Assembly (NCBI GenBank): GCA_963821845.1
Contig: CAWGFI010000006.1
Location: 65,478-129,477 of the forward strand
Origin: an uncultured delta proteobacterium
Lineage (GTDB): Bacteria; Desulfobacterota; Desulfarculia; JACQYL01; CAWGVV01
DNA length: 64,000 bases
Direction of reading: 5' to 3'
Shown here: positions 1-64,000 of the stretch, piece after piece
How the letters are laid out: the number at the start of each line of letters is the position of its first letter
How positions within the stretch are numbered: the stretch's first letter is position 1
Translations under genes and position numbers: made by a program
The notes under the pieces: model-generated
Databases searched by the model: none
What the model was told of the DNA's origin: nothing
The model's input: the letters and a program-made list of their open reading frames with translations, nothing else

Positions 1-340
1 ATCCAATCAAAACGATAATGGAAGAGGATACCGAAAAAGACGAGAAATTCCGCGTACCGGTCCAGGCTTGAATCCAGCAACGCCCCAAACGGCGTGCTCT
101 TGTTCTGAGCCCGCGCGGCCCAGCCGTCCAGGGTATCCATGAGGCCGGCGACCATGAGAAACAAGCCGCCCAGGAAAATCGCGCCCCCGCCATACGAAAT
201 CGCCGAAAACAGCGAACCGATCAGCCCGATGAACGTTATGGTGTTGGGAGACAGGCCCCGTTTGACCAGGGGCGTGACCAGCTTTTCGGCGAGTCGCTTC
301 CAACCCTTCGCAATCGCATTCCGTAATGTATCGATAAGCA
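1..340 (-). CDS. CDP-alcohol phosphatidyltransferase family protein, N-terminal part (gene runs off the window start)
   Basis: Own translation of the minus strand from the ATG at 340-338: MLIDTLRNAIAKGWKRLAEKLVTPLVKRGLSPNTITFIGL...MVAGLMDTLDGWAARAQNKSTPFGALLDSSLDRYAEF. This carries the D-x2-DG-x2-AR...G-x3-D-x3-D signature. It is not in the ORF track because it is open at the edge. Confidence 0.75.
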
Positions 341-1040
341 TTTTATGTATCAGCCGTTTTTACGCGTCCCGCAAGCTATATCGTTAAATTTCCTCGATAA
401 GAGTAGGCGTCTATCGGATTTGCTCCGAGATTAGCACAGGAGCTTTTCATATGCAATACGCGGAGGCGTACAGCCGCGGTAGCCTTGCCGGCGGCGGGCG
501 CATTTTCACAATTGGCTTGTTTTTTGCTCCTGAGAAGAGCGTTTTTCGGAGGTTATGGCTTCGGTGCCGAGGGATGGCGTCCGATTTCCCGCTGAAAGCG
601 CGCGGGGACACGGTTTACGGCTTGCGGGACAGGAAAAATAATTCGATTTATCACCCGGAGATGAGCAATAAACAGCGTAGAAGCCAGGTTTTAGTTAATA
701 ACGTGAATATCGGTGGCGCAACAAAGCCTCAGGTAGCGTAGGACCGGAATAAAGTTCTCTAGATCGCCTATCGTGGGTTTGTGCATGCCGAACCATATTT
801 GTTAGTCCTGCAATGCAAAAGATGGGAAGACGGGAGAAAAGACCGAGCGGAGGTTGTTTAGAGTTTATCCCGGGACGGAGGGGCCAAGGGGGGCGCCCAC
901 CGATGCCGGGAAAAGGTAACAGGTCGATAGCAGAGTAGAGGCTCTCGGCACAACCAACGTAGGGGTAAAAGTCGGGTTCTGGTGTCCGGATCAGGGGTGA
1001 ATCCCGGACATTGGGCTCGACGAGCAAGAAAGGGGTACGT

Positions 1041-2825
1041 ATGTGGTCATCGTCTGCCGTCTCTAAAAGAGACGGTCTCCAACTTCCTGTTTCAGGAAGA
1101 TTTATTATTACGGCATGTTTGGTATTGGTAACCATTCTACTCGGTTTCGGCGCGGCACAGGCCGCGAGTGTGACACTCGGTTGGAACACCGTGCAGTCTT
1201 CCAGTTGCCAGGGATATCGGGTCTATTATGGTACCAAGAGTGGAAACTATACCGCGAACGTTAACGCCGGAGGCTCTAGCAGCTATACGGTTTCGAATCT
1301 CCAGAGCGGAACCAAGTATTACGCGGCGGTAACCGCGTATTCATCCAGCGCGGAGAGCGGGTATTCCACCGAGGTTCAATTTACGACGCCCGCGGCGTCC
1401 CAGTCGACGAACGTGACGCCGGGCGTGGTCCAGCTGACCGCGCCGTCCGGGACCGTTTCGGAAAGCTCGCCTCAGTTTACCTGGAAATCCGCGAGCAATT
1501 GCGATTGGTACCTGCTGTGGATAAACAAGGGCGGCCAGTACTTCTTCAAGGATTGGTACCGGGCGTCCGACATCACTTCAGGATCGACCTGCACGGTCAA
1601 GCCGAGCGTGACGCTGGCGGCGGGAAGCTATTCATGGCTGGTAGAAGGATATCGCGAACCCAACTACGGTGACTGGAGCTCAACCATGTCCTTTACCGTG
1701 GCCGCGAGCAGTACCGGAACGCCCGACGCGGCTTCACTGATGAGTCCTTCGGGAACCATCTCGAATTTCAGTCCCACCTTCAAATGGCAACCGGTTTCCG
1801 GCGCCACCTGGTATCAACTCCAGATCAACGACTCTTCCGGAACCATGTACAAAGATTGGTATTCCGATGCGCAGGTGCGATCCGGATCGACGTGCAGCGC
1901 CAGTGTCGCCCTGACCAAGAGCGACAAATACCAATGGTGGATAAGAAGCTGGAACGGAACCAGCTATAGCGACTGGAGCGAGCCCATGTCATTCACGCTT
2001 ACCAACGGCGGCGGAAGTTCGTCGACGACCGATATCGCCATTAACGCCGGCGGCTCCAAATTCATCGATTCCGCGGGCGTCTCCTACCAGGCGGACGCTT
2101 ATTTCGCCGGCGGCGACACCGATTCAAGCTCCCGCGGCATCTATTACACCGATGACGACACGCTGTATCAGACTTTCCGGACCGGCGATTTCTCGTACGC
2201 CATCCCGGTTGAAAACGGCGTTTACCAGGTAACCCTGAAATTCGCGGAAGTTTCCGCCTGGGGTTATGGGAAAAGATTGTTCGATATCGATATCGAAGAC
2301 AAGACCGTGGCCTCCAGCTTCGACGTCTACGCGTTGGCGGGCGGTGCGAGAAGGGCCCTGGATAAATCCTTCCAGGCCACCGTCAATGACGGAATCCTGG
2401 ATATCGACTTCTACTCGGTCAAGGACGAAGCCATGGTAAGCGGTATCGTGGTTAAGAAAGTCGGCGGCGGAGGCGGCTCCGGTTCTAACATCGCTCTCCC
2501 CGCGACTGGCGAATACGGACAGTTCGAGGGAACGACGCTGACCACTTCGGAAGTATCGTTCCAGTTCGAAGGCCGCTTGGGTGATGTCACCATCGCCTAT
2601 CAGGCCTGGGACATTGACACGGGCGACGAAGTCCAGATCCTGGTCAACGGCTCGCTGGTGGACTATGTTCCCACCACGGTCGACAGTCAGTGGGGCGGAA
2701 TGTCTTACGTGACACTCCCCGGCAAGCTGGTGGAAAACAGCTCCGTCAATATTCTGACCTTTAAAAGAAGCAATGGCGTGAACCTGCTTCCCCTGTGGGG
2801 CGTCAGGAACGTGAGCATCCAGTAA
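1041..2825 (+). CDS. secreted multidomain protein: FN3-like module, two W/Y-rich ~90-aa repeats, malectin-like carbohydrate-binding module
   Basis: ORF track 1011..2825. ATG at 1041 follows AAAGGGG. Hydrophobic signal-like N-terminus (ITACLVLVTILLGFGAAQA). FN3-like GYRVYYGT...YYAAVTAY. Internal repeats SPQFTWKS..DWYLLWIN / SPTFKWQP..TWYQLQIN. Malectin-like IAINAGG..YQADAYFAGG..YQVTLKFAE. Confidence 0.8.
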   Translation: MWSSSAVSKRDGLQLPVSGRFIITACLVLVTILLGFGAAQAASVTLGWNTVQSSSCQGYRVYYGTKSGNYTANVNAGGSSSYTVSNLQSGTKYYAAVTAYSSSAESGYSTEVQFTTPAASQSTNVTPGVVQLTAPSGTVSESSPQFTWKSASNCDWYLLWINKGGQYFFKDWYRASDITSGSTCTVKPSVTLAAGSYSWLVEGYREPNYGDWSSTMSFTVAASSTGTPDAASLMSPSGTISNFSPTFKWQPVSGATWYQLQINDSSGTMYKDWYSDAQVRSGSTCSASVALTKSDKYQWWIRSWNGTSYSDWSEPMSFTLTNGGGSSSTTDIAINAGGSKFIDSAGVSYQADAYFAGGDTDSSSRGIYYTDDDTLYQTFRTGDFSYAIPVENGVYQVTLKFAEVSAWGYGKRLFDIDIEDKTVASSFDVYALAGGARRALDKSFQATVNDGILDIDFYSVKDEAMVSGIVVKKVGGGGGSGSNIALPATGEYGQFEGTTLTTSEVSFQFEGRLGDVTIAYQAWDIDTGDEVQILVNGSLVDYVPTTVDSQWGGMSYVTLPGKLVENSSVNILTFKRSNGVNLLPLWGVRNVSIQ

Positions 2826-2878
2826 ACAGACCGAGCGCGCCCGCGGGCGCGCTCGATTAGTGGAATATTGTGACCGAT

Positions 2879-2920
2879 GGGGGAAATCCTTGGGACAAAC
2901 CGGGGATTTCCCCCCTTTTT
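2879..2920 (+). terminator. intrinsic terminator downstream of the 604-aa secreted protein gene
   Basis: GGGGAAATCC (2879-2888) pairs with GGATTTCCCC (2904-2913), followed by CCTTTTT. A second GC palindrome CGAGCGCGCCCGCGGGCGCGCTCG lies at 2832-2855. Confidence 0.6.
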
Positions 2921-2976
2921 GTATTTCACGGCGGGCTTTGGATCGCGCCTCCGAATTCCCGGGCTGATCCTGTTTT

Positions 2977-3846
2977 TCAGGAGGGTATGGAAGTCCGTCG
3001 CAGGTAACCTCTTTCTATGGCGGCGTAATCCAGGCGCATGGTGGCCAGATCGTCCAGGCATCCGTTTTGACGCAGCGCCGAGGAACGGGAAGCGGTCACC
3101 TTCAGATAAAAATCGCACGCGTCGCACGCTTCCGCCCACGCGTTTTCCAGCGGGTCGGCGACGATCCGTTCCATGGTGGTTTCCGTTTTCCCGCACCAGG
3201 GGCAGTATGTAGCCTCGACCGTCCATTGCTGATCGCAGAGCGAGCAACAGAGCGTTTTTTCGCCGGTCGTCCCTTCGCTGTAGGCCAGGTGAGGCCGCGA
3301 CCCGCACACCGGGCACAGCCCCTGTCGCCATGAACTGAAATTCCGTCCGTCCGCCTCCCTGCGCAGCAAGGGCTGGAGATGGGTTTTGAGAGCGGAATGC
3401 GTCAGGAATATGGGCAGACCCACGTCGATGTTCAGATCGGACGAAAGACGTTCGATCCTTTCAAAATCTCCACGCGCCACCCGTGTCCAAACATCGGCGT
3501 CCCGGAAGTAGCCTTCCCGGAAAAGTTTTTCGATCGCGCCAAGGCCGTCCCGGAGCAGCGGGCGTTTCCCGGGTTTTAAATCCAGAAACGTTTCCAGGGT
3601 AGCCGCGACGGCTTGCATATCGAGCGCTATTTCCGCCGCCTCGCGCAAGGGGAGGGATTCCGGCTCCCCGGCGGCGCTCGGTTCATGAGTGCGCGAAGCC
3701 GCATCATCGCTCGCGGACATAAGCTCGTCGCGTTTCCGCAGGACGAGGACATAATATTCCATAATGGGGCGCGGAATTTTCGTCTGGTCGACGATTTTCG
3801 CCACGAGCGCCCCCCAATTGACGGGTTCACCGGCGGTTATTTCCAT
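2977..3846 (-). CDS. fdhE: FdhE-like protein (formate dehydrogenase accessory protein family, four CxxC pairs)
   Basis: ORF track 2977..3948. C-terminal CPVCGSRP...CCSLCDQQW...CPWCGK...CDACDFYLK resembles the FdhE cysteine pattern. Start is probably the ATG at 3846 (MEITAGE). Confidence 0.6.
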   Translation of the reverse strand: MEITAGEPVNWGALVAKIVDQTKIPRPIMEYYVLVLRKRDELMSASDDAASRTHEPSAAGEPESLPLREAAEIALDMQAVAATLETFLDLKPGKRPLLRDGLGAIEKLFREGYFRDADVWTRVARGDFERIERLSSDLNIDVGLPIFLTHSALKTHLQPLLRREADGRNFSSWRQGLCPVCGSRPHLAYSEGTTGEKTLCCSLCDQQWTVEATYCPWCGKTETTMERIVADPLENAWAEACDACDFYLKVTASRSSALRQNGCLDDLATMRLDYAAIERGYLRRTSIPS

Positions 3847-3960
3847 ATCACTCTCATAGGCGCGTCCATGCGCGCGGTTCGAAATTAGGATCAAAGCATA
3901 AAAAACCCCTCCGCCGTTATAGAGAATCGGAGGGGTCGGGAAAAACAAATTATTCCTCTA

Positions 3961-4434
3961 TCAACGCACGAACAAGACGCGGCGCGTGGCGCGGCGGAAC
4001 ACCTTCTCCGCGGTGTGACCGAACCGGAGCTGGTCGGCGAGCCGGCTGCGCCCCTTGGCGCCCATGATCAGGAGGTCTATGTCCTCCTTTTTCGCCACCT
4101 CCAGAATCTTCTCCCAGGGAACGCCTACAGTTACGAGCGAGGAATGAACCACGTTTCCCGTATCGACAGCGGCCAAAACGCCCTTCAGCTCCTCGGCGTA
4201 TTCATTCTCCATGCCGTTGATGGCGCTTTCCACGACCTTTTCGACCTCGGGTTGCGCCAATCGGCCGACCAGCCGTTCCAGACCTTCGTAGCGGTGTTCG
4301 TCGACCACATTGACGATCAGGAGCGTGGCGTTCAGTTTTTCGGCTACGAAGAAGGCTTCCCTGAGCGCCTTTTGCGACGCTTCGGAGAAGTCCACGGCGC
4401 AGAGTATCTTGCGAATGGAAGGATCGAAGATCAT
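3961..4434 (-). CDS. universal stress protein (UspA family)
   Basis: ORF track 3961..4644. USP-like sequence begins at [20 protein letters not shown]...[13 protein letters not shown]...GHTAEKV. The ATG at 4434 overlaps the upstream permease stop (ATGA). Confidence 0.8.
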
Positions 4435-6533
4435 GCGGTCGCCCTCCGCAGTCTCCGACGCTCCTCGATGGGCAAGGTAAGCGTCGGATCGCGCTTTATT
4501 CGCGCTTTTTGCATGAGGTAGACGACCCCCCACAGCGCCATTCCCAAGAAGTCCGCCATATACTTGGTTTCCGGTATTCCGGTGACGGATACCAGGATCG
4601 CGGGGAAGAACAGCAGCGTGGTGGCGATGGCGAAGATGAACCATTCCAGCAGCGTGGTGGCGCAGAGCATGTATCCCATGGTCAGACTGCCGAAGGCGAT
4701 GGTTCCCAGCGTAATCGTCACATACGCCAGTATGATGTTATGCCAGTCTCCCGAAAGGAGAAAGCCGGGCGAATAGGCGAACAGGAACGGCCCGATATAG
4801 AGCATCTTGGCGAATTTGAACGAGGTCCAGCCGGTTTTCCAGGGGTCCGATCCCGCGATGGCGGCGCCCGCGTACGCCGCCACACAGACCGGTGGCGTGA
4901 TATTGGAATCCTGACTGAACCAATAGACAATCATATGCGAAGCGATGAGAACCCAGGGAACGAAGAGAATCAGATCCTGATTGATCTCCATTTGCGCGAA
5001 AGAGGCCATCCCGAACATGGTGACGGCGATCATGTCCCGCAGGGCCTGACCGGCGAGCACCACGGTGATCAAATAGGCGGCGGTGACCGGAACGCCCATG
5101 CCCAGGACCAACGAAGCCAGACCGATAAGGAAAATAGCCAACGGCAGTATTCCCACCGACAGGCTGATGATGATGTCGGAAAATTTCAGGCCGATGCCGG
5201 TCAGCGCGATCGTTCCCACGATAATACCGATAACGCCCACCGTGGCGCCGATGATCAGCGTATTGCGCGCCCCCTCTATCATGGCGTCCATAATCCGACG
5301 CGGCCCCATGCGGTAATCCTTGGTAGTCCAACTGATGGCCACGCAGGAGAGGGTAGCCCAGAAAGCCGAATAGCCGGGAGAATAGCCGATGAGCATCAGA
5401 ACCACGATGATCACCAGCGGGATGGACATCAACCATTGGGTTTTGAGTATCTTCCAGGCCGAGGGCGCGTTGGGGTCGCGAATGCCGACCAGCCCGTAAC
5501 GTTTGGCCTCGAAATGCACCATGACGAAAACCGAAAGGAAATAGATCAGCGCGGGGAACACGGCCATCTTCATGATCTGGACATAGGGAATTTCGGTCAG
5601 TTCCGCCATCAGAAAGCCGCCGGCGCCCATGATCGGGGGCATGAACATACCGCCAATGGAAGCGGCTGGTTCGATGGCGCCCGCCACATGAGGCTTGAAG
5701 CCCGCTTTCTTCATCAGGGGAATAGTAAACGCGCCGGTGGAAACCGTATTGGCGATGGCCGATCCGGAAACCGAACCGAAGAAACCGGAAGCGATGACCG
5801 CCACCTTGGCCGGTCCGCCGACCGTGCGGCCGGCGAGAGCCATGGGGAGATCCAGAAAGAAGCGCGAACACCCCGACGCCTTGAGAAACGAACCGAAAAA
5901 GATGAAGAGAATCACATAGGTTACCAGGACGTCGGCCATGATGCCGAACACGCCTTCCTGTTTCAGGTACACGTGGTTCAGGGCGCGTTTCATGGTAAAG
6001 CCGTCATGAGCGAACAGCTTTAGGATCGGAATATATTCAAGGAGATTGCCCCAGAAGGCGTACGCGAGGAAGAGGAGGCCCACAATGGTCATCGACCATC
6101 CCAGAACCCGCCGGGCCACCTCCAGGGACAGTAGGATACCGACGACGCTGGCCAGGGTGTCCCAGTTGTTTTCCGACCCCATGCGGTAGTTGAGGTTTTC
6201 AAACTCCACCATCCAGTAGCCGATCGCGGCGATGGCGAGCAGCGCCAATATGATATCGAAAACCGATGGTCGGGTCTGCGGAGATTTCCGCCATAACGGA
6301 TAGCAGAGAAAAATCATGACGTAGGTTATGAGCACGTAAATGCCGCGATGATACTGCGCGGACACCGGCACGAAACCCGCGTTGTAGAGGTAAAAAAGCA
6401 CCAGGAAGGCGCCCATGGCGGAGGTCAGGTATTGCCAGAATCCGGTCATGGGGCGACCCGTCTTAGCGTCTTTGCGAACTATTTCGTCAAGCTTCCCCTT
6501 ATCGGCGCCTTCAATGTGCCGCTCCTCCTCCAT
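4431..6533 (-). CDS. TRAP transporter fused permease (TAXI-associated type)
   Basis: 700-aa polytopic membrane ORF immediately downstream of a TAXI-family receptor gene. Size and hydrophobic pattern fit fused small/large TRAP permeases. Confidence 0.8.
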
Positions 6534-6614
6534 ACAACGCTCCTTTACACTGATCGAGAAGTGAGGAGGGGAGGGTGAAAGCCCTCCCCTCGGGATGTCA
6601 TTTCGGAATGATTA

Positions 6615-7604
6615 TCAATCCACGGGCTTGAGATTGTCGGGGATTTCGATGTTGTTTTCTTTCCAGAACTTGTACGCGCCCTTGTGGAGCGGCACCGAAG
6701 CCCCGGAGAAATTATTTTGCAAGTTCATTGCCTTGAAGGTTTTCTTGGCCGCGGTCATGGCGGTCATCCCGGCTTCCGACCACAGCGTCTTCATGACTTC
6801 GTACACCAGTTCTTCCGGCGCATCCTTGCTCGTGGTCAATATGGTGGAGTCCTGGAAGGTTTCGCAGGCGGGCATGTCCTTGCCGTAGGTGCCCGCGGGA
6901 ATCGTGGTGGGAGAATAAGCGTATTCCTTGTAGAATCCGCTGGCCTCCGCGTCCTTATGCACGTCGATGAGCCGAATCTTTACCTGCACGGCCGCTTCGA
7001 TGATGGAACGGTTGGGATACCCTACCAATACCCAGAAGGCGTCTATTTTGCCGTCCTGGAAAGCGCTGGCGGCCGCCGAATAGCCCAGGAATTGGGGGCT
7101 GAACTTGTCCCATACGCCCAAGTGACGGAAAAAGCGTTCGGCCGAAGCGGCGGCGCCAGAGCCGGCGTTACCCACGGCGACTCGCTTACCTTCCAGATCC
7201 TTGGCGCTCTTAAAGGGGCTGTCCTCGCGCACGACCAACTGAGCGGGCGCCCCATAGAGATAGCCCATGGACCGTATCTTATCGTATTTGTTGGTATCCT
7301 TGGGTAACTGTCCCCTGAATCCCAATGCCGAGTCAACGGCGTAGCACATACCAAAGGTGGATTCCCCGGAGTTGACCCGTTTCACGTTTTCGACCGATCC
7401 CCCGGACCCGACCGCGCTTGCCTTGATGTTGGGATTTTGTTTGGGAACAAAAATAGCCATGGCGTTCGCGAACGTGTTGAATGTTCCGCCGGTGGGGCCG
7501 CCGCCGATTTTGGCCTTGTACTCCTCGGCCGTCGCCGGAGCGGAGGTTAATCCTAAACACACAACCAGGGCAGCCAAAAGAATCGCACAGATAGCCTTCT
7601 TCAT
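6615..7604 (-). CDS. TRAP transporter solute receptor, TAXI family
   Basis: ORF track 6615..7754. Likely start is MKKAICAILLAALVVCLGLTSAPATA (signal peptide) at 7604. TAXI-like GGGPTGGTFNTFANAMA...VGSGGSVENV. Confidence 0.8.
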   Translation of the reverse strand: MKKAICAILLAALVVCLGLTSAPATAEEYKAKIGGGPTGGTFNTFANAMAIFVPKQNPNIKASAVGSGGSVENVKRVNSGESTFGMCYAVDSALGFRGQLPKDTNKYDKIRSMGYLYGAPAQLVVREDSPFKSAKDLEGKRVAVGNAGSGAAASAERFFRHLGVWDKFSPQFLGYSAAASAFQDGKIDAFWVLVGYPNRSIIEAAVQVKIRLIDVHKDAEASGFYKEYAYSPTTIPAGTYGKDMPACETFQDSTILTTSKDAPEELVYEVMKTLWSEAGMTAMTAAKKTFKAMNLQNNFSGASVPLHKGAYKFWKENNIEIPDNLKPVD

Positions 7605-8278
7605 AAAGTCCTCCTTTGCCGTTGACCTAGGGGGTTGGAAACCTACCGATCTTCGACCCTGCTTGGAAGACGCGTCTCGATTGAAAGAGCGTTTCCTGGC
7701 CCACTCAAAAGGGCTATGAGGCCGCTGCCACGTCAAAGATCGGAAATACCGCAATAATTGAAAATATTTCTTTGAATCGACTCGGAAAGTGAAAAAGCGA
7801 CAAAACCAGCGTAATCCGGAAGAAGTAAAAAGAAGATTGCGCTTTCTTTTGCATACTGTGCACTATGCCCAAATTGTATACAAGAGTCAAGTTTTCATAT
7901 GGTGAAAATGTAACGATTTGTCGCAATCTTCTGCATCGCGGGCTCGGCGGCGTTTCAGTCCGGATTTTGAAGTATCGATACACCGACGGTCGACCCGTTT
8001 GAAGACGGTTTGTTCGGGAAAGTTGGTAAACATTATTGTTTCTACCTCTCCATGATATCATAGCCCGAGGCAAACCGATCTGCTAAAATTGCTGTTTTTC
8101 GAAAGTTTTATTCGTCGGCTTCGCCGTCAGCGAGGATGTCGGTTTTGGAAAGATTTGACTTTTTCTCCCCGCAGTCCAAGTGACAGAGCTAAGACTGGAG
8201 GGATTTCAAAGACTTGTATTTCGAGCGCGGCGAGAAATCTCACGCGAGGAAGAGATTCCCCAGAGTAGTTTTTCCTCG

Positions 8279-9793
8279 TTACTGCCCGGCCCGCAGCAGG
8301 TGATAGCCGAACGGCGGCAGCTTGATGTACAGCCCTTCTTTTTCCAGGGCTTCGCGAGCGCGGGGATAGACGTCCTCTTGTTCGCTCATGACGTCCTGAA
8401 AAACCACTTCCTCCCATCCGGCCCAGAAGTCCGGAGGAAACCAAGCGTAGCCCGAAGAGGGCAGTTCGGAATGGTTGACCGCGACCACCGAGGCTTCCCG
8501 GCCGTTCCGGTAAGCGATGACCACCAGCCTCCGGTTCCCCTCGTCGCCTTCGAACGCCGGGGTGACGGGCAGAACCTGTCCGTCTCCCCGCTTGAAGAGC
8601 GGATCGCGGGTTTCGCGTAACAGGCGGTCGTAAAAGGAACGGATCTCTTCATCGAGCGGTTCCTCGGGTTCCCGGCCCAACTGAACCGGCAGCTTGATGA
8701 GCTTGCCTTCGAGCTGGCCATGATGGAACAGCCTCATGCCGGGCAGGGCGGCGTGCATGACTGCGGCGCTGTAAAACGATTTTCCCTGGAAAGCCGAAGC
8801 CATGCGGTCTTCGTCGTGGTTCTCGACAAAACGGACCATATGCGTTTGCAGGTCGCCTTCCGCGCGCAAACCCCGCTCCAGCGCCGGAGTGTCCAGGGCT
8901 CGGAGCCGGTCATAGCCTTCCTTGTCATAGATGTAATCGAACCCCAGGTTCAGCAGCTCGCGTTCCGTGCCCCAGTAAGCTTCGGCCATGAAAACAAATT
9001 CCGGGTTGCGGGATTTCACTCCGGCCATGGCTTCGGTCCAGTATTCGGTGGTCGGGATGGCGAGGCCCCGGCGTTCCATCCAGTTCTTCCAGGTCTCCGA
9101 GAAAATCCCGTTCAGCTCCAGCATGGCCATGTCGCAGCGCAACCCGTCGCACCATTCGGCCATGAGTAGGAGTTCGTCGGCGACGGCCCTCCTGGTTTCC
9201 GGGCAGATGGCGCACATCTGAGCCGTGTCGGTCCAGGGCGCAAAATAGGGATCGCGGCCAAAAGCGATACGGCCGCGCTTTCCCGTCGTGTCCTCGACTT
9301 CAAAAGACTCTTCAAGGCCGAAACCGGGCGTCGAATCGTCCCATGCGTAATAGCGCGAACGTTTCCGCACCCAGGGGTGGTCACGAGCGGTATGGTTGGG
9401 CACAAAATCGAGTATCAGCCCGAGCCCGGCGCGATGGAGGTTTTCACGGACCTTCGCCAAGTCGCCTTCGTTACCCAGCGCCGGGTTGAGCGTATAGCCC
9501 GCCACGGAATAGGGGGATCCGATCACATCGTCGGGAGTGAAATCGGGAAGGGCCTGTCGATAGGCGGTGATGAGATCGGGATGGTCCCGCGCAATCCGGA
9601 GGCTGGTGGGGCTGGGACGCCATACCCCCATGAGCCAGACCATGTCCATGCCCAATTCCTTAAGATCCTCCCAAACGGCTTGCGGAATCGTGGACAGGGT
9701 GAATGCGCGCCGTAACGCCGCAGACAACGTTTTGAGCCAGACTCTGGTGTTTATTTCATACACTTGGGGATTCTGGGGCCGCGCCTGTTCCAT
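8279..9793 (-). CDS. alpha-amylase family (GH13) glycoside hydrolase
   Basis: 504-aa ORF with the GH13 conserved regions: LILDFVPNHTARDHPW, GLRCDMAM, FMAEAYW, FVENHDEDR. Confidence 0.85.
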   Translation of the reverse strand: MEQARPQNPQVYEINTRVWLKTLSAALRRAFTLSTIPQAVWEDLKELGMDMVWLMGVWRPSPTSLRIARDHPDLITAYRQALPDFTPDDVIGSPYSVAGYTLNPALGNEGDLAKVRENLHRAGLGLILDFVPNHTARDHPWVRKRSRYYAWDDSTPGFGLEESFEVEDTTGKRGRIAFGRDPYFAPWTDTAQMCAICPETRRAVADELLLMAEWCDGLRCDMAMLELNGIFSETWKNWMERRGLAIPTTEYWTEAMAGVKSRNPEFVFMAEAYWGTERELLNLGFDYIYDKEGYDRLRALDTPALERGLRAEGDLQTHMVRFVENHDEDRMASAFQGKSFYSAAVMHAALPGMRLFHHGQLEGKLIKLPVQLGREPEEPLDEEIRSFYDRLLRETRDPLFKRGDGQVLPVTPAFEGDEGNRRLVVIAYRNGREASVVAVNHSELPSSGYAWFPPDFWAGWEEVVFQDVMSEQEDVYPRAREALEKEGLYIKLPPFGYHLLRAGQ

Positions 9794-9944
9794 TGCATCC
9801 TCCGGGATAGGGTCGTCTCGGGACGGTAATTATAACCGCAAAGATCGTGTAAGGCGATCAGTATCTCGAGAATTTTCAGGATGAGGATTTTGCAAGACCG
9901 TCGAGCTTTTAAAGGGCGTTAACGTGGGATGAATTACTTGTGTT

Positions 9945-9987
9945 TCCAAAACAAGTTACCAGGAGCGGAGCATTTCCCCGCTCCTGG
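9945..9987 (-). terminator. hairpin terminator downstream of the frameshifted secreted-protein paralog
   Basis: CCAGGAGCGG (9959-9968) pairs with CCGCTCCTGG (9978-9987). On the minus strand it is followed by TAACTTGTTTT. Confidence 0.5.
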
Positions 9988-9999
9988 TGGGTTTATAGG

Positions 10000-10910
10000 T
10001 TAGAAAATCTGTTCCGGCTCGGAAATTCCCAGAATCGTTTGCTGCGCGCCCACGAACGACGATTGCGATATCCCAAAGACGGCGCCGAGCCAGGTCGCAG
10101 CATATCCCGTGCTCCCGGGAGTCAAACTTATGGGCGCATGCACGATGATCGTTCCGGTATCGGAAGTGATCGCGCTCAACGATCCCACGTCGATGATGTT
10201 CAATTTTGTAGCTGAACTGCGCGCTTCTATATTCTGAATAAGAGCGCCCGAAGGCGTGGTCGCATCACATAAAAAGTTCGTCGGAGCGTCCCCCGGTGTA
10301 AAGATAATCAGACTGGTGGCTGGATCGGCTCCGCCACTCGGATCCACGAGAAATCTGACCCAACCGTGGTATCCCCTTAATTTCCATAGGAGACGTTTGC
10401 AATGAAATTCGATGGCGGGCACAGCAGGTCGATATCCGTATTGACGTAGCTGCCGCGATCCAGGGGTAATACCGGTATAAACGCCGCGTCCGAAGCGCTC
10501 AGATCGAGCTGAAACGCCGCTCCGTATATACCATGGGTCGTTTCCCCAGTCGCCAGTGTGCCATTGTTATCCCAGGTGAACACCAGGTATCCCGGAACCC
10601 CCTCCCCGATTCCCATCGGTCCGAGTTCGCCGGCCATGGTGAAGGCGTAATCATATACGTTGGATTGCATGTTTATTACGTCCGAGGCAAGTAACACGCC
10701 GTTTTGGCTGAAAAAAGCCCAATATATGTCATAACCGGTTTTAGGAGCCGCGAACATACCCACGACAGTGTCAACTCCCGTGTTGGTATACAAAGCGTAG
10801 GGCACAAGAATCCCCTGTCCGACGAATCCCAGATAATAAGCCGAAGCGGGGAGAGCCAGCGCCGCAACAAGGGAGAATGTAATCAGAGCGAGCATTAATT
10901 TTCTTTTCAT
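10000..10910 (-). pseudogene. paralog of the 303-aa secreted protein, split by one frameshift near 10375-10385
   Basis: ORFs 10377..10910 and 10000..10422 align collinearly to the N- and C-terminal halves of ORF 11172..12083 (NVSYGN* versus NVSFGNSEDKNVGVRFLVDP; then GWVRFLVDPSGG...). A single-base frame change lies around GGAAATTAAGGGG. Confidence 0.75.
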
Positions 10911-11171
10911 ATCCTATCTCCTTATAGTTGGCTGTTCTCACGTGTATACAAAAATTAATTTAATCATATACATAACCAGTAACATGGACGCTTACAAGAG
11001 GATGCAGGTAAATTTAACCGAATGAGTGATTATTTTTGGTCACTTTAAGGGAGATTGAAATTTAATTAGAAAATTATTTCGATATATGGGCGCTTACAGG
11101 CTTTCCGGCAGGGGCGCCGGCATCCGGTAAGGCATGACGGGCGGAGGAGTAATTGCCCGTCACTTTGTGTT

Positions 11172-12083
11172 TTAGAAGAGGTCTTCGGGATCCGAAATTC
11201 CCAGAATTGTTTGCCGCGCTCCTATGATCGACGATTGCGATATCCCGAAGACGGCGCCGAGCGAGGTGGGAGCGAAGCCCGCGCTTCCGGCGGGTAACGT
11301 GTCGGGGTTATGTACGATAGCTGTTCCGGTGTCGGAGGGAATCCCGTCTATGGAACCTAAATCGATGATATTCAGCCTTCTGGCGACGCTTTGAATTTCA
11401 ACATTCTGAATGAGAGCGCCCGAGGGCGTGGTTATATCCAATATAAAGCGGGTTGGGGCGTCGCCCGGGGTAAATATAATCAGGGCGGTACTGGAATCGA
11501 ATCCGCCATCCGGGTCCACGAGAAACCTGACTCCAACGTTTTTGTCTTCGGAATTCCCGAAAGACACGTTGATAATGAAATTTGAGGGCGGAGCCAGAAG
11601 ATCCAGGGCAGTATTGGCGTAATTCGCGCGAGGCAGGGCCACCACCGGTATAAACGCCGCGTCCGAAGCGCTCAGATCAATCAGAAACGCCGCGCCAAAG
11701 ATACGCGGATCTTTATCCCCGGTCGCCAGGACACCATCATCATCCCAGGTAAACACCAGATACCCCGGTGTGTCCTCTCCGATTCCCATGGGGCCGAGCG
11801 TTCCAGCCATCGTAAATGAGTAATCGAATACGTTATCTTGCATTCTCAGGACATCCGCGGCGAGCAGAATGCCGTTTTCGCTGAAAAATGCCCAATAGAT
11901 ATCATAGCCGGCAAGAGGTGCGGCGAAAATACCCACGACGGTATCGACTCCCGAGTTGTTATATAGAGCGTAAGGCGCCAAAAGTCCACGCCCGCGAAAG
12001 CCCAGATAATAAGCCGAAGCGGGAAAAGCCAGCGCCGCAACAAGGGAGACTGTAATCAGAGCGAGCATTAATTTTCTTTTCAT
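11172..12083 (-). CDS. secreted protein of unknown function (signal peptide, no family recognised)
   Basis: 303-aa ORF. MKRKLMLALITVSLVAALAFPASA signal-like N-terminus. AAGGAGATAG RBS directly upstream. Conserved C-terminal GAVFGISQSS..G..QTILGIS.PE..F is shared with the paralog. Confidence 0.8.
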   Translation of the reverse strand: MKRKLMLALITVSLVAALAFPASAYYLGFRGRGLLAPYALYNNSGVDTVVGIFAAPLAGYDIYWAFFSENGILLAADVLRMQDNVFDYSFTMAGTLGPMGIGEDTPGYLVFTWDDDGVLATGDKDPRIFGAAFLIDLSASDAAFIPVVALPRANYANTALDLLAPPSNFIINVSFGNSEDKNVGVRFLVDPDGGFDSSTALIIFTPGDAPTRFILDITTPSGALIQNVEIQSVARRLNIIDLGSIDGIPSDTGTAIVHNPDTLPAGSAGFAPTSLGAVFGISQSSIIGARQTILGISDPEDLF

Positions 12084-12299
12084 ATTCTATCTCCTTATAT
12101 TTGGCTGTTCTCGCGTGTATACAAAAATTAATTTAATCATATACATAACCAGTAACATGGACGCGTACAAGAGGATATAGGTAAATATAACCGAATGAGT
12201 GATTTTTTTCGGTCGCTGGACGGGGCTTGAGATTCAAAACATGAATTTATTTCGATATATGCGGCGCGCTTAGGGCCTCCCGGTAAGGCGGCCGGACGC

Positions 12300-12341
12300 C
12301 GCAAAACAAAAGGAGGGACCCACCTCGACGTGAGTCCCTCC
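12300..12341 (-). terminator. intrinsic terminator downstream of the 427-aa secreted protein gene
   Basis: GGAGGGAC (12312-12319) pairs with GTCCCTCC (12334-12341). On the minus strand it is followed by TTTTGTTTTG. Confidence 0.6.
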
Positions 12342-12371
12342 CCATTGTTCCGTTAAGCCGGTTTCGGCGGT

Positions 12372-13655
12372 TCACTTTACCGTGAAGCTGTAAGCGTCGC
12401 TATAGGGGCCGTAGCCGTTGGCGTTATAGGTTTTGACCCACATTTTGTAAGAGCCTTTTGCGAGTTTCGTGGAGAGCGAGCATAACACATCATGTTCCAC
12501 CGCGCTCGCTCTCACCCAATCATTGAAAGCAGCGCTACCGCTTGAATTGTAGATCAACACATAATACCAGTCGCTTCCCGGCGTCGCTATCCAGTCCAGA
12601 ATTGCCGGCGCGCCACTCGTAGAGTTTTGGGCGTCAACAATAATCGGTTTTCCGGGACAAGCGTCCTTGTTTACCTCAAAGTTCAAGGGAGCGCTCCAAG
12701 GGCCGTACTCGACTCCATTATATGTTAAAATACGCACGGAATACGAGCCTTTAGCCAAATTCAGCAGCGGATCAACTGCGCAGACGCTGCCGTCGATATC
12801 CACTTCGGAAACCCGATACCAATCGGAAAAATCGGAACCCTTGGTATTATTAATCCACACCTTGTACCAGGTAACGTTGGGGACCGTCTGCCACGCGATC
12901 ACCGGGGAACCATCCGCGCAATTTCCGGAAGGAGCCAGCACGGTAGTCGCCACCGGAGCGGTCGAAAGCGTAATCACCTGGAACTGCATGACCGTGCTCA
13001 GCGAAGAGACGGCGATTCCCTGATACCAGACTTGCGCCCGAAAGGTGTATGTTCCCTGGGGCAGATTGGCGGGTATGGACCACAGGTATGAAACCCAGTC
13101 GGTATTCCCGGCCGCAAGCCCTTTGATGTAGGAGGAGCCGGCCCATTCGGCTTTATCCATGCCGGGTCCGTCGACCTGGAACCATACTTTCGTTTCCGAT
13201 GGTATCGTTGCCGCTCCCGTATTTTTCACCTTGGCCCACAGCTTCACGTTGACGCCCGGATTGATCTGGTCGTTCTGATAAAGAGACATGATCTGCGTTT
13301 GGACTTCGGGAGCGTAGGGGTCTTCGATATAGGCGGAGACTTCTTCGGAATAATCACTGACATCGCCATATATTGAGTACGCGGTAATGGCGAAATAGTA
13401 CCGTTTGTTCATACTGCTTATGGGAATGTCCCAACTGTTCGTGTTTCCGACGTCCGCATGGTTGGTGTACACGCGTGAAGCCGTGCCCCAGTGGACTTCA
13501 TAACCGGCGAGTTCGGAGTGGCCCACGGGGTCCCATGATAATTCCGCCGTGACCGCCCCGCAAATGGAAGGCAGAAGCAGCAGAAAAACAAATACGATTT
13601 TTACCAGCAAGCTTTTACGGAACAGACCGTAAGGCGTAGTATGCAAAGCGTCCAT
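12372..13655 (-). CDS. secreted protein: FN3-like, CARDB-like and two W/Y-rich repeats
   Basis: 427-aa ORF with a hydrophobic N-terminus. FN3-like AGYEVHWGT...YYFAITAY. CARDB-like VKLWAKVKNTGAATIP...GTYTFRAQV. Two repeats homologous to those of ORF 1041..2825 (TWYKVWINN..DWY; DWYYVLIYN..DWV). Confidence 0.8.
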   Translation of the reverse strand: MDALHTTPYGLFRKSLLVKIVFVFLLLLPSICGAVTAELSWDPVGHSELAGYEVHWGTASRVYTNHADVGNTNSWDIPISSMNKRYYFAITAYSIYGDVSDYSEEVSAYIEDPYAPEVQTQIMSLYQNDQINPGVNVKLWAKVKNTGAATIPSETKVWFQVDGPGMDKAEWAGSSYIKGLAAGNTDWVSYLWSIPANLPQGTYTFRAQVWYQGIAVSSLSTVMQFQVITLSTAPVATTVLAPSGNCADGSPVIAWQTVPNVTWYKVWINNTKGSDFSDWYRVSEVDIDGSVCAVDPLLNLAKGSYSVRILTYNGVEYGPWSAPLNFEVNKDACPGKPIIVDAQNSTSGAPAILDWIATPGSDWYYVLIYNSSGSAAFNDWVRASAVEHDVLCSLSTKLAKGSYKMWVKTYNANGYGPYSDAYSFTVK

Positions 13656-13939
13656 CGTTCACCTCCAAAATATCTACCGAAGGACAAAAGCAATAGACGG
13701 ACCAATTTTGCCGCGAGCTGGAGCAATTAAAATAATAATATATTTCAGATAGTTAAGACGATGGGAAAATTTTGGGCGGTCTTGACGGGATTGAGAGCAA
13801 CCAAAATGCGCTTCGAGTTACAATAATTGTAACTCGAGATGACCGTACATGGTTTGAGTGGGGATACGATTGAAACCAAGGGGCGGCGGATAAAATCAAG
13901 GGCGAAAAGCCGGGCGGGCCGCGTCTTTTTGCACGAACA

Positions 13940-14643
13940 TTACCGGGCCCGACCGCCCAGGTAGGCGGCTTCCACCTGTTTTTCCGTTCGTAACTCGGCG
14001 GCCGGTCCTTCCATGGTGAAACGGCCGCCGTCCATAACGTAGGCGTAACGGGCCACGGAAAGGGCGGCTCGGGCGTTCTGTTCCACCAGGAGAATGGCGG
14101 TCCCGGTTTCGCGGATGCGGTCGACCATATCGAAGATCTGTTTTACCAGCAAAGGGGCCAGCCCCAGGGAAGGCTCGTCCAGGAGCAGCAGCTTGGGTTG
14201 GGACATGAGGGCCCGGCCGATACAGAGCATCTGCTGCTCACCGCCGGAAAGGGAACCCGCTTTCTGCTTGAGCCGCTCGCCGAGGGCCGGGAAAAGCTCG
14301 AAAACCTTTATCAGCTCCCCTTGCAGGCTCTGTTTGGGCTGATGATAGGCCCCCAGGGTCAGGTTTTCGCCCACGCTCATGTTGCTGAAAATCTGCCGGC
14401 CTTCGGGCGCCTGGCTGAGCCCCTTGCGCACGATCTTGTATGAATGCAGGTTGGTGATATCCTCTCCCAGAAAGGTTATCCGGCCCGCCGAGGAATGATA
14501 CACGCCGGAGATGGTCCGCATGATCGTGGTTTTGCCCACGCCGTTGGACCCGAGCACGGCCACGGTGGAGTTTTCGTCCACGGTGAGGGAAACGCCGAAC
14601 AGGATCTGCTGCAATCCCATTTTGACCTGGAGATCGCTCACTT

Positions 14644-14656
<13 letters not shown>
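13940..14656 (-). CDS. livF: branched-chain amino acid ABC transporter ATP-binding protein
   Basis: 238 aa with Walker A GSNGVGKTT, signature LSGGEQQML, Walker B LLLLDEPS. Last gene of the liv-type operon. Confidence 0.85.
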
Positions 14657-15419
<763 letters not shown>

Positions 15420-15423
<4 letters not shown>

Positions 15424-16451
15424 TTCCATCCTACCTTGACGCCCGCGCCGTCCCATGCGCCGCCAAGCTGCTTGCGCGCGATGTCCACGGCGGAAACTTC
15501 ACCCAACAGTCCCTTGGGCAGCAGCAGGATGGACAGGAACATCACCAGCCCCACGGCCACGTTGCGAAAGTCGCCGAGTTCGCGGGTTACTTCGGGCAGG
15601 AGAATAAGCAGGAGCGCGCCGATAATTCCTCCGGGCACGCTGCCCAGACCGCCCACGACCACCATGGCCAGGATGAGAATGGATTCGCCGAACTTGAAGT
15701 AATCCGGGCTTATGTATCCCGACGTGTGCGCGATAAGCGCGCCCGCGATCCCGGCGAAAAAAGTGCTGATGGAGAACACCTGGATTTTCAACCTGGCCAC
15801 GTCGATGCCCATGGCCGCCGCGCACTGATCGTCTTCACGCAGCGAACGCATGGCGTTTCCATAATAGGAATAGGTCAACCGATAGATATAGTAAACCGAC
15901 AGGAGCGCCACCGCCGCCACCACGTAATACGATCCCAACTGGCCGGTGATCTCCCATCCGAAAAAGGAGATGGGCGGTATTCCGGATATTCCCATGGGTC
16001 CGCGAGTCAGCGACACCCAATTGAGCAAGGTCACGTAGATGATCTCACCCACGCCGAGCGTGGCCACGGCGAAATAGATACTCACCAGTCGCATGGTGGG
16101 GAGCGCCACCAGCAAGCCGCAAAATCCGGCCACCAGGCCGCTCAAGGGCAGGGTGAGCAGAAACGACAAACCGAATTTGGTGGACAGCAGCGCCGCCGTG
16201 TAGGCCCCCACGCCGTAAAACGCCGCCTGTCCCAGACAGAGCAGGCCGGTCGTGCCCGTGATCAGGTTCATGCTCGTGGCCAGGATGATGAAAATCAGCG
16301 AAAGGGTGGCCAACTGAAACAGATAGCCCGAACCGAGCGATGACAACGTAACCGGAATGACGATGAAAAGCAGCGCGATCAAGGCCGCGGGTATGACAAC
16401 CGTCCGCTTTTCCCGTTTGCGATGCGGCGCCGGGGTTTGCCTTGGTTCCAT
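15420..16451 (-). CDS. livM: branched-chain amino acid ABC transporter permease
   Basis: ORF track 15420..16553. Polytopic LivM-like sequence. Likely start is MEPRQTPAP at 16451, just after the livH stop. Confidence 0.8.
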
Positions 16452-16462
16452 GGCCGCCTTTT

Positions 16463-17389
16463 TCACACCCGCTCCCGTCCCTGTCCGAAAATTCCCTGCG
16501 GAAAAAATATCAGGGTGATCACCAGAAAGCTGTAGGCGATCATATCGCTCCAACCGGAGGCCACGAAGTCCGTGGCGATGGATTCGGCCACGCCGATGGC
16601 GATGGCGCAGACCACCGCTCCCGGAATGCTGGCCAGCCCGCCCATGACCATGGCTACGAACGCTTTAATGGAGGGGGCGAACCCCATGGACGGAAAAATC
16701 GCCCCGTAATAGAGCCCCACCAGCATGCCCGACGCTCCGCCGAACATGGAACCCAGGGCAAAGGTGGCGATGATGGTCCGGTCCACGTTCAGCCCCACAT
16801 ACTGCGCGCCAAGGGGGTTGTTGGAAATGGCGCGTATGGACAGGCCGATTTTGGTGCGATAGAGCACGTATTGCAGGAACACCAGCATGACGATCGACGC
16901 GCCCAGGATCACGAACTGCCCGGACGAAAAGGAAACCGGACCGATGGGGATGGGATCGTTGAGCAGGTACTGCTGGGGAATGGACTGCATTTCGCCGCCG
17001 TAGCCGATCTGCAGGAGTTCCTTGATGATGATGGACACGGCGAGCGACGACAGCAGGGTGGCTTCCCGCATGGCCCGCGACTTCAGGGACGCTTCGTCCC
17101 GAAACCGGCGGAAAGGCTTGAAGGCCACGCGTTCCAGGCCAATACCCGCCAGTCCCCCGGCGGCCAGCGCGAAAAGCAGCACCGCGAATAGCGGTGATCC
17201 GAAATAGGTTATGAGCATCAACCCGGCGAAGGCGCCCACGGTGTACATTTCGCCATGCGCGAAATTGACTACGTTGAGTACGCCGAAAATGAGCGTAAAC
17301 CCGATGGCGATGAGCGCGTACACCATGCCCACGCTCAAGCCGTTGACAATCTGCTGAATCAGGTAGGGATCCAAATACCGACTTCCCAT
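16463..17389 (-). CDS. livH: branched-chain amino acid ABC transporter permease
   Basis: 308-aa polytopic ORF with a LivH-like N-terminus LIQQIVNGLSVGMVYALIAIGFTLIFGV. Confidence 0.85.
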   Translation of the reverse strand: MGSRYLDPYLIQQIVNGLSVGMVYALIAIGFTLIFGVLNVVNFAHGEMYTVGAFAGLMLITYFGSPLFAVLLFALAAGGLAGIGLERVAFKPFRRFRDEASLKSRAMREATLLSSLAVSIIIKELLQIGYGGEMQSIPQQYLLNDPIPIGPVSFSSGQFVILGASIVMLVFLQYVLYRTKIGLSIRAISNNPLGAQYVGLNVDRTIIATFALGSMFGGASGMLVGLYYGAIFPSMGFAPSIKAFVAMVMGGLASIPGAVVCAIAIGVAESIATDFVASGWSDMIAYSFLVITLIFFPQGIFGQGRERV

Positions 17390-17431
17390 GGGGCGAAGGC
17401 GCCCTCGAGGGCGCCTTCGCGCTCGTACAGG

Positions 17432-18556
17432 TTATTCCTTGACCAGGGTAAAATGACCGTTTTTGACTTCCATGCGGGCCAGACCCTTTACCGGTTCGCG
17501 CGTTTTGGCGTCAAAGGTGGTCGATCCGGTGACTCCCGGATAATCCTTGGTGGCCGCCAGCGCGTCACGCACGGCCTGACGATTGGCCGCGGCCCCGCCG
17601 ACGCGTCCGAGCGCGTCCAGCATGATCCCGGTGGCGTCGTAGCCCTGAGCCGCGAACATGTTGGGTTTGGCGCCGTAGCGCTTTTCATATTCGGTCACGA
17701 ATTCCTGAACGTTCGCTTCGGGGCTGTCGGGCATGAAGGTGGTGGAAAGCAGCAGCCCGTCCGCCGCGTCGCCTGCCAGTTCGATAAGCTTGGGCGAATA
17801 GAGCGACGACGTTCCGAACACGGTGGTTTCGATACCAAGCTGTTTTCTCTGCTGCAACAGCATGGCGCCTTCTTCGTACATCATGCAGGCGTAGATGGCT
17901 TCAGGCTTCTTGCGGCTCACCTTGGTCAGAATGGCGCGAAAATCGCGGGTTCCGGGGTTGAAATATTCGGTGCTCAGGATTTTTCCACCTTTGGCCTCCA
18001 CGGCCTTCTCGAAATTCTCGGCCGCCGAGATTCCCCAGTCGTTCTGTATGGCGATGACGGCGAAGGTCTTGTAGCCCTTTCCCATGGCCCAATCCGCTAC
18101 AAACGGGCCTTCGAACGCCTGGGTGGTGATGTTTCTGAACTGGTATTCACTGACCTTGGCGTAATCGGGGTGGGAGGCCGTCTGGGAAAGCTGCGGCATA
18201 CCGGCCTTGGCGTAGACTTGGCCGGCGGCCATGGAAACCGTGCTGGTAAAATCGCCGAGCACGCCCACCACGCATTTGTCGTCGATAAATTTATGGGCGA
18301 TGGAGATGGCTTCCTTAGGGTCGGATTTACTGTCCTCGAACTTGATCACCACTTCGGTGTCCTTCAACGCGCCGGACTGGTTGAATTTTTCAAGCTGCAT
18401 GGTCGCGGCGTTGCGGAAGACCTCGCCGTATTGCGCATGTTCGCCCGTAAGCGGCAGCGAATAACCGATGCAGATCGTTTCCTTTGCGCCCGCGGGGCCT
18501 CCGTTGAACAGGAGCGCCACGGCCAAAAAAGCCAACAGCAGAAACCTCGTCCTCAT
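17432..18556 (-). CDS. livK: branched-chain amino acid ABC transporter substrate-binding protein
   Basis: 374 aa with a signal peptide (MRTRFLLLAFLAVALLFNGGPAGA). Type I periplasmic binding fold pattern typical of LivJ/LivK. Confidence 0.8.
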   Translation of the reverse strand: MRTRFLLLAFLAVALLFNGGPAGAKETICIGYSLPLTGEHAQYGEVFRNAATMQLEKFNQSGALKDTEVVIKFEDSKSDPKEAISIAHKFIDDKCVVGVLGDFTSTVSMAAGQVYAKAGMPQLSQTASHPDYAKVSEYQFRNITTQAFEGPFVADWAMGKGYKTFAVIAIQNDWGISAAENFEKAVEAKGGKILSTEYFNPGTRDFRAILTKVSRKKPEAIYACMMYEEGAMLLQQRKQLGIETTVFGTSSLYSPKLIELAGDAADGLLLSTTFMPDSPEANVQEFVTEYEKRYGAKPNMFAAQGYDATGIMLDALGRVGGAAANRQAVRDALAATKDYPGVTGSTTFDAKTREPVKGLARMEVKNGHFTLVKE

Positions 18557-18710
18557 AACAATCCTCCACGAAATTTAAGTGTAATCTCCCTAACCAACAC
18601 CGGCCTCAAGCAACCGGAGAAGCGCTCGCGCGCCGACGAAAATGTAAAAATATCGACCCGAACGGAACTCGTCCGGAATGGACATCATGACGGTAAAGGA
18701 CGGCTCGAGC

Positions 18711-19193
18711 TTATTTGCCCGGCCGTATATGGAGATGGCAGCAGCCTTCGCGGCCGGCTTTCCAGGTTTCGGCGGAAAATTTGAAACCGGCGCCTTCGAA
18801 CGTGCCGTAATCGACCTGCGAGGCCATTTCCAGCATCTTGGCGATCTCTTCGTCGCTCAGCCCCGCCTCCTGGTAAGCCTCTTTCAGCGGGCAACTATGA
18901 AACTTTATATCCAGCGCTTCCGAGTCGCAGCGCAGCAGTTCCGGCTCGAACATCCTGCCCTTGTCGGGCACGGAACCGAGGAAGGCGTCCTTCAACCCTT
19001 CCAGTTCGCCGGGAGCGTATTGAGCGAAGCGGCGCCCTATCTCGTAGCCTCGCTTGTAAATGGCCCGTTTCACGATCTCGGTGGCTTTTTCTTCGCCGAC
19101 TTCCTGCCGCAACTCGTTATAGAAATGATAATAGATCATCGCCCGGTTCTTGATCGAAGCGCGCAGCATTTCCCTGAGTTCCTGCTCGGACAT
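18711..19193 (-). CDS. L-2-amino-thiazoline-4-carboxylic acid (ATC) hydrolase family protein
   Basis: ORF track 18711..19271. Likely start MSEQELREM at 19193. C-terminal FHSCPLKEAYQEAGLSDEE...GCCHLHI resembles the ATC-hydrolase family motif. Confidence 0.6.
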   Translation of the reverse strand: MSEQELREMLRASIKNRAMIYYHFYNELRQEVGEEKATEIVKRAIYKRGYEIGRRFAQYAPGELEGLKDAFLGSVPDKGRMFEPELLRCDSEALDIKFHSCPLKEAYQEAGLSDEEIAKMLEMASQVDYGTFEGAGFKFSAETWKAGREGCCHLHIRPGK

Positions 19194-19375
19194 GTGAAGT
19201 TTCCCCTTTCGCGGCCGGATAATAATGAATCGACGATCTTTTGCCTGCCAGGCCCGCCGATTGCCGGGCAATGAGCCATGCGAGCCCGATGCGTCCAGTT
19301 AAAGCAGAAAACATTCATTTTTTCAAAGCGTCGGGAAGGCTCCCGACGCCGATGGGTTAAATTTTCAACTTCTTG

Positions 19376-19789
19376 CTAGAGGATGTCCTCGTCGTCATAT
19401 ACGTTGCAGATGCAGCAGAGAAAGGAGGCTTCCTCGGTGTCGCTCATGTTTTTCATGCCGTGCGGCTCCATGCTGGGGAGGTAAATGGAGCTTCCCGGGC
19501 CGCAGATCTGCTTGGAAACCAGCTTGTTCGTTTCCGGATCGAACTGCCAGCATTCGAATGAGCCGCTCACGATATACATGGTCTGATGATAGAAATGGTT
19601 GTGGATCGGGATTTCTCCGCCCGGTTCCGCGATGAACAAACGCAGGCCGTAATCCGGATATCCGTGGCCGTCGTCTCCGTACTTGGAGAGCCATTTCACG
19701 CTGATTCCCTTGACGTCGAACATTTCACCCTTGTAGGGGAACTTGTCGATTTTTACACTTTCACACTTTTCGCCTGTCGTAATAAACAT
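19376..19789 (-). CDS. cupin domain protein
   Basis: ORF track 19376..19864. Likely start MFITTGEK at 19789. Cupin motifs GGEIPIHNHFYHQTMYIVSG and PSMEPHGMKN. Confidence 0.7.
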   Translation of the reverse strand: MFITTGEKCESVKIDKFPYKGEMFDVKGISVKWLSKYGDDGHGYPDYGLRLFIAEPGGEIPIHNHFYHQTMYIVSGSFECWQFDPETNKLVSKQICGPGSSIYLPSMEPHGMKNMSDTEEASFLCCICNVYDDEDIL

Positions 19790-19853
19790 TCTTCCTCCGT
19801 ACCTATTTTGAGGCGTTTTAAGATAACTCCGAACACGCCCGAAGGCGTCACGC

Positions 19854-20336
19854 CTATTTGTCACGCTCCCCGGAAAGGAAGCGAAAGTCGCAGAACGGGG
19901 CTCCTTCCATGATGGTTTGCGTTCGTACGAGCCGCAATTCCGGATTAAATCCTTTTATCAGGTCGAAATCGCGACCGCAAGACAACACTACCCCTAAATC
20001 CGCCATCCCCAATTCTTTATACATCTCCGCATAGCGGCATCTGGTCATATTAAAGGAAAAACGGGTTTCGTTCTGTTCGATGATCTCCATTTCCAGCGCG
20101 CCCCCGGCTTTCCATGCTTCCATTCCCCGGGCAAAGTCAAGCAGGGAATCGCCGCCCAACCGCCGCGCCAGCTCCCGGCCCTGTTCGCAAGCCAGGGACC
20201 GGATGGTCGCGCTCGCTACCTGTATGGCTTTTTCGCGCCCGAACTCCCGAGCGAAAGCCTCGATGAGCGGGGCCGCGATCCGGGCCTCGATTTCACGCCG
20301 GGCCAGAATGGGTATGGCGTTGATATCGGATAACAT
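19854..20336 (-). CDS. ATC hydrolase family protein (second copy)
   Basis: 160 aa. MTRCRYAEMYKELGMADLGVVLSCGRDFDLIKGFNPELRLVRTQTIMEGAPFCDFRF matches the family pattern as I remember it. Confidence 0.65.
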   Translation of the reverse strand: MLSDINAIPILARREIEARIAAPLIEAFAREFGREKAIQVASATIRSLACEQGRELARRLGGDSLLDFARGMEAWKAGGALEMEIIEQNETRFSFNMTRCRYAEMYKELGMADLGVVLSCGRDFDLIKGFNPELRLVRTQTIMEGAPFCDFRFLSGERDK

Positions 20337-20368
20337 GTTGTTTCCTCCTGTTTCGGAACAAGATTTTT

Positions 20369-21559
20369 TCAGGTCCGCTCCAGATAGTTCAGCGCCGCCC
20401 GAACCATGGTTTCGGCCCCGATCGCCAAGGCGTCCTCGTCAAAATCGAAATGCGCGCTATGGTGGGGAGCGTCATCGCCCCTCGCCGCGCCCACGAACAT
20501 GAGGCAGCCCGGAACCTCCTGGAGAAAATAGGCCATGTCCTCGCTACCCATGGACTGTGGCGCCTCCAGAACGCGTGCCCCGCCCACCACTTCCGAGGCC
20601 GCCTCCCGCGCCAGCGCGGCCATGGTTTCGTCGTTGACCACCATGGGGTAGCCTTCGGTGTATTGAAAATCATAGGTTCCGCGAAAGGCGGAGATCACCC
20701 CGTTGAGTATCCGGTCCATGCTTCGGGGGATCAAGCGCCGAAGCCCGTCGTCCAGGCACCGGACCGTGCCGGTGAGTTCCACCTGTTCGGCGATGATGTT
20801 TTCCGCGTCCCCTCCCTTGATCGTGCCCACATGGACCACCAGGGGGCTGAACGGTGAGGTCTCCTTGCTGATCAGTCCTTGCAGCGCGGTTATGGCGTGG
20901 GCGCTCATGAGGATGGCGTCAACGCCTTGGTGAGGCAGGGCCGCGTGTCCGCCCTTGCCGTGCACCTTCACCGTGAAATGGTCCATGCTGGCCATGACCG
21001 GGCCGCCGCGGATGTTAACCGTCCCCACGGGAAACCAAGTGAACAGGTGCAGGGCCAACGCGGCGTCGACTTTTGGGTTTTCCAGCGCGCCGTCCTCGAT
21101 CATCAGCCGCGCCCCGCCGAATCCCTCTTCTCCCGGCTGGAACACGAACTTTACGGCCCCGGCGAGAGACTCCCGCCGCGCGGAGAGAATCCTGGCCACG
21201 GTCAGGAGAATAGCCATGTGCCCGTCATGGCCGCAGGCGTGCATGATTCCATCGTTCCGCGACCGGTACGGCGCGTCGTTCTGTTCCTGGATGGGCAACC
21301 CGTCCATGTCCGCGCGAATGAGCAGCGTTTTTCCGGGCCCGCCGCCTTGCAGCAACCCCACCACTCCGGTCCGGCCCACCTTCGAGATGACCGAAAGGCC
21401 CAGATCCTTTAAATAACGCTCGATGACCTCGGCCGTGCGATGTTCCTGCAAGCCCAGTTCGGGGTACTGATGAAAATCCCGCCGGAGCCTGACCAATTCA
21501 TTCGTAAGCGCTTTTATTTCCTCGGAAATATCCGTTTTCACGCGTTCTCCATCCGGCAT
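20369..21559 (-). CDS. M20 family amidohydrolase (N-acyl-amino acid / hippurate hydrolase type)
   Basis: 396 aa with MHACGHDGH, FQPGEEG and a dimerisation insert. Typical of the M20D subfamily. Confidence 0.85.
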   Translation of the reverse strand: MPDGERVKTDISEEIKALTNELVRLRRDFHQYPELGLQEHRTAEVIERYLKDLGLSVISKVGRTGVVGLLQGGGPGKTLLIRADMDGLPIQEQNDAPYRSRNDGIMHACGHDGHMAILLTVARILSARRESLAGAVKFVFQPGEEGFGGARLMIEDGALENPKVDAALALHLFTWFPVGTVNIRGGPVMASMDHFTVKVHGKGGHAALPHQGVDAILMSAHAITALQGLISKETSPFSPLVVHVGTIKGGDAENIIAEQVELTGTVRCLDDGLRRLIPRSMDRILNGVISAFRGTYDFQYTEGYPMVVNDETMAALAREAASEVVGGARVLEAPQSMGSEDMAYFLQEVPGCLMFVGAARGDDAPHHSAHFDFDEDALAIGAETMVRAALNYLERT

Positions 21560-21956
21560 TCCGTTTTGAGAGTCTTGAATCGGAGACGATTTCCGCCCGG
21601 TCCGTGGCGGACGACTCCAAAATTATAACCTATTCTTATGTAACAGAATAGGCAAAGAGAGAAAAGCCATGCGAAAGATTCGTGATGTGGAGCATATCAT
21701 TCAAAGAACACGGAGAAAACCGTTGCGGGGGATTTCTCTACGCGCCCTAAAAAATGTAGGGGCAAAAAATTTTTTGCCCCTACGGACCTGCCATGGCCTC
21801 GTCATGTCTCTGCTGGGCCGCGCCGCCCATACGCTACCAAGGTTTTTCAGGAATGTTCCACCCAGGGAGTCAAATAAGGTCTCCTTCTCCCTCCGGGAGA
21901 AGGCCGGGATGAGGGAAAAATAAAGAAAGCGTCAAACGGGCGGGCCGCAATAAAAA

Positions 21957-21993
21957 AGGCGGGGCCGATCCGGGCGCCCCGCCTCATTTTTTT
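21957..21993. terminator. bidirectional intrinsic terminator (A-run, GC hairpin, T-run)
   Basis: AAAAAAGGCGGGGC (21952-21965) pairs with GCCCCGCCT (21976-21984), followed by TTTTTTT. It sits 34 nt beyond the dodecin stop. Confidence 0.65.
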
Positions 21994-22026
21994 GTATCAT
22001 GAGACAAACAGGTAAAGCTCGCGAGT

Positions 22027-22242
22027 TTAATCTTCCAGAATGAAAATAACTTCCACTTTAACCCTGAACTCGATGATCTTTCCTTCCTCGATGGCGATTC
22101 TCTGTTCTATCACGCGCATTCCGGTTATGCCCCGGAGTGTTTTATTGGCGCGTTCAAAAGCTACTTTCACTGCGTCGTCAAAGCCTTTCGGCGACCCGGC
22201 GATAATCTCGGTAACCCGAGCCACGCGAGTATCTGCTGCCAT
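22027..22242 (-). CDS. dodecin family flavin-binding protein
   Basis: ORF track 22027..22446. Dodecin-like 71 aa starting MAADTRVARVTEIIAGSPKGFDDAVK... A GGAGGTG RBS lies 6 nt upstream of the ATG at 22242. Confidence 0.8.
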   Translation of the reverse strand: MAADTRVARVTEIIAGSPKGFDDAVKVAFERANKTLRGITGMRVIEQRIAIEEGKIIEFRVKVEVIFILED

Positions 22243-22528
22243 AGCTTTCACCTCCATGTATGGGTTACCTTCCATTGTAACGGAGGCGCCATGAAACGGG
22301 CAATACCAACCTTCAATATTTTTACGAAAAACCGAATATTTTTCATCCAACCGTCCCCGTTTCTTATGGGGAGACGGCCTCTTCCTTGCTTTAACGCCTC
22401 GGATTTTCTTCCAGTGATCAGCTCGACGGTTCAAACACGCGGCCAATATACTTTAATACTCAAATAGCTTGACATTCAAACTATATCGGGTTAAACAGGG
22501 CCATTACCGCAACCGAGGTCGAGGCTTT

Positions 22529-23176
22529 ATGGATCTATCACTCTTCTGGATCGCCCTGCAAACCAGCTTTTTCCTGGGATTGATTCACGGGGTCAACCCC
22601 TGCGGCCACTCGTGGCTCGTGCTCGCGCCGTTTGTCGCCGGCCATTCCGACGGCAAACGGGTATTCGTCATAACCACCGCCTTTCTGGCGGGGACGGGGC
22701 TGGCGTGCGTGGCCCTCGGCGTTACTCTGGGCGCGGTTTCCCATCTGATGCCCGTGTCCGCGCGGGGGACGCTGGATGTCATTGTCGCCGTTATCTTGAT
22801 TTTGCTGGGCCTTACGCTTATTATTAATCCCGATCTTTTGCACAGGCATAATGAAGAAGGGTGCTCGAACCGGCTTACTCGCGCCGCCGCTCCGGCCCTT
22901 TTCACTGTCGGCTTTCTGAATATGATCCTGCCCTGTCCGACGGTGGCCATTATGTATTCCTACGCCCTGGAATCACGCGCCGTACTGCAAAGCGCATGGG
23001 TGTTTGTCGGTTACGCCATCGGTACGGCCTTGAGCGTCGGGGGCGTCATCTTCGGAATCTACAAGATAACCAATTTGGCGCGGCGGCTTAACCAGGATTG
23101 GATCGAGGACACTATCATGCGCGCCGCCGGCGCCGTGACCCTCGTTTTTGGACTGTACTCGCTGTGGGCCCATTGA
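22529..23176 (+). CDS. polytopic membrane protein, DsbD_2/UreH-like (putative metal or thiol transporter)
   Basis: ORF track 22469..23176. ATG at 22529 (MDLSLFWIAL). LIHGVNPCGHSW motif in the first TM helix. The function assignment is tentative. Confidence 0.55.
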   Translation: MDLSLFWIALQTSFFLGLIHGVNPCGHSWLVLAPFVAGHSDGKRVFVITTAFLAGTGLACVALGVTLGAVSHLMPVSARGTLDVIVAVILILLGLTLIINPDLLHRHNEEGCSNRLTRAAAPALFTVGFLNMILPCPTVAIMYSYALESRAVLQSAWVFVGYAIGTALSVGGVIFGIYKITNLARRLNQDWIEDTIMRAAGAVTLVFGLYSLWAH

Positions 23177-23208
23177 GCGCCGCGCAACAGGCGGAGGACC
23201 AGCTGGTC

Positions 23209-23625
23209 ATGAAAAAAATCGAAACCCTGGCCCATCTGATGATCGAGTTCTACGAGAAGCTTTCATCGTGGGAGCACAGCGTCGTGCGCGGCAAAGGGCT
23301 GACGTTGCCCCAGATGCACACCCTGGAAATCCTGGGCGCCAACGACGACCTTCAAATGAAGGAGCTGGCCGGAAAAATGGGAGTCACCACGGGAACCCTC
23401 ACCGTGGTCGTGGACCGTCTGGAAAGCAAGGGGCTGGTGGAACGCAAGCCGCACGAACGGGACCGGCGCTCCATTCGAGTGAGTCTGACGCCCGAAGGCC
23501 AAAAGCGTTTTCTCGAACACCACAAACTGCACATTCAGCTTACGCAGGAAATTACCAGCGCCCTGCAATCCGAGGACGTCGATCAACTCGCCGCACTCAT
23601 GGAAAAGATCGTCGCCCGCTTTTAA
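23209..23625 (+). CDS. MarR family transcriptional regulator
   Basis: ORF track 23098..23625. Start MKKIETLAHL at 23209. Winged-helix core LTLPQMHTLEILG...MKELAGKMGVTTGTLTVVVDRLESKGLVERKPHERDRRS. Confidence 0.85.
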   Translation: MKKIETLAHLMIEFYEKLSSWEHSVVRGKGLTLPQMHTLEILGANDDLQMKELAGKMGVTTGTLTVVVDRLESKGLVERKPHERDRRSIRVSLTPEGQKRFLEHHKLHIQLTQEITSALQSEDVDQLAALMEKIVARF

Positions 23626-23739
23626 CACGCGCGAAGCGCCCATTTGAACTCGCCGATACGGCGTTTCAGGAAAATCCTGTTTCTTGATTTGCCATCCGGC
23701 CCTGATTACTTTTTAAATATGAGTGAGGAGGTGACGAGC

Positions 23740-23904
23740 ATGGAATATTCCTTTGAAACGTTTCACGCCGAAAACAGCCGTTTCGACAAGGATTTCACCT
23801 CGTTTCTGAATGGTAGGACCAGGGACAAATGGTCGGTGAGGGAATGCAGCTATTGCCACGACCAAAACGAGCTTTACGCGTCCTGTCTTTTTGAACGAGG
23901 ATAA
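23740..23904 (+). CDS. small hypothetical protein (54 aa, Cys-containing)
   Basis: ATG at 23740 follows GAGGAGGTGACGAGC (strong RBS). Sequence is MEYSFETFHAENSRFDKDFTSFLNGRTRDKWSVRECSYCHDQNELYASCLFERG. No family recognised. Confidence 0.4.
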   Translation: MEYSFETFHAENSRFDKDFTSFLNGRTRDKWSVRECSYCHDQNELYASCLFERG

Positions 23905-23950
23905 GGGAAATCGTCCGAACGGGCGGCTATCGGCGCGAATCAAGCGATAT

Positions 23951-23988
23951 AAAAACGGGGATTGATTTTGATGTCCCCGTTTTGTTTC
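23951..23988. terminator. bidirectional hairpin terminator between convergent genes
   Basis: AAAAACGGGGA (23951-23961) pairs with TCCCCGTTTTG (23974-23984). There is an A-run before and a T-run after. Confidence 0.6.
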
Positions 23989-24012
23989 CTGACGCTCTAT
24001 TGTCCGGGAGAT

Positions 24013-25407
24013 TTAAAATCGGAAATAGATGAAGGGGTTGAAGGCGCCGGTGGCAAGCTTGGTCAAGGCTATAAAGAACAGACACGCCGAACAGAAGTCG
24101 TATACATACCCGCCTACCAACGATTTCCTGCGCCGTTGCAAAAGCTTGGCCACGATTGGCGTAGATGCGATCGAGGCGACGATAAACCAAGGATAGTATT
24201 GCAGGATATTCATTATTTCCAGGGTAGAAACCTTCCCCGGCCCGTAAAAGCCCAGGATTGTCATCACCCACCGGCCGATATCCCGGAAACTTTCGATCCT
24301 GAAAATAATCCAGCCAAAGACAAAAATAAAAATGGTGTAAAAGTGTTGGAATAATCTTGGTAACGCGGACAGCAACCCGCCCCACAGTTTCCTTTCCCCC
24401 GCCAACAGGATTCCATAGTACAATCCCCAACACATGAAATTCCAGCTTGCCCCATGCCAGAGGCCGGTAAGAGACCAGACAATCAATATATTGATCAGCC
24501 ATCGGGACGTGGTAACCTGATTCCCTCCCAGCGGTATGTAGACATAGTCCCGGAAAAAAGTGGAGAGCGATATGTGCCAGCGCCGCCAGAACTCGGTCAC
24601 CGAACGTGAAATGTACGGATAGTTGAAGTTTTCCAGAAAGTGAAAACCGAACATCCGGCCCAGACCGATCGCCATGTCGGAATAACCCGAGAAATCGAAG
24701 TAAATCTGGAACGTATACGCGACAAAACCGTACCAGGCGGGAATCGCGCCGACCGTGGAAGGTTCGGCCCGCAATATCGTATCGGCGATGACCCCCATGG
24801 TATTGGCGATAAAAATTTTTTTGCAGAATCCGATAATGAATCGCCGTAATCCGTCGGAAATGTCGCCCATATTTTCCCGGCGCGAAAGCAATTCCTGTTC
24901 GATTGTCTCGTAACGGACGATCGGCCCGGCGATAAGCTGGGGGAACATCGACAGGTAGGCCCCGAAGAAAACCGGATTTTTTTGAGGCGTTATGTTGTCG
25001 CGATAGACATCGACGAGATAGGAAATAGCCTGGAAGGTATAAAACGAAATGCCGATGGGCAGATAGATGTGCGCCAGACGCAACTGGAATCCGAAGGCGT
25101 TGCCGGCGTTCTCCACAAAAAAATTGCCGTATTTAAAGAGCGCAATGCCGAACAGGTTGATCACGACACCGAAAACAAGAATGACGACGCTGTAGTTCGT
25201 TCTCCGGGCAATCAGGAGAGCCAGGAACCAATTAAGCGTAATCGAAGCGATCATCAGAACGACGTAATGCGGCTCTCCCCAGGAATAAAAAAAAAGGGAC
25301 GTGATCAGCAATACGACGTTACGCCATGCGCGGTTGTTCGATGAAAAATAGGCGACCAGGGTAAGCGGCAAAAAATAGAATAAGAAAACGAAACTGGAAA
25401 AAACCAT
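24013..25407 (-). CDS. MBOAT family O-acyltransferase (AlgI/DltB-like)
   Basis: 464-aa polytopic ORF. Conserved MBOAT region FWRRWHISLSTFFRDYVYIPLGGN with the catalytic His context. Confidence 0.85.
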   Translation of the reverse strand: MVFSSFVFLFYFLPLTLVAYFSSNNRAWRNVVLLITSLFFYSWGEPHYVVLMIASITLNWFLALLIARRTNYSVVILVFGVVINLFGIALFKYGNFFVENAGNAFGFQLRLAHIYLPIGISFYTFQAISYLVDVYRDNITPQKNPVFFGAYLSMFPQLIAGPIVRYETIEQELLSRRENMGDISDGLRRFIIGFCKKIFIANTMGVIADTILRAEPSTVGAIPAWYGFVAYTFQIYFDFSGYSDMAIGLGRMFGFHFLENFNYPYISRSVTEFWRRWHISLSTFFRDYVYIPLGGNQVTTSRWLINILIVWSLTGLWHGASWNFMCWGLYYGILLAGERKLWGGLLSALPRLFQHFYTIFIFVFGWIIFRIESFRDIGRWVMTILGFYGPGKVSTLEIMNILQYYPWFIVASIASTPIVAKLLQRRRKSLVGGYVYDFCSACLFFIALTKLATGAFNPFIYFRF

Positions 25408-25413
25408 GCCCGG

Positions 25414-26712
25414 TTATTCTTCCTTCCATTCCGAGAAACCCAGCACGAATCTCTGGTCGGCGAAATAAACCAGGTCATCGATCTTATGGTCCCGAATGAA
25501 TTCGGTCAGATTGAATTCCCTTCCGGTCTCCTTTTCGAAGTTGCGTGGATCGATAAAAAAGGCGTGATGATAATGTCGGCTTATCAACGGTGTTATACAG
25601 TTGTCGTACGAGTCCCCTATCACCACGATGTTTCTCCGGCTCACATCGGGATTCATATATTCCAGCAGCCCGTAGTTCTTGCCGAAATAGTTATAGTGGT
25701 CCACAAACGCTCCCGAAAGCGTGGAATCACCTATTCTGCTTTTATAGTTTTCCTTACAAACATAGCCGCTATTCTGTCCGCTCGGAACTCCGTTTACGTA
25801 TATCTGAAAATCAGGCAGATCGAAGTCCGCGTCCTCTATTTCATCATAGATGGTTTCAAGTTTTCCCGCGGCGCGAGCGTCCGATCCGCGAAATATCAGA
25901 CCCGGCAATTTGAACCATTTCTTGGGAACAAGAACCGGCGTTTCTTCCATGTCCTTTAAGTAAAGTTTGTCTATTAGCTGTCTATACGCCGTATAGCTGC
26001 CTTTCATGCATAAATGATGATCAGTTTTGTAATAGCATTCCAGAGCTTCTCTCGGTGAAAGTTCATTCCCGGGAAAGAAGTATTGAATTCGATCGTCAAG
26101 AAGGGAGAAGAATTCGCGGACATATTTATCGCCGGTGAAGGGGGCGGTATCTATCCCCAACTCTCGATAATACATCACCGCCCAGTCCGCTTTGCTCAAG
26201 ACGGGAACCAGGACCAGGCGGACGGAGGGGTTTTCTCTTATGAAGCGGTTGTAGCGCTCGGCGCTTACCCGTAAAAGTTCTCGTTTTTGTTGCGAAAGCG
26301 TCTCCGGAGTTCGTATGAGCGCTTTCTCGTTTTTGGCTAAAAGGACGTCGCCCCCGATCGGCAGCAGAGGAGTCCAATCACTGGGCAAAACATCGAGAAA
26401 CTCCTTGTCGAACCAACGACTTACCCATTTATACGTAAAGATGAAGGGAGTGGGGAAATGATCGCTGGTCGCGTTCTCTAAATGCTGTTGAAAAAAACCC
26501 GTGAAAAATCGCTTTTCATAGGGCCCCGCATACCACTCGCGGCTCCGGCCCATTATTTCCCAGAAGTCCGAAGCGCCGATCTCCTCGCAGATACCTTTAA
26601 TTCCCAGGAAGCTGTAGACATTCCAGGCCATTCCGGAAAAAAGAAGCCCAATGACAAGAAAAGAGTATAAAATGTTCTTCTTGTGATCAGAGTGTGCGCC
26701 TTTTACACGCAT
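25414..26712 (-). CDS. AlgJ/AlgX-like (SGNH-like) O-acetyltransferase partner protein
   Basis: ORF track 25414..26763. Likely start MRVKGAHSDHKK at 26712 with one N-terminal TM segment. YYKTDHHL motif and its position directly upstream of the MBOAT gene. Confidence 0.55.
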   Translation of the reverse strand: MRVKGAHSDHKKNILYSFLVIGLLFSGMAWNVYSFLGIKGICEEIGASDFWEIMGRSREWYAGPYEKRFFTGFFQQHLENATSDHFPTPFIFTYKWVSRWFDKEFLDVLPSDWTPLLPIGGDVLLAKNEKALIRTPETLSQQKRELLRVSAERYNRFIRENPSVRLVLVPVLSKADWAVMYYRELGIDTAPFTGDKYVREFFSLLDDRIQYFFPGNELSPREALECYYKTDHHLCMKGSYTAYRQLIDKLYLKDMEETPVLVPKKWFKLPGLIFRGSDARAAGKLETIYDEIEDADFDLPDFQIYVNGVPSGQNSGYVCKENYKSRIGDSTLSGAFVDHYNYFGKNYGLLEYMNPDVSRRNIVVIGDSYDNCITPLISRHYHHAFFIDPRNFEKETGREFNLTEFIRDHKIDDLVYFADQRFVLGFSEWKEE

Positions 26713-26933
26713 GATTAGAAATTCCTGGAAATTATCTGAAAAAAGATGATAAAATACATTCAATTGTCAATTATACTAGCTGTAAAAGAAATAAACCATC
26801 TTAAAAATGCGTCAGCCATGAAACGACTCGATCTTAAGACTTATTATGGCAAAAAAAACTTTATTCGCGCGTCCGACGCTTGACGCCGTCGAACCGCTCT
26901 TCCATATAATTATGTTCAGGGCCATAAAAATCC

Positions 26934-26962
26934 TTGACTTCTCTTGGCTCTTTATATTATAG
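26934..26962 (+). promoter_or_regulatory. candidate sigma70-type promoter for the trp/aro leader region
   Basis: TTGACT at 26934-26939 followed by the A/T-rich TTTATATTATAG (26951-26962). Candidate -10 hexamers TATTAT/TTATAG sit at 15-17 nt spacing. Confidence 0.4.
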
Positions 26963-26969
26963 ATCAGCA

Positions 26970-27071
26970 ATGGCGCTCAAAATTCCAACACACCCCATGT
27001 TTGACCCTCACCAAAGAACGTCCGCCGCGTTGCGGAACGGCTACTATTTTTGCTGGTGGCGCTCGTCTTGA
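26970..27071 (+). CDS. leader peptide 1 (33 aa), trpL-like: MALKIPTHPMFDPHQRTSAALRNGYYFCWWRSS*
   Basis: Own translation; too short for the ORF track. Tandem TGG TGG at 27054-27059 is preceded by TAC TAT TTT. The stop lies 3 codons after WW, as in E. coli TrpL (...GWWRTS). A terminator lies ~50 nt downstream. No clear RBS. Confidence 0.55.
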   Translation: MALKIPTHPMFDPHQRTSAALRNGYYFCWWRSS

Positions 27072-27123
27072 CGGTGGGGGCTCATCCGGTTTACGCCAGT
27101 TAGAAATAGTTGAGATGATACTG

Positions 27124-27160
27124 CCCGCCCTCGAAAGAAGGCGGGTTTTTTTTTGCTTTT
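27124..27160 (+). terminator. intrinsic terminator / attenuator 1
   Basis: CCCGCCCTC-GAAA-GAAGGCGGG hairpin (27124-27145, GNRA-type loop) followed by T9GCT6. Confidence 0.7.
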
Positions 27161-27176
27161 TTGAGGAGTAACAACC

Positions 27177-27260
27177 ATGAACACGACCGTACGCCGCTTT
27201 TTTTGTTTTTGGTATTGGCGCTTCTTCTTTCGTCAACCGGCGGTGAGGTCTGTGCTATGA
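27177..27260 (+). CDS. leader peptide 2 (27 aa), aromatic-rich: MNTTVRRFFCFWYWRFFFRQPAVRSVL*
   Basis: Own translation. GGAG RBS at 27165-27168, 8 nt before the ATG. Nine aromatic codons out of eleven at 27198-27230 (6 Phe, 2 Trp, 1 Tyr). Confidence 0.7.
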   Translation: MNTTVRRFFCFWYWRFFFRQPAVRSVL

Positions 27261-27291
27261 ATATCTGAATACTCTTTGAAGCAGCGCATAC

Positions 27292-27330
27292 AGCCCACCG
27301 CCGGACCCGGCGATGGGCTTTTTTCATTTT
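27292..27330 (+). terminator. intrinsic terminator / attenuator 2 immediately upstream of trpE
   Basis: GCCCACCGCCGG (27293-27304) pairs with CCGGCGATGGGC (27307-27318) with one mismatch, followed by TTTTTTCATTTTT. CCGGCGGTG inside leader 2 (27237-27245) is the exact complement of the terminator 5' arm segment CACCGCCGG (27296-27304), giving a candidate antiterminator. Confidence 0.7.
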
Positions 27331-27341
27331 TGGAGGAGCGT

Positions 27342-28727
27342 ATGAACCTGAGTGTACAAAGCGTGGAAAGGCTGGCCGATATCGAAACACCTGTTTCGGC
27401 CTATCTCAAACTGTGTAAAGGCAAACCGGACTCCTTTCTCCTGGAGAGCGTGGAGACCAAGTACGTGACCGGCCGCTATTCCATCGTGGCCTATGACCCG
27501 CTTTATTCCATGGAGCTGGGGCCGGAAAGCGCCGTAATACGGAACAACGGGTCCGAGGAGTCGGCCCCGGCGGCCGAATTCTTCAACCTCATCAAATCCG
27601 GCCTGGACAAACTCAAGCTGGAAACGCCCTCGCCCCTGCCGGCGGTGGGGTCGCTGATGGGGTATGTGGGCTACGACGCCGTCCGCCTGATCGAGCGTCT
27701 TCCCAACCCCCGTCCCGGCGTCCTGCCCGTCGCCCGCCTCGTTTTCCCGTCCCGTTTCGTCCTTTTCGATCATGTGCGCCGAGTCATGATTTTGCTGGCC
27801 ATCGGTAACAATGAAACCGCCTGCGCCGAAAAAATCGACGACATGACCGCCGCCCTGCGCGGACCCCGGAGTTTTCCCGCCACGGGCCGCAAGCTGGAAA
27901 TCACTCCGCCTCCGCCAGAGCGCTACCACGAGGCGGTGCGCAAGGCCAAACAGTACATCCGGGAAGGCGACATCTTCCAGGTAGTGCTGTCCGACGTGTT
28001 TGAAGGCGAAACCGACATGAGCCCCTTTGAAGCCTATCGCCGACTGCGGGTGCGCAGCCCATCGCCCTACATGTTTTACGCCGATTTCGGCGCCTATCAA
28101 CTGGTGGGCGCTTCTCCGGAAACCCTGGTCAAGGTGAAGGACAAAATCGTCACCATCATGCCTATCGCGGGCACGCGGGGCCGTTCGGAAGATACCAAGC
28201 GGGACCGGGAACTGGAAGAAGAGCTGATCACGTCGGACAAGGAGTTCGCCGAACACCTCATGCTGGTGGATCTGGCCCGAAACGACGTGGGCCGGGTGGC
28301 GCGCTACGGCACGGTCAACGTCGATCCCTATCGCACCGTGGAGCGCTACAGCCACGTCATGCACATCGTGTGTCAGGTCCAGGGGCGGCTGCGGGATGAG
28401 ATGGACGCGGTGGACGCCTTCATGGCCGGTTTTCCGGCGGGCACGGTTTCCGGAGCGCCCAAAGTCCGCGCCATGGAGATAATCGACGAACTGGAATGTT
28501 CCAACCGCGGCCCGTACGCGGGCGCGGTAGGCTATTTCGGGCCGGGAAACGTCACGGACACCTGCATCGCCATACGAGTCATCCTGTTCGAACAGGACCG
28601 CTTCACCATACGGGTGGGCGCGGGGATCGTCGCCGATTCGGAGCCCAAATTCGAATACAAGGAAATCCAGAACAAGGCCGCCCAGAGTATCTACGCGCTG
28701 CAGGCGGCCGCCAGGGGGGAGTCATGA
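27342..28727 (+). CDS. trpE: anthranilate synthase component I
   Basis: ORF track 27276..28727. ATG at 27342 follows GGAGGA. Intact 461 aa with LLESVE, GDIFQVVLS and the PYAGAVGYF..IAIR motifs. Confidence 0.9.
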   Translation: MNLSVQSVERLADIETPVSAYLKLCKGKPDSFLLESVETKYVTGRYSIVAYDPLYSMELGPESAVIRNNGSEESAPAAEFFNLIKSGLDKLKLETPSPLPAVGSLMGYVGYDAVRLIERLPNPRPGVLPVARLVFPSRFVLFDHVRRVMILLAIGNNETACAEKIDDMTAALRGPRSFPATGRKLEITPPPPERYHEAVRKAKQYIREGDIFQVVLSDVFEGETDMSPFEAYRRLRVRSPSPYMFYADFGAYQLVGASPETLVKVKDKIVTIMPIAGTRGRSEDTKRDRELEEELITSDKEFAEHLMLVDLARNDVGRVARYGTVNVDPYRTVERYSHVMHIVCQVQGRLRDEMDAVDAFMAGFPAGTVSGAPKVRAMEIIDELECSNRGPYAGAVGYFGPGNVTDTCIAIRVILFEQDRFTIRVGAGIVADSEPKFEYKEIQNKAAQSIYALQAAARGES

Positions 28728-29793
28728 TACAGGAAGCCATCGCCAAGGTCGTGGAAGGAACCGACTTGTCCGAACTGGAAATGATGGCAGGTCATGGATT
28801 TCATCACCGAAGGCCGGGCCACGCCCGCCCAGATCGGCGCCCTGCTCATCGGCTTGCGCATGAAGGGCGAAACCGTGGACGAAATCGCCGGGGCGGCCCG
28901 AGTCATGCGCAATAAAAGTGTTCGCATTCCCGTGGGAGAATCCAACGTTTCCATGGATCGCGACGAAATAAACATGGACCGGGAAACCATCGTCGACACC
29001 TGCGGGACCGGCGGGGACGGGACCAGGACCTTCAACGTCTCCACCACCACCGCCTTTGTGGCCGCCGGCGCGGGTCTGAAAGTGGCCAAGCACGGCAACC
29101 GGTCGGTGTCCAGCCAGTGCGGCAGCGCGGACGTGATCGAGGCCCTGGGAATCCGAATCGATCTGAAGCCTGAACAGGTGGGCGCGTGCATCGACGAGGT
29201 GGGCATCGGCTTTTTGTACGCGCCGCTTCTGCACGGGGCCATGCGCCACGTCATCGGGCCGCGCAAGGAAATCGGTCTGCGCACGATTTTCAACATCCTG
29301 GGGCCGCTGACCAACCCGGCCGGGCGCCACGGTGCAGGTGCTGGGCGTCTACCGGGAGGATCTCACCGACGTCATGGCCCGGACGCTTCAACGGCTGGGC
29401 TGCCGCAGCGCGTTCGTGGTTCACGGTGAGGGGAGCTACGACGAAATCAGCGTGACCGGCCCCACCAGGATAACCCGGCTTTGCGGCGATGACGTAACCT
29501 CGCTGTCGGTGACGCCCGAAGAACTGGGGCTGCGGAGGGCCAAGCCCGAAGAGATCCTGGGCGGAGACGCCGCAGAAAACGCGGCCATTGTCAGGTCCGT
29601 CCTGTCGGGCCGCCATGACGCGCGCCGGGACATGGTGCTCATGAACGCCGCCGCCGCGCTGGTGGCCGCCGGAAAGGCCGACGGCCTGCCGCAGGGCGTG
29701 GAAATGGCGGCGGAAGCCATCGACAGCGGTCGAGCCGCTCAAAAACTGAACGATCTGGCGGAACTGAGCGTCCGCTTCAGTCAGGCCGCCTAG
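28724..29793 (+). pseudogene. trpD: anthranilate phosphoribosyltransferase, interrupted by 2 frame shifts as assembled
   Basis: Three collinear frame segments: [22 protein letters not shown] | [19 protein letters not shown]...[15 protein letters not shown]...[10 protein letters not shown] | [11 protein letters not shown]...MNAAAAL. Shifts (+1 each) are near 28790 and 29331. The ATG overlaps the trpE stop (ATGA). Confidence 0.8.
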
Positions 29794-29819
29794 CGGCTCA
29801 CCGGAAGAGAAGCGGATTC

Positions 29820-30610
29820 ATGAGCATACTGGACAAAATCATAGAAACCAAAAAGCAGGAAATCGCGGCGCTGAAGGCCACAAGCGATCTCGCCGACATG
29901 AGCCGTCAGGCCTTGAAGCGGCCTCTGGGCCGCGGCCTGGAAGCGGCTTTGCGAAACAACGGCCGAACGCCGGTCATCGCCGAAATCAAACGGTCCTCGC
30001 CTTCGGCGGGCGTGTTGAATGGACAGGTGAACGTACGAATCCCTGGCCACAGCCTACCAGGGCGCGGGCGCGGCGGCGGTGTCGGCGCTTACCGACCGGA
30101 CCTTATTTCAAGGGAAGCCTGGAAGACGCCCGCAAGGCTCGGGCCGTCCTGAATATTCCTGTTCTGCGCAAGGATTTCATCATCGACCCCATCCAGCTCT
30201 ATGAAACCAAGCTGGCGGGGTTGGACGCGGTCCTGCTCATCGTGGCCGCCCTGGAGCCGCCGCTTCTTCGGGACTTGTACGCCCGGGCGCGCGATCTCGG
30301 CCTTTCCGTGCTGGTGGAGGTTCACCGGGAAGAGGAGCTGGACGCCGCTCTGGCGCTGAATCCGTCCATCATCGGCGTCAATAACCGCAATCTCTCCGAC
30401 ATGACCGTATCGCTTGAAACCTGCGTAAGGCTGCGGCCTCTGATTCCCGCCAACGTTTTGGTGGTGGGCGAAAGCGGCGTGAACACGCCCAATGACGTTT
30501 CCCGCTTGCTGAGCGCCGGGATAAACGGCTTTCTGGTGGGATCGGCGCTCATGAAATCAAACGATCCGGGCGGTCTGCTCAAATCGCTGGTCGAGGCAAG
30601 GAGCGCGTAG
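29820..30610 (+). pseudogene. trpC: indole-3-glycerol phosphate synthase, interrupted by 2 frame shifts as assembled
   Basis: Segments MSILDKIIETKKQEI...VIAEIKRSSPSAGVL.. | YESLATAYQGAGAAAVSALTDRTLFQG | SLEDARKARAVLNIPVLRKDFIIDPIQ...VGVNNRNL. Shifts are near 30033 and 30115. Confidence 0.8.
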
Positions 30611-31176
30611 CCATGGTGCGGGTCAAGATCTGCGGAATCACCAACATCGAAGACGCCCAAGCCGCGGTGAACGCCGGAGCCGACGCTTTGGGATTTGTTT
30701 TCGCCCCCAGCCCCCGGCGGATAACCCCGGAACAGGCGCGGGAAATCATCAAGGGATTGCCTCCGATGGTTTCCACGGTGGGCGTATTCGTGAACGAAGA
30801 ACCAAGCCGGATCGTGGAAATCCGGAACTACTGCGGGCTGAACGCCGTTCAGCTTCACGGCGACGAGACCGGAAAGCGTCGTGGACGCGCTCGAAGGCGC
30901 GGTCATCAAGGCGGCGCGGGTGCGGCCGTCATCGATCATATCCGAAAACGACTATCCGACGGCCACCTTGTTGCTGGACACCTATCATCCGGTGAATGCG
31001 GGTGGGACCGGCGAAACCTTTGACTGGCAGCTGGCCGTCCGCGTAGCCGCCCGCCGCAGGATCATCCTGGCTGGCGGCCTCGACCCGGACAACGTGGCCC
31101 AGGCCGTGACGGCCGTCAGACCGTATCGCGGTGGACGTATCCAGCGGCGTGGAGAATCAACCTGGGAGAAAAGATC

Positions 31177-32406
<1,230 letters not shown>

Positions 32407-32410
<4 letters not shown>

Positions 32411-33230
32411 AATCAGCCATTCAGCAAGCATTCGCAGCGCGGCCGCTCAGAGGCGGAGCGCCTTTATGCCCTTTTTCACCGGCGGATATCCGGACGCCCA
32501 AACGTGTTTGGATTTTCTAAGGCACTGGCCGAGGCCGGTGCGGACGTGATCGAAGTCGGGCTGCCGTTTTCCGATCCGTTGGCGGACGGCCCGATCATCC
32601 AGAAATCCAGTCACGCGCCCTGGACATCGGGCATGACCCCGCCCAAGGTTTTGGAGCTGATCGCCGAGGCCCGTAAGAAGGCCGACGTGCCGGTGGTGCT
32701 CATGACCTATGTACAATCCCATGTTCCGCCTGGGGTGGAGACATTTTGCCGCCGAGGCGCGGGAAGCGGGCGTGTCCGGCGTCATCGTTCCGGATCTGCC
32801 TCTGGAAGAGGCCGATGAATGGTGGAAGAGGCGGCCTGCGGCACGGCATGGACACCATCTTCATGATTGCGCCCACCACGCCGGCGGAGCGGCTTGCAAA
32901 GAGGTCATCCGGTCCAGCCGGGGGTTTGTGTACGCCGTGGCCCGGACCGGCGTCACCGGTTCGGAAACGTCGGTTTCCGAGGAATTGTCCACGTACCGTT
33001 TCGGCCATCAAAGCCGATCGCCGATCTGCCGGTGGCCGTGGGTTTCGGAGTATCCAGGCCGGAAGACGCCCGGCTCCTGGCCGGATCTGGCCGACGGAGT
33101 GATCGTGGGCAGTGCGCTTATTGAAAACGGTTATGGAACAGGACGGCCAGGAAGCGCGAGTCGCTGCGGCCGCCCGTCTGGCCGCGAGACCTCGCCGGAT
33201 CGAATCTGGCCAAGGAGGACAATCCAATGA
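32407..33230 (+). pseudogene. trpA: tryptophan synthase alpha chain, at least 10 frame disruptions as assembled
   Basis: ATG at 32407. Segments MKSAIQQAF | [16 protein letters not shown] | [28 protein letters not shown] | YNPMFRLGWRHFAAEAREAGVSGVIVPDLPLEEADE | HGMDTIFMIAPTTPAERLA | RGFVYAVARTGVTGSETS | VSAIKA | DLPVAVGFGVSRPEDARLLAGS | ADGVIVGSALI. The stop at 33228-33230 overlaps the trpG ATG (ATGA). Confidence 0.75.
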
Positions 33231-33840
33231 TTCTCATCATCGATAATTACGATTCCTTTACGTTCAACCTGGCTCACGCGTTGGGCGAGCTAGGCCGGGA
33301 AATCACGGTCAAACGCAATGATGCGGTCTCGCCCCCGGAGATCGACATGGCTGAACCCCGAGGCCATCGTCATTTCGCCGGGTCCGGGACGGCCGGACGA
33401 TTCGGGCGTGAGCCTCGAAGTCATCGAGAAGTTTGCCGGCAAAATCCCCATCCTGGGGGTCTGCCTGGGGCATCAGTGCATTGGCCGAGGTGTTCGGAGG
33501 CCAGGTGGTTCGGGCCAAGGAGCCGGTTCATGGGAAGACCTCGGAGGTCTTTCACGACGGCCGGACCATGTATCGGGGCGTCCGAAATCCGTTCAAGGCC
33601 ACGCGGTACCATTCCCTGATGGCGCCCGAGGACGACTTGCCGGCCAGTCTGGAAGTATCGGCCTGGACTTTGGACGGTGTGGTCATGGGCGTGCGGGCCG
33701 TGGGCCTGCCTGTGGAAGGGGTCCAGTTTCACCCCGAATCCATCGCCACCCCGCTGGGTAAATCCATCCTCCGGAATTTCCTGGAGCACTACGTCGTGCG
33801 GCCGACAGGCGGCCTGAGGGAAGGAAGCGCGTCATGGTAA
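33227..33840 (+). pseudogene. trpG: anthranilate synthase component II (glutamine amidotransferase), 2 frame shifts as assembled
   Basis: AAGGAGGA RBS. Segments [23 protein letters not shown]...EIDM | [21 protein letters not shown]...[12 protein letters not shown] | [19 protein letters not shown]...YHSL...GVQFHPESI. Shifts are near 33350 and 33483. Confidence 0.8.
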
Positions 33841-34879
33841 TTTTGATGACCGAAAAGTGCCGGAAAAAAGAGGTGGCGGATGTCCTGTCCGCCATCAAAG
33901 CACGAGGGTTCGAGCCGCGCATGATCACGTCCCAGACCGCGCGTGGTGCTCGGGCGTGGTGGAAGAAATGAAGCCGCCGGCAGATCGAAGAACTGACCGA
34001 GGCCCTGTCCAAGCTGCCGGAGGTGGAGGGCATCGAACTGTTCGGCCTCCTGCAAACTGGCGGGCCGGACGTTCCGTGTGGAAAACACGCTGATCCCGTG
34101 CAGGCGCACGAACGCTCGGGGACGGCGGCATTACGGATCATGGCCGGACCGTGCGCCGTGGAATCCCGGGAGGCCATGCATTAGAGATCGCCCGATTCAT
34201 CAAGGCGGCAGGAGCGGATATGCTGCGCGGCGGCGCGTTCAAGCCGCGGACGTCGCCGTATTCCTTCCGGGGCCTGGGCCAGGAAGGGCTGGAGCATCTG
34301 GCCGAGGCCCGCAGGAAACCGGGCTGCCCATCATCACCGAGGTGCTGACCCCGGAGGAATCGCCCTGGTGGCCGGATACGCGGACATTCTCCAGATCGGG
34401 ACCCGCAACATGCAGAATTTCGCGCTTCTGGAGGCGGCGGGCGAAACTGGACAAGCCGGTAATTCTCAAAAGGGGATGATGGCCACGGTGAAGGAACTGC
34501 TGCTGTCGCGCGGAATACATCCTGGCGCAAGGGCAATCCGCAGGTGATTCTCTGCGAGCGGGGCATCCGCACGTTTGAAAAGGAAACGCGAAATACACTG
34601 GACATATCGGCGGTGCCTCTGCTAAAGCAACTGTCCCACCTGCCGGTGGTGGTGGACCCCAGCCACGCCGTGGGAAAGCGCGGAACTGGTGCCCGCCATG
34701 GCTCTCGCGGCCGTGGCGGCCGGCGCGGACGGTCTGATGATCGAAGTGCATCCCGACCCGGACGAGGCCCTTTCCGACGGCCGGCAAAGTCTGACCTTCG
34801 ACGCCTTTGCGCGCTCATGCGTAATATCGAAAGCGTGGCGGCGACGGTAAAGAGCATCTACAAAGGAAATGATCGATGA
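33834..34879 (+). pseudogene. aroF: DAHP synthase (type I-beta) with N-terminal ferredoxin-like regulatory domain, about 15 frame disruptions as assembled
   Basis: Segments MVILMTEKCRKKEVADVLSAIKARGFEP | [16 protein letters not shown] | [14 protein letters not shown] | [45 protein letters not shown] | [15 protein letters not shown] | [25 protein letters not shown] | [11 protein letters not shown] | [43 protein letters not shown] | [37 protein letters not shown]. Domain order is as in the Thermotoga-type enzyme. Confidence 0.75.
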
Positions 34880-36130
34880 AATTGTGTGGCGAATTTCGAA
34901 CCGCCGGGCGACAAATCCATATCCCACCGGCTGGCGCTCATGTCGCATTCTGGCCGAAGGTCGGTTGACCGCGACTCATTTTTCCTCGTGCGCGGACGTG
35001 CGCTCCAGCCTGGAAGCGGTGAGGGCGCTGGGCGTTGCATGTCGATATCCAGGGCGACCGGGTGATCATGGAGGGCGCCGGGGGCGCAATCGAAAGCCGG
35101 GCGCAGCATCGACTGCGGAAATTCCGGCACCACCATGCGGCTGCTCATGGGAATTCTGGCCGGGCAGCCGGGCCAGTATGTTCTGGACGGAGACGACTCT
35201 CTGCGCAAACGGCCCATGGAACGGGTCGCGGCGCCGCTCAGACGCATGGGCGCGGCCATCGAACTCGCCGCCGGAAAAAGCCCGGCGACTATTGAAGGCG
35301 GGGATCTGCGGGGAATCGAATTCGAACTTCCCACCCCCAGCGCCCAGCTCAAGAGCGCCACGTTGCTGGCGGGCGTGCAGGCTTCGGGCGCTACAAGCGT
35401 TTTGGAGCCCATCGTCAGCCGGGACCACACGGAACGGCTGCTGACCATGATGGACGCGCCTCTTACCAAAATTCGCGGCGGCTGGCGCGTGGAACGCGGC
35501 CCCCTGAAATTTCCCGCTGAATTCGACGTGCCTGGCGATAGCTCTTCCGCGGCCTTTTTTCTCTGCGCCGCCGTGATCCTGCCCGGAAGCGAAATCATCG
35601 CCCGCAATACCTTGCTCAATTCCACACGTTCCGGCTTTGCGCGGGTATTGCTGCGCATGGGCGCGTCGCTGAACATTGAAACCGATCGCGAGGATCCGGA
35701 ACCGGCGGGGACCATAACCGCCCGGTATTCGCGCGGGCTCGCGGGTTGCCGGATCGACGCCGAGGAAATCCCGGCGCTCATCGATGAAATACCCATTCTG
35801 GCGCTGGCGGCCACGCAGGCTCGGGGGACCACCGTGTTTGAAGGGGTGGGCGAGTTGCGGGTGAAGGAATCCGACCGGCTAGCGGCAATCGCCGGACAAC
35901 TCGGCGCCATGGGAGCGCGGATTACCGCCGAAGAGGACCGGCTGATCATCGAAGGCCCCACGCCGCTCAAGGCGCGGCGGGAACTCGATTCCCTGGACGA
36001 TCACCGCATCGCCATGACCCTGCGGCTGGCCGGGCTGCTCACAGAAACCGAACCGGCCATACGCGGCGAGGAATGCGTCTCCATCTCCTATCCCGATTTT
36101 CACGAAGCCCTGCGGATGTTATGCCGATGA
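34876..36130 (+). pseudogene. aroA: EPSP synthase (3-phosphoshikimate 1-carboxyvinyltransferase), 4 frame shifts confined to the first ~230 nt
   Basis: [11 protein letters not shown] | DKSISHRLALMS | ILAEGRLT..ADVRSSLEAVRALGV | VDIQGDRVIMEGAGG | then the uninterrupted ORF 35135..36130 (DCGNSGTTMRLLMG...RDHTERLL...KESDRLAAI...DDHRIAM). Shifts (+1 each) are near 34908, 34945, 35035 and 35100. The ATG overlaps the upstream stop (ATGA). Confidence 0.8.
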
Positions 36131-36945
36131 AAGTCTTCTGCATCCTCAGCGATGAACGAGCCTTTCGTTCCAAATCGCCGGCCATGCACAACGCGGTCAT
36201 GAAAAAGCTGGGCATGAGCGGCGTGTACGTTCCCTTTCAGGTGGAAGCGGAGAGGATAGGGGAGGCGGTCGCAGGTCTGCGCGCATTGAACATCGCCGGG
36301 GCCAACGTGACCGTTCCCTACAAGGAGGCGGTCATGGGGTATCTCGATCACATCTCCGAGGAAGCCGCCGCCATCGGCGCCATCAACACCATTTTCTTGC
36401 AGGATAATAAACTGGGCGGATACAATACCGATGCAGACGGTTTTATCGACGCGCTGGAAAGCGCCGGGATAAGCCCGGAAGGCCGGGACGCGCTGGTTTT
36501 CGGAGCAGGCGGAGCCGCCAAGGCGGCGGTGGCCGCTTTGAAAAGGCTCAATGCGCGGTCAATCGTGGTCGCCGGGCGCAATAAAGCCGATGTTTCGGCG
36601 CTGTCCGGCCGTTTCGGCGCGAAGCCCATGCCGATCGACGACCTTAAAACCCAAGAGCCCGCCGTTCATCTGGTGGTGAACGCCACCTCCGTTTCCAGCC
36701 CCCAGGAATCGCCGGAACTGGCGGATCTGGCGCTCGGTCTGAAGCTGTCCACGTGCGAGGCGGTCGTCGATCTGAATTACGGAAGAAAAGAAAATTTCTG
36801 GAAGTCAGCCGCCCTCGCCCGCGACGCGCGGTTCATGGACGGCCTCCCCATGCTGGCCTATCAGGCCAGGCGCAGCTTCATGCTCTGGACCGGGTTGGAC
36901 GTCGAGCCCGCATGGTATCTGGACGCTTTGAAAGAATCGTTATGA
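36127..36945 (+). CDS. aroE: shikimate dehydrogenase
   Basis: ORF track 36073..36945. ATG at 36127 overlaps the aroA stop (ATGA). SPAMHNA, NVTVPYKE, NTD, GAGGAAKA motifs. Intact. Confidence 0.85.
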   Translation: MKVFCILSDERAFRSKSPAMHNAVMKKLGMSGVYVPFQVEAERIGEAVAGLRALNIAGANVTVPYKEAVMGYLDHISEEAAAIGAINTIFLQDNKLGGYNTDADGFIDALESAGISPEGRDALVFGAGGAAKAAVAALKRLNARSIVVAGRNKADVSALSGRFGAKPMPIDDLKTQEPAVHLVVNATSVSSPQESPELADLALGLKLSTCEAVVDLNYGRKENFWKSAALARDARFMDGLPMLAYQARRSFMLWTGLDVEPAWYLDALKESL

Positions 36946-38507
36946 GTGGAAACATTTACCTGACCGGATTCATGGGCGCCGGCAAAAGCACGGTGGGGCG
37001 GCTTTTGGCCGCCATCTTGCGACGTCCGTTCGTGGACATGGACGACATGCTAGAAAAGCAGTTTAAAAGACCCATCTCCGACGTATTTAAAGACTTGGGA
37101 GAAGAGGCCTTCCGGCAAAAAGAGAGCGCCCTGCTGGAGGAACTGGCCCGCCGCGACCGTCTGGTGGTGGCCACCGGGGGAGGCGCGCCCGAGCGCGAAG
37201 AAAACCTGAAGCTCATGTACGCTTCCGGGGCCATTGTCCATCTCCGCGCCGATCTGGACACGCTCATGGACAGATTGGACGAATCCGAACGGGCCACACG
37301 TCCCCTGTGGCGGGACCGGGAGACGTTACAAAAGCTTTTTGACCGGCGGCAAGCTCTATACGCGCGGAACGATTGCGCCGTTGAAAACAATGGCCGTCCC
37401 CCCGAGGAAGTGGCTCTGGAAATCGTTCGGGCTTTGTATCCCGATCAACAATTTACCGTGCGGATGAACGGCGCCGACCGGCCGGTGGTGGCCACTTGGC
37501 GGGCGGAAGAGGTCTTGCCGGAAATGGCCGGATCGAGGCGGGCGGCGATCCTGACGGACCGCACCGTGGCCCGGTTGCGGCTGGGAGCGCTGACCGCCGG
37601 ACTCGTCGATCCGGTGGTCATAACCGTCGCCGCCGGGGAACGGTCCAAAACCCTGAACGGAGCGCGCGGGGTCATCGACAAGCTGCTGGAAAACCACTTT
37701 GAACGGAGCGACCTGCTCGTGGCCGTGGGAGGCGGCGTGGTGACCGACCTGGGCGGGTTTGTCGCCTCCATCTACAAACGCGGCATGCGGTATCTGCCGG
37801 TATCGACTTCCCTGGTCGGCTGCGTGGACGCCGCCATTGGCGGCAAGACGGCGGTCAATGTTTCCGCGGCCAAAAACATGATCGGCGCGTTCAAGGACCC
37901 CGTCGGAGTCATTCTGGACATGCGCGCTTTGGGCACATTGAAACGCGGCCAGATCCGGGAAGGCCTGGTGGAAGCCTACAAAACCGGCCTGGTGTACGAG
38001 CCCGCCTTGGCGGACCTGGTGGAAACGCATATTCGGGCGCTGCTCGGCCAGGACGCGCCGCTGTTGGGCGAACTCGCTTCCCTGTCCGCGCGGGCCAAGG
38101 CCCGCATCGTGAGCCAGGATTTTCTGGACACCGGCCTGCGGCGCATTCTCAATTTCGGCCACACCTACGGCCACGCGGTGGAGACCTATAACGCATTCAA
38201 AATTTCCCACGGCCGGGGCGTGGCGGCGGGCATGCTGGTCGCTGTCCTGCTGTCCGAACGGCGCGGCCTGATACCGCCGTCCATGGGCGCGAAGATCCAG
38301 GAAACCCTCAAGCTCATCGATCCCCGCCCCACGCCGCTCCCCCCGGTGGAAGACGCCTGGGGCGCCATGCTGCACGACAAAAAGATGGTCGACGGCAAGC
38401 TGATCTACGTGCTGCTGAACGGCCGGGGTTCGGCCGTGTGCGTGGACGATGTGTCCAAAAAAGAACTGGCGGACGTCCTGTCCACCCTGGAGGCCGTCGA
38501 TGGGTAG
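36942..38507 (+). CDS. aroB: bifunctional shikimate kinase / 3-dehydroquinate synthase (AroK-AroB fusion)
   Basis: ORF track 36753..38507. ATG at 36942 overlaps the aroE stop (ATGA). N-terminal [15 protein letters not shown] (shikimate kinase P-loop). C-terminal [16 protein letters not shown]...[11 protein letters not shown]...[11 protein letters not shown] (dehydroquinate synthase). Intact 521 aa. Confidence 0.85.
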
Positions 38508-39563
38508 CGTTTTTGGACGGTATTTCAGAATAGCCACCTTCGGGGAGTCGCACGGCGCGGCGGTCGGCGTGATCGTGGAAGGCGTTCCGGCCGAATATCG
38601 AGCTTGATCGGGATTTCATCCAGAGCGAACTCGACCGCAGACGCCCCGGCGTATCCCAATACGTGACCGCGCGGCGCGAAACCGACGAGGTGGAGATTCT
38701 CTCCGGGGTCGTGGACGGTAAAACCCTGGGAACGCCCATCTCGCTCCTGGTACGCAACAAGGACGTCCGGTCCCAGGATTACAAAGCCATCGGGGAACTC
38801 TTCCGGCCCGGCCACGCCGATTACGCCTATTTTAAAAAATACGGCGTTCCGCCGCAGCCCGGAGGCGGAAGATCGTCAGGACGCGAAACCGTGGGCCGGG
38901 TGGCCGCGAGGCGCGGTAGCCAAGGCGTTTTTGAAGCCGTTCGCCATCGAGACGCAGGCCTACACGCTGGCCATCGGCGGAATTGAAGCGGAAAAGGTTG
39001 ACCTCGATTACGTCGAACACAACCCCCTGAGGTTCGCCGATCCCGACCGTTTCGATCAGGCGGCCGGTCTGGTGGACGCGGCGCGGGAAGACGGCGACTC
39101 CATCGGCGGCGTCATCGAAGTCGTCGTCACCGGGGTTCCCGCCGGCCTGGGCGATCCGGTCTTCGACAAGCTCGACGCGCTGCTGGGCGCGGCCATGTTT
39201 TCCATCGGCGCGGTGAAAGGCGTGGAGTTCGGCGCCGGGTTCCGGCTGGCCGGAATGCGCGGCTCCCGGGCCAACGATCCCCTGTCGCCGGAAGGGTTCC
39301 TCGGGAACAACGCGGGCGGGGTTCTGGGCGGTATTTCCAACGGCGAACCCATTGTCATGCGACTGGCGGTCAAACCGACCTCATCCATCGCCAAACCCCA
39401 AAACACGATCGACCTGACCGGCCGGACGCGGACCATCCAGGTGCAAGGGCGCCATGATCCCTGCCTGTGCCCGCGTGTGTGCCCGGTCGCCGAAGCCATG
39501 GCGGCCTTGGTTATAGCCGACGCGTTTCTGGAACAACGCGCCGCCACGGGAAGCAATCCATGA
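38502..39563 (+). pseudogene. aroC: chorismate synthase, 2 frame shifts in the first 410 nt as assembled
   Basis: [31 protein letters not shown] | [19 protein letters not shown]...[27 protein letters not shown] | [10 protein letters not shown]... then ORF 38931..39563 (GGVLGGISNGEPI...RHDPC). Shifts are near 38595 and 38905. Confidence 0.8.
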
Positions 39564-39997
39564 AAATACTGGTGATCAACGGGCCCAATCTGAACCTGCT
39601 GGGCAAACGCGAACCCGAAAAATACGGAACCACCTCGCTGCGGGATGTGGAGGAGGATCTGAAAGGTCTGGCGAGCAAGCTGGGCGTGGAGATATCCTTT
39701 TTTCAATCCAACAGCGAAGGCGCGCTCATCGACGCGCTGCAAAACGCGGACGGACAAACCGACGGAGTGATCCTCAACGCCGGCGGCTACACCCACACCA
39801 GCGTTGCCATCCGCGACTCCATCGCCGCCATCGCGGTCCCGGTGGTCGAAGTCCATGTGACCAATCCGCACGCCCGCGAAGAATTTCGACATCGTTCATT
39901 GATTTCGCCGGTGTGCCGGGGAACCATCGCCGGATTCGGCGCGGCTTCCTACAGCCTGGCCCTCATCTGGCTGGCGCAGTATTGTCCGCGCTCTTGA
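39560..39997 (+). CDS. aroQ: type II 3-dehydroquinate dehydratase
   Basis: ORF track 39467..39997. ATG at 39560 overlaps the aroC stop (ATGA). [23 protein letters not shown]...[11 protein letters not shown]...[14 protein letters not shown]. Intact. Confidence 0.9.
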
Positions 39998-40004
39998 AGA
40001 AAAG

Positions 40005-40345
40005 AAATGAAAAAGCATGGCGGGGGAATTTCTGCGCCTCGAAGATCCCGATGTAATCGGGGCGCGCCTCCTGGAAATTAGGGGCGAAAGATTTTTCGTC
40101 GCTACCGCGCTCGAAATGACAGACTCGCCTTCTTTATTGTCCAATGAAGACCCCACGGGCGGCCCGACTCAACGGGCCTCTTGTTCCGTCATTCCGCGGC
40201 TTAACCGCGGAATCCAGGTTCTTCAAAGTATGTAATAACTTCTGGACCCCGCGATCGAGTCGCGGGGCGACGAGTAGATGGATGACTCAGACGTGCGAAT
40301 ACCAACTTTGGCGGGGGCGGTTCGCGAACCGCCTCTACGGTCGAA
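40005..40345 (+). repeat. composite hairpin-repeat block, copy A
   Basis: Concatenated palindromic modules: GGGGCGAAAGATTTTTCG.., GTCATTCCGCGGCTTAACCGCGGAATCC, GGACCCCGCGATCGAGTCGCGGGGC, GGGGGCGGTTCGCGAACCGCCTC. It is collinear with the reverse complement of 43800-44165, at roughly 85 percent identity by eye. Confidence 0.8.
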
Positions 40346-40410
40346 ATGCCAACTAATTTTGCCTGAAACGTTTTATTTTTTAATAACTTAAGGTTTTTGG
40401 GAGTGGGTTT

Positions 40411-40443
40411 GGGAGAGACCCTTTTTCCAAAAAGGGTCCTCCC
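40411..40443. repeat. palindromic REP-like module GGGAG.GACCCTTTTT..AAAAAGGGTCCTCCC
   Basis: Near-perfect hairpin. A sibling copy GGGAGGAATCCTTTTTGAAAAAGGGTTCCTCCC lies at 63562-63594. Confidence 0.7.
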
Positions 40444-40492
40444 ATTTCAACATCTATTTGGATAATTTTTCAGCGGCCCGGACAAAAAAACC

Positions 40493-40521
40493 TTGACAAG
40501 CTCGGCGACTTGCTGTTTACT
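40493..40521 (+). promoter_or_regulatory. candidate sigma70-type promoter for leader 3 / second DAHP synthase-pheA-tyrA
   Basis: TTGACA at 40493-40498, a 17-nt spacer ending in TGT, then TTTACT at 40516-40521 (extended -10-like). Confidence 0.45.
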
Positions 40522-40575
40522 GCATCTATAAGATCGACAAAAATCAGGATTACACTTATTCAGAGACAGACGGGT

Positions 40576-40656
40576 ATGAAACTTTTTAGCAACGGTTTTT
40601 ATTATTATTTTTATTATTTTACCGCCTACCCGTGCGCTCTGGAGGATGCCGTCTAA
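40576..40656 (+). CDS. leader peptide 3 (26 aa), Phe/Tyr-rich: MKLFSNGFYYYFYYFTAYPCALEDAV*
   Basis: Own translation; too short for the ORF track. Eight consecutive aromatic codons (TTT TAT TAT TAT TTT TAT TAT TTT) at 40597-40620, followed by terminator hairpins. Confidence 0.65.
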   Translation: MKLFSNGFYYYFYYFTAYPCALEDAV

Positions 40657-40682
40657 GACTGACCAAAAATAGAAACGAATCC

Positions 40683-40724
40683 GGGCCATGGGTAGAAAGA
40701 GTAAACCCATGGCCCTTCTTTTTT
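40683..40724 (+). terminator. intrinsic terminator / attenuator 3a
   Basis: GGGCCATGGGT (40683-40693) pairs perfectly with ACCCATGGCCC (40705-40715), followed by TTCTTTTTT. TACCCGTG inside leader 3 (40627-40634) can pair with CATGGGTA (40687-40694), giving a candidate antiterminator. Confidence 0.7.
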
Positions 40725-40760
40725 AAAGGCCGTGGGGTAAACCTCACGGCCTTTTCGTTT
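40725..40760 (+). terminator. second hairpin with U-tract (attenuator 3b)
   Basis: AAAGGCCGTG (40725-40734) pairs with CACGGCCTTT (40745-40754), followed by TCGTTTT. It lies directly upstream of the GGAGG RBS of the DAHP synthase gene. Confidence 0.55.
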
Positions 40761-40781
40761 TCAACCAGGAGGAAAAAGAAA

Positions 40782-41677
40782 ATGGACATGAATACGGAAT
40801 CAGTCCCCATCCCAGCCATGGGAACGAACGCGAGCCCCGCCATCACACAGCCTAAGCTCCCGCCCTACAAGCTGGCCAGCAGGGAAACCCGCTTCGCTCC
40901 CACCATCGTTCGAGGTCGGTTCGGTTCAAATTGGAGGCCCGTCCTTTTCGGTCATCGCCGGTCCCTGTTCCGTTGAAAGCGAAGAACAGCTTTTGACGAC
41001 CGCGCAATGCGTGAAAGAGGCGGGCGCTTGCATTCTGCGCGGCGGGGCGTTCAAACCCAGAAGCAGCCCGTACAGCTTCCAGGGGCTGGAGGAAGAAGGG
41101 TTGAAACTCCTGCAAAAGGCGCGGGAACTTACCGATTTGCCCATCGTAACCGAAGTCATGGACTCCGATGACATCGCGCTGGTGGAGTCATACGCCGACA
41201 TCTTGCAGGTGGGTTCGCGCAACAGCCAGAATTTTTCGCTCCTGAAGAAACTGGGCAAGGTCAAGAAACCGGTCCTGCTCAAACGCGGCTTGATGACCAC
41301 CATCAAGGAATTCCTCATGTCCGCCGAATACATCCTCGCTTCCGGCAACGATCAGGTGATCATGTGCGAACGCGGCATCAGAACCTTTGAGACCGCGACC
41401 CGCAACACGCTGGACCTCAGCGCCATCCCCGTTCTCAAGGAACGGACCCACTTGCCGGTTATCGTCGATCCCAGCCACGCCGTAGGCGATTACCGGTATG
41501 TCGGCGCCCCTGGCCAAGGCCGCTCTGGCGGTCGGCGCGGACGGGTTGATGATCGAAGTGCATCATTGCCCGGAAAACGCGCTCTGCGATGGCGATCAGT
41601 CGCTAACGCCCGCGATGTTCCAGACCATGATGGATGAACTGCGCGCCATGGCCACATTTATCGGACGGCCCATGTAG
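40782..41677 (+). pseudogene. aroF: DAHP synthase (type I-beta, second paralog), 2 frame shifts as assembled
   Basis: GGAGG RBS at 40768. Segments [14 protein letters not shown]...RFAPTIV | [28 protein letters not shown].. then ORF 40993 ([18 protein letters not shown]...[25 protein letters not shown]...[14 protein letters not shown]) | [34 protein letters not shown]...FIGRPM*. Shifts (+1 each) are near 40910 and 41500. Confidence 0.8.
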
Positions 41678-41742
41678 ATCGAAACCATTGCTGACGTTTT
41701 TCTTCTTTGGACAGTCATACACAGATTTTGAATGAGACGGTT

Positions 41743-42930
41743 ATGGAACAGCAGGCCATTGAATCATTGCGAAACATGATCAATTCCGTGGACGAGGAAA
41801 TCATTCGGCTACTCGGAAAACGATCCGCGTACGCCACTGAAATCGGTCGACAAAAACAAAAATCCGGATTGCCCGTTTTTGACGGGGGGCGTGAACGAAG
41901 TTTGCTGGAACGGGTCAGGAACCTGGACGCCGGGTGTCTCCAGCCTTCGGCGGTGGAAACCATTTTCACCGAAATCATATCCGCTTGCCGGGCGGTTCAG
42001 CAAAACCTGAAAATTTCCTATCTGGGGCCGGAAGCCACCTTTACCCATCTGGCCGCGCAGCGGTATTTCGGACGGTCCACGGATTACAAGCCGTGCGGGG
42101 CCATAGCGGACGTGTTTAAGGATGTGGAGAGCGGGCAGTGCGATTTCGGCGTCGCGCCGGTGGAAAATTCCAACGAAGGCGCCGTGACAGCCACTTTGGA
42201 CCGCCTCGCCCTGAGCGACGCGCGAATCACCGGAGAAATATTCTGTCCCATTTCTCACGCGCTGATGTCCAAGGAAGCATCTTTGGACCGAATCGAACGT
42301 ATCTATTCACACCCCCAGGCGTTGAGCCAGTGTCTGAACTGGCTGGCTGACAGACTGCCCGGACGCGCTCTGCTGCAAGCGGACAGCACGGCGGCGGCGG
42401 CGAAGATCGCCGGCGGAGAAGCCGGGGCGGCGGCCGTGGGAAGCGCCATGCTGGCCGAACGGTACGGACTTAATACCCTGGAACAGGACATTCAGGACCG
42501 GCGGCCCAACATCACCCGTTTTTTCATCCTCGGACGAGGAGAAGTCCAAAGAACCGGCAATGATAAAACGTCCATCGTGTTCGGGGCGGCTCATGAGCCC
42601 GGCTCGCTATTCAAGGCGCTCGCGCCGTTCGCCCGCAATGGGATCAACCTGACCAGAATCGAATCCCGGCCGTCCAAATCCGCTCCCTGGGAATATCTGT
42701 TCTTTCTGGATCTCGAAGGTCATGAAAGCGACGACCATCTGCGGGAAGCGCTTGACGAGGCGGGGCGCGAAACCATGCATCTGAAGCTGTTGGGTTCCTA
42801 CCCCAAGGGCGACCTTGGGAAACAGGATACGCACGAAGCCCGCCAATCGCTGGAACTTTGGAACGCATTGGGACAAATCAACCCTGGGATTCAAGCGGTC
42901 GTCAACTCCGGCCCAGGCGTCCGCTCATAA
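41743..42930 (+). CDS. pheA: bifunctional chorismate mutase / prephenate dehydratase (P-protein) with ACT domain
   Basis: ORF track 41707..42930. ATG at 41743. CM region LRNMINSVDEEIIRLLGKRS. PDT region ISYLGPEATFTHLAA...APVENSNEGAV. ACT region TSIVF...PGSLFKAL..F...GINLTRIESRP. Intact; the C-terminal tail is longer than I expect. Confidence 0.85.
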   Translation: MEQQAIESLRNMINSVDEEIIRLLGKRSAYATEIGRQKQKSGLPVFDGGRERSLLERVRNLDAGCLQPSAVETIFTEIISACRAVQQNLKISYLGPEATFTHLAAQRYFGRSTDYKPCGAIADVFKDVESGQCDFGVAPVENSNEGAVTATLDRLALSDARITGEIFCPISHALMSKEASLDRIERIYSHPQALSQCLNWLADRLPGRALLQADSTAAAAKIAGGEAGAAAVGSAMLAERYGLNTLEQDIQDRRPNITRFFILGRGEVQRTGNDKTSIVFGAAHEPGSLFKALAPFARNGINLTRIESRPSKSAPWEYLFFLDLEGHESDDHLREALDEAGRETMHLKLLGSYPKGDLGKQDTHEARQSLELWNALGQINPGIQAVVNSGPGVRS

Positions 42931-42941
42931 GTGATCGAACC

Positions 42942-43787
42942 ATGAGGATTACCACCATGCTGAAACCGAGGAGTATCGCCGTCGTAGGAGGCCATGGCAA
43001 AATGGGCTCCCTGATGGCACGAATATTTAGCGGCGCCGGGTTTCCGGTGGAAACTCTGGACAAGAAAACGGGGAACGTGGATTGGAGCGCTATCGCCCGC
43101 CACGACGTTACCATCATCGCGGCCCCGATCCCGGCCATGGATGACGTGATCAAGGAAATCGGCCCGTTCACGCCCGAAGACGGCGTGGTTATCGACATCG
43201 GGTCGCTGAAACAATCGCCGGTTAGCCACATGCTGGCTCATTGCCGAGGCGAAGTGATCGGCAGCCATCCACTGTTCGGCCCCGCCGTCGAGGGCCTCAA
43301 CGATCAGGTCGTGTTCGCCTGCCCCGCCCGCTCCATCAGATGGATGAGCTGGTTTCGTTCATTCTGGGAAGAACAGGGCGCGCGGGTGGTGGACATCGAT
43401 CCCGAGCGCCACGACAAACTCATGGCCACCGTGCAGGCGCTCCGCCATTTTTATCTTTTCAGTTTCGGCCACAGCCTAGTTCGGCTGGGATTCGATCTCT
43501 CGACCGACCTGCCGCTCGCGGGACCCTGGTTCGGTGATCTGGTTTCCATGCTGCGCCACCATTTGCGCCAAGGCCCCGCCATCTATAACGATCTCGCCAA
43601 GGCCAACCCCCACACCGAAGGCATGCTCCGCCAGGTCATGGAGTCGGTCAACGTCATGCGCGACGCGTATCAGTCGGACGACCCCGCTCTTTTTAGCAAC
43701 GCCATGGAAGAAATCACCCGATATTTCGAACCAACGCCACCGATTGATTTCGCGTCCCCGGAAGAAGGCGCCGTTCTCGGCTTATAA
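42942..43787 (+). CDS. tyrA: prephenate dehydrogenase
   Basis: ORF track 42858..43787. ATG at 42942. Rossmann IAVVGGHGKMGSLMA. GSHPLFGP and DKLMATVQALRHF motifs. Intact. Confidence 0.8.
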   Translation: MRITTMLKPRSIAVVGGHGKMGSLMARIFSGAGFPVETLDKKTGNVDWSAIARHDVTIIAAPIPAMDDVIKEIGPFTPEDGVVIDIGSLKQSPVSHMLAHCRGEVIGSHPLFGPAVEGLNDQVVFACPARSIRWMSWFRSFWEEQGARVVDIDPERHDKLMATVQALRHFYLFSFGHSLVRLGFDLSTDLPLAGPWFGDLVSMLRHHLRQGPAIYNDLAKANPHTEGMLRQVMESVNVMRDAYQSDDPALFSNAMEEITRYFEPTPPIDFASPEEGAVLGL

Positions 43788-43799
43788 AAACGGGAATTG

Positions 43800-44165
43800 T
43801 TTCTTCGGTCGGAATGACAAGGATGGGGTATTCGTACGTCTAAGTCATCCGTCTACTCGTCCGCTCCTCCGGTTGAGCATTCGAATAACACGACGTTTAG
43901 TGGTTCGTCGCCCCGCGACTTGATCGCGGGGTCCAGAAGTTATTAATACTTTGAAGAACTGGATTCCGCGGTCAAGCCGCGGAATGACGAGAACGAGAAG
44001 GTCGGCGGTGTGTGAAGTCTTTATTGGACAATAAAGACGAGTCTGTCATCTCGAGCGCGGTAGGGGCGAAAAATCTTTCGCCCCCAATTTTCAGGGAGCG
44101 CGCTCCGATTACATCGGGATCTTCAAGGCGCAGGGATACCCCCGCGATGCTTTTTCTTTTTATGC
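43800..44165 (-). repeat. composite hairpin-repeat block, copy B (inverted relative to copy A)
   Basis: The reverse complement aligns module by module with 40005-40345. It carries an extra ~45-nt insert (rc of about 43865-43910). Confidence 0.8.
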
Positions 44166-44168
44166 GAT

Positions 44169-46613
44169 TTAGGCCGCTTTCATGCCGTCCATTTCCGAGT
44201 CGTACATTTTCCACTGTTCCAGGTAGGCGGCTTCAAAGGTGCGCTTTTCCACGTATTTACGGGCGGCGGCCTTCATGTCGTTCAGCAGATCCGGGTTGTC
44301 GGCGAGTCTCAGCACCGCGTTCACGAACCCGTCGATGTCTTCGGCCGGCAGAATGTGGCCGGTTTCACCGTCAATGAGGTTTTCCATGGGGCCGCCCTGG
44401 TCGGTGACGATCACCGGAAGACCCGACGCCTGAGCTTCCAGCACCACGTTGCCGAAGGTGTCCGTGGTGGAGTGGAAGATGAACACGTCACTCGACGCGT
44501 AGGCTTCGGCGAGATCGTCTCCGGCGAGATACCCGGTGAAGGTGGCGGAGGTTCCGCGCAGGGCGGCTTTCATTTCGTCCAGGTAGGGGCCGTCGCCCAC
44601 CACCACCAAATGGACACTCTTGCGGACCTGGGATATGTTTTTGAACACCTCCACCAGCCGGGGCAGGTTTTTCTCTTTGGACACCCGGCCCACGTAGAGG
44701 AGTTTCAGATCGTTGTTCTGCACCTTGTAGTTGGTCTTGAAGAATCCGCTGCGTTTGTCCGGATGGAAACGTTCCGTATCGATCCCGCGAGGATAGAAGC
44801 GGATCTTGTCCTCATGGATTCCCTTGGCTATCAGTTCGGCGCCGGTGGCCCGGGAGGGGACGAACACGGTGTCCATTTGATTGTAAAACCAGATCATATA
44901 GTTCCACGCCGCTTCTTCCAGGGCCACATCGCTGGTAAGCTCGCTGACGTACTGGGGAAGCGCGGTGTGGTAGGTACCATGGAGGGGCAATTTCAGGATT
45001 CGGGCGATAATGAGGGCCGCTAAACCGATGGGGCCGGGAGTGGCGGCGTGGATCAGATTGATTTCCTGTTCGTAGCAATAATCGAGCATTTCCAGCAGCG
45101 GGGGATAGAAAAGCTTCATTTCGGGATATTCGGGCAGGTCGACCGTCCCGATGGGTTTGAAATTGACCACGCCGGGCGCGTCCGGTTCGGGGCCGCAGGT
45201 GATCATGGTCAGCTTCTGCTGATTCTTCTGCGCGAATTTTACCTGCATTCTCAAGGTCTTGGCGACCCCGTTCACTTCGTAGAAGGTATCCGTGAAGTGG
45301 GCCACGTTCAGACTGTCGATCGGATCTTTTTCGGGATTCAGGTTGAAATGTTCCCGCAACTTATCCGTGGTCAACCGGCCCTTGGAAAACAGGGTGTAGG
45401 ATACGAAAAACGGGGCCAGCATGGTGTACAGCGCTCCGGCGGATCCGATTTTCTGAAAGATATCGAAGAGGTTGGCGCCGGAGATGCTTTCCAGTGTCGA
45501 GTCCGCGAACTGCCGCAGGATCTTTTCCGACACCTGGTTCACAAAGCGGTACCAGACGTTTACCATGTCCTCGGGGTCGCGGCTGGTAGCGTTCATCATG
45601 TCCTTGATGACCGGGTCGCCGAAGATGATGTTGCGGGCTTCATTCTGGGCCAGGCCGTTTATGGACAGCGGATTGGGCTTGGAAAAGGATTTGCGCATCC
45701 GGTAGGTCACCATGCAGCGGATGCGGTCCAGAAAGTGCTCCTCTCCGGTGGCGTTGGAAGTAAGCACGCGGCTGGCGAATTTCAGCAGGAGGTCGCGGCC
45801 CGCGAACCGGCTGAGCCCGAATTTGGTTCCGTAGAACTGGTAGGCGATGCTGTACAAAGTGTGGGCCAGCTTTTTGGGAGTAGACGCTTTTCCCTGGACC
45901 AGCGCTTTTCCCTGTACCATGCCGGCCAGAAATTCGGAAACGTTTTTGACGTCCTTGATTTCCGTATATTTGCTGGCGAGGTGCAGTGAAGAGTGATCGT
46001 CCGATCCTCCGATCATGGTTTTTTGCCAGGGTGTTTCGCCGTACGGTTCGATTCCGTGCTTGTTGGCCAGCAGGTCCAGATCTTCTTTACGGAGCCCCTT
46101 GATGAGCCGGGCCAGCATGTTATTTTGGACATCGTCCCGCGCGCCGTTTTGTTCGAATATGTTGAACAGCAGCAGCATCTGTTCGACGTGTTCCATGGTG
46201 AGCCGTTCATTGGGCGAATAGAGGGGGTGCGCGACGGCGTGGGCGATGTTCTGGCTTCGCAGGTACGGCGCCAGTTCGAACACGTTCTCGCGCAGGCGGG
46301 TGATGTCTTCATGGTGTTTTTCGGTTATATCGTACGCCAGCACATGCAGTTTGCATTTATCTTCCGGAAAATAAGAGGTAATTTCCTCGCTCACGAAGGC
46401 GTTTTCGAGATGGGCTATTTCCAGGCTGCCGCTGATCGAGTTATGATCCGTGATGGTCACCAGATCCATGCCGCGATCGCGCGCGATTTTATAAAGGGAC
46501 AAAGGTTCGGTATAACTTTCAGAACAACCGATCTTCTGCAGTACCCACTGGGACGGTCTGGTGGAATACTTGGAATGCGCATGAAGATCGGCCTTCAGGC
46601 TTTTAGCGCTCAT
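44169..46613 (-). CDS. PHP-domain phosphoesterase fused to a GT4-family (GT-B) glycosyltransferase
   Basis: 814-aa intact ORF. N-terminal DLHAHSKYSTRPS...DLVTITDHNSISG (PHP metal-binding motifs). C-terminal GRVSKEKN...STTDTFGNVVLEAQASGLPVIVTDQGG (GT4 E-x7-E region). Confidence 0.8.
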   Translation of the reverse strand: MSAKSLKADLHAHSKYSTRPSQWVLQKIGCSESYTEPLSLYKIARDRGMDLVTITDHNSISGSLEIAHLENAFVSEEITSYFPEDKCKLHVLAYDITEKHHEDITRLRENVFELAPYLRSQNIAHAVAHPLYSPNERLTMEHVEQMLLLFNIFEQNGARDDVQNNMLARLIKGLRKEDLDLLANKHGIEPYGETPWQKTMIGGSDDHSSLHLASKYTEIKDVKNVSEFLAGMVQGKALVQGKASTPKKLAHTLYSIAYQFYGTKFGLSRFAGRDLLLKFASRVLTSNATGEEHFLDRIRCMVTYRMRKSFSKPNPLSINGLAQNEARNIIFGDPVIKDMMNATSRDPEDMVNVWYRFVNQVSEKILRQFADSTLESISGANLFDIFQKIGSAGALYTMLAPFFVSYTLFSKGRLTTDKLREHFNLNPEKDPIDSLNVAHFTDTFYEVNGVAKTLRMQVKFAQKNQQKLTMITCGPEPDAPGVVNFKPIGTVDLPEYPEMKLFYPPLLEMLDYCYEQEINLIHAATPGPIGLAALIIARILKLPLHGTYHTALPQYVSELTSDVALEEAAWNYMIWFYNQMDTVFVPSRATGAELIAKGIHEDKIRFYPRGIDTERFHPDKRSGFFKTNYKVQNNDLKLLYVGRVSKEKNLPRLVEVFKNISQVRKSVHLVVVGDGPYLDEMKAALRGTSATFTGYLAGDDLAEAYASSDVFIFHSTTDTFGNVVLEAQASGLPVIVTDQGGPMENLIDGETGHILPAEDIDGFVNAVLRLADNPDLLNDMKAAARKYVEKRTFEAAYLEQWKMYDSEMDGMKAA

Positions 46614-46892
46614 GGCGGCGGCCTCCGTATTTAGGGTCGAATGAGGAGCATTGGATTATAGGCATGAATAGATCTTTTTCCCGATCTATGGTATGAAACC
46701 CGACGCGATGACGGCGAGGTTTCTTTATCTGCCGCCTTTTTAACCGTTCTTTGTTCAGCTTTAGTTTGTTTTTAAGCTGTTTTCCTTTTGTACTTATTAA
46801 GCGTTCAATTAGTATGATATGTACATTATGTTTGTATACCGCATCGGCGCTCCGGTCCTCGCTGGACAGCCGACGCTCCCCGGAAATCCCCT

Positions 46893-47564
46893 ATGTCCAA
46901 ACTTGATGAAACGATGACCCTGGAAGAACTGGCCGATATCGAAGCGCGGCTGGATCATGGAGAGACGCGAGCGGAAGACGCCCGGCGTCTCGTGCAAACC
47001 GTCCGAAAGCTGCTGGGCGAGAAAAAAGCCGCGCCCGCGGAGAAAAAGCCGCGCGTCGCGGCCGGGAAAGCTATCGAGGGCGCCGTGTCGGGCGATCCCG
47101 ACGTTCCGCTCCCCTCTTGGGACCAGAGCGGGCAGGTGGAAATCTTCACCGACGGCGCCTGCCAGGGGAATCCCGGACCCGGCGGCTGGGGCGCGCTCCT
47201 TCGTTCCGGCGGCGGCGCCAAGGAGCTTTCCGGGTACGAGCGCCAGACCACCAACAACCGGATGGAGCTGACCGCCGTTATCAGGGCGCTGGAGGAACTT
47301 CGCGGACGGCGCGAGGTAACGGTGTGCACCGATTCCCAGTACGTGAAAAAGGGGATCACGGAGTGGATCAAGGGCTGGAAGGCTAACGGGTGGCGAACGG
47401 CGGCCCGCACGCCGGTCAAGAACGCCGAGTTATGGCGCGAGCTGGACGAGTTGAACCGGAGCCATAACGTGACCTGGCAGTGGACTCGCGGCCACAGCGG
47501 CCATCCGGAAAACGAACGGTGCGACGAGTTGGCTCGCATGGCCATCGCCACGAGGGGACGGTAA
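46893..47564 (+). CDS. rnhA: ribonuclease HI with ~75-aa N-terminal extension
   Basis: 223 aa. The RNase H core starts at [22 protein letters not shown]...[15 protein letters not shown]...TDSQYV...[17 protein letters not shown]. There is no Met near the core start. Confidence 0.85.
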
Positions 47565-47597
47565 CCGGTCGTCGGCTTCCGCGCCCTCGCGGGCGCT

Positions 47598-49256
47598 TCA
47601 GTGACTTTTTGTTTTATCCTGTATGATCTTCACGGCCTGAAGCGGCAGGTAGGCCTTTCCGGTCTTTGGCGCGTAGACCACCACCCCGTCCAGATCGATG
47701 GTCGAATCCGGCGCGATCAGGATGTTCTTGTTGACCGGAAGCTCAAAAGCGGCTTCCCCGGATTTGATTTTGACCACCGGATTTTCCTTGTCCGATCGAT
47801 CGATGACGACCTCGGCCTGGGGAAAGGCGGTCGAAGCGTCCACGAACAGGGTCCGGTTCAGATCGTCGAGATCGATCCCCAGCGCGCGGGCGGTAATCCT
47901 GCCGATATCCGGGCCGTCCACCACGCCCATGGGCCGTCCGGGGCCGTAGGCGTGGAGCGGCACGTCGCCTCCGGTATGGCCGTGCGTGGTCCAGCCGATC
48001 ACCGTATGCCGCGCGGACAATATTTCTCCCAGGGCGTCATGGCCGACCGTTTTCTTGCCCCGTTTGCTCTGCGATAAACTCAGAATTTCTTTCGCTTCCG
48101 CGTCGCTAATATCGATCCCCCATCCCTTGGCCACCATCGCCCTGATGCCTTCCACCGTGTCGTGGTCGCCGTCCTTCCACATGCGGTAGGTGGACATGGT
48201 TATCTTTTTCAGGGGATCGAGCAGCGTTTCCACCTTTGTTTGCGAATAGCCGGTGTCAGTGGAACCGTTGCCGATGGACATGCCGCCGGTGTTATGGTCG
48301 GAAAGCGCCAGGATCAGGGTGTGGCCGTCCTTTTGGGCAAAGTCGAACGCCACCTGGACCGCCTGGTCGTACATCAAAAGATCGCTCAGAAGCTGGCCCG
48401 GATCGTTGGCGTGGTCCGCCCAATCGACTTCGCTGCCTTCCACCATCAGGAAAAAGCCGTCCGGGTCTTGGGAGAGCAGCTCGATGGCCTTTTGGGTCAT
48501 TTCGGCCAGCGTGGGCTGTAGGGGCGCCACCCGTTCGCGGTCGATCTCCGCCTCCATGTGGTCCTTGGCGAACAACCCGAAGACCTTGCCCGACGTCAGC
48601 TTCATCAGGCCATCCCGGTTTTCGACCACTTCATAACCGCGTTTTGCCAGGACATCCCGCAGGTTTTCGCCGTCGTCGCGGACGCCGCCCAGGTTTTTGG
48701 GCAGCAGATAATCCATGCCGCCGCCCAGGACCACGTCGACGTTCTGATAAACGGCCTGTTCCATGATGTCGTTTTCCATGGAACGCGAGGGCGCGTGCGC
48801 CATATACGCGGCGGGCGTGGCGTGAGTGACGCGCGAAGTGGCGACGATCCCGACGGCCTTGCCCTCGAGCCTGGCGCCTTCCAGAACCGTGGCCAGGGGA
48901 CGGTATTCGAGTTCATTGGGCGGTTGGGCTTCGGTGGTCAGCGCGTCGCCCTTGGGTCCCACGCTGATGAACTTGTCCGAAGTGCGGTACCCGGTGGCGT
49001 ACGCGGACGCCGTGGGAGCGGAGTCGGCGATGACCGAATCCTCTATGTAGGTTTTGACAGCTCCCACGCGGATCGGGTCCAGGCTGAGCGGCGCACCCTT
49101 GAACCACCGGGCCAAGGTATATTGTTCGGCGGAACAGCCGTCGGCGATAAGCACGATAACGTTTTTGGCCTCCTGGCCGAAAACTGCCGGGGAAAACGCA
49201 GTCAGCGCCACGATCAGCAGCAGCGCGGTGAGTGTCGTCCTCTTATAAAACCGCAT
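47598..49256 (-). CDS. alkaline phosphatase family protein with C-terminal extra domain
   Basis: 552 aa with a signal peptide. IADGCSAEQ (nucleophile region DG.S), VTHATPAA, DWADHAND, GHTGGDVP. Confidence 0.8.
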   Translation of the reverse strand: MRFYKRTTLTALLLIVALTAFSPAVFGQEAKNVIVLIADGCSAEQYTLARWFKGAPLSLDPIRVGAVKTYIEDSVIADSAPTASAYATGYRTSDKFISVGPKGDALTTEAQPPNELEYRPLATVLEGARLEGKAVGIVATSRVTHATPAAYMAHAPSRSMENDIMEQAVYQNVDVVLGGGMDYLLPKNLGGVRDDGENLRDVLAKRGYEVVENRDGLMKLTSGKVFGLFAKDHMEAEIDRERVAPLQPTLAEMTQKAIELLSQDPDGFFLMVEGSEVDWADHANDPGQLLSDLLMYDQAVQVAFDFAQKDGHTLILALSDHNTGGMSIGNGSTDTGYSQTKVETLLDPLKKITMSTYRMWKDGDHDTVEGIRAMVAKGWGIDISDAEAKEILSLSQSKRGKKTVGHDALGEILSARHTVIGWTTHGHTGGDVPLHAYGPGRPMGVVDGPDIGRITARALGIDLDDLNRTLFVDASTAFPQAEVVIDRSDKENPVVKIKSGEAAFELPVNKNILIAPDSTIDLDGVVVYAPKTGKAYLPLQAVKIIQDKTKSH

Positions 49257-49503
49257 GGGGAAATCCTCCGCTCAGAGGTTGTGTTCGCACTGAAATGCTT
49301 TTCAACTATCCGCCGGAATCGGTGAGCCTTTTGTTTTGCGCCGGTTAAATATTGATGAAGCGCGGCGCCGCCGGAAGGCGTTCCTTCTAGGCGCCGTTCG
49401 AATCCGCGGGAAACGAGGCCGGCGCGCATGACATTGGCCGGCGCCCATGCTATAAATATAAAGGTTTTTATTCTAATACAACCTTTTGGGAAAAGAGAAC
49501 AGC

Positions 49504-50118
49504 ATGAGCGATCCTTCCGTGGAAGAGAAAGTCCGTAAAGAACAGGAATCCGTGGTGAAGACGGAACGCGCCATCATAACGACGCTAAAACAGGTGCGCG
49601 CGCGTATCATCATGGGCCTGTTTTTATTGACGCTCTCGATAATAGGCGTAGGAGTTACCAATTACGATCGCGCGGGAGCCTTTACCTACTGGCTTTTCAT
49701 GGTTCCGATCTTCGCCATCGTCTGCATCGTTTACGCGTGGCGCGCCACCAAGAAGGACGAAGGCAAAATAACCGTGGGGCTCATACGACGGCTGCTGTTG
49801 CATTGGGTGGGGCTGCTGTTTTTTGTTTATATCATATGGCGACAGGTGGCGAATGTGGGCCTTGTGGGAGCGGACGAGGCGGGATTGTTCACCCTGATGC
49901 TTCTGGCGCTGACCACCTATCTGGCCGGAGTTCATTTTGACTGGATGTTCATGCTGATCGGCGCGGTGCTTGGTGTTTTTGCGGCGTCCGCCGCCCTCCT
50001 CACACAATACCTGCTCATCATGATGATCCCCATCGCCATCATCGCGGCGCTGATCATCTTCTTCAAATTCCACAGACATGAAAAAAAGAAAGAGCCGCAG
50101 AGCGCCGACGCAGTATAA
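49504..50118 (+). CDS. membrane protein of unknown function
   Basis: ORF track 49486..50118. ATG at 49504. Charged N-terminus followed by about five hydrophobic helices. Confidence 0.6.
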   Translation: MSDPSVEEKVRKEQESVVKTERAIITTLKQVRARIIMGLFLLTLSIIGVGVTNYDRAGAFTYWLFMVPIFAIVCIVYAWRATKKDEGKITVGLIRRLLLHWVGLLFFVYIIWRQVANVGLVGADEAGLFTLMLLALTTYLAGVHFDWMFMLIGAVLGVFAASAALLTQYLLIMMIPIAIIAALIIFFKFHRHEKKKEPQSADAV

Positions 50119-50176
50119 GCTAAAGAAAGAGAAAAGCATTGTGGGGGAATCTCTTCCCCCACACCCCCTGAAAATT

Positions 50177-50205
50177 GTAGGGGCGGGTTTTAAACCCGCC
50201 CCTAC
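50177..50205. repeat. GTAGGGGC...GCCCCTAC palindromic REP-like module
   Basis: GTAGGGGCGGGTTTTAAACCCGCCCCTAC. Siblings lie at 21756-21783, 63715-63736 and 63798-63824, with degenerate ones in copies A and B. The adjacent hairpin CTGGATTCCGCTTAACCGCGGAATCCAGG sits near 50235-50262. Confidence 0.75.
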
Positions 50206-50408
50206 GAATAAATGAAATAACCGCCAATTCCCCGACCCTGGATTCCGCTTAACCGCGGAATCCAGGATTTTTCGCCCCAACATGTTCAGTGTGGACTACG
50301 GAACAATAGGATGGGGAGCTGAGCTCCCCGCCGATCTGTCATTTCGAGCGGAGCGAGAAATAACTCGGGGGCGCGGGGGTGTGAACCCCCGCAAAGCTCC
50401 TTGATTCA

Positions 50409-51155
50409 TCAATCCATCAACTGGCCGCCGTTGACGGCGATGATTTCGCCCGCCAGGTAACTCGCGTCGTCGGAGGCGAGAAAAACGACCACGCGGGCCG
50501 TTTCCCGGACGCTCCCCACCCGGCCCAGGGGTATGGAGGCGACATAGCTTGAATAATCGCCGCCGGCCAGTGCCATGGACATGTCCGTCTCGACAACGCC
50601 GGGAGCGATGCCGTTCACGTTCACCCCGTAAGGCGCCAGTTCGCGGGCCAGGGACTTGGTAAAACACATGATGGCGGCCTTGGAAGCCGAATAATGCGCG
50701 CCCGCGACAATGCCGCCCAGTTTTCCCGAAATGGAGCCCAGGTTGATGATCTTGCCCGAGCCCTGCTTTTTCATGCCGCCCATGACCGCCTGGGAGCAGA
50801 GGAAGGTTCCCTTCAGGTTGACGCCCAGCACCAGGTCCCATTCCTGCTCGGGTATTTCTTCAATGGAACCCGTGCGGCAGATACCGGCGTTGTTGACCAG
50901 GATATCCACCCGGCCCCACTGGCCGACCACTTCCGCCGCCGCTTTTTGAACCTGGGCGCGGGAGGAAACATCCACGGCCAGGGCCATGGCCGGGACTCCG
51001 AGCGCTTCAATATCCTTTTTGGCGAGGGCCAGCGCCTGTTCGTTTACATCCCAGACGGCGACCCTGGCCCCTTCGCGAGCCAGTTCAAGGGCGATGCCCT
51101 TTCCGATGCCAGCTGCGGCTCCTGTCACAATGGCGATCTTGTCCTTGCATTTCAT
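50409..51155 (-). CDS. short-chain dehydrogenase/reductase (FabG-like)
   Basis: 248 aa with TGAAAGIG, NNAG and YSASKAA motifs. Confidence 0.85.
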   Translation of the reverse strand: MKCKDKIAIVTGAAAGIGKGIALELAREGARVAVWDVNEQALALAKKDIEALGVPAMALAVDVSSRAQVQKAAAEVVGQWGRVDILVNNAGICRTGSIEEIPEQEWDLVLGVNLKGTFLCSQAVMGGMKKQGSGKIINLGSISGKLGGIVAGAHYSASKAAIMCFTKSLARELAPYGVNVNGIAPGVVETDMSMALAGGDYSSYVASIPLGRVGSVRETARVVVFLASDDASYLAGEIIAVNGGQLMD

Positions 51156-51164
51156 GGCCGGCCT

Positions 51165-51599
51165 CTATTCGTCTTGATATTGGATAATCTCGATGGTGTT
51201 TCCTTCGGGGTCATTCATATAGGTAGCCCAGACTCCCGGCCGAAGATTCTGCGGCGGGCAGTTGAACCGGACGCCCTTGCTTACCAGGTCTTCATAGATC
51301 TGGTGAATGCCGCGCACGGAAAACGCGAAGTGGGTGATGCCGAAATCGCATTGTTGGCAGATAGGCTGTTGTTGTCCCTCGGGCGAACGCCACTTGAACA
51401 GCTCGATTTTGGTCCCGTACCCCTTCAGCATGACGATGTGCGCGTTCGCTTCGGGCATACCGACGACTTGCGACAGCAGTTCCCCGCCGCGTTCGGGCAT
51501 GTCCCATTCAACTTCAAATCCCAGCGCGTCTCTATAAAAGCTTACCGCCTTGTCCATATCCCGCACGGAAACAGCCACGTGCCCCCAATTCGCGTCCAT
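51165..51599 (-). CDS. VOC (glyoxalase/dioxygenase) family protein
   Basis: 144 aa. HVAVSVRDMDKAVSFYRDALGFEV...ITHFAFSV. Confidence 0.75.
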   Translation of the reverse strand: MDANWGHVAVSVRDMDKAVSFYRDALGFEVEWDMPERGGELLSQVVGMPEANAHIVMLKGYGTKIELFKWRSPEGQQQPICQQCDFGITHFAFSVRGIHQIYEDLVSKGVRFNCPPQNLRPGVWATYMNDPEGNTIEIIQYQDE

Positions 51600-51665
51600 G
51601 AAAACCTCCTTTGGACAAAAAAAATGAGGCGGACCGTTTTCACGATCCGCCCCGACAGTATTAAC

Positions 51666-52871
51666 CTATTCCTTGTAAGGTTTCCAGCCGCTTTCTTCCA
51701 GGCTGAGGGACACGTCTTTCGCGGGAATGATCTCTACCGGCTTCAGATAGGGAGTGTCATAGTATTTGGTCTTTTCCACTACCTGGCCGATAACCTCCGG
51801 CGACTGGGCCTGATGATCTTCCTTGCGCATGGTTATCGTGCCCACCGGGCCTTCATACTCCAATCCTTCAAAGGCCTTGATAACCTTATCGGTGTCGAAA
51901 CTGCCCGCTTTTTTCACCGCCGCCAGGTACATCTTGGTTCCGAGATACCCCTGCATGGCCACGAATGACGGCCACTTGCCGTCGGAATTCTTATGGTACG
52001 TTTCCTCGAACTTCTTGGCTTCCGGCGTATCCACGCCCAGGGTATACATGGCGGAGTCCACATCGCCCAAGGCCTTATCGCCGGCCACGGCAAAGACCGC
52101 GTCGTCATCCAGGAAGGTGCCGCCGATGGGAATCTTCATTCCCAGCTCGCGGCCCTGGACAATGAGCTGCGTCAGGTCGGTGCCCCAGTTGCCGGTGATG
52201 ACGTATTCGGCGCCCGAAGCCTGGATTTTGCTGATGTACGGCGCGAAATCCTTATTGAAGACCTTATGAAACTCGTTGCCCACCACCTCCGCGTCGGGAG
52301 CGATGGCCTTGATCGCCATTTCATAAAATTTGGCTACGTCATGGCCCCAGGAATAATCCTGGTTGATCAGGAACACTTTCTTCAATCCCTTTTTGTTGAA
52401 ATAGTGGGCCAGGCCTTTTACGTGCATGCCCGCGTTCAGGCAGGTTCTGAACACATAGGGATTGAAGTTTTCGCCGGTGATGCCCATGGCTTCCGCGGCG
52501 ACGCTCAGATAGATGGTCTTGTAGCGAGGCATCTGCTGGGCGAGGGCGCCACCGACACCCGAGGAAGAGCCCTGGATGATGACTTGGCATTTGTCTTCCA
52601 GGATCATCTTTTTCAGCTTCTGGACCGCTATTTCGCCCTTCATCTGGTTGTCTTCGACCACCACTTCGAGCTTCTTGCCCAGCACGCCGCCCGCGTCGTT
52701 GGCTTCTTTCACCGCGGCTTCCACGCCCCAGATGATCCGGTCGCCGTTGGACTTGAACGCGCCCGACCTCACCTCGTTTACTCCCAGCTTAACCGTATCC
52801 TCGGCGTAGGCGCTTGGAATGACGAGCGCAAGCCCGACGATAACCGCCATAAACCACACGAACCTTTTCAT
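51666..52871 (-). CDS. ABC transporter substrate-binding protein (LivK-like type I fold)
   Basis: ORF track 51666..52901. Start MKRFVWFMAVIVGLALVIPSAYA (signal peptide) at 52871. Confidence 0.8.
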   Translation of the reverse strand: MKRFVWFMAVIVGLALVIPSAYAEDTVKLGVNEVRSGAFKSNGDRIIWGVEAAVKEANDAGGVLGKKLEVVVEDNQMKGEIAVQKLKKMILEDKCQVIIQGSSSGVGGALAQQMPRYKTIYLSVAAEAMGITGENFNPYVFRTCLNAGMHVKGLAHYFNKKGLKKVFLINQDYSWGHDVAKFYEMAIKAIAPDAEVVGNEFHKVFNKDFAPYISKIQASGAEYVITGNWGTDLTQLIVQGRELGMKIPIGGTFLDDDAVFAVAGDKALGDVDSAMYTLGVDTPEAKKFEETYHKNSDGKWPSFVAMQGYLGTKMYLAAVKKAGSFDTDKVIKAFEGLEYEGPVGTITMRKEDHQAQSPEVIGQVVEKTKYYDTPYLKPVEIIPAKDVSLSLEESGWKPYKE

Positions 52872-52938
52872 ACCGACAACCTCCTTGCCCAAATGTTGCA
52901 TTTAATTGCGGGACCGAGCAAAAATGCGCGCGCGGTCC

Positions 52939-53649
52939 TTACACCTCCAGGTAGTGCTTCCGGATGTCCTTGCGTTCTTCCAACTCCTCGGGCGTGCCGG
53001 TCCATTTGATTTCGCCCTTGCTCAACACATAAATGCGATCGGCCAGTCCCAGGCATACGTGCAGTTTTTGTTCGACCAGGAGCACGGTGGTCCCGTGGTC
53101 GTTGATTTGCCGGATGACCTGATTGACCCGTTCCACGATAATAGGGGCCAGCCCCTCGGTGGGCTCGTCGATCAAAATCAGTTCCGGATTACCCATGAGC
53201 GTGCGGGCGATGGTCAGCATCTGCATTTCGCCGCCGGACAGGACCCCACCTTTCTGATTCTTGCGTTCGGCCAGGCGAGGGAAATACTCGTAGGCCCGAT
53301 CCAGGTCCCAGCCGTCGACCACTTTTTTGCCCATCCGGCCGGGCTTGACGCCCATGATCAGATTCTGATGAACAGTCAGGGTGGGGAAAATCCATCGTTC
53401 CTCGGGCACCAGGCCGATACCGGCCATGGCCACTTGATGCGATTTTTCTCCGCTGATTTCCCGGCCCTTGAAACGGATGGAACCGTTCCGAGGCGGCGTG
53501 AGCCCCATGATGGTATGAATGGTCGTCGTTTTCCCAACGCCGTTACGGCCGAGCAACGCGACGATTTCCCCCTGACGCGCCTCCAGGCTGACGTCAAAAA
53601 GAACATGGCTCTGCCCATAGTATGTATTGATCTTATTCAGTTCGAGCAT
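52939..53649 (-). CDS. ABC transporter ATP-binding protein (LivF-like)
   Basis: 236 aa with GRNGVGKTT, LSGGEMQML, LILIDEPTEG. Confidence 0.85.
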   Translation of the reverse strand: MLELNKINTYYGQSHVLFDVSLEARQGEIVALLGRNGVGKTTTIHTIMGLTPPRNGSIRFKGREISGEKSHQVAMAGIGLVPEERWIFPTLTVHQNLIMGVKPGRMGKKVVDGWDLDRAYEYFPRLAERKNQKGGVLSGGEMQMLTIARTLMGNPELILIDEPTEGLAPIIVERVNQVIRQINDHGTTVLLVEQKLHVCLGLADRIYVLSKGEIKWTGTPEELEERKDIRKHYLEV

Positions 53650-53654
53650 TTTGG

Positions 53655-54386
53655 CTACGACCCCAGATACGCTTCTTTCACCAACTGGTTTCCGCGAATC
53701 TCTTCCGGTGTTCCGCTCACCAGAACCTCGCCGTAATTGATCACCGTGATTTTGGTGGCCAGAGTGAACACCACTTCCATGTCGTGTTCGATGATGACCA
53801 GTGTCTTGCCCTTGGTCAGCCGGTCGATCAGCTTGACCGCGTCCCGCGTCTCGTCGATGGACATGCCGGCCGTCGGTTCGTCCAGCAGGACCATTTGCGG
53901 GTCCAAGGCCAGGGTGAGGCCTATTTCCAGCGCGCGCTGCTCCCCGTAGGAAAGCTCGCCCGCCAGATGGTCATGCTTGTCCGCCAGACCGATATCTTCC
54001 AGCACGGACATGGCTTCCTGGTTGACGGCGGTCATCTTCGCGACATTCCTGAAAAAATCGAACCGGATATGTCGCTTGCAAAGGATGACCGCGCGCACGT
54101 TTTCCAGCACGCTGAGGCCCGGAAAAACATTGGTGATTTGAAAGGAGCGGGCCAGACCCAGCCGGCTGATGCGATGCGGCGGCATCCCGGTGATGTCTTT
54201 CCCGTTGAACACTATCTTGCCGGCGTTGGGTTTATACCGTCCGGTCAACAAATGAAACAGGGTGGTTTTCCCCGCGCCGTTGGGTCCAATGATTGCCTGC
54301 CGGTGGCCTTTTTCGACCTCTAAATCGACGCCGTTGATCACCTGGACCCGGCCAAAATTTTTTCTCAAGCCTTCTACGCGCAGCAT
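53655..54386 (-). CDS. ABC transporter ATP-binding protein (LivG-like)
   Basis: 243 aa with GPNGAGKTT, LSYGEQRALEI, VLLDEPTAG. Confidence 0.85.
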   Translation of the reverse strand: MLRVEGLRKNFGRVQVINGVDLEVEKGHRQAIIGPNGAGKTTLFHLLTGRYKPNAGKIVFNGKDITGMPPHRISRLGLARSFQITNVFPGLSVLENVRAVILCKRHIRFDFFRNVAKMTAVNQEAMSVLEDIGLADKHDHLAGELSYGEQRALEIGLTLALDPQMVLLDEPTAGMSIDETRDAVKLIDRLTKGKTLVIIEHDMEVVFTLATKITVINYGEVLVSGTPEEIRGNQLVKEAYLGS

Positions 54387-54407
54387 GCTTTTCCCGGTGT
54401 TGGTGGA

Positions 54408-55391
54408 CTATGACGATGCGGTTTCGGTTTTCGCGCCGTTCCACACCTTGTTTTTGATGGTTATCAACAGACCGCTCAATCCCTGCGGCGCATACATGAC
54501 CAGCAGCACGAAAACGGCTCCCTGGATAAGCGCCCAGTGTTCGGTCAGCGAACTCAGCGTATCGTTGAGCCAGGTCAGGAAGCACGCGCCCAGAATGGGT
54601 CCCCAGAAATGGCCGCCTCCCCCTATGAAGGTCATGATCAGAACGTCCGAAGCCTTGTCCAGGTTGATGAAGGTGACGGTGACGAATTCCTGGAAAGCTC
54701 CGGCCAGAGCGCCCGCCATTCCGGCGAAAAAGGCCGAGATGACGTAAATGAGCGTTTTGGAGATATAGGTGTTGAATCCGATGAACTGGGCGCGGTCTTC
54801 GTTCTCTCGCATGAGTTCATTGAGACGTCCCAACGGGGTTCGGGTGAAATGCCAGCAGAACCAGGCGCTCAGGACCACGATGACAGCCACGAAATAATAC
54901 CAGTGCACGGTGGAAAACATGTCCACGTTTCCCAGCCCCGGTATATGGAGTTCGGGACGCATGGCCGCCATGCCGTCTTCGCCTCCGGTAAGCGAACGCC
55001 ATTTTTCCGCCGCCGCATAGATGAGCGCGTTGAGCGCCAGGGTGATGAGCGCGAAATAGGTTCCACCCAGCCGCACCACGAAGACGCCGAACACGATTCC
55101 CAGAAGCCCGCCGCCGATCCCGCCCGCCAGGATGCCGGGGAGCAGGCTGAGTCCAAGGCGCTTGAACAAAATGATCGCGGTATAGGCGCCGACGCCGAAA
55201 TAGGCGGCGTGACCGAAGGACAGCAACCCCGCCTGGCCGAAAAGCACGTTATAGCTGAGGGCGAACAGCGAATAGATCATCATGGTGATGACCATGTTGA
55301 GCTGATACTCCGAGATCACAAAGGGCGCCACGGCGACCAGAGCCAAAACCACGGCTATCACGATCCATCTTCTTTTGCCTTGACTCGTCAT
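54408..55391 (-). CDS. ABC transporter permease (LivM-like)
   Basis: 327-aa polytopic ORF in a liv-type gene order. Confidence 0.8.
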   Translation of the reverse strand: MTSQGKRRWIVIAVVLALVAVAPFVISEYQLNMVITMMIYSLFALSYNVLFGQAGLLSFGHAAYFGVGAYTAIILFKRLGLSLLPGILAGGIGGGLLGIVFGVFVVRLGGTYFALITLALNALIYAAAEKWRSLTGGEDGMAAMRPELHIPGLGNVDMFSTVHWYYFVAVIVVLSAWFCWHFTRTPLGRLNELMRENEDRAQFIGFNTYISKTLIYVISAFFAGMAGALAGAFQEFVTVTFINLDKASDVLIMTFIGGGGHFWGPILGACFLTWLNDTLSSLTEHWALIQGAVFVLLVMYAPQGLSGLLITIKNKVWNGAKTETASS

Positions 55392-56257
55392 TTGCTTTCA
55401 CCCAAAAGCCCGTGCGGCCTGAATATGAGCACCAAAGCCATGAGCAGGAACTCGAACACGATAGCGAACTGCGGCAGGACAAGAATGCCGATGGACTGCA
55501 ACTGACCGATCAGGATCGACGCGATGAGCGCTCCTTCGATCGACCCCAATCCCCCGACCACGACCACCACGAACAGGTCGATGATGATGGTCGACGCCAT
55601 GCCCGGATTGGTGATCAGATAGGGCCCGCCGATAACCCCGGCCAGCCCGGCCAGCCACGCGCCCATGCCGAAAAGCAGGAGGAACACCAGCGGCACGTTG
55701 AATCCCAGCGCTCCCACCATTTCCTTTTTGGAAACGGCGGCCCGGACGATGATTCCCGCCCGCGTCTTGAACAGCACCAGGAACAGGAACGCGAACACCA
55801 GAAAGGATATTAACAGGATAAACAATCGGTAGACCGGGTATTCCACTCCCAGCATGGGAACCGAACCGCTCAGGATGGGAGGCAGATTCACCGCGAGCGG
55901 CTCGTTGCCCCAGATGATCTTGACCAGTTCCTCGATGATATAGGCCATGCCGAAGGTGAGCAGCAGTTCGTGCGCATGGCCGTACACGTGTACCTTGCGG
56001 AGGAAAAAACGCTCGATAATCATGCCCACGGCCATTACCAGGAACGGCGCGATAAGCATGCTTAACCAGAAATGGCCGGTAAACCGGAGAATTGAAAATG
56101 AAAAATAGGCGCCGAGCATGTACAGCGCTCCATGGGCGAAGTTGAGCACCCCCATCATGCCGAAAATGAGGGTCAACCCGGAAGCCACCAGGAACATGAG
56201 CATCCCGTACACCAGTCCATGAAGCGCCTGGATCGGAAGCGAGGAGAGGATTTCCAT
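55388..56257 (-). CDS. ABC transporter permease (LivH-like)
   Basis: 289-aa polytopic ORF. Its stop overlaps the start of the downstream permease. Confidence 0.8.
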   Translation of the reverse strand: MEILSSLPIQALHGLVYGMLMFLVASGLTLIFGMMGVLNFAHGALYMLGAYFSFSILRFTGHFWLSMLIAPFLVMAVGMIIERFFLRKVHVYGHAHELLLTFGMAYIIEELVKIIWGNEPLAVNLPPILSGSVPMLGVEYPVYRLFILLISFLVFAFLFLVLFKTRAGIIVRAAVSKKEMVGALGFNVPLVFLLLFGMGAWLAGLAGVIGGPYLITNPGMASTIIIDLFVVVVVGGLGSIEGALIASILIGQLQSIGILVLPQFAIVFEFLLMALVLIFRPHGLLGESK

Positions 56258-56389
56258 TTAAACGCAACCCGCTTTCTGAAAATTTCCTGTTTTTTCCGCT
56301 GTACGCAATATACCGCCGAATAATTTGAAATTTGTACGCTTCTTTGAGCCGTATTCGTCTATAGTATGCCGAGAGCCCTCTTGCGTCAA

Positions 56390-57790
56390 TTACGATCGAC
56401 CGGCCTTGGGGGCGTGAACGGCCATTTTGTTCCATCCCATGGCCGCTTCCATGACCGTTTCGCTCAAGGTGGGGTGCGCATGAACGGCTTCCGCCAGGTC
56501 TTCCACCGCCGCTTCCATGGTCTTGGCTACCACCGATTCGCTGATGAGTTCGGTGGCGTGAGCGCCCAGGATGTGAACCCCCAGGATCTCTCCGGTTTCG
56601 GCGTCTCCCACGATCTTGACGAAACCGTCGGTTTCGCCGATGGCCATGGCGTGGCCGTTGGAGGAATAGGGGAACTTGCCGATTTTTATCTTCCTGCCGT
56701 CCCGGCTGGCTTCTTCCTCGCTCAATCCGATGGCCCCGATTTCGCGGAAGCTCCAGACGCCGCGCGGGATCATATCGGGTTTCACTTCCCGGGAGCCTCC
56801 CAGGATATTGGCCACCGCCGCCTCGGCCTCGGCCGAAGCCTTGTGGGCCAGCATCATCCCGCCGATAACGTCGCCGATGGCGTACACGCCGGGCAGGCTG
56901 GTTTCCAGCTTCGAATTCACCTCGATGAACCGGCCGTTGAGCTTCAATCCCAGCTTTTCGGCGTTCACGCCGTCGAGAACGGGAGCGCGGCCCGTGGCCA
57001 CCAGCACCCGGTCCGAAACCGCTCCGCGGAGTTTGCCGGTTTCGTCCTCGAACAATACTTCGGCCCGGCCGTTTTTAACCGCCACTTCCCTGACCGCCGA
57101 TTTGAGATGCAGCGCCACGCCGTACTGGTTGAGCAACAGCCGCATAGCCTTGCGGACGTCCGCGTCCTCGGTGATCAGGATATCCGGCAGCAGTTCGATG
57201 ATGGTCACCTTGCTCCCCAGGGCGTGATAGATGGCGGCGAACTCCATGCCGATAACGCCCCCGCCGATGATGGTCAGGCTTTGGGGAACACGGTCCGGGT
57301 CGAGCGCCTCGTCCGTGGTCTGGACCACCGCGCGGTCCACCTTGATAAACGGCGGGATCGCGGGACGGGAACCGGTGGCCAGGATGATGTTTTCGGCCTT
57401 GACCTCTTTAACCGCCCCTTGCGGGTCCGTGATACGGATGGTCTTGGCCTCGGTCAATTCGGCCCGGCTCCGCGCCACTTCGATCCCGTGGCTGCGCATG
57501 ATGGATTCCACGCCGCCCACCAGCGTTTTGACCACCTGGTTTTTTCGCGCCACCATCTTATCGAGCGCGATGGATACGGCTTCCGCGCCCATGATCACGG
57601 GCGATTTTTTTACGTCGTCCAGAAGTTTGGTATCGTGGACAAAACACTTGGTCGGTATGCAGCCCTTGTTGAGACACACGCCGCCCAGCGCCGCCTTCTC
57701 CGCCAGGAGAACCTTCAGCCCGTGCTGGGCTCCGCGGATCGCCGCCGTGTACCCGCCGGGACCCCCACCGATAACCGCTAAATCGTACAT
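56390..57790 (-). CDS. lpd: dihydrolipoyl dehydrogenase (E3)
   Basis: ORF track 56390..57850. Start MYDLAVIGGGPGGYTAA at 57790. Redox centre GGVCLNKGCIPTK. NAD site IIGGGVIGMEFA. C-terminal HAHPTLSE. Confidence 0.9.
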   Translation of the reverse strand: MYDLAVIGGGPGGYTAAIRGAQHGLKVLLAEKAALGGVCLNKGCIPTKCFVHDTKLLDDVKKSPVIMGAEAVSIALDKMVARKNQVVKTLVGGVESIMRSHGIEVARSRAELTEAKTIRITDPQGAVKEVKAENIILATGSRPAIPPFIKVDRAVVQTTDEALDPDRVPQSLTIIGGGVIGMEFAAIYHALGSKVTIIELLPDILITEDADVRKAMRLLLNQYGVALHLKSAVREVAVKNGRAEVLFEDETGKLRGAVSDRVLVATGRAPVLDGVNAEKLGLKLNGRFIEVNSKLETSLPGVYAIGDVIGGMMLAHKASAEAEAAVANILGGSREVKPDMIPRGVWSFREIGAIGLSEEEASRDGRKIKIGKFPYSSNGHAMAIGETDGFVKIVGDAETGEILGVHILGAHATELISESVVAKTMEAAVEDLAEAVHAHPTLSETVMEAAMGWNKMAVHAPKAGRS

Positions 57791-57807
57791 CACCGCTCCC
57801 GAGTTGC

Positions 57808-59145
57808 TTACTGAACAAGAAAGGTAAACGCCGGCCGCTCCAGCTTCCATTTAAGGTTCTGCAGGAAGTCGGCGGCCACCGCGCCGTCGATGATCCGGTG
57901 ATCCACCGACAGCCCGAAGGTGGCGATCATGCGCGTTTTGACTTCACCCTTATCCAAGTAAAGCTCTTCCCTGGTTTTGCCGATGGACAGGATTCCGCTC
58001 TGCGGAGGATTCAGAATGGCGGTGAAATAGCTGATATCGTACTGCGCCAGACTGGATATGGTAAAGGTTCCCCGTTCCATCTCGGCCAGGGTCAGCTTGC
58101 CGATGCGGGCGCGCTTCACCAGGTCCATGCGCTGATTGGCGATGTCCGCCAGCCCGGCCCGGTCGGCTTCCGCGATGGCGGGCACGATCAGCCCGTCTTT
58201 CATGGCCACGGCCAGCCCCACGTTGATTTCCGGCTGGATGTGAATTTCCTGTCCCTTCACCTGGCCGTTGAGCAGAGGAAAATCGAGGATGTTCAGGGCC
58301 ACCGCCTTGATCAGAAAGTCGTTGACCGACGGCTTGAGCCCATATTTTTTCTCGAAATCGGCCGCCACCAGCTTGCGGAAGCCCAGCAGCGGGTCCATGG
58401 CCACGTCGGTGAAAAAGTAGATGTGCGGCGCGGTGAAGGCGCTTTCCGACATACGCCGGGCGATCACCTGCCGGATGTTGTCCATGGGGATGATTTTCCC
58501 GAAATCGGGCGCCTTGGCTTGAGCCGCCGCGCGTTCCACGTCCGAGCGCATCACCCGGCCGCGCACGCCGGTTCCGGCGATTTCCGCGAGCGGGGTTCCT
58601 TCTTTTTCGGCCAGTTTTCCGGCCAGGGTGGATACCCGGGCGCCCGTTCCGGCCTCCGCCGCTTCCACGTCGCGCAGCATAATCACGCCGTCCGGTCCGG
58701 AGCCGGTCAGGGAGTTCAGGTCGATTCCCTTGTCCCGCGCCAGTTTCCTTCCGGCGGGCATGACGCGCGCAGGGCCCGAAGGGGCGGGAGCCGGGGCGGT
58801 CGGCGCCGCGGCGGGCGCTTCCGGCGCCGCGTAAACGGGTTCCGGCGTGGGCGGAACGTGCGGCGCCGCCACGGGCGCGACCGTGTGTTCCTCGGAAAGT
58901 TTTTCACCCGGCTCGGTGATGATGCCCACCACCGTCAAAACCGGGACTTCCTGATCGATGGGTATCACTATTTTCGCCAGGATTCCGGAAGCCGGCGATT
59001 CCACTTCCGTCGCCACCTTGTCCGTCTCCACGACGAAAATGATTTCTCCTTTTTGGACGCTATCACCCTCACGCTTCAGCCATTCGACGATCTTGCCTTT
59101 CTCGACCGTAATGCCAAGCATGGGAAGAACAACTTCAATAGCCAC
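57808..59145 (-). CDS. dihydrolipoamide acyltransferase (E2) with one lipoyl domain
   Basis: 445 aa with lipoyl motif VETDKVATEVESP, an Ala/Pro linker, a peripheral subunit-binding domain, and catalytic SVDHRIIDGA. Confidence 0.9.
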   Translation of the reverse strand: MAIEVVLPMLGITVEKGKIVEWLKREGDSVQKGEIIFVVETDKVATEVESPASGILAKIVIPIDQEVPVLTVVGIITEPGEKLSEEHTVAPVAAPHVPPTPEPVYAAPEAPAAAPTAPAPAPSGPARVMPAGRKLARDKGIDLNSLTGSGPDGVIMLRDVEAAEAGTGARVSTLAGKLAEKEGTPLAEIAGTGVRGRVMRSDVERAAAQAKAPDFGKIIPMDNIRQVIARRMSESAFTAPHIYFFTDVAMDPLLGFRKLVAADFEKKYGLKPSVNDFLIKAVALNILDFPLLNGQVKGQEIHIQPEINVGLAVAMKDGLIVPAIAEADRAGLADIANQRMDLVKRARIGKLTLAEMERGTFTISSLAQYDISYFTAILNPPQSGILSIGKTREELYLDKGEVKTRMIATFGLSVDHRIIDGAVAADFLQNLKWKLERPAFTFLVQ

Positions 59146-59159
59146 TGACTTTCTCCTCT

Positions 59160-60140
59160 CTAGGCGTATTGCATCAATCGCTTCACGGCCGGCATGATAT
59201 CCTTGACGTCCGGGATAAACGCCTGCTCGAGGGGCGGAGAGAACGGCACGGGCGTATCGGGTGAACAGACCCGCATAACCGGCGCCTTCAGATATTCGAT
59301 GGCCTCTTCCGAGACGATGGCCGCGATTTCGGCGGCGACTCCGGCGGTTTTGTGCCCTTCGTCCGTGACCAGCAGCCGTCCGGTCTTTTTCACCGATTCC
59401 AGAATGGTGGTCTTGTCCAGCGGAGTCAGCGTCCGGGGATCCACGATCTCCAGATCGATCCCTTCCTTTTCGGCCTCTTCGGCCGCCTTCAGGCTTCTCT
59501 GGACCATGGCGAGCGTGGCCACGACGGTGATGTCCTTGCCCGGCCGTTTGATGTCGGCCTGGCCAAAGGGGATGGTGTAGTCTTCTTCCGGCACATGTCC
59601 CTTTTCCACGTACAGTTTCTTGTGCTCCACGAAGATCACGGGATTGTCGTTGCGGATGGCTTCGATAATGAGACCCTTGGCGTCATAGGGCGTGGACGGA
59701 ACGGCCACGTAGAGACCCGGGATGTGCATGAACAGGGCATGGAAGCTCTGCGAATGCTGCGCCGCCGCGCCCCGGCCCGCGCCGATGTTGGTCCGGAGCA
59801 CCATGGGGACCCTGCCCCGGCCGCCGAACATGTAATGCATCTTGGCCATCTGGTTGATGATCATGTCCATGCACACGGTGGTGAAGTCGATGAACATGAT
59901 TTCCACCACCGGCCGCATGCCGGTCAGGGCCGCGCCCACGCAGCCGCCCACGAAACCGGCTTCGGATATGGGCGTGTCGATAACCCGCTCCGGGCCGAAT
60001 TCATTCTGGAGCCCCGCCGTGACCTGAAAAATACCCCCGTAGACGCCGATATCCTCGCCGAGCAAAACCACGCGTTCGTCCTGGGTCATGCACTGCCGAA
60101 TCCCCTCGTTGATCGCCTGCGCGTAGGTTAATTCTCTCAT
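59160..60140 (-). CDS. 2-oxoacid (acetoin-type) dehydrogenase E1 beta subunit
   Basis: 326 aa. MRELTYAQAINEG...GEDIGVYGG.F..T.GL...FG.ERVIDTPISE. Confidence 0.85.
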   Translation of the reverse strand: MRELTYAQAINEGIRQCMTQDERVVLLGEDIGVYGGIFQVTAGLQNEFGPERVIDTPISEAGFVGGCVGAALTGMRPVVEIMFIDFTTVCMDMIINQMAKMHYMFGGRGRVPMVLRTNIGAGRGAAAQHSQSFHALFMHIPGLYVAVPSTPYDAKGLIIEAIRNDNPVIFVEHKKLYVEKGHVPEEDYTIPFGQADIKRPGKDITVVATLAMVQRSLKAAEEAEKEGIDLEIVDPRTLTPLDKTTILESVKKTGRLLVTDEGHKTAGVAAEIAAIVSEEAIEYLKAPVMRVCSPDTPVPFSPPLEQAFIPDVKDIMPAVKRLMQYA

Positions 60141-61120
60141 TTCGCGCTCCCCTCCACATAAACATCCTGATACAGTTCGTCGACCGCGGGAAATTCACTC
60201 GAAATGGCGAATTCCACCGCTTCATCGATTTCCCGGAGAACTTCCTTTTCGATGGCGGCCAGCCGGGTGGACCCGGCCACCTTGTCGTCCATCAATTCCC
60301 TGGCCAGACGCACGATGGGGTCCTTGGTTTTCCACTGTTCGATCTCTTCCTGGGTGCGATAGCGTCTGCCCTGGTTGGGGTCGCCTTCGTGATGGCCGCG
60401 CCAGCGGTAGGTCTTGCATTCGATCAGCGTGGGGCCTTCCTTGGCGCGAGCCCGCCGGATAGCCTTGGACGCGGCTTCGTACACTTTGGCCACATCGTTG
60501 CCGTCCACGATCACGCCCGGCATGTCGTAGCTGGTGGCGCGTATGGCGATGTCCTTGATGGGCTGATGTTTCACCTGGCTGACCGATATCCCGTACCCGT
60601 TGTTTTCGCAGACGAAAACGACCGGGGCCTTGTGGAGCGACGCCAGGTTGAGGCTTTCGTGGAAGGTCCCGTTGTTGGATGAGGCGTCCCCGAAAAAGCA
60701 GGCCGCCACCTGGTCGGTCCCCCGCCATTTGGCGGAAAGCGCGGCGCCCACGGCGATGGGAAGCCCGCCGCCGGCGATGCCGTTGGCGCCCATGATGCCG
60801 ATTTCCATGTCCGCGATATGCATGGAGCCGCCCTTGCCCTTACAATAGCCGGTTTTCTTGCCGAACAGTTCGGCCATCATGAGATTCAACTCCGCGCCCT
60901 TGGCGATAACGTGCCCATGGCCGCGATGGGTGCTGGTTATATAGTCGTCTTCCCGCAGATGCGCGCACACACCCGCGGCCACCGCTTCTTCTCCGATGTA
61001 CAGGTGCGCCAGACCCGGCACCTGCCCGCGAGCGTACAGGTCCACGATACGCTCTTCAAAACTCCGTATGCGGAGCATGGTGGTGTATAAATCGAGAAGC
61101 GTTTTCTTCGGTATTTTCAT
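60137..61120 (-). CDS. 2-oxoacid (acetoin-type) dehydrogenase E1 alpha subunit, TPP-dependent
   Basis: ORF track 60137..61150. Start MKIPKKTLLD at 61120. HLYIGEEAVA, THRGHGH, GKGGSMH, and the TPP motif GDASSNNG...NNGYGIS. Resembles AcoA-type E1 alpha. Confidence 0.85.
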   Translation of the reverse strand: MKIPKKTLLDLYTTMLRIRSFEERIVDLYARGQVPGLAHLYIGEEAVAAGVCAHLREDDYITSTHRGHGHVIAKGAELNLMMAELFGKKTGYCKGKGGSMHIADMEIGIMGANGIAGGGLPIAVGAALSAKWRGTDQVAACFFGDASSNNGTFHESLNLASLHKAPVVFVCENNGYGISVSQVKHQPIKDIAIRATSYDMPGVIVDGNDVAKVYEAASKAIRRARAKEGPTLIECKTYRWRGHHEGDPNQGRRYRTQEEIEQWKTKDPIVRLARELMDDKVAGSTRLAAIEKEVLREIDEAVEFAISSEFPAVDELYQDVYVEGSAK

Positions 61121-61198
61121 GAACTCCTCCTCCTGTTTGGAGCGTCCCATCCGATATACTTGTGTTGGCGAAAATTTATGAGACGATTCCCTCCATGA

Positions 61199-61213
61199 GC
61201 AAGGCGCATGCCA
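61199..61213 (-). promoter_or_regulatory. sigma54 (-24/-12) promoter upstream of the E1 alpha gene
   Basis: The minus strand reads TGGCATGCGCCTTGC, matching TGGCAC-N5-TTGC with correct GG/GC spacing. It lies ~80 nt upstream of the ATG at 61120. Confidence 0.7.
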
Positions 61214-61308
61214 GGACGAATGCGGTATACGGATACCGTGTAAGCAGCTAATATTAAAATGATTATCTTGAATAAGGTGGATGCGCGTCTTTGATTGTCT
61301 CAGGATGG

Positions 61309-61325
61309 TGTCTCACAATGAGACA
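61309..61325. promoter_or_regulatory. palindromic candidate enhancer (UAS) for the divergent sigma54 activator
   Basis: TGTCTCA-CAA-TGAGACA is a perfect inverted repeat, ~100 bp upstream of the -24/-12 element. An extra TGTCTCA half-site lies at 61296-61302. Confidence 0.5.
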
Positions 61326-61547
61326 AAGGTGTTCTATTTTGGGACATTCCGGGCGCCCGTTTCTTCAGCGATGACTCCCACCTCGGCCGTCATGGCTGCG
61401 GTCCCGATCCGTGAAGGCCACATCATAAATCGCTTTACCGGCGGCGAGAAAAAACGTAATATTTCCCATACCCCGCAGACAATCACGTACTGTTCAAGCG
61501 GTTTACTCACGCAGTCCCGGATCAACGCTTAAAAATCCAGGAGAACT

Positions 61548-63554
61548 ATGAAGCCGGACCAGACCGAATCGATGTACGCCCGCGAGGGTTCCGCCCATCG
61601 TGAAGACCCCGTGAAAAAGTGTTGGGAAGATGTCGTGCTCAAAGGCGGGGAACGGTTCGCCGCCGATGTGCGGCCGGAAATTCTGGCGTCCTGGCAAAAG
61701 TGCCGCGAAAACAATCTGGACCCCTACGGCCCCAACATGCCCCCGTCCCTGTCGGAAGCGCAGCTCGACAAACTGCTGGCGGCCAATAAAAAGCTCATCG
61801 ATTATTCCGGGCCGGTCATCGAGATGATCGAACTCTCGAGCAAGGGAACCGGCTTTATCGTCACCCTCACGGACAAGGAAGGATTCGTTCTGCTGGTTCG
61901 AGGCGACCACGAAATACTCCAGATGGCGGAACGGAATTTCTATCTGCCCGGCTGCGCTCGCAGCAACGAACGCGCCGGAACTAACGCCATCGGCATGTGT
62001 CTGGTGGAAGGCAAACCCATTCAGATCACCGGCGCCGAACATTATAAGGAACGCCATCATCCCTGGACGTGCTCGTCGGCCCCCATTTACGACAGCCAGG
62101 GGAACCTCATCGGGGCCATCACCCTGTCCGGCCAGTCCATCGGCCGGCACAGACACACCCTGGCCCTGATTACCGTGGCGGCGGAAATCATCGAAAGCAA
62201 TCTGCGCGAACGCGCCCTTATCGAAGAAAAGCAGCGCCTCAACTCGCTGATGACCTCCATATTCAATTCCATTTCAGACGGCGTGGTGGCCCTGGACAAT
62301 GAGCTGGTCATCACCAACCTCAACGCCGCCGCCGCGCGCATGCTGGGGCTGGACGCCGAAACGGCCGTGGGTTCGCGCCTGGACGAACTGGTGCAGCCCG
62401 ATACCGACCTCATACAGGCCATCAAGGACAAGCATCACTTTATCGGAAACGAAACCAGGTTCGTGTGCCCGGACGGCTACAAGACCTTTATCTGCCGCGT
62501 CGATCCCATCCGAAACACCGCCGGAAAAACCCTGGGCCTCACGCTGGTCATCACCGGCAAACGACAGGCGCTCAGCATCGCGCAGAAAATCGGCGGCGCC
62601 TACGCCAAGTACGAATTCAGCGACATCAAGGGGGGCAACGCTGATCTGCTCAAACAGGTGGAACTGGCCAAGATTTCCGCGCAGGCCAGCTCTCGGATTC
62701 TCATCATGGGCGAAACCGGCGCCGGCAAGGAACTGTTCGCCCAGGCCATTCACAATTTCAGCGACCGCCGGACCCAACCCTTCGTGGCCATTTCCTGCGC
62801 CGCCATTCCCCGGGACCTCATCGAATCGGAATTGTTCGGCTATCGGGGCGGCGCGTTCACCGGCGCCCGCCGGGACGGGCAGGTGGGAAAATTCGAACTC
62901 GCCAACCATGGGACGCTCTTTCTGGACGAAATCAACGGCCTTCCCCTGGACCTGCAATCCAAGCTGCTTCGCGCCCTGCAGCAGAACGAAATCATGCGGT
63001 TGGGCGACACGCGGTCCATCCCGATCGATGTCCGGGTCATCGCCGCCACCAACACCGACCTGTTCACCGAAGTGGAAAACGCCAACTTCAGGGAAGACCT
63101 CTATTACCGTATCAACGTGGTGGAAATAGCCATCCCCCCGCTGCGGGAACGAATCGACGACCTTGATTTGCTGCTCGAACACATCACGAACCGCCAGTCG
63201 CGGGAACCGGGCATGACCAGGCCGGATATCTCGAACGAAGCCTTGCAGGTGATGCGCGAATACCACTGGCCCGGCAACGTGCGGGAACTGGAAAACTGCG
63301 TTGAACGCGCGATGCTAATCGCGCAGGGCCGGACCATCCAGAAAATCCACCTGCCCGAACGGCTGTGGAAAAAACCCCGCCCCGAACCCGTGGGCGTGGT
63401 GGCGCTGCAGGACGGCTACCGGGAGATGATCCTGACCGCGCTGGAACGAAGCGGCGGCGCCGTGTCCATCGCCGCCCGCGAACTGGGTATCGCGCGTTCC
63501 ACCATGTACCGCAAGATGAAGGAATTCGGCATCCAGGTTTTTACCGGCCATTGA
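61548..63554 (+). CDS. sigma54-dependent transcriptional activator (AcoR-like: sensory N-terminus, PAS, AAA+, Fis-type HTH)
   Basis: 668 aa. GETGAGKELFA, GAFTGA, the ESELFGY region, and C-terminal IAARELGIARSTMYRKMKEFGI. Confidence 0.9.
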   Translation: MKPDQTESMYAREGSAHREDPVKKCWEDVVLKGGERFAADVRPEILASWQKCRENNLDPYGPNMPPSLSEAQLDKLLAANKKLIDYSGPVIEMIELSSKGTGFIVTLTDKEGFVLLVRGDHEILQMAERNFYLPGCARSNERAGTNAIGMCLVEGKPIQITGAEHYKERHHPWTCSSAPIYDSQGNLIGAITLSGQSIGRHRHTLALITVAAEIIESNLRERALIEEKQRLNSLMTSIFNSISDGVVALDNELVITNLNAAAARMLGLDAETAVGSRLDELVQPDTDLIQAIKDKHHFIGNETRFVCPDGYKTFICRVDPIRNTAGKTLGLTLVITGKRQALSIAQKIGGAYAKYEFSDIKGGNADLLKQVELAKISAQASSRILIMGETGAGKELFAQAIHNFSDRRTQPFVAISCAAIPRDLIESELFGYRGGAFTGARRDGQVGKFELANHGTLFLDEINGLPLDLQSKLLRALQQNEIMRLGDTRSIPIDVRVIAATNTDLFTEVENANFREDLYYRINVVEIAIPPLRERIDDLDLLLEHITNRQSREPGMTRPDISNEALQVMREYHWPGNVRELENCVERAMLIAQGRTIQKIHLPERLWKKPRPEPVGVVALQDGYREMILTALERSGGAVSIAARELGIARSTMYRKMKEFGIQVFTGH

Positions 63555-63839
63555 TATTTTTGGGAGGAATCCTTTTTGAAAAAGGGTTCCTCCCAAACCC
63601 TCCTCCGAAAAACTTTCGACTAGGATTATCTCGATTTTGTGGAACGGCCTCGTTCGCGACCCGGCCACTTCTCTTTGGTTCTCGACACTAATCAATTTCT
63701 ATTTCAATATACAAGGGGCGAAAAATTTTTCGCCCCTACGGGCGTGGGCCAGTCGTTGAGCCCGCCCCCGATTGCGCGCGTCAGGTGGCTATGGCATGTA
63801 GGGCGATTCGCGAATCGCCCCTACCTGATCAAGCGACTA

Positions 63840-63960
63840 ACACGCTCACCCGCCATTTCTCGCGCAGCGAGAAAGCGCCTGCGTCGGGATCTTCGAGGCG
63901 CGAAATTCCCCCGCAAAGCTTTTCATTTTTGCTTTTCATTTTTGCTTTTCATTTATAGTT
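63840..63960 (-). repeat. third, partial copy of the composite repeat (terminal module) ending in 13-nt tandem repeats
   Basis: GGGATCTTCGAGGCGCGAAATTCCCCCGCAAAGCTTTTCATTTTT parallels copy B (GGGATCTTCAAGGCGCAGGGATACCCCCGCGATGCTTTTTCTTTTT). GCTTTTCATTTTT is repeated ~2.9 times at 63918-63956. Confidence 0.65.
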
Positions 63961-64000
63961 CACAATCCAGTTCACGCCGTCCCGGTCTATTGCTATTCCG

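Follow-up and report, generated by a model that had tools for sequence, protein, structure and literature searches.

Two candidate leader-peptide attenuators in series upstream of a trp-aro operon in an uncultured desulfobacterotal bacterium

Leader-peptide attenuation is the textbook example of a ribosome serving as a metabolite sensor, and it nearly always involves one leader and one terminator. The question raised by the locus described here is whether two such attenuators stand in series before trpE, as a preliminary description of this 64,000-nucleotide stretch of DNA (the window) had proposed, and which amino acids they would sense. We consider it likely, with a probability of roughly 0.8, that the region contains two classical ribosome-mediated transcription attenuators in series, carried on one transcript that begins at about 26968-26970. 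Their anatomy, conservation, covariation and folding feasibility as a switch are shown by the analysis; we infer the translation of both ORFs, the leaderless start, the amino acids sensed and a multiplicative output.

The attenuator unit is doubled in tandem in at least three lineages, and in one of them the regulatory codons of the second copy appear to have shifted from Trp to Phe. A simple RNA switch may thus gain a new input through few codon changes, and an operon serving three end products could come under combinatorial control through serial gates. The comparison also defines an attenuator family of uncultured Desulfobacterota, characterised by a GGTGGG antiterminator strand, a CCCACCG terminator and an apparently leaderless first ORF, and it flags small ORFs that were missed by gene callers.

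Layout of the trpE leader and its operon

The region 26934-27341 holds, in order, a promoter-like site, leader ORF 1, terminator 1, a Shine-Dalgarno sequence, leader ORF 2 and terminator 2 (Table 1), and trpE follows directly, its ATG lying at 27342 and not 27343. The two short ORFs are separate and each has its own alternative structures, which is how a tandem attenuator is defined. The anatomy given in the preliminary description was borne out: leader 1 translates as it had stated, a GC hairpin with a GAAA loop and a T9 run does follow leader 1, leader 2 with its FFCFWYWRFFF run sits behind a ribosome-binding site, and a second terminator precedes that of trpE. The complementarity that it had pointed out within unit 2 is also exact, with CCGGCGGTG (27237-27245) matching CACCGCCGG (27296-27304), a pairing which can be written CCGGCGGUG/CACCGCCGG; the longer antiterminator strand CCGGCGGTGAGG pairs with CCCACCGCCGG. 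Both hairpins were detected by a terminator scan tolerating one mismatch, and a simple terminator scan of the leader picked up neither. Terminator 2 has a stem of 12 pairs with one C.A mismatch (27298/27313) and a GACC loop.

Table 1. Features of the trpE leader in window coordinates. The promoter-like site was read from the sequence.
Feature	Position	Strand	Details
Promoter-like site	26934-26962	+	-35 TTGACT (26934-26939); AT-rich -10 TATTATAG (26955-26962)
Leader ORF 1	26970-27071	+	33 codons, no Shine-Dalgarno sequence; translation MALKIPTHPMFDPHQRTSAALRNGYYFCWWRSS, then stop; ends NGYYFCWWRSS-stop
Candidate "region 1" CCCTCACC	27005-27012	+	pairs with the GGTGGGGG strand in minimum-free-energy folds without a ribosome
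Leader-1 regulatory codons	27042-27059	+	TAC TAT TTT TGC TGG TGG (Y Y F C W W)
Antiterminator strand 1 TTGACGGTGGGGG	27067-27080	+	pairs with CCCGCC-CTCGA, the 5' arm of terminator 1
Intrinsic terminator 1	27123-27154	+	stem GCCCGCC/GGCGGG and GAAA loop (27123-27146), then T9 (27146-27154)
Shine-Dalgarno sequence of leader ORF 2	27163-27168	+	GAGGAG, 8 nt 5' of the ATG
Leader ORF 2	27177-27260	+	27 codons; translation MNTTVRRFFCFWYWRFFFRQPAVRSVL, then stop; includes RRFFCFWYWRFFF
Leader-2 aromatic regulatory codons	27198-27230	+	F F C F W Y W R F F F; 9 of 11 residues aromatic
Antiterminator strand 2 CCGGCGGTGAGG	27237-27248	+	within ORF 2, codons 21-24; complements 27294-27304 with one bulged A
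Intrinsic terminator 2	27292-27330	+	hairpin 27292-27319, AGCCCACCGCCG-GACC-CGGCGATGGGCT, then T-rich tail TTTTTCATTTTT
Shine-Dalgarno sequence of trpE	27332-27338	+	GGAGGAG
trpE	27342-28727	+	stop codon 28725-28727; PF04715, PF00425

The distance from the T9 run to the second ATG is only 22 nt and no promoter-like site was read within it, so both units are probably carried on one transcript. Its start is predicted to lie at the leader-1 ATG, or no more than about 2 nt from it. Leader 2 has a Shine-Dalgarno sequence and leader 1 has none, and translation of leader 1 therefore hinges on a leaderless start. Leader 1 does appear to be translated from a leaderless mRNA: the spacing from TTGAC to ATG is 36 nt in the window and 36-39 nt in 14 of 15 related loci. 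Translation of both ORFs is thus a prediction from sequence features.

The two ORFs differ in how far they stand out by themselves. Across all six reading frames, the 64-kb window contains just two 11-codon stretches with at least seven aromatic residues, and leader 2 is one of them. The pattern of two Trp codons with a stop within five codons occurs 18 times, so leader 1 by itself is not significant. It is backed by conservation, however: 27033-27071 is 97% identical to the corresponding segment of L010, a relative against which the functional segments of the leader are 83-97% identical and the spacers 45-48%.

Further support for leader 1 comes from a sub-threshold match to a known RNA family. 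Unit 1 gives the best match to the Rfam Trp_leader model (RF00513), at 27048-27154, but with 21.8 bits (E=0.2) it falls below the gathering score of 41, and unit 2 gave no match to that model. None of the related leaders (14 loci) reached the gathering score of any Rfam family, and models of T-box, riboswitch and other RNA leader families had no match in 26000-28000, even at E up to 10. The leader units therefore form a family outside Rfam at threshold, i.e., no Rfam family covers it.

Downstream, the operon runs trpE-D-C-F-B-A-G-aroF-aroA-aroE-aroKB-aroC-aroQ, to about 39997. This gene order, known from L010, supports the earlier statement that the operon joins Trp-specific genes with those of the common shikimate pathway. 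The L010 operon is intact; in the window, trpD to aroF contain many frameshifts, and if these are real, the operon is decaying. Since 1-nt insertions relative to L010 are numerous in the genes at 28.7-34.9 kb, just downstream of the leader, homopolymer-run lengths in this assembly are uncertain. Despite the frameshifted genes, both leader ORFs are intact and collinear with their L010 counterparts. The second dense aromatic run of the window belongs to a leader-like ORF at 40597, 5' of a DAHP synthase-pheA pair. This putative third leader of the gene cluster (40577-40657), with Phe and Tyr codons only, would control the DAHP synthase-pheA unit.

Conservation and covariation among relatives

Our comparison set of 15 distinct loci, each with a TrpE relative of 51-89% identity, came mostly from uncultured Desulfobacterota. 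Close relatives were gathered by protein search and contig look-ups. TrpE scans of genomes and metagenomes yielded few, and several of the scan matches were Acidobacteriota at 43% identity, which had no leader. Named homologues from the searches belonged to Thermodesulfobacteriota, Desulfarculaceae and Magnetomoraceae.

All 15 loci carry the attenuator unit 5' of trpE, with Trp codons, a GGTGGG antiterminator strand and a CCCACCG...CGGTGGG terminator followed by a T run. Eleven have a single unit and four (the window, L010, L013 and L015) have two in series, giving 19 units. Trp codons form runs in 18 of these, and L032 retains one Trp codon. In most members the ORF extends across the antiterminator strand, with its stop 16 nt downstream of where the core begins. 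Scanning the window with a model built from the 19 units (R1) found no further copy.

L010, with a TrpE 89% identical to that of the window, keeps the two-unit layout, the lengths, starts and stops of both ORFs, and both hairpins. In unit 1, leader 1 has the same length, start and stop; the candidate region 1 (ACCCTCAC) is unchanged within a stretch that is 70% identical; and the terminator 1 hairpin is kept with a different inner stem and loop. The spacer at 27081-27122 is 82% identical, which is unusually high. In unit 2, a Shine-Dalgarno sequence again precedes the leader (GGATGGAG in L010; GGGAGGA in L013), and the L010 leader, VNMTLDRFFYFGYWWRFFPLPAVRSVP followed by a stop, equals that of the window in length and stop position, its frame being preserved despite a 1-nt deletion, a 1-nt insertion and a 3-nt shift. 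Terminator 2 is 92% identical, and the C.A mismatch of the window is a G-C pair in L010.

The codons themselves show where the copies differ. The NGYYFCWW motif is common to the window, L010 and L013, and the Tyr-Tyr-Phe codons before the Trp pair are conserved in the family. Leader 1 had been described as Trp-type, which its two adjacent Trp codons bear out; given the conserved Tyr-Tyr-Phe, it is not purely so. Both leaders are rich in Trp codons in L013 (WWW/WWWW) and in L015 (WWW/WWW), and in the second leader of the window and L010 five to six Phe codons occupy the position held by Trp codons elsewhere. We take this Phe-rich leader 2 to be the derived state, probably specific to the window/L010 lineage. 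Clustering by spacer identity resolved only the orthology of the window and L010 copies, not which copy is ancestral.

Both stems are supported by covariation. Across the 19 units the terminator is 96.8% paired and the antiterminator 84.6%, and in each of them five pairs have changes on both strands. In percent paired and in covariation score, none of 500 shuffles reaches either helix, and both helices drop to 29-61% paired when slid by 1-3 columns. The terminator is also predicted independently by RNAalifold. Small ORFs and covarying stems are therefore conserved in relatives (the unit in 15 of 15 loci), and the anatomy, the repeat of the layout in L010, the double units of L013 and L015, and this covariation together uphold the original suggestion of two attenuators in series.

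Spacing is conserved as well. In 15 of the 19 units, 14-17 nt separate the first base of the last Trp codon from the start of the antiterminator core, a distance which puts the core just past the leading edge of the ribosome. For leader 1 the value is 16 nt to the GGTGGG core. For leader 2 of the window and L010, it is the last Phe codon that lies 14 nt before the core, with the Trp codons at 26 and 23 nt.

Proposed mechanism and the input to each gate

In the mechanism that we propose, a ribosome would start leader 1 at the 5'-terminal AUG. With ample charged tRNA-Trp it would reach the UGA at 27069 and cover GGUGGGGG (27073-27080), allowing terminator 1 to form and RNA polymerase to halt at the T9 run. 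A stall at the two Trp codons or the preceding Phe codon would leave GGUGGGGG just clear to pair with CCCGCC, and the polymerase would continue. When no ribosome is present, CCCUCACC (27005-27012) would hold the antiterminator strand, making termination the default. The Shine-Dalgarno sequence and leader 2 would be present only on read-through transcripts. At this second gate, a ribosome at codons 19-27 would cover CCGGCGGUGAGG and let terminator 2 form, and one stalled within FFCFWYWRFF would free the strand to sequester the 5' arm of terminator 2. Read-through into trpE would be the product of the two gates, with gate 1 weighted to Trp and gate 2, in this lineage, to Phe with contributions from Trp and Tyr. 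A second gate responsive to Phe and Trp would make metabolic sense because the operon combines Trp-specific genes with those of the common chorismate pathway.

When the nascent RNA is folded only as far as the 5' arm, with the ribosome represented by a 28-nt mask, antiterminator or terminator forms as this model needs, i.e., the expected switch between a stalled and an advanced ribosome. For gate 1 only the RNA 3' of the ribosome was folded. With the ribosome stalled at F27, W29 or W30 the antiterminator forms at -17.7 to -18.3 kcal/mol, and with the ribosome at the stop codon the antiterminator strand is masked. For gate 2 the number of antiterminator pairs depends on the A-site codon: 11 for codons 1-17, 8 for codon 18, none for codons 19-27 and 5 for the stop codon. 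Whole-leader folds also offered a pairing of the unit-1 antiterminator with region 1 "through" a stalled ribosome, which we rejected as physically unlikely.

Equilibrium folds of the full hairpins give the terminator at all gate-1 positions and at all but four gate-2 positions. Attenuation is kinetic, so we dropped the equilibrium fold as a test; because the terminators win at equilibrium, the switch would work only kinetically, as in E. coli. The folds of gate 2 contain no "region 1", so gate 2 would default to read-through when leader 2 is not translated. For termination there, a ribosome would have to occupy codons 19-27 at the critical time, or the 3' arm would have to act by strand displacement.

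What the second gate senses is a separate matter. At somewhat less than even odds, we tentatively favour the view that after duplication of a Trp attenuator the copies split their sensing: gate 1 would read Trp, gate 2 would have been re-coded with Phe at the stall position, and the supraoperon would compute the product of Trp and Phe/Tyr sufficiency. If true, a branched pathway would here be governed by a naturally occurring serial attenuator with two inputs, beside a third leader with Phe and Tyr codons only. Rather more doubtful is the view that both gates sense essentially Trp, the Phe and Tyr codons being incidental, and that doubling serves only to reduce basal read-through and make the response sharper, an idea also put forward for tandem T-boxes and tandem riboswitches. 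The Trp-rich leader pairs of L013 and L015 fit such a role, as do the two Trp codons that leader 2 keeps in the window and L010. The CUUCUUC Phe codons, moreover, pair with the leader-2 Shine-Dalgarno sequence in the minimum-free-energy fold, which suggests a possible structural rather than sensing role, and the Phe codons of leader 2, seen only in two closely related genomes, could be T-rich drift. However, it is the Phe codons that hold the canonical 14-nt position, the Trp codons being displaced upstream, and they remain in frame in both genomes despite indels. Aromatic runs this dense occur in the window only before aromatic-pathway genes, and the inclusion of the common pathway in the operon likewise argues against a response to Trp only.

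Two further explanations concern whether the units act as attenuators at all. Trans-acting RNA (rnTrpL) and peptide (peTrpL) derived from an attenuator are known in Sinorhizobium meliloti (PMC6614838, PMC7298713), and the high conservation of the unit-1 spacer would be compatible with unit 1 being mainly a trans-acting small RNA (ending at 27154) and/or a 33-residue peptide, leaving unit 2 as the working attenuator. We think this improbable: we see no sign of a target, conservation is poor over the N-terminal two-thirds of the peptide (70% DNA identity, many residue changes), and unit 1 has the full set of cis-attenuator parts, so a trans role would add to attenuation rather than replace it. 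It is very improbable that one or both units are relics or chance, i.e., ordinary hairpins beside untranslated ORFs. The missing Shine-Dalgarno sequence of leader 1, the frequency of the WW-stop pattern and the frameshifts downstream could be read in this way, but ORFs, stops, hairpins and complementary strands are conserved, with covariation, in relatives whose TrpE is as little as 51% identical, the distance between promoter and ATG is constant, and the L010 operon is intact.

Comparison with known systems

The closest parallel is the E. coli trp attenuator (trpL). In both systems adjacent Trp codons lie near the end of the ORF (WWRSS-stop here, WWRTS-stop in E. coli), and an antiterminator strand follows the regulatory codons, with a GC-rich terminator, a T run and then trpE behind it. 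Unit 1 further resembles trpL in that its stop codon immediately precedes the antiterminator strand and in that a "region 1" farther upstream would make termination the default. However, E. coli has one unit and this locus has two in series, the first with a 33-codon and seemingly leaderless leader. Here, in contrast, the Trp codons come after Tyr and Phe codons, genes of the common aromatic pathway are part of the operon, and in most family members the ORF crosses the antiterminator strand, unlike in E. coli.

Several inputs to one operon are also a feature of multivalent leaders, which carry codons for several end products of a branched pathway, so that starvation for any of them can relieve termination. 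For example, the E. coli thr leader contains Thr and Ile codons, and the ilvGMEDA and ilvBN leaders contain Leu, Val and Ile codons. To our knowledge, the classical examples include no mixed Phe/Tyr/Trp leader. Multivalent leaders mix their codons in one leader with one terminator, whereas here the signals would be spread over two leaders and two terminators.

Sensors in series are known from other RNA classes. Tandem T-box leaders precede the trp operons of some Firmicutes. Tandem riboswitches precede metE of B. clausii (PMC3641672). As in the locus described here, two terminator-containing sensors stand in series before a biosynthetic operon, and in such an arrangement the output multiplies two decisions on read-through. 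T-boxes and riboswitches recognise uncharged tRNA or a metabolite directly; here the sensor would be the translating ribosome.

Two translated short ORFs, each controlling an alternative RNA structure in response to a different signal, occur in the Salmonella mgtCBR leader (mgtM and mgtP; Lee & Groisman 2012, PMC3641672). According to the same paper, biosynthetic genes are controlled by "normally a single attenuator", and mgtCBR is a "singular example". The mgtCBR leader responds to ATP and proline and, in the authors' comparison with metE, does not have two intrinsic terminator sites; nor is the operon biosynthetic (PMC3641672). Here, in contrast, both units belong to one attenuator family, being paralogous copies that each contain an intrinsic terminator.

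A leaderless first ORF also has a precedent. In Deinococcus deserti, leader peptides, including that of trpEGD, have start codons at, or 1 nt from, the mapped transcription start and lack a Shine-Dalgarno sequence (PMC4007540). That case comes from a different phylum, involves a single attenuator and has mapped starts, whereas the start proposed here follows from promoter geometry alone. Our search of the literature, which did not extend to important earlier comparative work (Vitreschak 2004), revealed neither tandem trp leader-peptide attenuators nor any trp attenuation described for Desulfobacterota; Rodionov 2004 does not treat tryptophan. Set beside these systems, the trpE leader is best read as a doubled and diversified form of classical ribosome-mediated attenuation, not a new mechanism.

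The two leaders before trpE

A preliminary description had placed two leader-peptide attenuators in series upstream of trpE, and when the sequence of 26600–27600 was read and translated, every element it named was present (see table). Both hairpins were found by a terminator scan that tolerates one mismatch, having been missed by a simple terminator scan. The upstream neighbour gene (25414–26763) lies on the opposite strand, so the promoter-like site serves the trpE leader. In unit 2, CCGGCGGTG (27237–27245) is the exact complement of CACCGCCGG (27296–27304).

Features of the trpE leader and of the third leader candidate, in window coordinates
Feature	Position	Strand	Basis or context
-35-like TTGACT	26934–26939	+	read from sequence
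AT-rich -10 region	26955–26962	+	read from sequence
Leader ORF 1, MALKIPTHPMFDPHQRTSAALRNGYYFCWWRSS, stop	26970–27071	+	translation
Terminator 1, GC hairpin with GAAA loop	27123–27146	+	one-mismatch terminator scan
T9 run of terminator 1	27146–27154	+	read from sequence
GAGGAG (Shine-Dalgarno, leader 2)	27163–27168	+	read from sequence
Leader ORF 2, MNTTVRRFFCFWYWRFFFRQPAVRSVL, stop	27177–27260	+	translation
Terminator 2, 12-pair hairpin, then TTTTTCATTTTT	27292–27319 (hairpin)	+	one-mismatch terminator scan
GGAGGAG before trpE	27332–27338	+	read from sequence
trpE ATG	27342	+	read from sequence
TTGACA	40492	+	part of third leader candidate
Small ORF, MKLFSNGFYYYFYYFTAYPCALEDAV, stop; 8 Phe/Tyr in a run	40577–40657	+	candidate leader peptide
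Two hairpins with T runs	40684–40725; 40729–40766	+	after small ORF
AGGAGG, then ATG	40783 (ATG)	+	start of second DAHP synthase (frameshifted)
pheA, chorismate mutase-prephenate dehydratase	41707–42930	+	after second DAHP synthase

TrpE is 461 aa long with the expected Pfam domains, and the nearest relative with intact genes is locus L010 (TrpE 89% identical), ordered trpE-trpD-trpC-trpF-trpB-trpA-trpG, DAHP synthase, aroA, aroE, aroK/aroB fusion, aroC. The window operon keeps this order and continues with aroQ to 39997, bearing out the earlier view that it carries both Trp-specific and common shikimate genes. Many frameshifts interrupt trpD, trpC, trpF, trpB, trpA, trpG and the DAHP synthase gene (28724–34873), with further frameshifted stretches at ~38500–39560 (aroC) and 40783–41637 (second DAHP synthase gene); those aligned to L010 (trpD–trpF only) are single-base insertions. 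trpE, aroA, aroE, aroKB, pheA and most other genes are intact. The frameshifts reflect either a local assembly fault, such as a long-read consensus of low quality in these stretches, or genuine decay of the pathway.

Aromatic-rich stretches are rare: in six-frame translation of the whole 64 kb, just two 11-codon windows hold at least seven aromatic residues, one being leader 2 (9/11) and the other the small ORF at 40577–40657 (FYYYFYYF), likewise upstream of aromatic-pathway genes. With 18 occurrences of 'WW then stop' in the window, leader 1 needs outside support, which comes from relatives and from an Rfam match. The best match of Trp_leader (RF00513), at 27048–27154, scores 21.8 bits (E=0.2), below the gathering score of 41, and thus fails membership on score. 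No T-box or riboswitch model matched the leader region.

The stretch at 40490–40790 is a candidate third leader-peptide attenuator, judged from its sequence features; no Rfam model matched it.

Recurrence and covariation in relatives

A genome scan gave a best match to the window TrpE of only 56% identity, and homologues with a named source assign the window to the Thermodesulfobacteriota. Upstream DNA was compared at 15 distinct loci with TrpE 51–89% identical. All 15 have the same attenuator unit ahead of trpE. It consists of a small ORF carrying a run of Trp codons, in many cases after Tyr and Phe codons (YYFGWWWW, YYYGWWW, SYFWWW, RFYFWW), then a GGTGGG-containing strand, a spacer of 45–65 nt, and a CCCACCG...CGGTGGG hairpin whose T run lies 22–38 nt upstream of trpE. 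The unit is absent from Acidobacteriota matches at 43% identity. Conservation of small ORFs and hairpins in relatives, a check proposed in the preliminary description, is seen at all 15 loci.

Eleven loci have a single unit and four have two in series: the window (leader 1 ..NGYYFCWWRSS-stop, leader 2 ..RRFFCFWYWRFFF..), L010 (..NGYYFCWWRST-stop and ..DRFFYFGYWWRFF..), L013 (TrpE 72%; NGYYFCWWWC.. and GFYFGWWWWN..) and L015 (TrpE 69%; CWWWC and SWWWF, units ~300 nt apart). Doubling thus recurs, and a second leader rich in Phe codons is confined to the lineage of the window and L010.

Between the window and L010, identity is 74% over the whole leader and 80% over trpE–trpF DNA. It is 97% in the regulatory end of leader 1, 92% in terminator 2, 83% in the leader 2 tail with its antiterminator strand and 82% in antiterminator strand 1 plus spacer, with 48% from terminator 1 to leader 2 and 45% in the spacer preceding terminator 2. 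Both ORFs keep their length, start and stop positions. The reading frame of leader 2 is kept, since a 1-nt insertion four bases on balances a 1-nt deletion and the other length difference is divisible by three. The terminator 1 hairpin is also kept, differing in inner stem and loop.

We aligned 19 units from 12 nt upstream of the GGTGGG core through the T run. In this set of related sequences, which also served to derive the structure, 96.8% of terminator cells are paired (both-sided changes in 5 of 10 pairs), as are 84.6% of cells in the 12-pair antiterminator (GGTGGG strand plus 5' arm; both-sided changes in 5 pairs, e.g., TTCGA/TCGAA, TTCTA/TGGAA, ATCCG/TGGAT, CCGG/CCGG, TCGG/CCGA). For both helices, none of 500 shuffles came up to the real alignment in percent paired or in covariation score, and shifting the partner by 1–3 columns lowered pairing to 29–61%. 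RNAalifold independently predicts the terminator.

Several loci show local peculiarities. Terminator 2 of the window has a C.A mismatch at 27298/27313 (3' arm CGGCGATGGG), which would weaken it relative to the antiterminator; the first terminator of L013 (2780–2805) shares it, L010 has G-C at this position, and the second terminator of L015 has a compensatory U-A pair. The ~300 nt between the L015 units (locus 2589–2947) include a G/C homopolymer hairpin with T run (CACCCCCCCTTTGGCAAAGGGGGGGGTTTTT, 2711–2738), perhaps an additional terminator or a mobile repeat; the L029 leader likewise has GGGGG/CCCCC-rich repeats upstream of it. The single attenuator of L032 (1336–1488) has lost its Trp run (SYFYFSWRRNN vs SFSWWWWQN in its close relative L031), which may be another re-tuning towards Phe/Tyr, or decay; the antiterminator strand of both loci reads GATGGG rather than GGTGGG, giving an A.C mismatch. 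Upstream of the L013 trp leader region, a c-di-GMP-I riboswitch (RF01051, 72 bits; 1164–1248, minus strand) adjoins a subtilase/PKD-domain gene and is unrelated to the trp attenuators.

Initiation, switching and input

No Shine-Dalgarno site lies upstream of 26970. At 14 of the 15 loci (window, 26934–26972; L013, 2629–2670; L014, 2737–2777; L010, L015, L018, L022, L026 and L028–L033), the leader (the first, where there are two) has its first in-frame ATG 36–39 nt past the initial T of a TTGAC motif and 8–10 nt after a -10-like hexamer; the exception, L001, has 59 nt and AGGA before the ATG. This constant distance implies that the leader-1 AUG would sit at or beside the transcription start, a predicted leaderless leader-peptide mRNA. 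Mapped cases of leaderless leader peptides are known from Deinococcus deserti, among them one for trpEGD (PMC4007540). The second leaders have a Shine-Dalgarno site and cannot be leaderless.

In equilibrium folds of complete hairpins the terminators nearly always form, as a kinetic switch would predict. Nascent RNA was therefore folded through the 5' arm of each terminator and no further, and in both units formation of the antiterminator depended on ribosome position. With the ribosome stalled at F27, W29 or W30 of leader 1, downstream RNA forms UUGA.GGUGGG / CCCGCC.UCGA (-17.7 to -18.3 kcal/mol); at the stop codon, the antiterminator strand is masked and the terminator forms. In unit 1 folded with no ribosome present, GGUGGGGG is taken up by CCCUCACC at 27005–27012 (invariant in L010), leaving the terminator free. 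Unit 2 folds an 11-pair antiterminator with the A site at codons 1–17, a partial one at codon 18 and none at codons 19–27; five antiterminator pairs are still possible with the ribosome at the stop codon, and no such upstream masking strand was seen in unit 2 folds. In the nascent unit 2 fold, the Shine-Dalgarno GAGGAGU (27163–27169) pairs with the Phe-codon stretch GCUUCUUC (27220–27227), so these codons might also gate initiation of leader 2.

Counted from the first base of the final Trp codon, the GGTGGG core starts 14–17 nt downstream in 15 of 19 units, just outside the leading edge of a ribosome whose A site is occupied by this codon. The second leaders of the window and L010 depart from this spacing: their final Trp codons lie 26 and 23 nt from the core, respectively, and the final Phe codon is the one at 14 nt. 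This is the main argument that Phe codons took over the regulatory position in these two leaders. A second gate with Phe/Tyr as a separate input is a tentative reading, at even odds or slightly less.

Relation to known attenuators

The preliminary interpretation was largely right: the layout recurs, the helices covary and the folds switch, and we put the probability of two working serial attenuators before trpE at about 0.8. The mechanism is classical ribosome-mediated attenuation, and mixed-codon ('multivalent') leaders are known for thr and ilv operons. A literature search, with older comparative papers outside it, turned up neither tandem trp leader-peptide attenuators nor any account of trp attenuation in Desulfobacterota. 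The arrangement is a doubled, partly re-tuned version of the textbook mechanism, conserved across one group of uncultured members of this phylum. According to Lee and Groisman, biosynthetic genes normally have a single attenuator, and the tandem attenuators of mgtCBR are called a singular example (PMC3641672). The signals of mgtCBR are ATP and proline; the tandem attenuators here precede a biosynthetic operon.

Follow-up and report, generated by a model that had tools for sequence, protein, structure and literature searches.

A probable Tyr/Phe-codon transcription attenuator with two serial terminators upstream of aroF-pheA-tyrA in an uncultured deltaproteobacterium

Introduction

Between the end of one aromatic operon and the start of the next, the window (the whole 64-kb stretch of DNA that was analysed) holds a short spacer with a miniature open reading frame and two hairpins, and the question raised by this locus is whether the spacer senses the amino acids that the following genes produce. 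The genes downstream of the leader make exactly Phe and Tyr: aroF (40782..41677; all coordinates refer to the + strand) encodes a type I-beta DAHP synthase without an N-terminal regulatory domain, pheA (41743..42930) an intact chorismate mutase/prephenate dehydratase (P-protein), and tyrA (42942..43787) an intact prephenate dehydrogenase. In terms of Pfam domains, AroF homologs carry PF00793, a protein identical to the PheA of the window is matched by CM_2, PDT and ACT, and PDH_N and PDH_C are found in the tyrA orthologs at the corresponding position.

In DAHP synthases of the Thermotoga type, the N-terminal domain mediates feedback inhibition. Because the DAHP synthase of this clade lacks the feedback-inhibition domain, attenuation may be the main brake, and an attenuator at this position would explain how entry into aromatic amino acid synthesis is controlled in uncultured deltaproteobacteria-like anaerobes (Thermodesulfobacteriota). 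On the sequence evidence set out below, it is highly probable that the element is a ribosome-mediated transcription attenuator tying aroF-pheA-tyrA expression to how much charged tRNA-Tyr and tRNA-Phe is available. The computed support consists of the leader ORF and its conservation, the hairpins and their covariation, and the complementarity and partial covariation of the alternative helices A:B and B:1.

The leader ORF and the start of aroF

The leader ORF (40576..40656, MKLFSNGFYYYFYYFTAYPCALEDAV) comprises 26 codons plus a stop, from an ATG at 40576 to a TAA at 40654-40656, and contains at 40597-40620 the uninterrupted series TTT TAT TAT TAT TTT TAT TAT TTT, a Tyr-dominated run (5 Tyr, all TAT, versus 3 Phe, all TTT) that is the proposed ribosome stall site. 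The eight successive Phe/Tyr codons of the original prediction are thus present in the sequence, and they are unique in the window, as a search of all six frames across its 64 kb found no other run of more than four Phe/Tyr codons. A cluster of codons for the end products therefore stands upstream of the biosynthetic operon, as in known attenuators. The leader's own Shine-Dalgarno sequence is weak, and the ATT at 40558, which is in frame and has an AGGA 8 nt before it, is a possible alternative start, so that the start codon is not certain. An alternative frame of the run, which would specify an Ile-rich peptide (VFIIIFIIL), was rejected on two grounds: a TGA (40577-40579) lies just upstream and is followed by no start codon, and where relatives have TAC in the run, Ile is not retained in that frame.

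The original prediction also held that an annotated ORF at 40632..40976, which covers the hairpins, is spurious. This ORF proves to be an upstream extension of the frame encoding the N-terminus of AroF, whose real start is the ATG at 40782-40784, preceded by the ribosome-binding site AGGAGG at 40767-40772 (site and start together 40767..40784); the intact ortholog at the related locus L082 starts at the same ATG. The annotation should accordingly be changed, replacing ORF 40632..40976 by the leader ORF and an aroF start at 40782. The aroF of the window carries two single-base frameshifts (at about 40909 and 41502) that are absent from the intact ortholog, and the reconstructed AroF matches a single intact frame in L082/L083 along its whole length, at 89% identity. 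The frameshifted state of aroF in the window speaks against an attenuator reading, although the ortholog is intact.

Promoter and terminators

A probable promoter (40493..40521) precedes the leader, with a -35 TTGACA at 40493-40498, a 17-nt spacer and a weak -10 TTTACT at 40516-40521. The TTGACA is invariant in 11/11 related sequences, where it lies 58-88 nt upstream of the leader start. The -10 hexamer, by contrast with the conserved -35, is poor: it varies among relatives and lacks the usual A at position 2, which is why a consensus scanner missed the promoter. Both elements of the promoter originally proposed are present, one of them invariant and the other, the -10, weak. Another promoter-like element, ATGAAA-18-TATTAT inside the ORF, was set aside, such an element being about as common as chance predicts (0.9 expected, 1 found).

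Two G+C-rich hairpins with U-tracts, the arrangement of intrinsic terminators, separate the leader ORF from the first structural gene. Terminator 1 (segments 1:2, 40683..40724) has a perfect 11-bp stem (40683-40693 with 40705-40715, -21.3 kcal/mol) and an 11-nt loop, followed by the U-tract UUCUUUUUU at 40716-40724. Terminator 2 (segments 3:4, 40725..40764) has a 13-bp stem including one G-U (40725-40754, -22.5 kcal/mol) and a 4-nt loop, followed by UCGUUUUC. Both hairpins had been predicted, the second as a hairpin and U-tract ahead of the ribosome-binding site, and both are found, the extent of the second being 40725-40764. Folding of 40560-40790 gave z = -4.08, with 0/200 shuffles as good. 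The two hairpins share the motif GGCC(A/G)UGGG.

Conservation in related loci

Ten distinct related loci (L082, L097, L098, L101, L104, L105, L106, L107, L109 and L018), whose aroF genes are 68-89% identical, have the same layout in every case: TTGACA, a Tyr/Phe-rich mini-ORF and two hairpins, then aroF-pheA-tyrA. The layout is found with 8/8 aroF homologs whose DNA was examined. Loss of the mini-ORF or of the hairpins from orthologous loci had been named beforehand as an outcome that would refute the proposal; the opposite was found, with both present in 10/10. In a search of pheA-bearing GTDB species representatives, identity reached 46% at best and only L018 has the same layout; at most of these loci aroF lies downstream of pheA, and no leader is found there. 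At three other loci (L085, L089, L090), an apparent 'aromatic' mini-ORF was rejected as merely a terminator hairpin read as codons.

The ORF in L082 that is homologous to the leader (MKLFNSGYYFYFYYFSSYPCALEDTV) has equal length and frame, and the two differences from the window inside the run are both T<->A at the second codon position. Tyr/Phe-rich ORFs occur in the nine other loci as well, and the run takes forms such as FYYYFYYF, YYFYFYYF, YYYFYFY, YYYYYF and YYYYF, among others. The aromatic composition of the run is thus kept while the order of residues varies, which fits regulatory codons rather than a peptide with a structural role. Also kept in the relatives is the spacing between the run's last codon and hairpin 1 (57-70 nt). 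The conservation of the mini-ORF and its richness in aromatics might instead suggest a small peptide, hydrophobic or aromatic, with a function of its own, whose transcript the hairpins merely end, but this is scarcely credible: there is free variation in the order within the run and at the N- and C-termini, the 3' part is conserved as RNA while its reading frames differ (CTG GAG GAT in the window, GGA GGA TGA in L104), and the ORF always stands directly before aroF-pheA-tyrA.

The hairpins are conserved as pairings. Across the 11 sequences, 93% of cells in both hairpins are paired and 10 pairs are compensated, values that 0/500 shuffles reach; terminator 1 has 98% of its cells paired and terminator 2 has 88%, and in each of them 5 pairs have changed on both sides. 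RNAalifold independently predicts both stems. Hairpin 1:2, the middle one, is followed by a U-tract of its own in the majority of the family.

Both hairpins resemble plain intrinsic terminators and the leader has a weak Shine-Dalgarno sequence, as might be expected if the hairpins were ordinary terminators or insulators marking where the upstream aro operon, or a small RNA, ends, with the mini-ORF arising by chance in an AT-rich spacer. The upstream operon, however, already has a terminator-like hairpin of its own (40405-40445), ahead of the conserved TTGACA. Furthermore, the start codon is in frame, the Tyr/Phe run is present in 11/11 divergent loci and persists even where the upstream gene is different (L098, L105, L106), changes within the run preserve Tyr/Phe identity, and the helix B:1, described below, covaries. 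An origin of the element as ordinary terminators is therefore exceedingly unlikely.

Alternative helices and the proposed mechanism

The attenuator reading requires helices that exclude one another, and these can be drawn from a segment A (40559..40578), which includes the leader start codon, a segment B (40626..40643), which can pair with A or with segment 1, and segment 1 itself (40680..40695), which takes in the 5' arm of terminator 1. Segment B overlaps an invariant GGAGGAU (40641-40647); the attenuator model does not account for the invariant GGAGGA(U), which speaks against it.

The anti-antiterminator is supplied by A:B, which is present in the minimum free energy (MFE) fold (40559-40578 with 40625-40643, -20.4 kcal/mol). 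Segment A aligns too poorly for covariation to be read column by column, and A:B was judged by its complementarity relative to shuffles; its duplex energy is better than that of dinucleotide shuffles (n<=15/300) in 9/11 sequences. The antiterminator B:1 is a 16-bp helix (40626-40643 with 40680-40695, -25.7 kcal/mol). The 8 bp first noted, a pairing of TACCCGTG (40627-40634) with CATGGGTA (40687-40694), turn out to be the real core of this longer helix, and the pairing covaries: 83% of B:1 cells are paired and 3 pairs have changed on both sides, 2/3 of these changes involving columns of the hairpin-1 loop that hairpin 1 itself does not constrain. The duplex energy of B:1 is better than that of dinucleotide shuffles (n<=2/300) in 7/11 sequences, and in L098 and L018 it is no better than that of shuffles. 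A possible second antiterminator, 2:3 (40706..40736), would pair CCCAUGGCC (40706-40714) with GGCCGUGGG (40728-40736) in a 9-bp helix of -15.7 kcal/mol. Taken together, B:1 and 2:3 have 84% of cells paired, versus 27-47% when the partners are slid by 1-3 columns.

Constrained folding, proposed earlier as a check, gave the antiterminator: with the ribosome footprint masked, the MFE structure was B:1 for an RNA ending at 40704, or B:1 plus 2:3 for one ending at 40741. In computation, then, the antiterminator is exclusive with terminator 1 and is favoured by a stalled ribosome. Because the terminated fold of the full-length RNA is far more stable than the read-through fold, read-through depends on kinetics. 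This counts against the attenuator reading, as do the weak Shine-Dalgarno sequence and uncertain start codon of the leader, the poor -10 hexamer and the result for B:1 in L098 and L018.

The following sequence of events is proposed. Transcription would begin about 45 nt upstream of the leader ORF. In a leader without a ribosome, A (40559-40578) would pair with B (40626-40643), burying the start codon in A:B, and with A:B formed hairpins 1:2 and 3:4 would follow, so that RNA polymerase is predicted to terminate at either U-tract. With Tyr and Phe plentiful, the ribosome would reach the stop codon at 40654-40656 and cover or sterically block B, again leading to both terminators. A shortage of Tyr-tRNA or Phe-tRNA is expected to stall the ribosome in the run at 40597-40620, where it would sit between A and B and separate them, leaving B free just ahead. 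Free B could then pair with segment 1 (40680-40695) before segment 2 is made, and since B would pair with segment 1 first, terminator 1 could not form. Segment 2, left unpaired, could in turn pair with segment 3, hindering terminator 2 and allowing the polymerase to enter aroF. The Phe/Tyr-sensing attenuator originally suggested is supported by the 10 related loci and by covariation, and the response to the amino acids themselves is what we infer from these.

Many aromatic amino acid operons of other phyla use T-boxes or TRAP, and the invariant GGAGGA(U) could serve as a binding site, so control in trans deserves consideration: the effector might be uncharged tRNA (T-box), an RNA-binding protein (TRAP, PyrR) or a riboswitch metabolite, and not translation of the mini-ORF. 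Searches with Rfam offer no encouragement. At the gathering score no family, including Phe_leader and T-box, was found in the whole window, and at E<=10 the region 40350-40850 gave no leader family or T-box, its matches being chance-level miRNA and sRNA matches alone. With T-box and all other Rfam families without a match even at that threshold, no sign in the sequence of the GAG/UAG triplets whose repetition is typical of TRAP sites, and no conserved structured aptamer-like domain (what is conserved is the codon run and the mutually exclusive helices), control in trans is very unlikely.

One controlled terminator or two

Pairing is also possible between the 3' arm of hairpin 1 and the 5' arm of hairpin 2, so that stalling of one ribosome could inactivate the two terminators together. 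In such a relay, B:1 would free segment 2 and 2:3 would block 3:4, and both terminators in the series would be turned off by the same stalling event. Granted that the element is an attenuator, we put the operation of this 2:3 relay at roughly even likelihood, and the two hairpins are probably coupled through 2:3 rather than acting as independent terminators.

The competing account, to which we give a considerable though less than even likelihood, accepts the attenuator but has the leader control terminator 1 alone through B:1; on this view hairpin 2 would be a terminator apart, either constitutive or under some other control, that does no more than lower basal read-through, and the complementarity of segments 2 and 3 would simply follow from the hairpins having arisen by duplication. 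Because both hairpins carry GGCC(A/G)UGGG, segment 2 is automatically complementary to segment 3. The 2:3 pairing is kept in 92% of cells in 11 divergent sequences, which argues for the relay, but the changes are one-sided, and a search of the 11 sequences for changes on both sides of 2:3 found none. Energies favour control of terminator 1 alone, 3:4 (-22.5 kcal/mol) being much stabler than 2:3 (-15.7 kcal/mol), and so does the poor or absent U-tract of hairpin 2 in L018 and L109. Against it, most compensated hairpin-2 changes within the 2:3 zone are transitions, after which pairing with segment 2 is still possible; the MFE structure of 40621-40741 is B:1 plus 2:3; and a constitutive strong terminator before a biosynthetic operon would waste regulated read-through.

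A wider aromatic regulon

In relatives, the same scaffold bears Trp-codon leaders before trp genes, and mixed Phe/Tyr/Trp leaders before aroK and aroA'. Tentatively, and with somewhat more doubt than belief, these may be joined with the results above into a single reading, in which one scaffold (segment B, two GGCC(A/G)UGGG terminators and the invariant GGAGGA) would be reused across the whole aromatic amino acid regulon of these Thermodesulfobacteriota-like lineages with just its regulatory codons swapped (Tyr/Phe before aroF-pheA-tyrA, Trp before trpE, mixed before aroK and aroA'), the double terminator would act as a relay, and the leader described here would possibly be the first that is clearly Tyr-responsive. 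The window's own leaders 1 and 2 are not of the same scaffold, because the covariance model R1 does not match them. With 11 distinct sequences, in addition to related Trp and mixed-codon versions, a well-supported family with no Rfam match is added, and it lends itself to asking whether attenuation can be driven by Tyr codons and whether two serial terminators can be under the control of a single leader.

Comparison with known systems

The mechanism is classical; the conserved Tyr/Phe leader family is absent from Rfam and from the literature searched, in which no paper on it was found. BLASTN of the leader region against a plasmid collection likewise gave no match. The nearest parallels are pheL-pheA (Rfam Phe_leader) and trpL of E. 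coli, which share with the present leader a short ORF rich in codons for the product, a first structural gene preceded by an intrinsic terminator, and exclusive helices selected by ribosome position, pheA being downstream in both the pheL system and this one. The differences are several. The run of pheL is Phe-only, whereas that of the window is Tyr-dominated; in pheL and trpL the stall site lies inside segment 1, whereas here it is upstream of all paired segments; those leaders have one terminator and this one has two; and the window operon, unlike pheL-pheA, has a DAHP synthase gene at its head and tyrA among its members. The window leader showed no homology to pheL or trpL in sequence or structure (Rfam, E<=10).

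The his attenuator of Salmonella and E. coli forms A:B, C:D and E:F when terminated and B:C and D:E in read-through, its middle hairpin C:D not being a terminator. There, as in the proposed exchange of A:B, 1:2 and 3:4 for B:1 and 2:3, one ribosome position flips a chain of pairings. The middle hairpin 1:2 here has its own U-tract, and amino acid and lineage differ, so that the likeness is one of architecture, not of homology.

Work on Corynebacterium glutamicum describes the leader aroR (Phe-Tyr-Phe), which controls aroF and at which read-through is reported to respond to Phe, not Tyr (Neshat et al. 2014; PMC11802643, PMC4046766). The leader aroR is, like that of the window, a leader-peptide attenuator with mixed Phe/Tyr codons before a DAHP synthase gene, but it has three such codons against eight consecutive and mostly Tyr codons here, and the window leader differs in its two terminators, its phylum and its downstream operon; a likeness in function is all that is claimed. 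The delta-proteobacterial study of Rodionov et al. (2004) does not mention attenuators or aromatic amino acids. For Acholeplasma, the uORFC-13-1 motif has been described as a predicted uORF with Phe codons, followed by a terminator stem, before aroF (PMC8632094). Compared by its description, this motif belongs to a different phylum, has a U-run coding for at least one Phe and a single terminator, and is predicted only.

The label aroG-2 stands for a T. maritima-type DAHP synthase. [quoted passage not shown]

Organization of the leader region

The aromatic genes aroF (type I-beta DAHP synthase, 40782-41677), pheA (fused chorismate mutase/prephenate dehydratase, 41743-42930) and tyrA (prephenate dehydrogenase, 42942-43787) lie downstream of an element that is very probably a Tyr/Phe-sensing, ribosome-mediated attenuator. 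Sequence inspection and folding bear out the parts assigned to it in the original prediction, all of them, like the three genes, on the plus strand: a promoter-like element (TTGACA at 40493-40498, a 17-nt spacer and TTTACT at 40516-40521), a 26-codon leader ORF (MKLFSNGFYYYFYYFTAYPCALEDAV; ATG 40576 to TAA 40654-40656) that begins about 54 nt after TTTACT and carries eight consecutive Tyr/Phe codons (40597-40620), and two hairpins with U-tracts. Hairpin 1, of 11 perfect pairs (40683-40693 with 40705-40715), is followed by UUCUUUUUU, and hairpin 2, of 13 pairs (40725-40754), by UCGUUUUC, after which come the aroF ribosome-binding site AGGAGG (40767-40772) and start codon ATG (40782). The ORF 40632..40976 in a mechanical ORF list had been called spurious, and is merely an upstream extension of the frame of the aroF N terminus.

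The codon run is the sole Tyr/Phe run of more than four codons in six frames of the 64-kb window, and the folding energy of 40560-40790 (z = -4.08) is equaled by 0 of 200 shuffles. Hairpin 2 was also picked up by an independent terminator scan, from which hairpin 1 is missing because its 11-nt loop exceeds the limit of the scan. The Shine-Dalgarno sequence of ATG 40576 is weak, and judging from the sequence the leader might start at the non-canonical ATT 40558 instead; an AGGA followed 8 nt on by this in-frame ATT, within 40546-40560, is kept in the close relative L082.

Conservation of the leader and its codon run

The mini-ORF and hairpins, whose absence from orthologous loci would have spoken against the original prediction, were found in the close relative (L082/L083), in the more distant locus L018 and in 8 of 8 further aroF homologs. 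A pheA search of GTDB representatives returned distant relatives only (best 46% identity), among them L018 (HGW-Deltaproteobacteria-15), which possesses TTGACA, the ORF MGRRIFNSRFWYYYFFYGAPVCPLRRF and two hairpins, then aroF. L082/L083, from a metagenome-contig search with the reconstructed DAHP synthase, shares the promoter-like element, both hairpins and the flanking genes, which are all intact there; its leader is MKLFNSGYYFYFYYFSSYPCALEDTV. The eight homologs, 68-79% identical, came from a protein search followed by retrieval of contig DNA, and each has a Tyr/Phe-rich mini-ORF and two hairpins immediately 5' of aroF-pheA-tyrA. Their leader ORFs are MGDFRFSGYYYFYFYTPVYPCARGGFEQ (L097), MSMRNRYFSYYYYFPYRFIRLRPEEENS (L098), MRFRFSGYYYLYGAVCSCARGG (L101), MNAGFFGYCFYYYGQVCLWARGGSKS (L106) and MGFRFSSYYFSYYYFAPVRPVAPGGN (L107), and in part ..RRFSSYYYYYFSYVCPWARGG (L104), ..RRFSGYYYFYFSTVCPCGRGG (L105) and ..GRFSGYRGYFYFYFFTTDLPGAQER (L109). 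The element is kept with either aroQ or an unrelated gene as upstream neighbor, and source names for several homologous proteins are Thermodesulfobacteriota, Deltaproteobacteria or Syntrophales MAGs.

Across leaders, the run keeps its composition but not its residue order. Between the window and L082, both differences inside the run are T<->A exchanges at the second codon position that retain Tyr/Phe, and U-ending Tyr/Phe codons make up 83% (80/96) in 11 leaders versus about 43% in the window's genes, a bias that may prevent structure in the stall region or make its decoding slower. Collectively, these properties are the signature of regulatory codons and fit neither a structural peptide nor a spacer that is simply AT-rich.

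Alternative RNA structures

Alignment A2 comprises 11 distinct sequences that start where the codon run ends and extend past hairpin 2. The two hairpins are paired in 93% of its cells, with 10 pairs changed on both sides, values that none of 500 column shuffles attains; slid partners are 24-58% paired, and RNAalifold on its own predicts both stems. The 3' portion of the leader ORF holds segment B (40626-40643), which is complementary to segment 1 (40680-40695), consisting of 3 nt before hairpin 1, its entire 5' arm and 2 loop bases. By folding and duplex energy, the 8-bp leader-terminator pairing originally proposed is the core of this B:1 helix of 16 bp with two bulges (-25.7 kcal/mol, versus -21.3 for hairpin 1). 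A further helix, 2:3 (-15.7 kcal/mol), can form between CCCAUGGCC in the 3' arm of hairpin 1 and GGCCGUGGG in the 5' arm of hairpin 2, and the minimum-energy fold of RNA 40621-40741 is B:1 plus 2:3.

Jointly, B:1 and 2:3 are paired in 84% of cells in the 11 sequences, against a slid-control level of 27-47%. Among the B:1 pairs, three are changed on both sides, two of them using hairpin 1 loop columns on which hairpin 1 itself puts no constraint; 2:3 shows 92% paired cells and one-sided changes only. B:1 duplex energy is reached by n<=2/300 dinucleotide shuffles in seven of the 11 sequences and n<=14/300 in two more, and is no better than shuffles in L098 and L018. Segment A (40559-40578), which contains the leader start codon, offers B an alternative partner (-20.4 kcal/mol); in 9 of the 11 sequences this pairing beats shuffles at n<=15/300. 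The computable hallmarks of leader-peptide attenuation are present in the leader ORF, the terminators and the alternative helices, and the Phe/Tyr-sensing reading is supported by the conserved leader and hairpins, by hairpin covariation and, in part, by B:1.

With structures and conservation computed, we infer the start site, stalling, termination and the 2:3 relay. The terminated state would consist of A:B, hairpin 1 (1:2) and hairpin 2 (3:4), and the read-through state of B:1 and 2:3. A ribosome halted within the run, with a footprint of roughly 40582-40634 that varies with the codon, would sit between A and B, separating them and leaving most of B free to capture segment 1 ahead of segment 2 synthesis. 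A ribosome at the stop codon would cover the 3' half of B and lie between B and segment 1, so that 1:2 would form and polymerase terminate. In this model, the two serial terminators are probably coupled by a pairing relay.

Towards its 3' end the leader ORF contains a Shine-Dalgarno-like GGAGGA(U) (40641-40647). The column is also found in L018, L082, L097, L098, L101 and L104-L107, L109 has GGAGAGG, and the GAGG core is invariant in 11 of 11 sequences. The reading frame of the motif differs between loci, so its conservation is at the RNA level; its pairing partner is a variable pyrimidine stretch of segment A, and the attenuator model leaves the invariance of the motif unexplained.

Relation to other leaders

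Leader-peptide attenuation is well known from E. coli trpL and pheL, and the mechanism would not surprise a specialist. The his attenuator, with its six-segment layout, has a similar arrangement of alternative helices, but in most members of the present family the middle hairpin is itself a terminator, as judged by U-tracts. No Rfam family matched, either with the curated cutoffs or with E<=10, giving no homology to a curated leader family there, and a literature search found no publication on the present family. The family, from a poorly studied group, is thus new to Rfam and the literature searched, and is well supported by comparison; its notable features are the Tyr-dominated run, two serial terminators and the frame-independent GGAGGA(U). 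In C. glutamicum, an aroR leader (Phe-Tyr-Phe) precedes aroF, and read-through answers Phe, not Tyr (PMC11802643, PMC4046766); a Phe uORF is predicted ahead of aroF in Acholeplasma (PMC8632094). A possibly related, conserved element of undescribed nature lies 5' of a type I-beta DAHP synthase gene in Geobacter (PMC2700814).

From A2 we built covariance model R1 and searched the window plus 93 loci with it. The same two-terminator scaffold was matched behind Trp-codon leaders in L018 (NSIENKLTNWRWWRNSGEGFVHR, 12882-12956, region 12860-13074, ahead of the next gene) and in another locus, L032 (MEQSSLIRTVNSPRNWWWRISDGEV, 150-560, minus strand, ahead of a trpE-like gene). Weaker matches were single-terminator versions after mixed Phe/Tyr/Trp leaders (..YYFYFWWR..PPMV; for example MAQQNGRNYYFYFWWRSNPPMV, with the terminator GGCCGUGGG...CCCACGGCC), which in MAGs of Desulfatiglandales and Desulfobacteraceae (L032, 608-740 and 2396-2560; L037, 141-280 and 2068-2180; L078, 3024-3150 and 4864-4990) precede aroK and an ADH synthase-like gene, aroA', of the alternative dehydroquinate route. 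One RNA scaffold thus seems to recur with various sensing codons, and these sequence matches suggest codon swapping upon it. The window's two tandem leader ORFs immediately before trpE (ATG 27343), MFDPHQRTSAALRNGYYFCWWRSS (26998-27072; terminator about 27123-27156) and MNTTVRRFFCFWYWRFFFRQPAVRSVL (27178-27261; terminator about 27292-27335), gave no R1 match.

Flanking genes and frameshifts

On the same strand, aroA, aroE, aroK-aroB, aroC and aroQ lie 5' of the leader. Between aroQ and the leader promoter, the GGGAGAGACCC...GGGTCCTCCC region (40405-40445) has a hairpin and a T-run and is likely the terminator of the upstream aroA-aroE-aroKB-aroC-aroQ unit; the leader would thus open a separate transcription unit.

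Relative to L082 (84% identical), aroF has one extra base at each of two points, about 40909 and 41502, and the reconstructed protein is 89% identical to the single intact frame of L082/L083 over residues 1-297. Many further biosynthetic genes of the window are split likewise (about 28794-33800, 33900-34870 and 38663-39563), with single-base frameshifts in both DAHP synthases, trpD, trpC, trpF, trpB, trpA, trpG and aroC. The frameshifts are probably assembly errors, not gene decay or pseudogenes; L001, an Illumina-derived contig of the same organism, starts exactly at 41503. The leader ORF is unaffected, since its length and frame are identical in L082.
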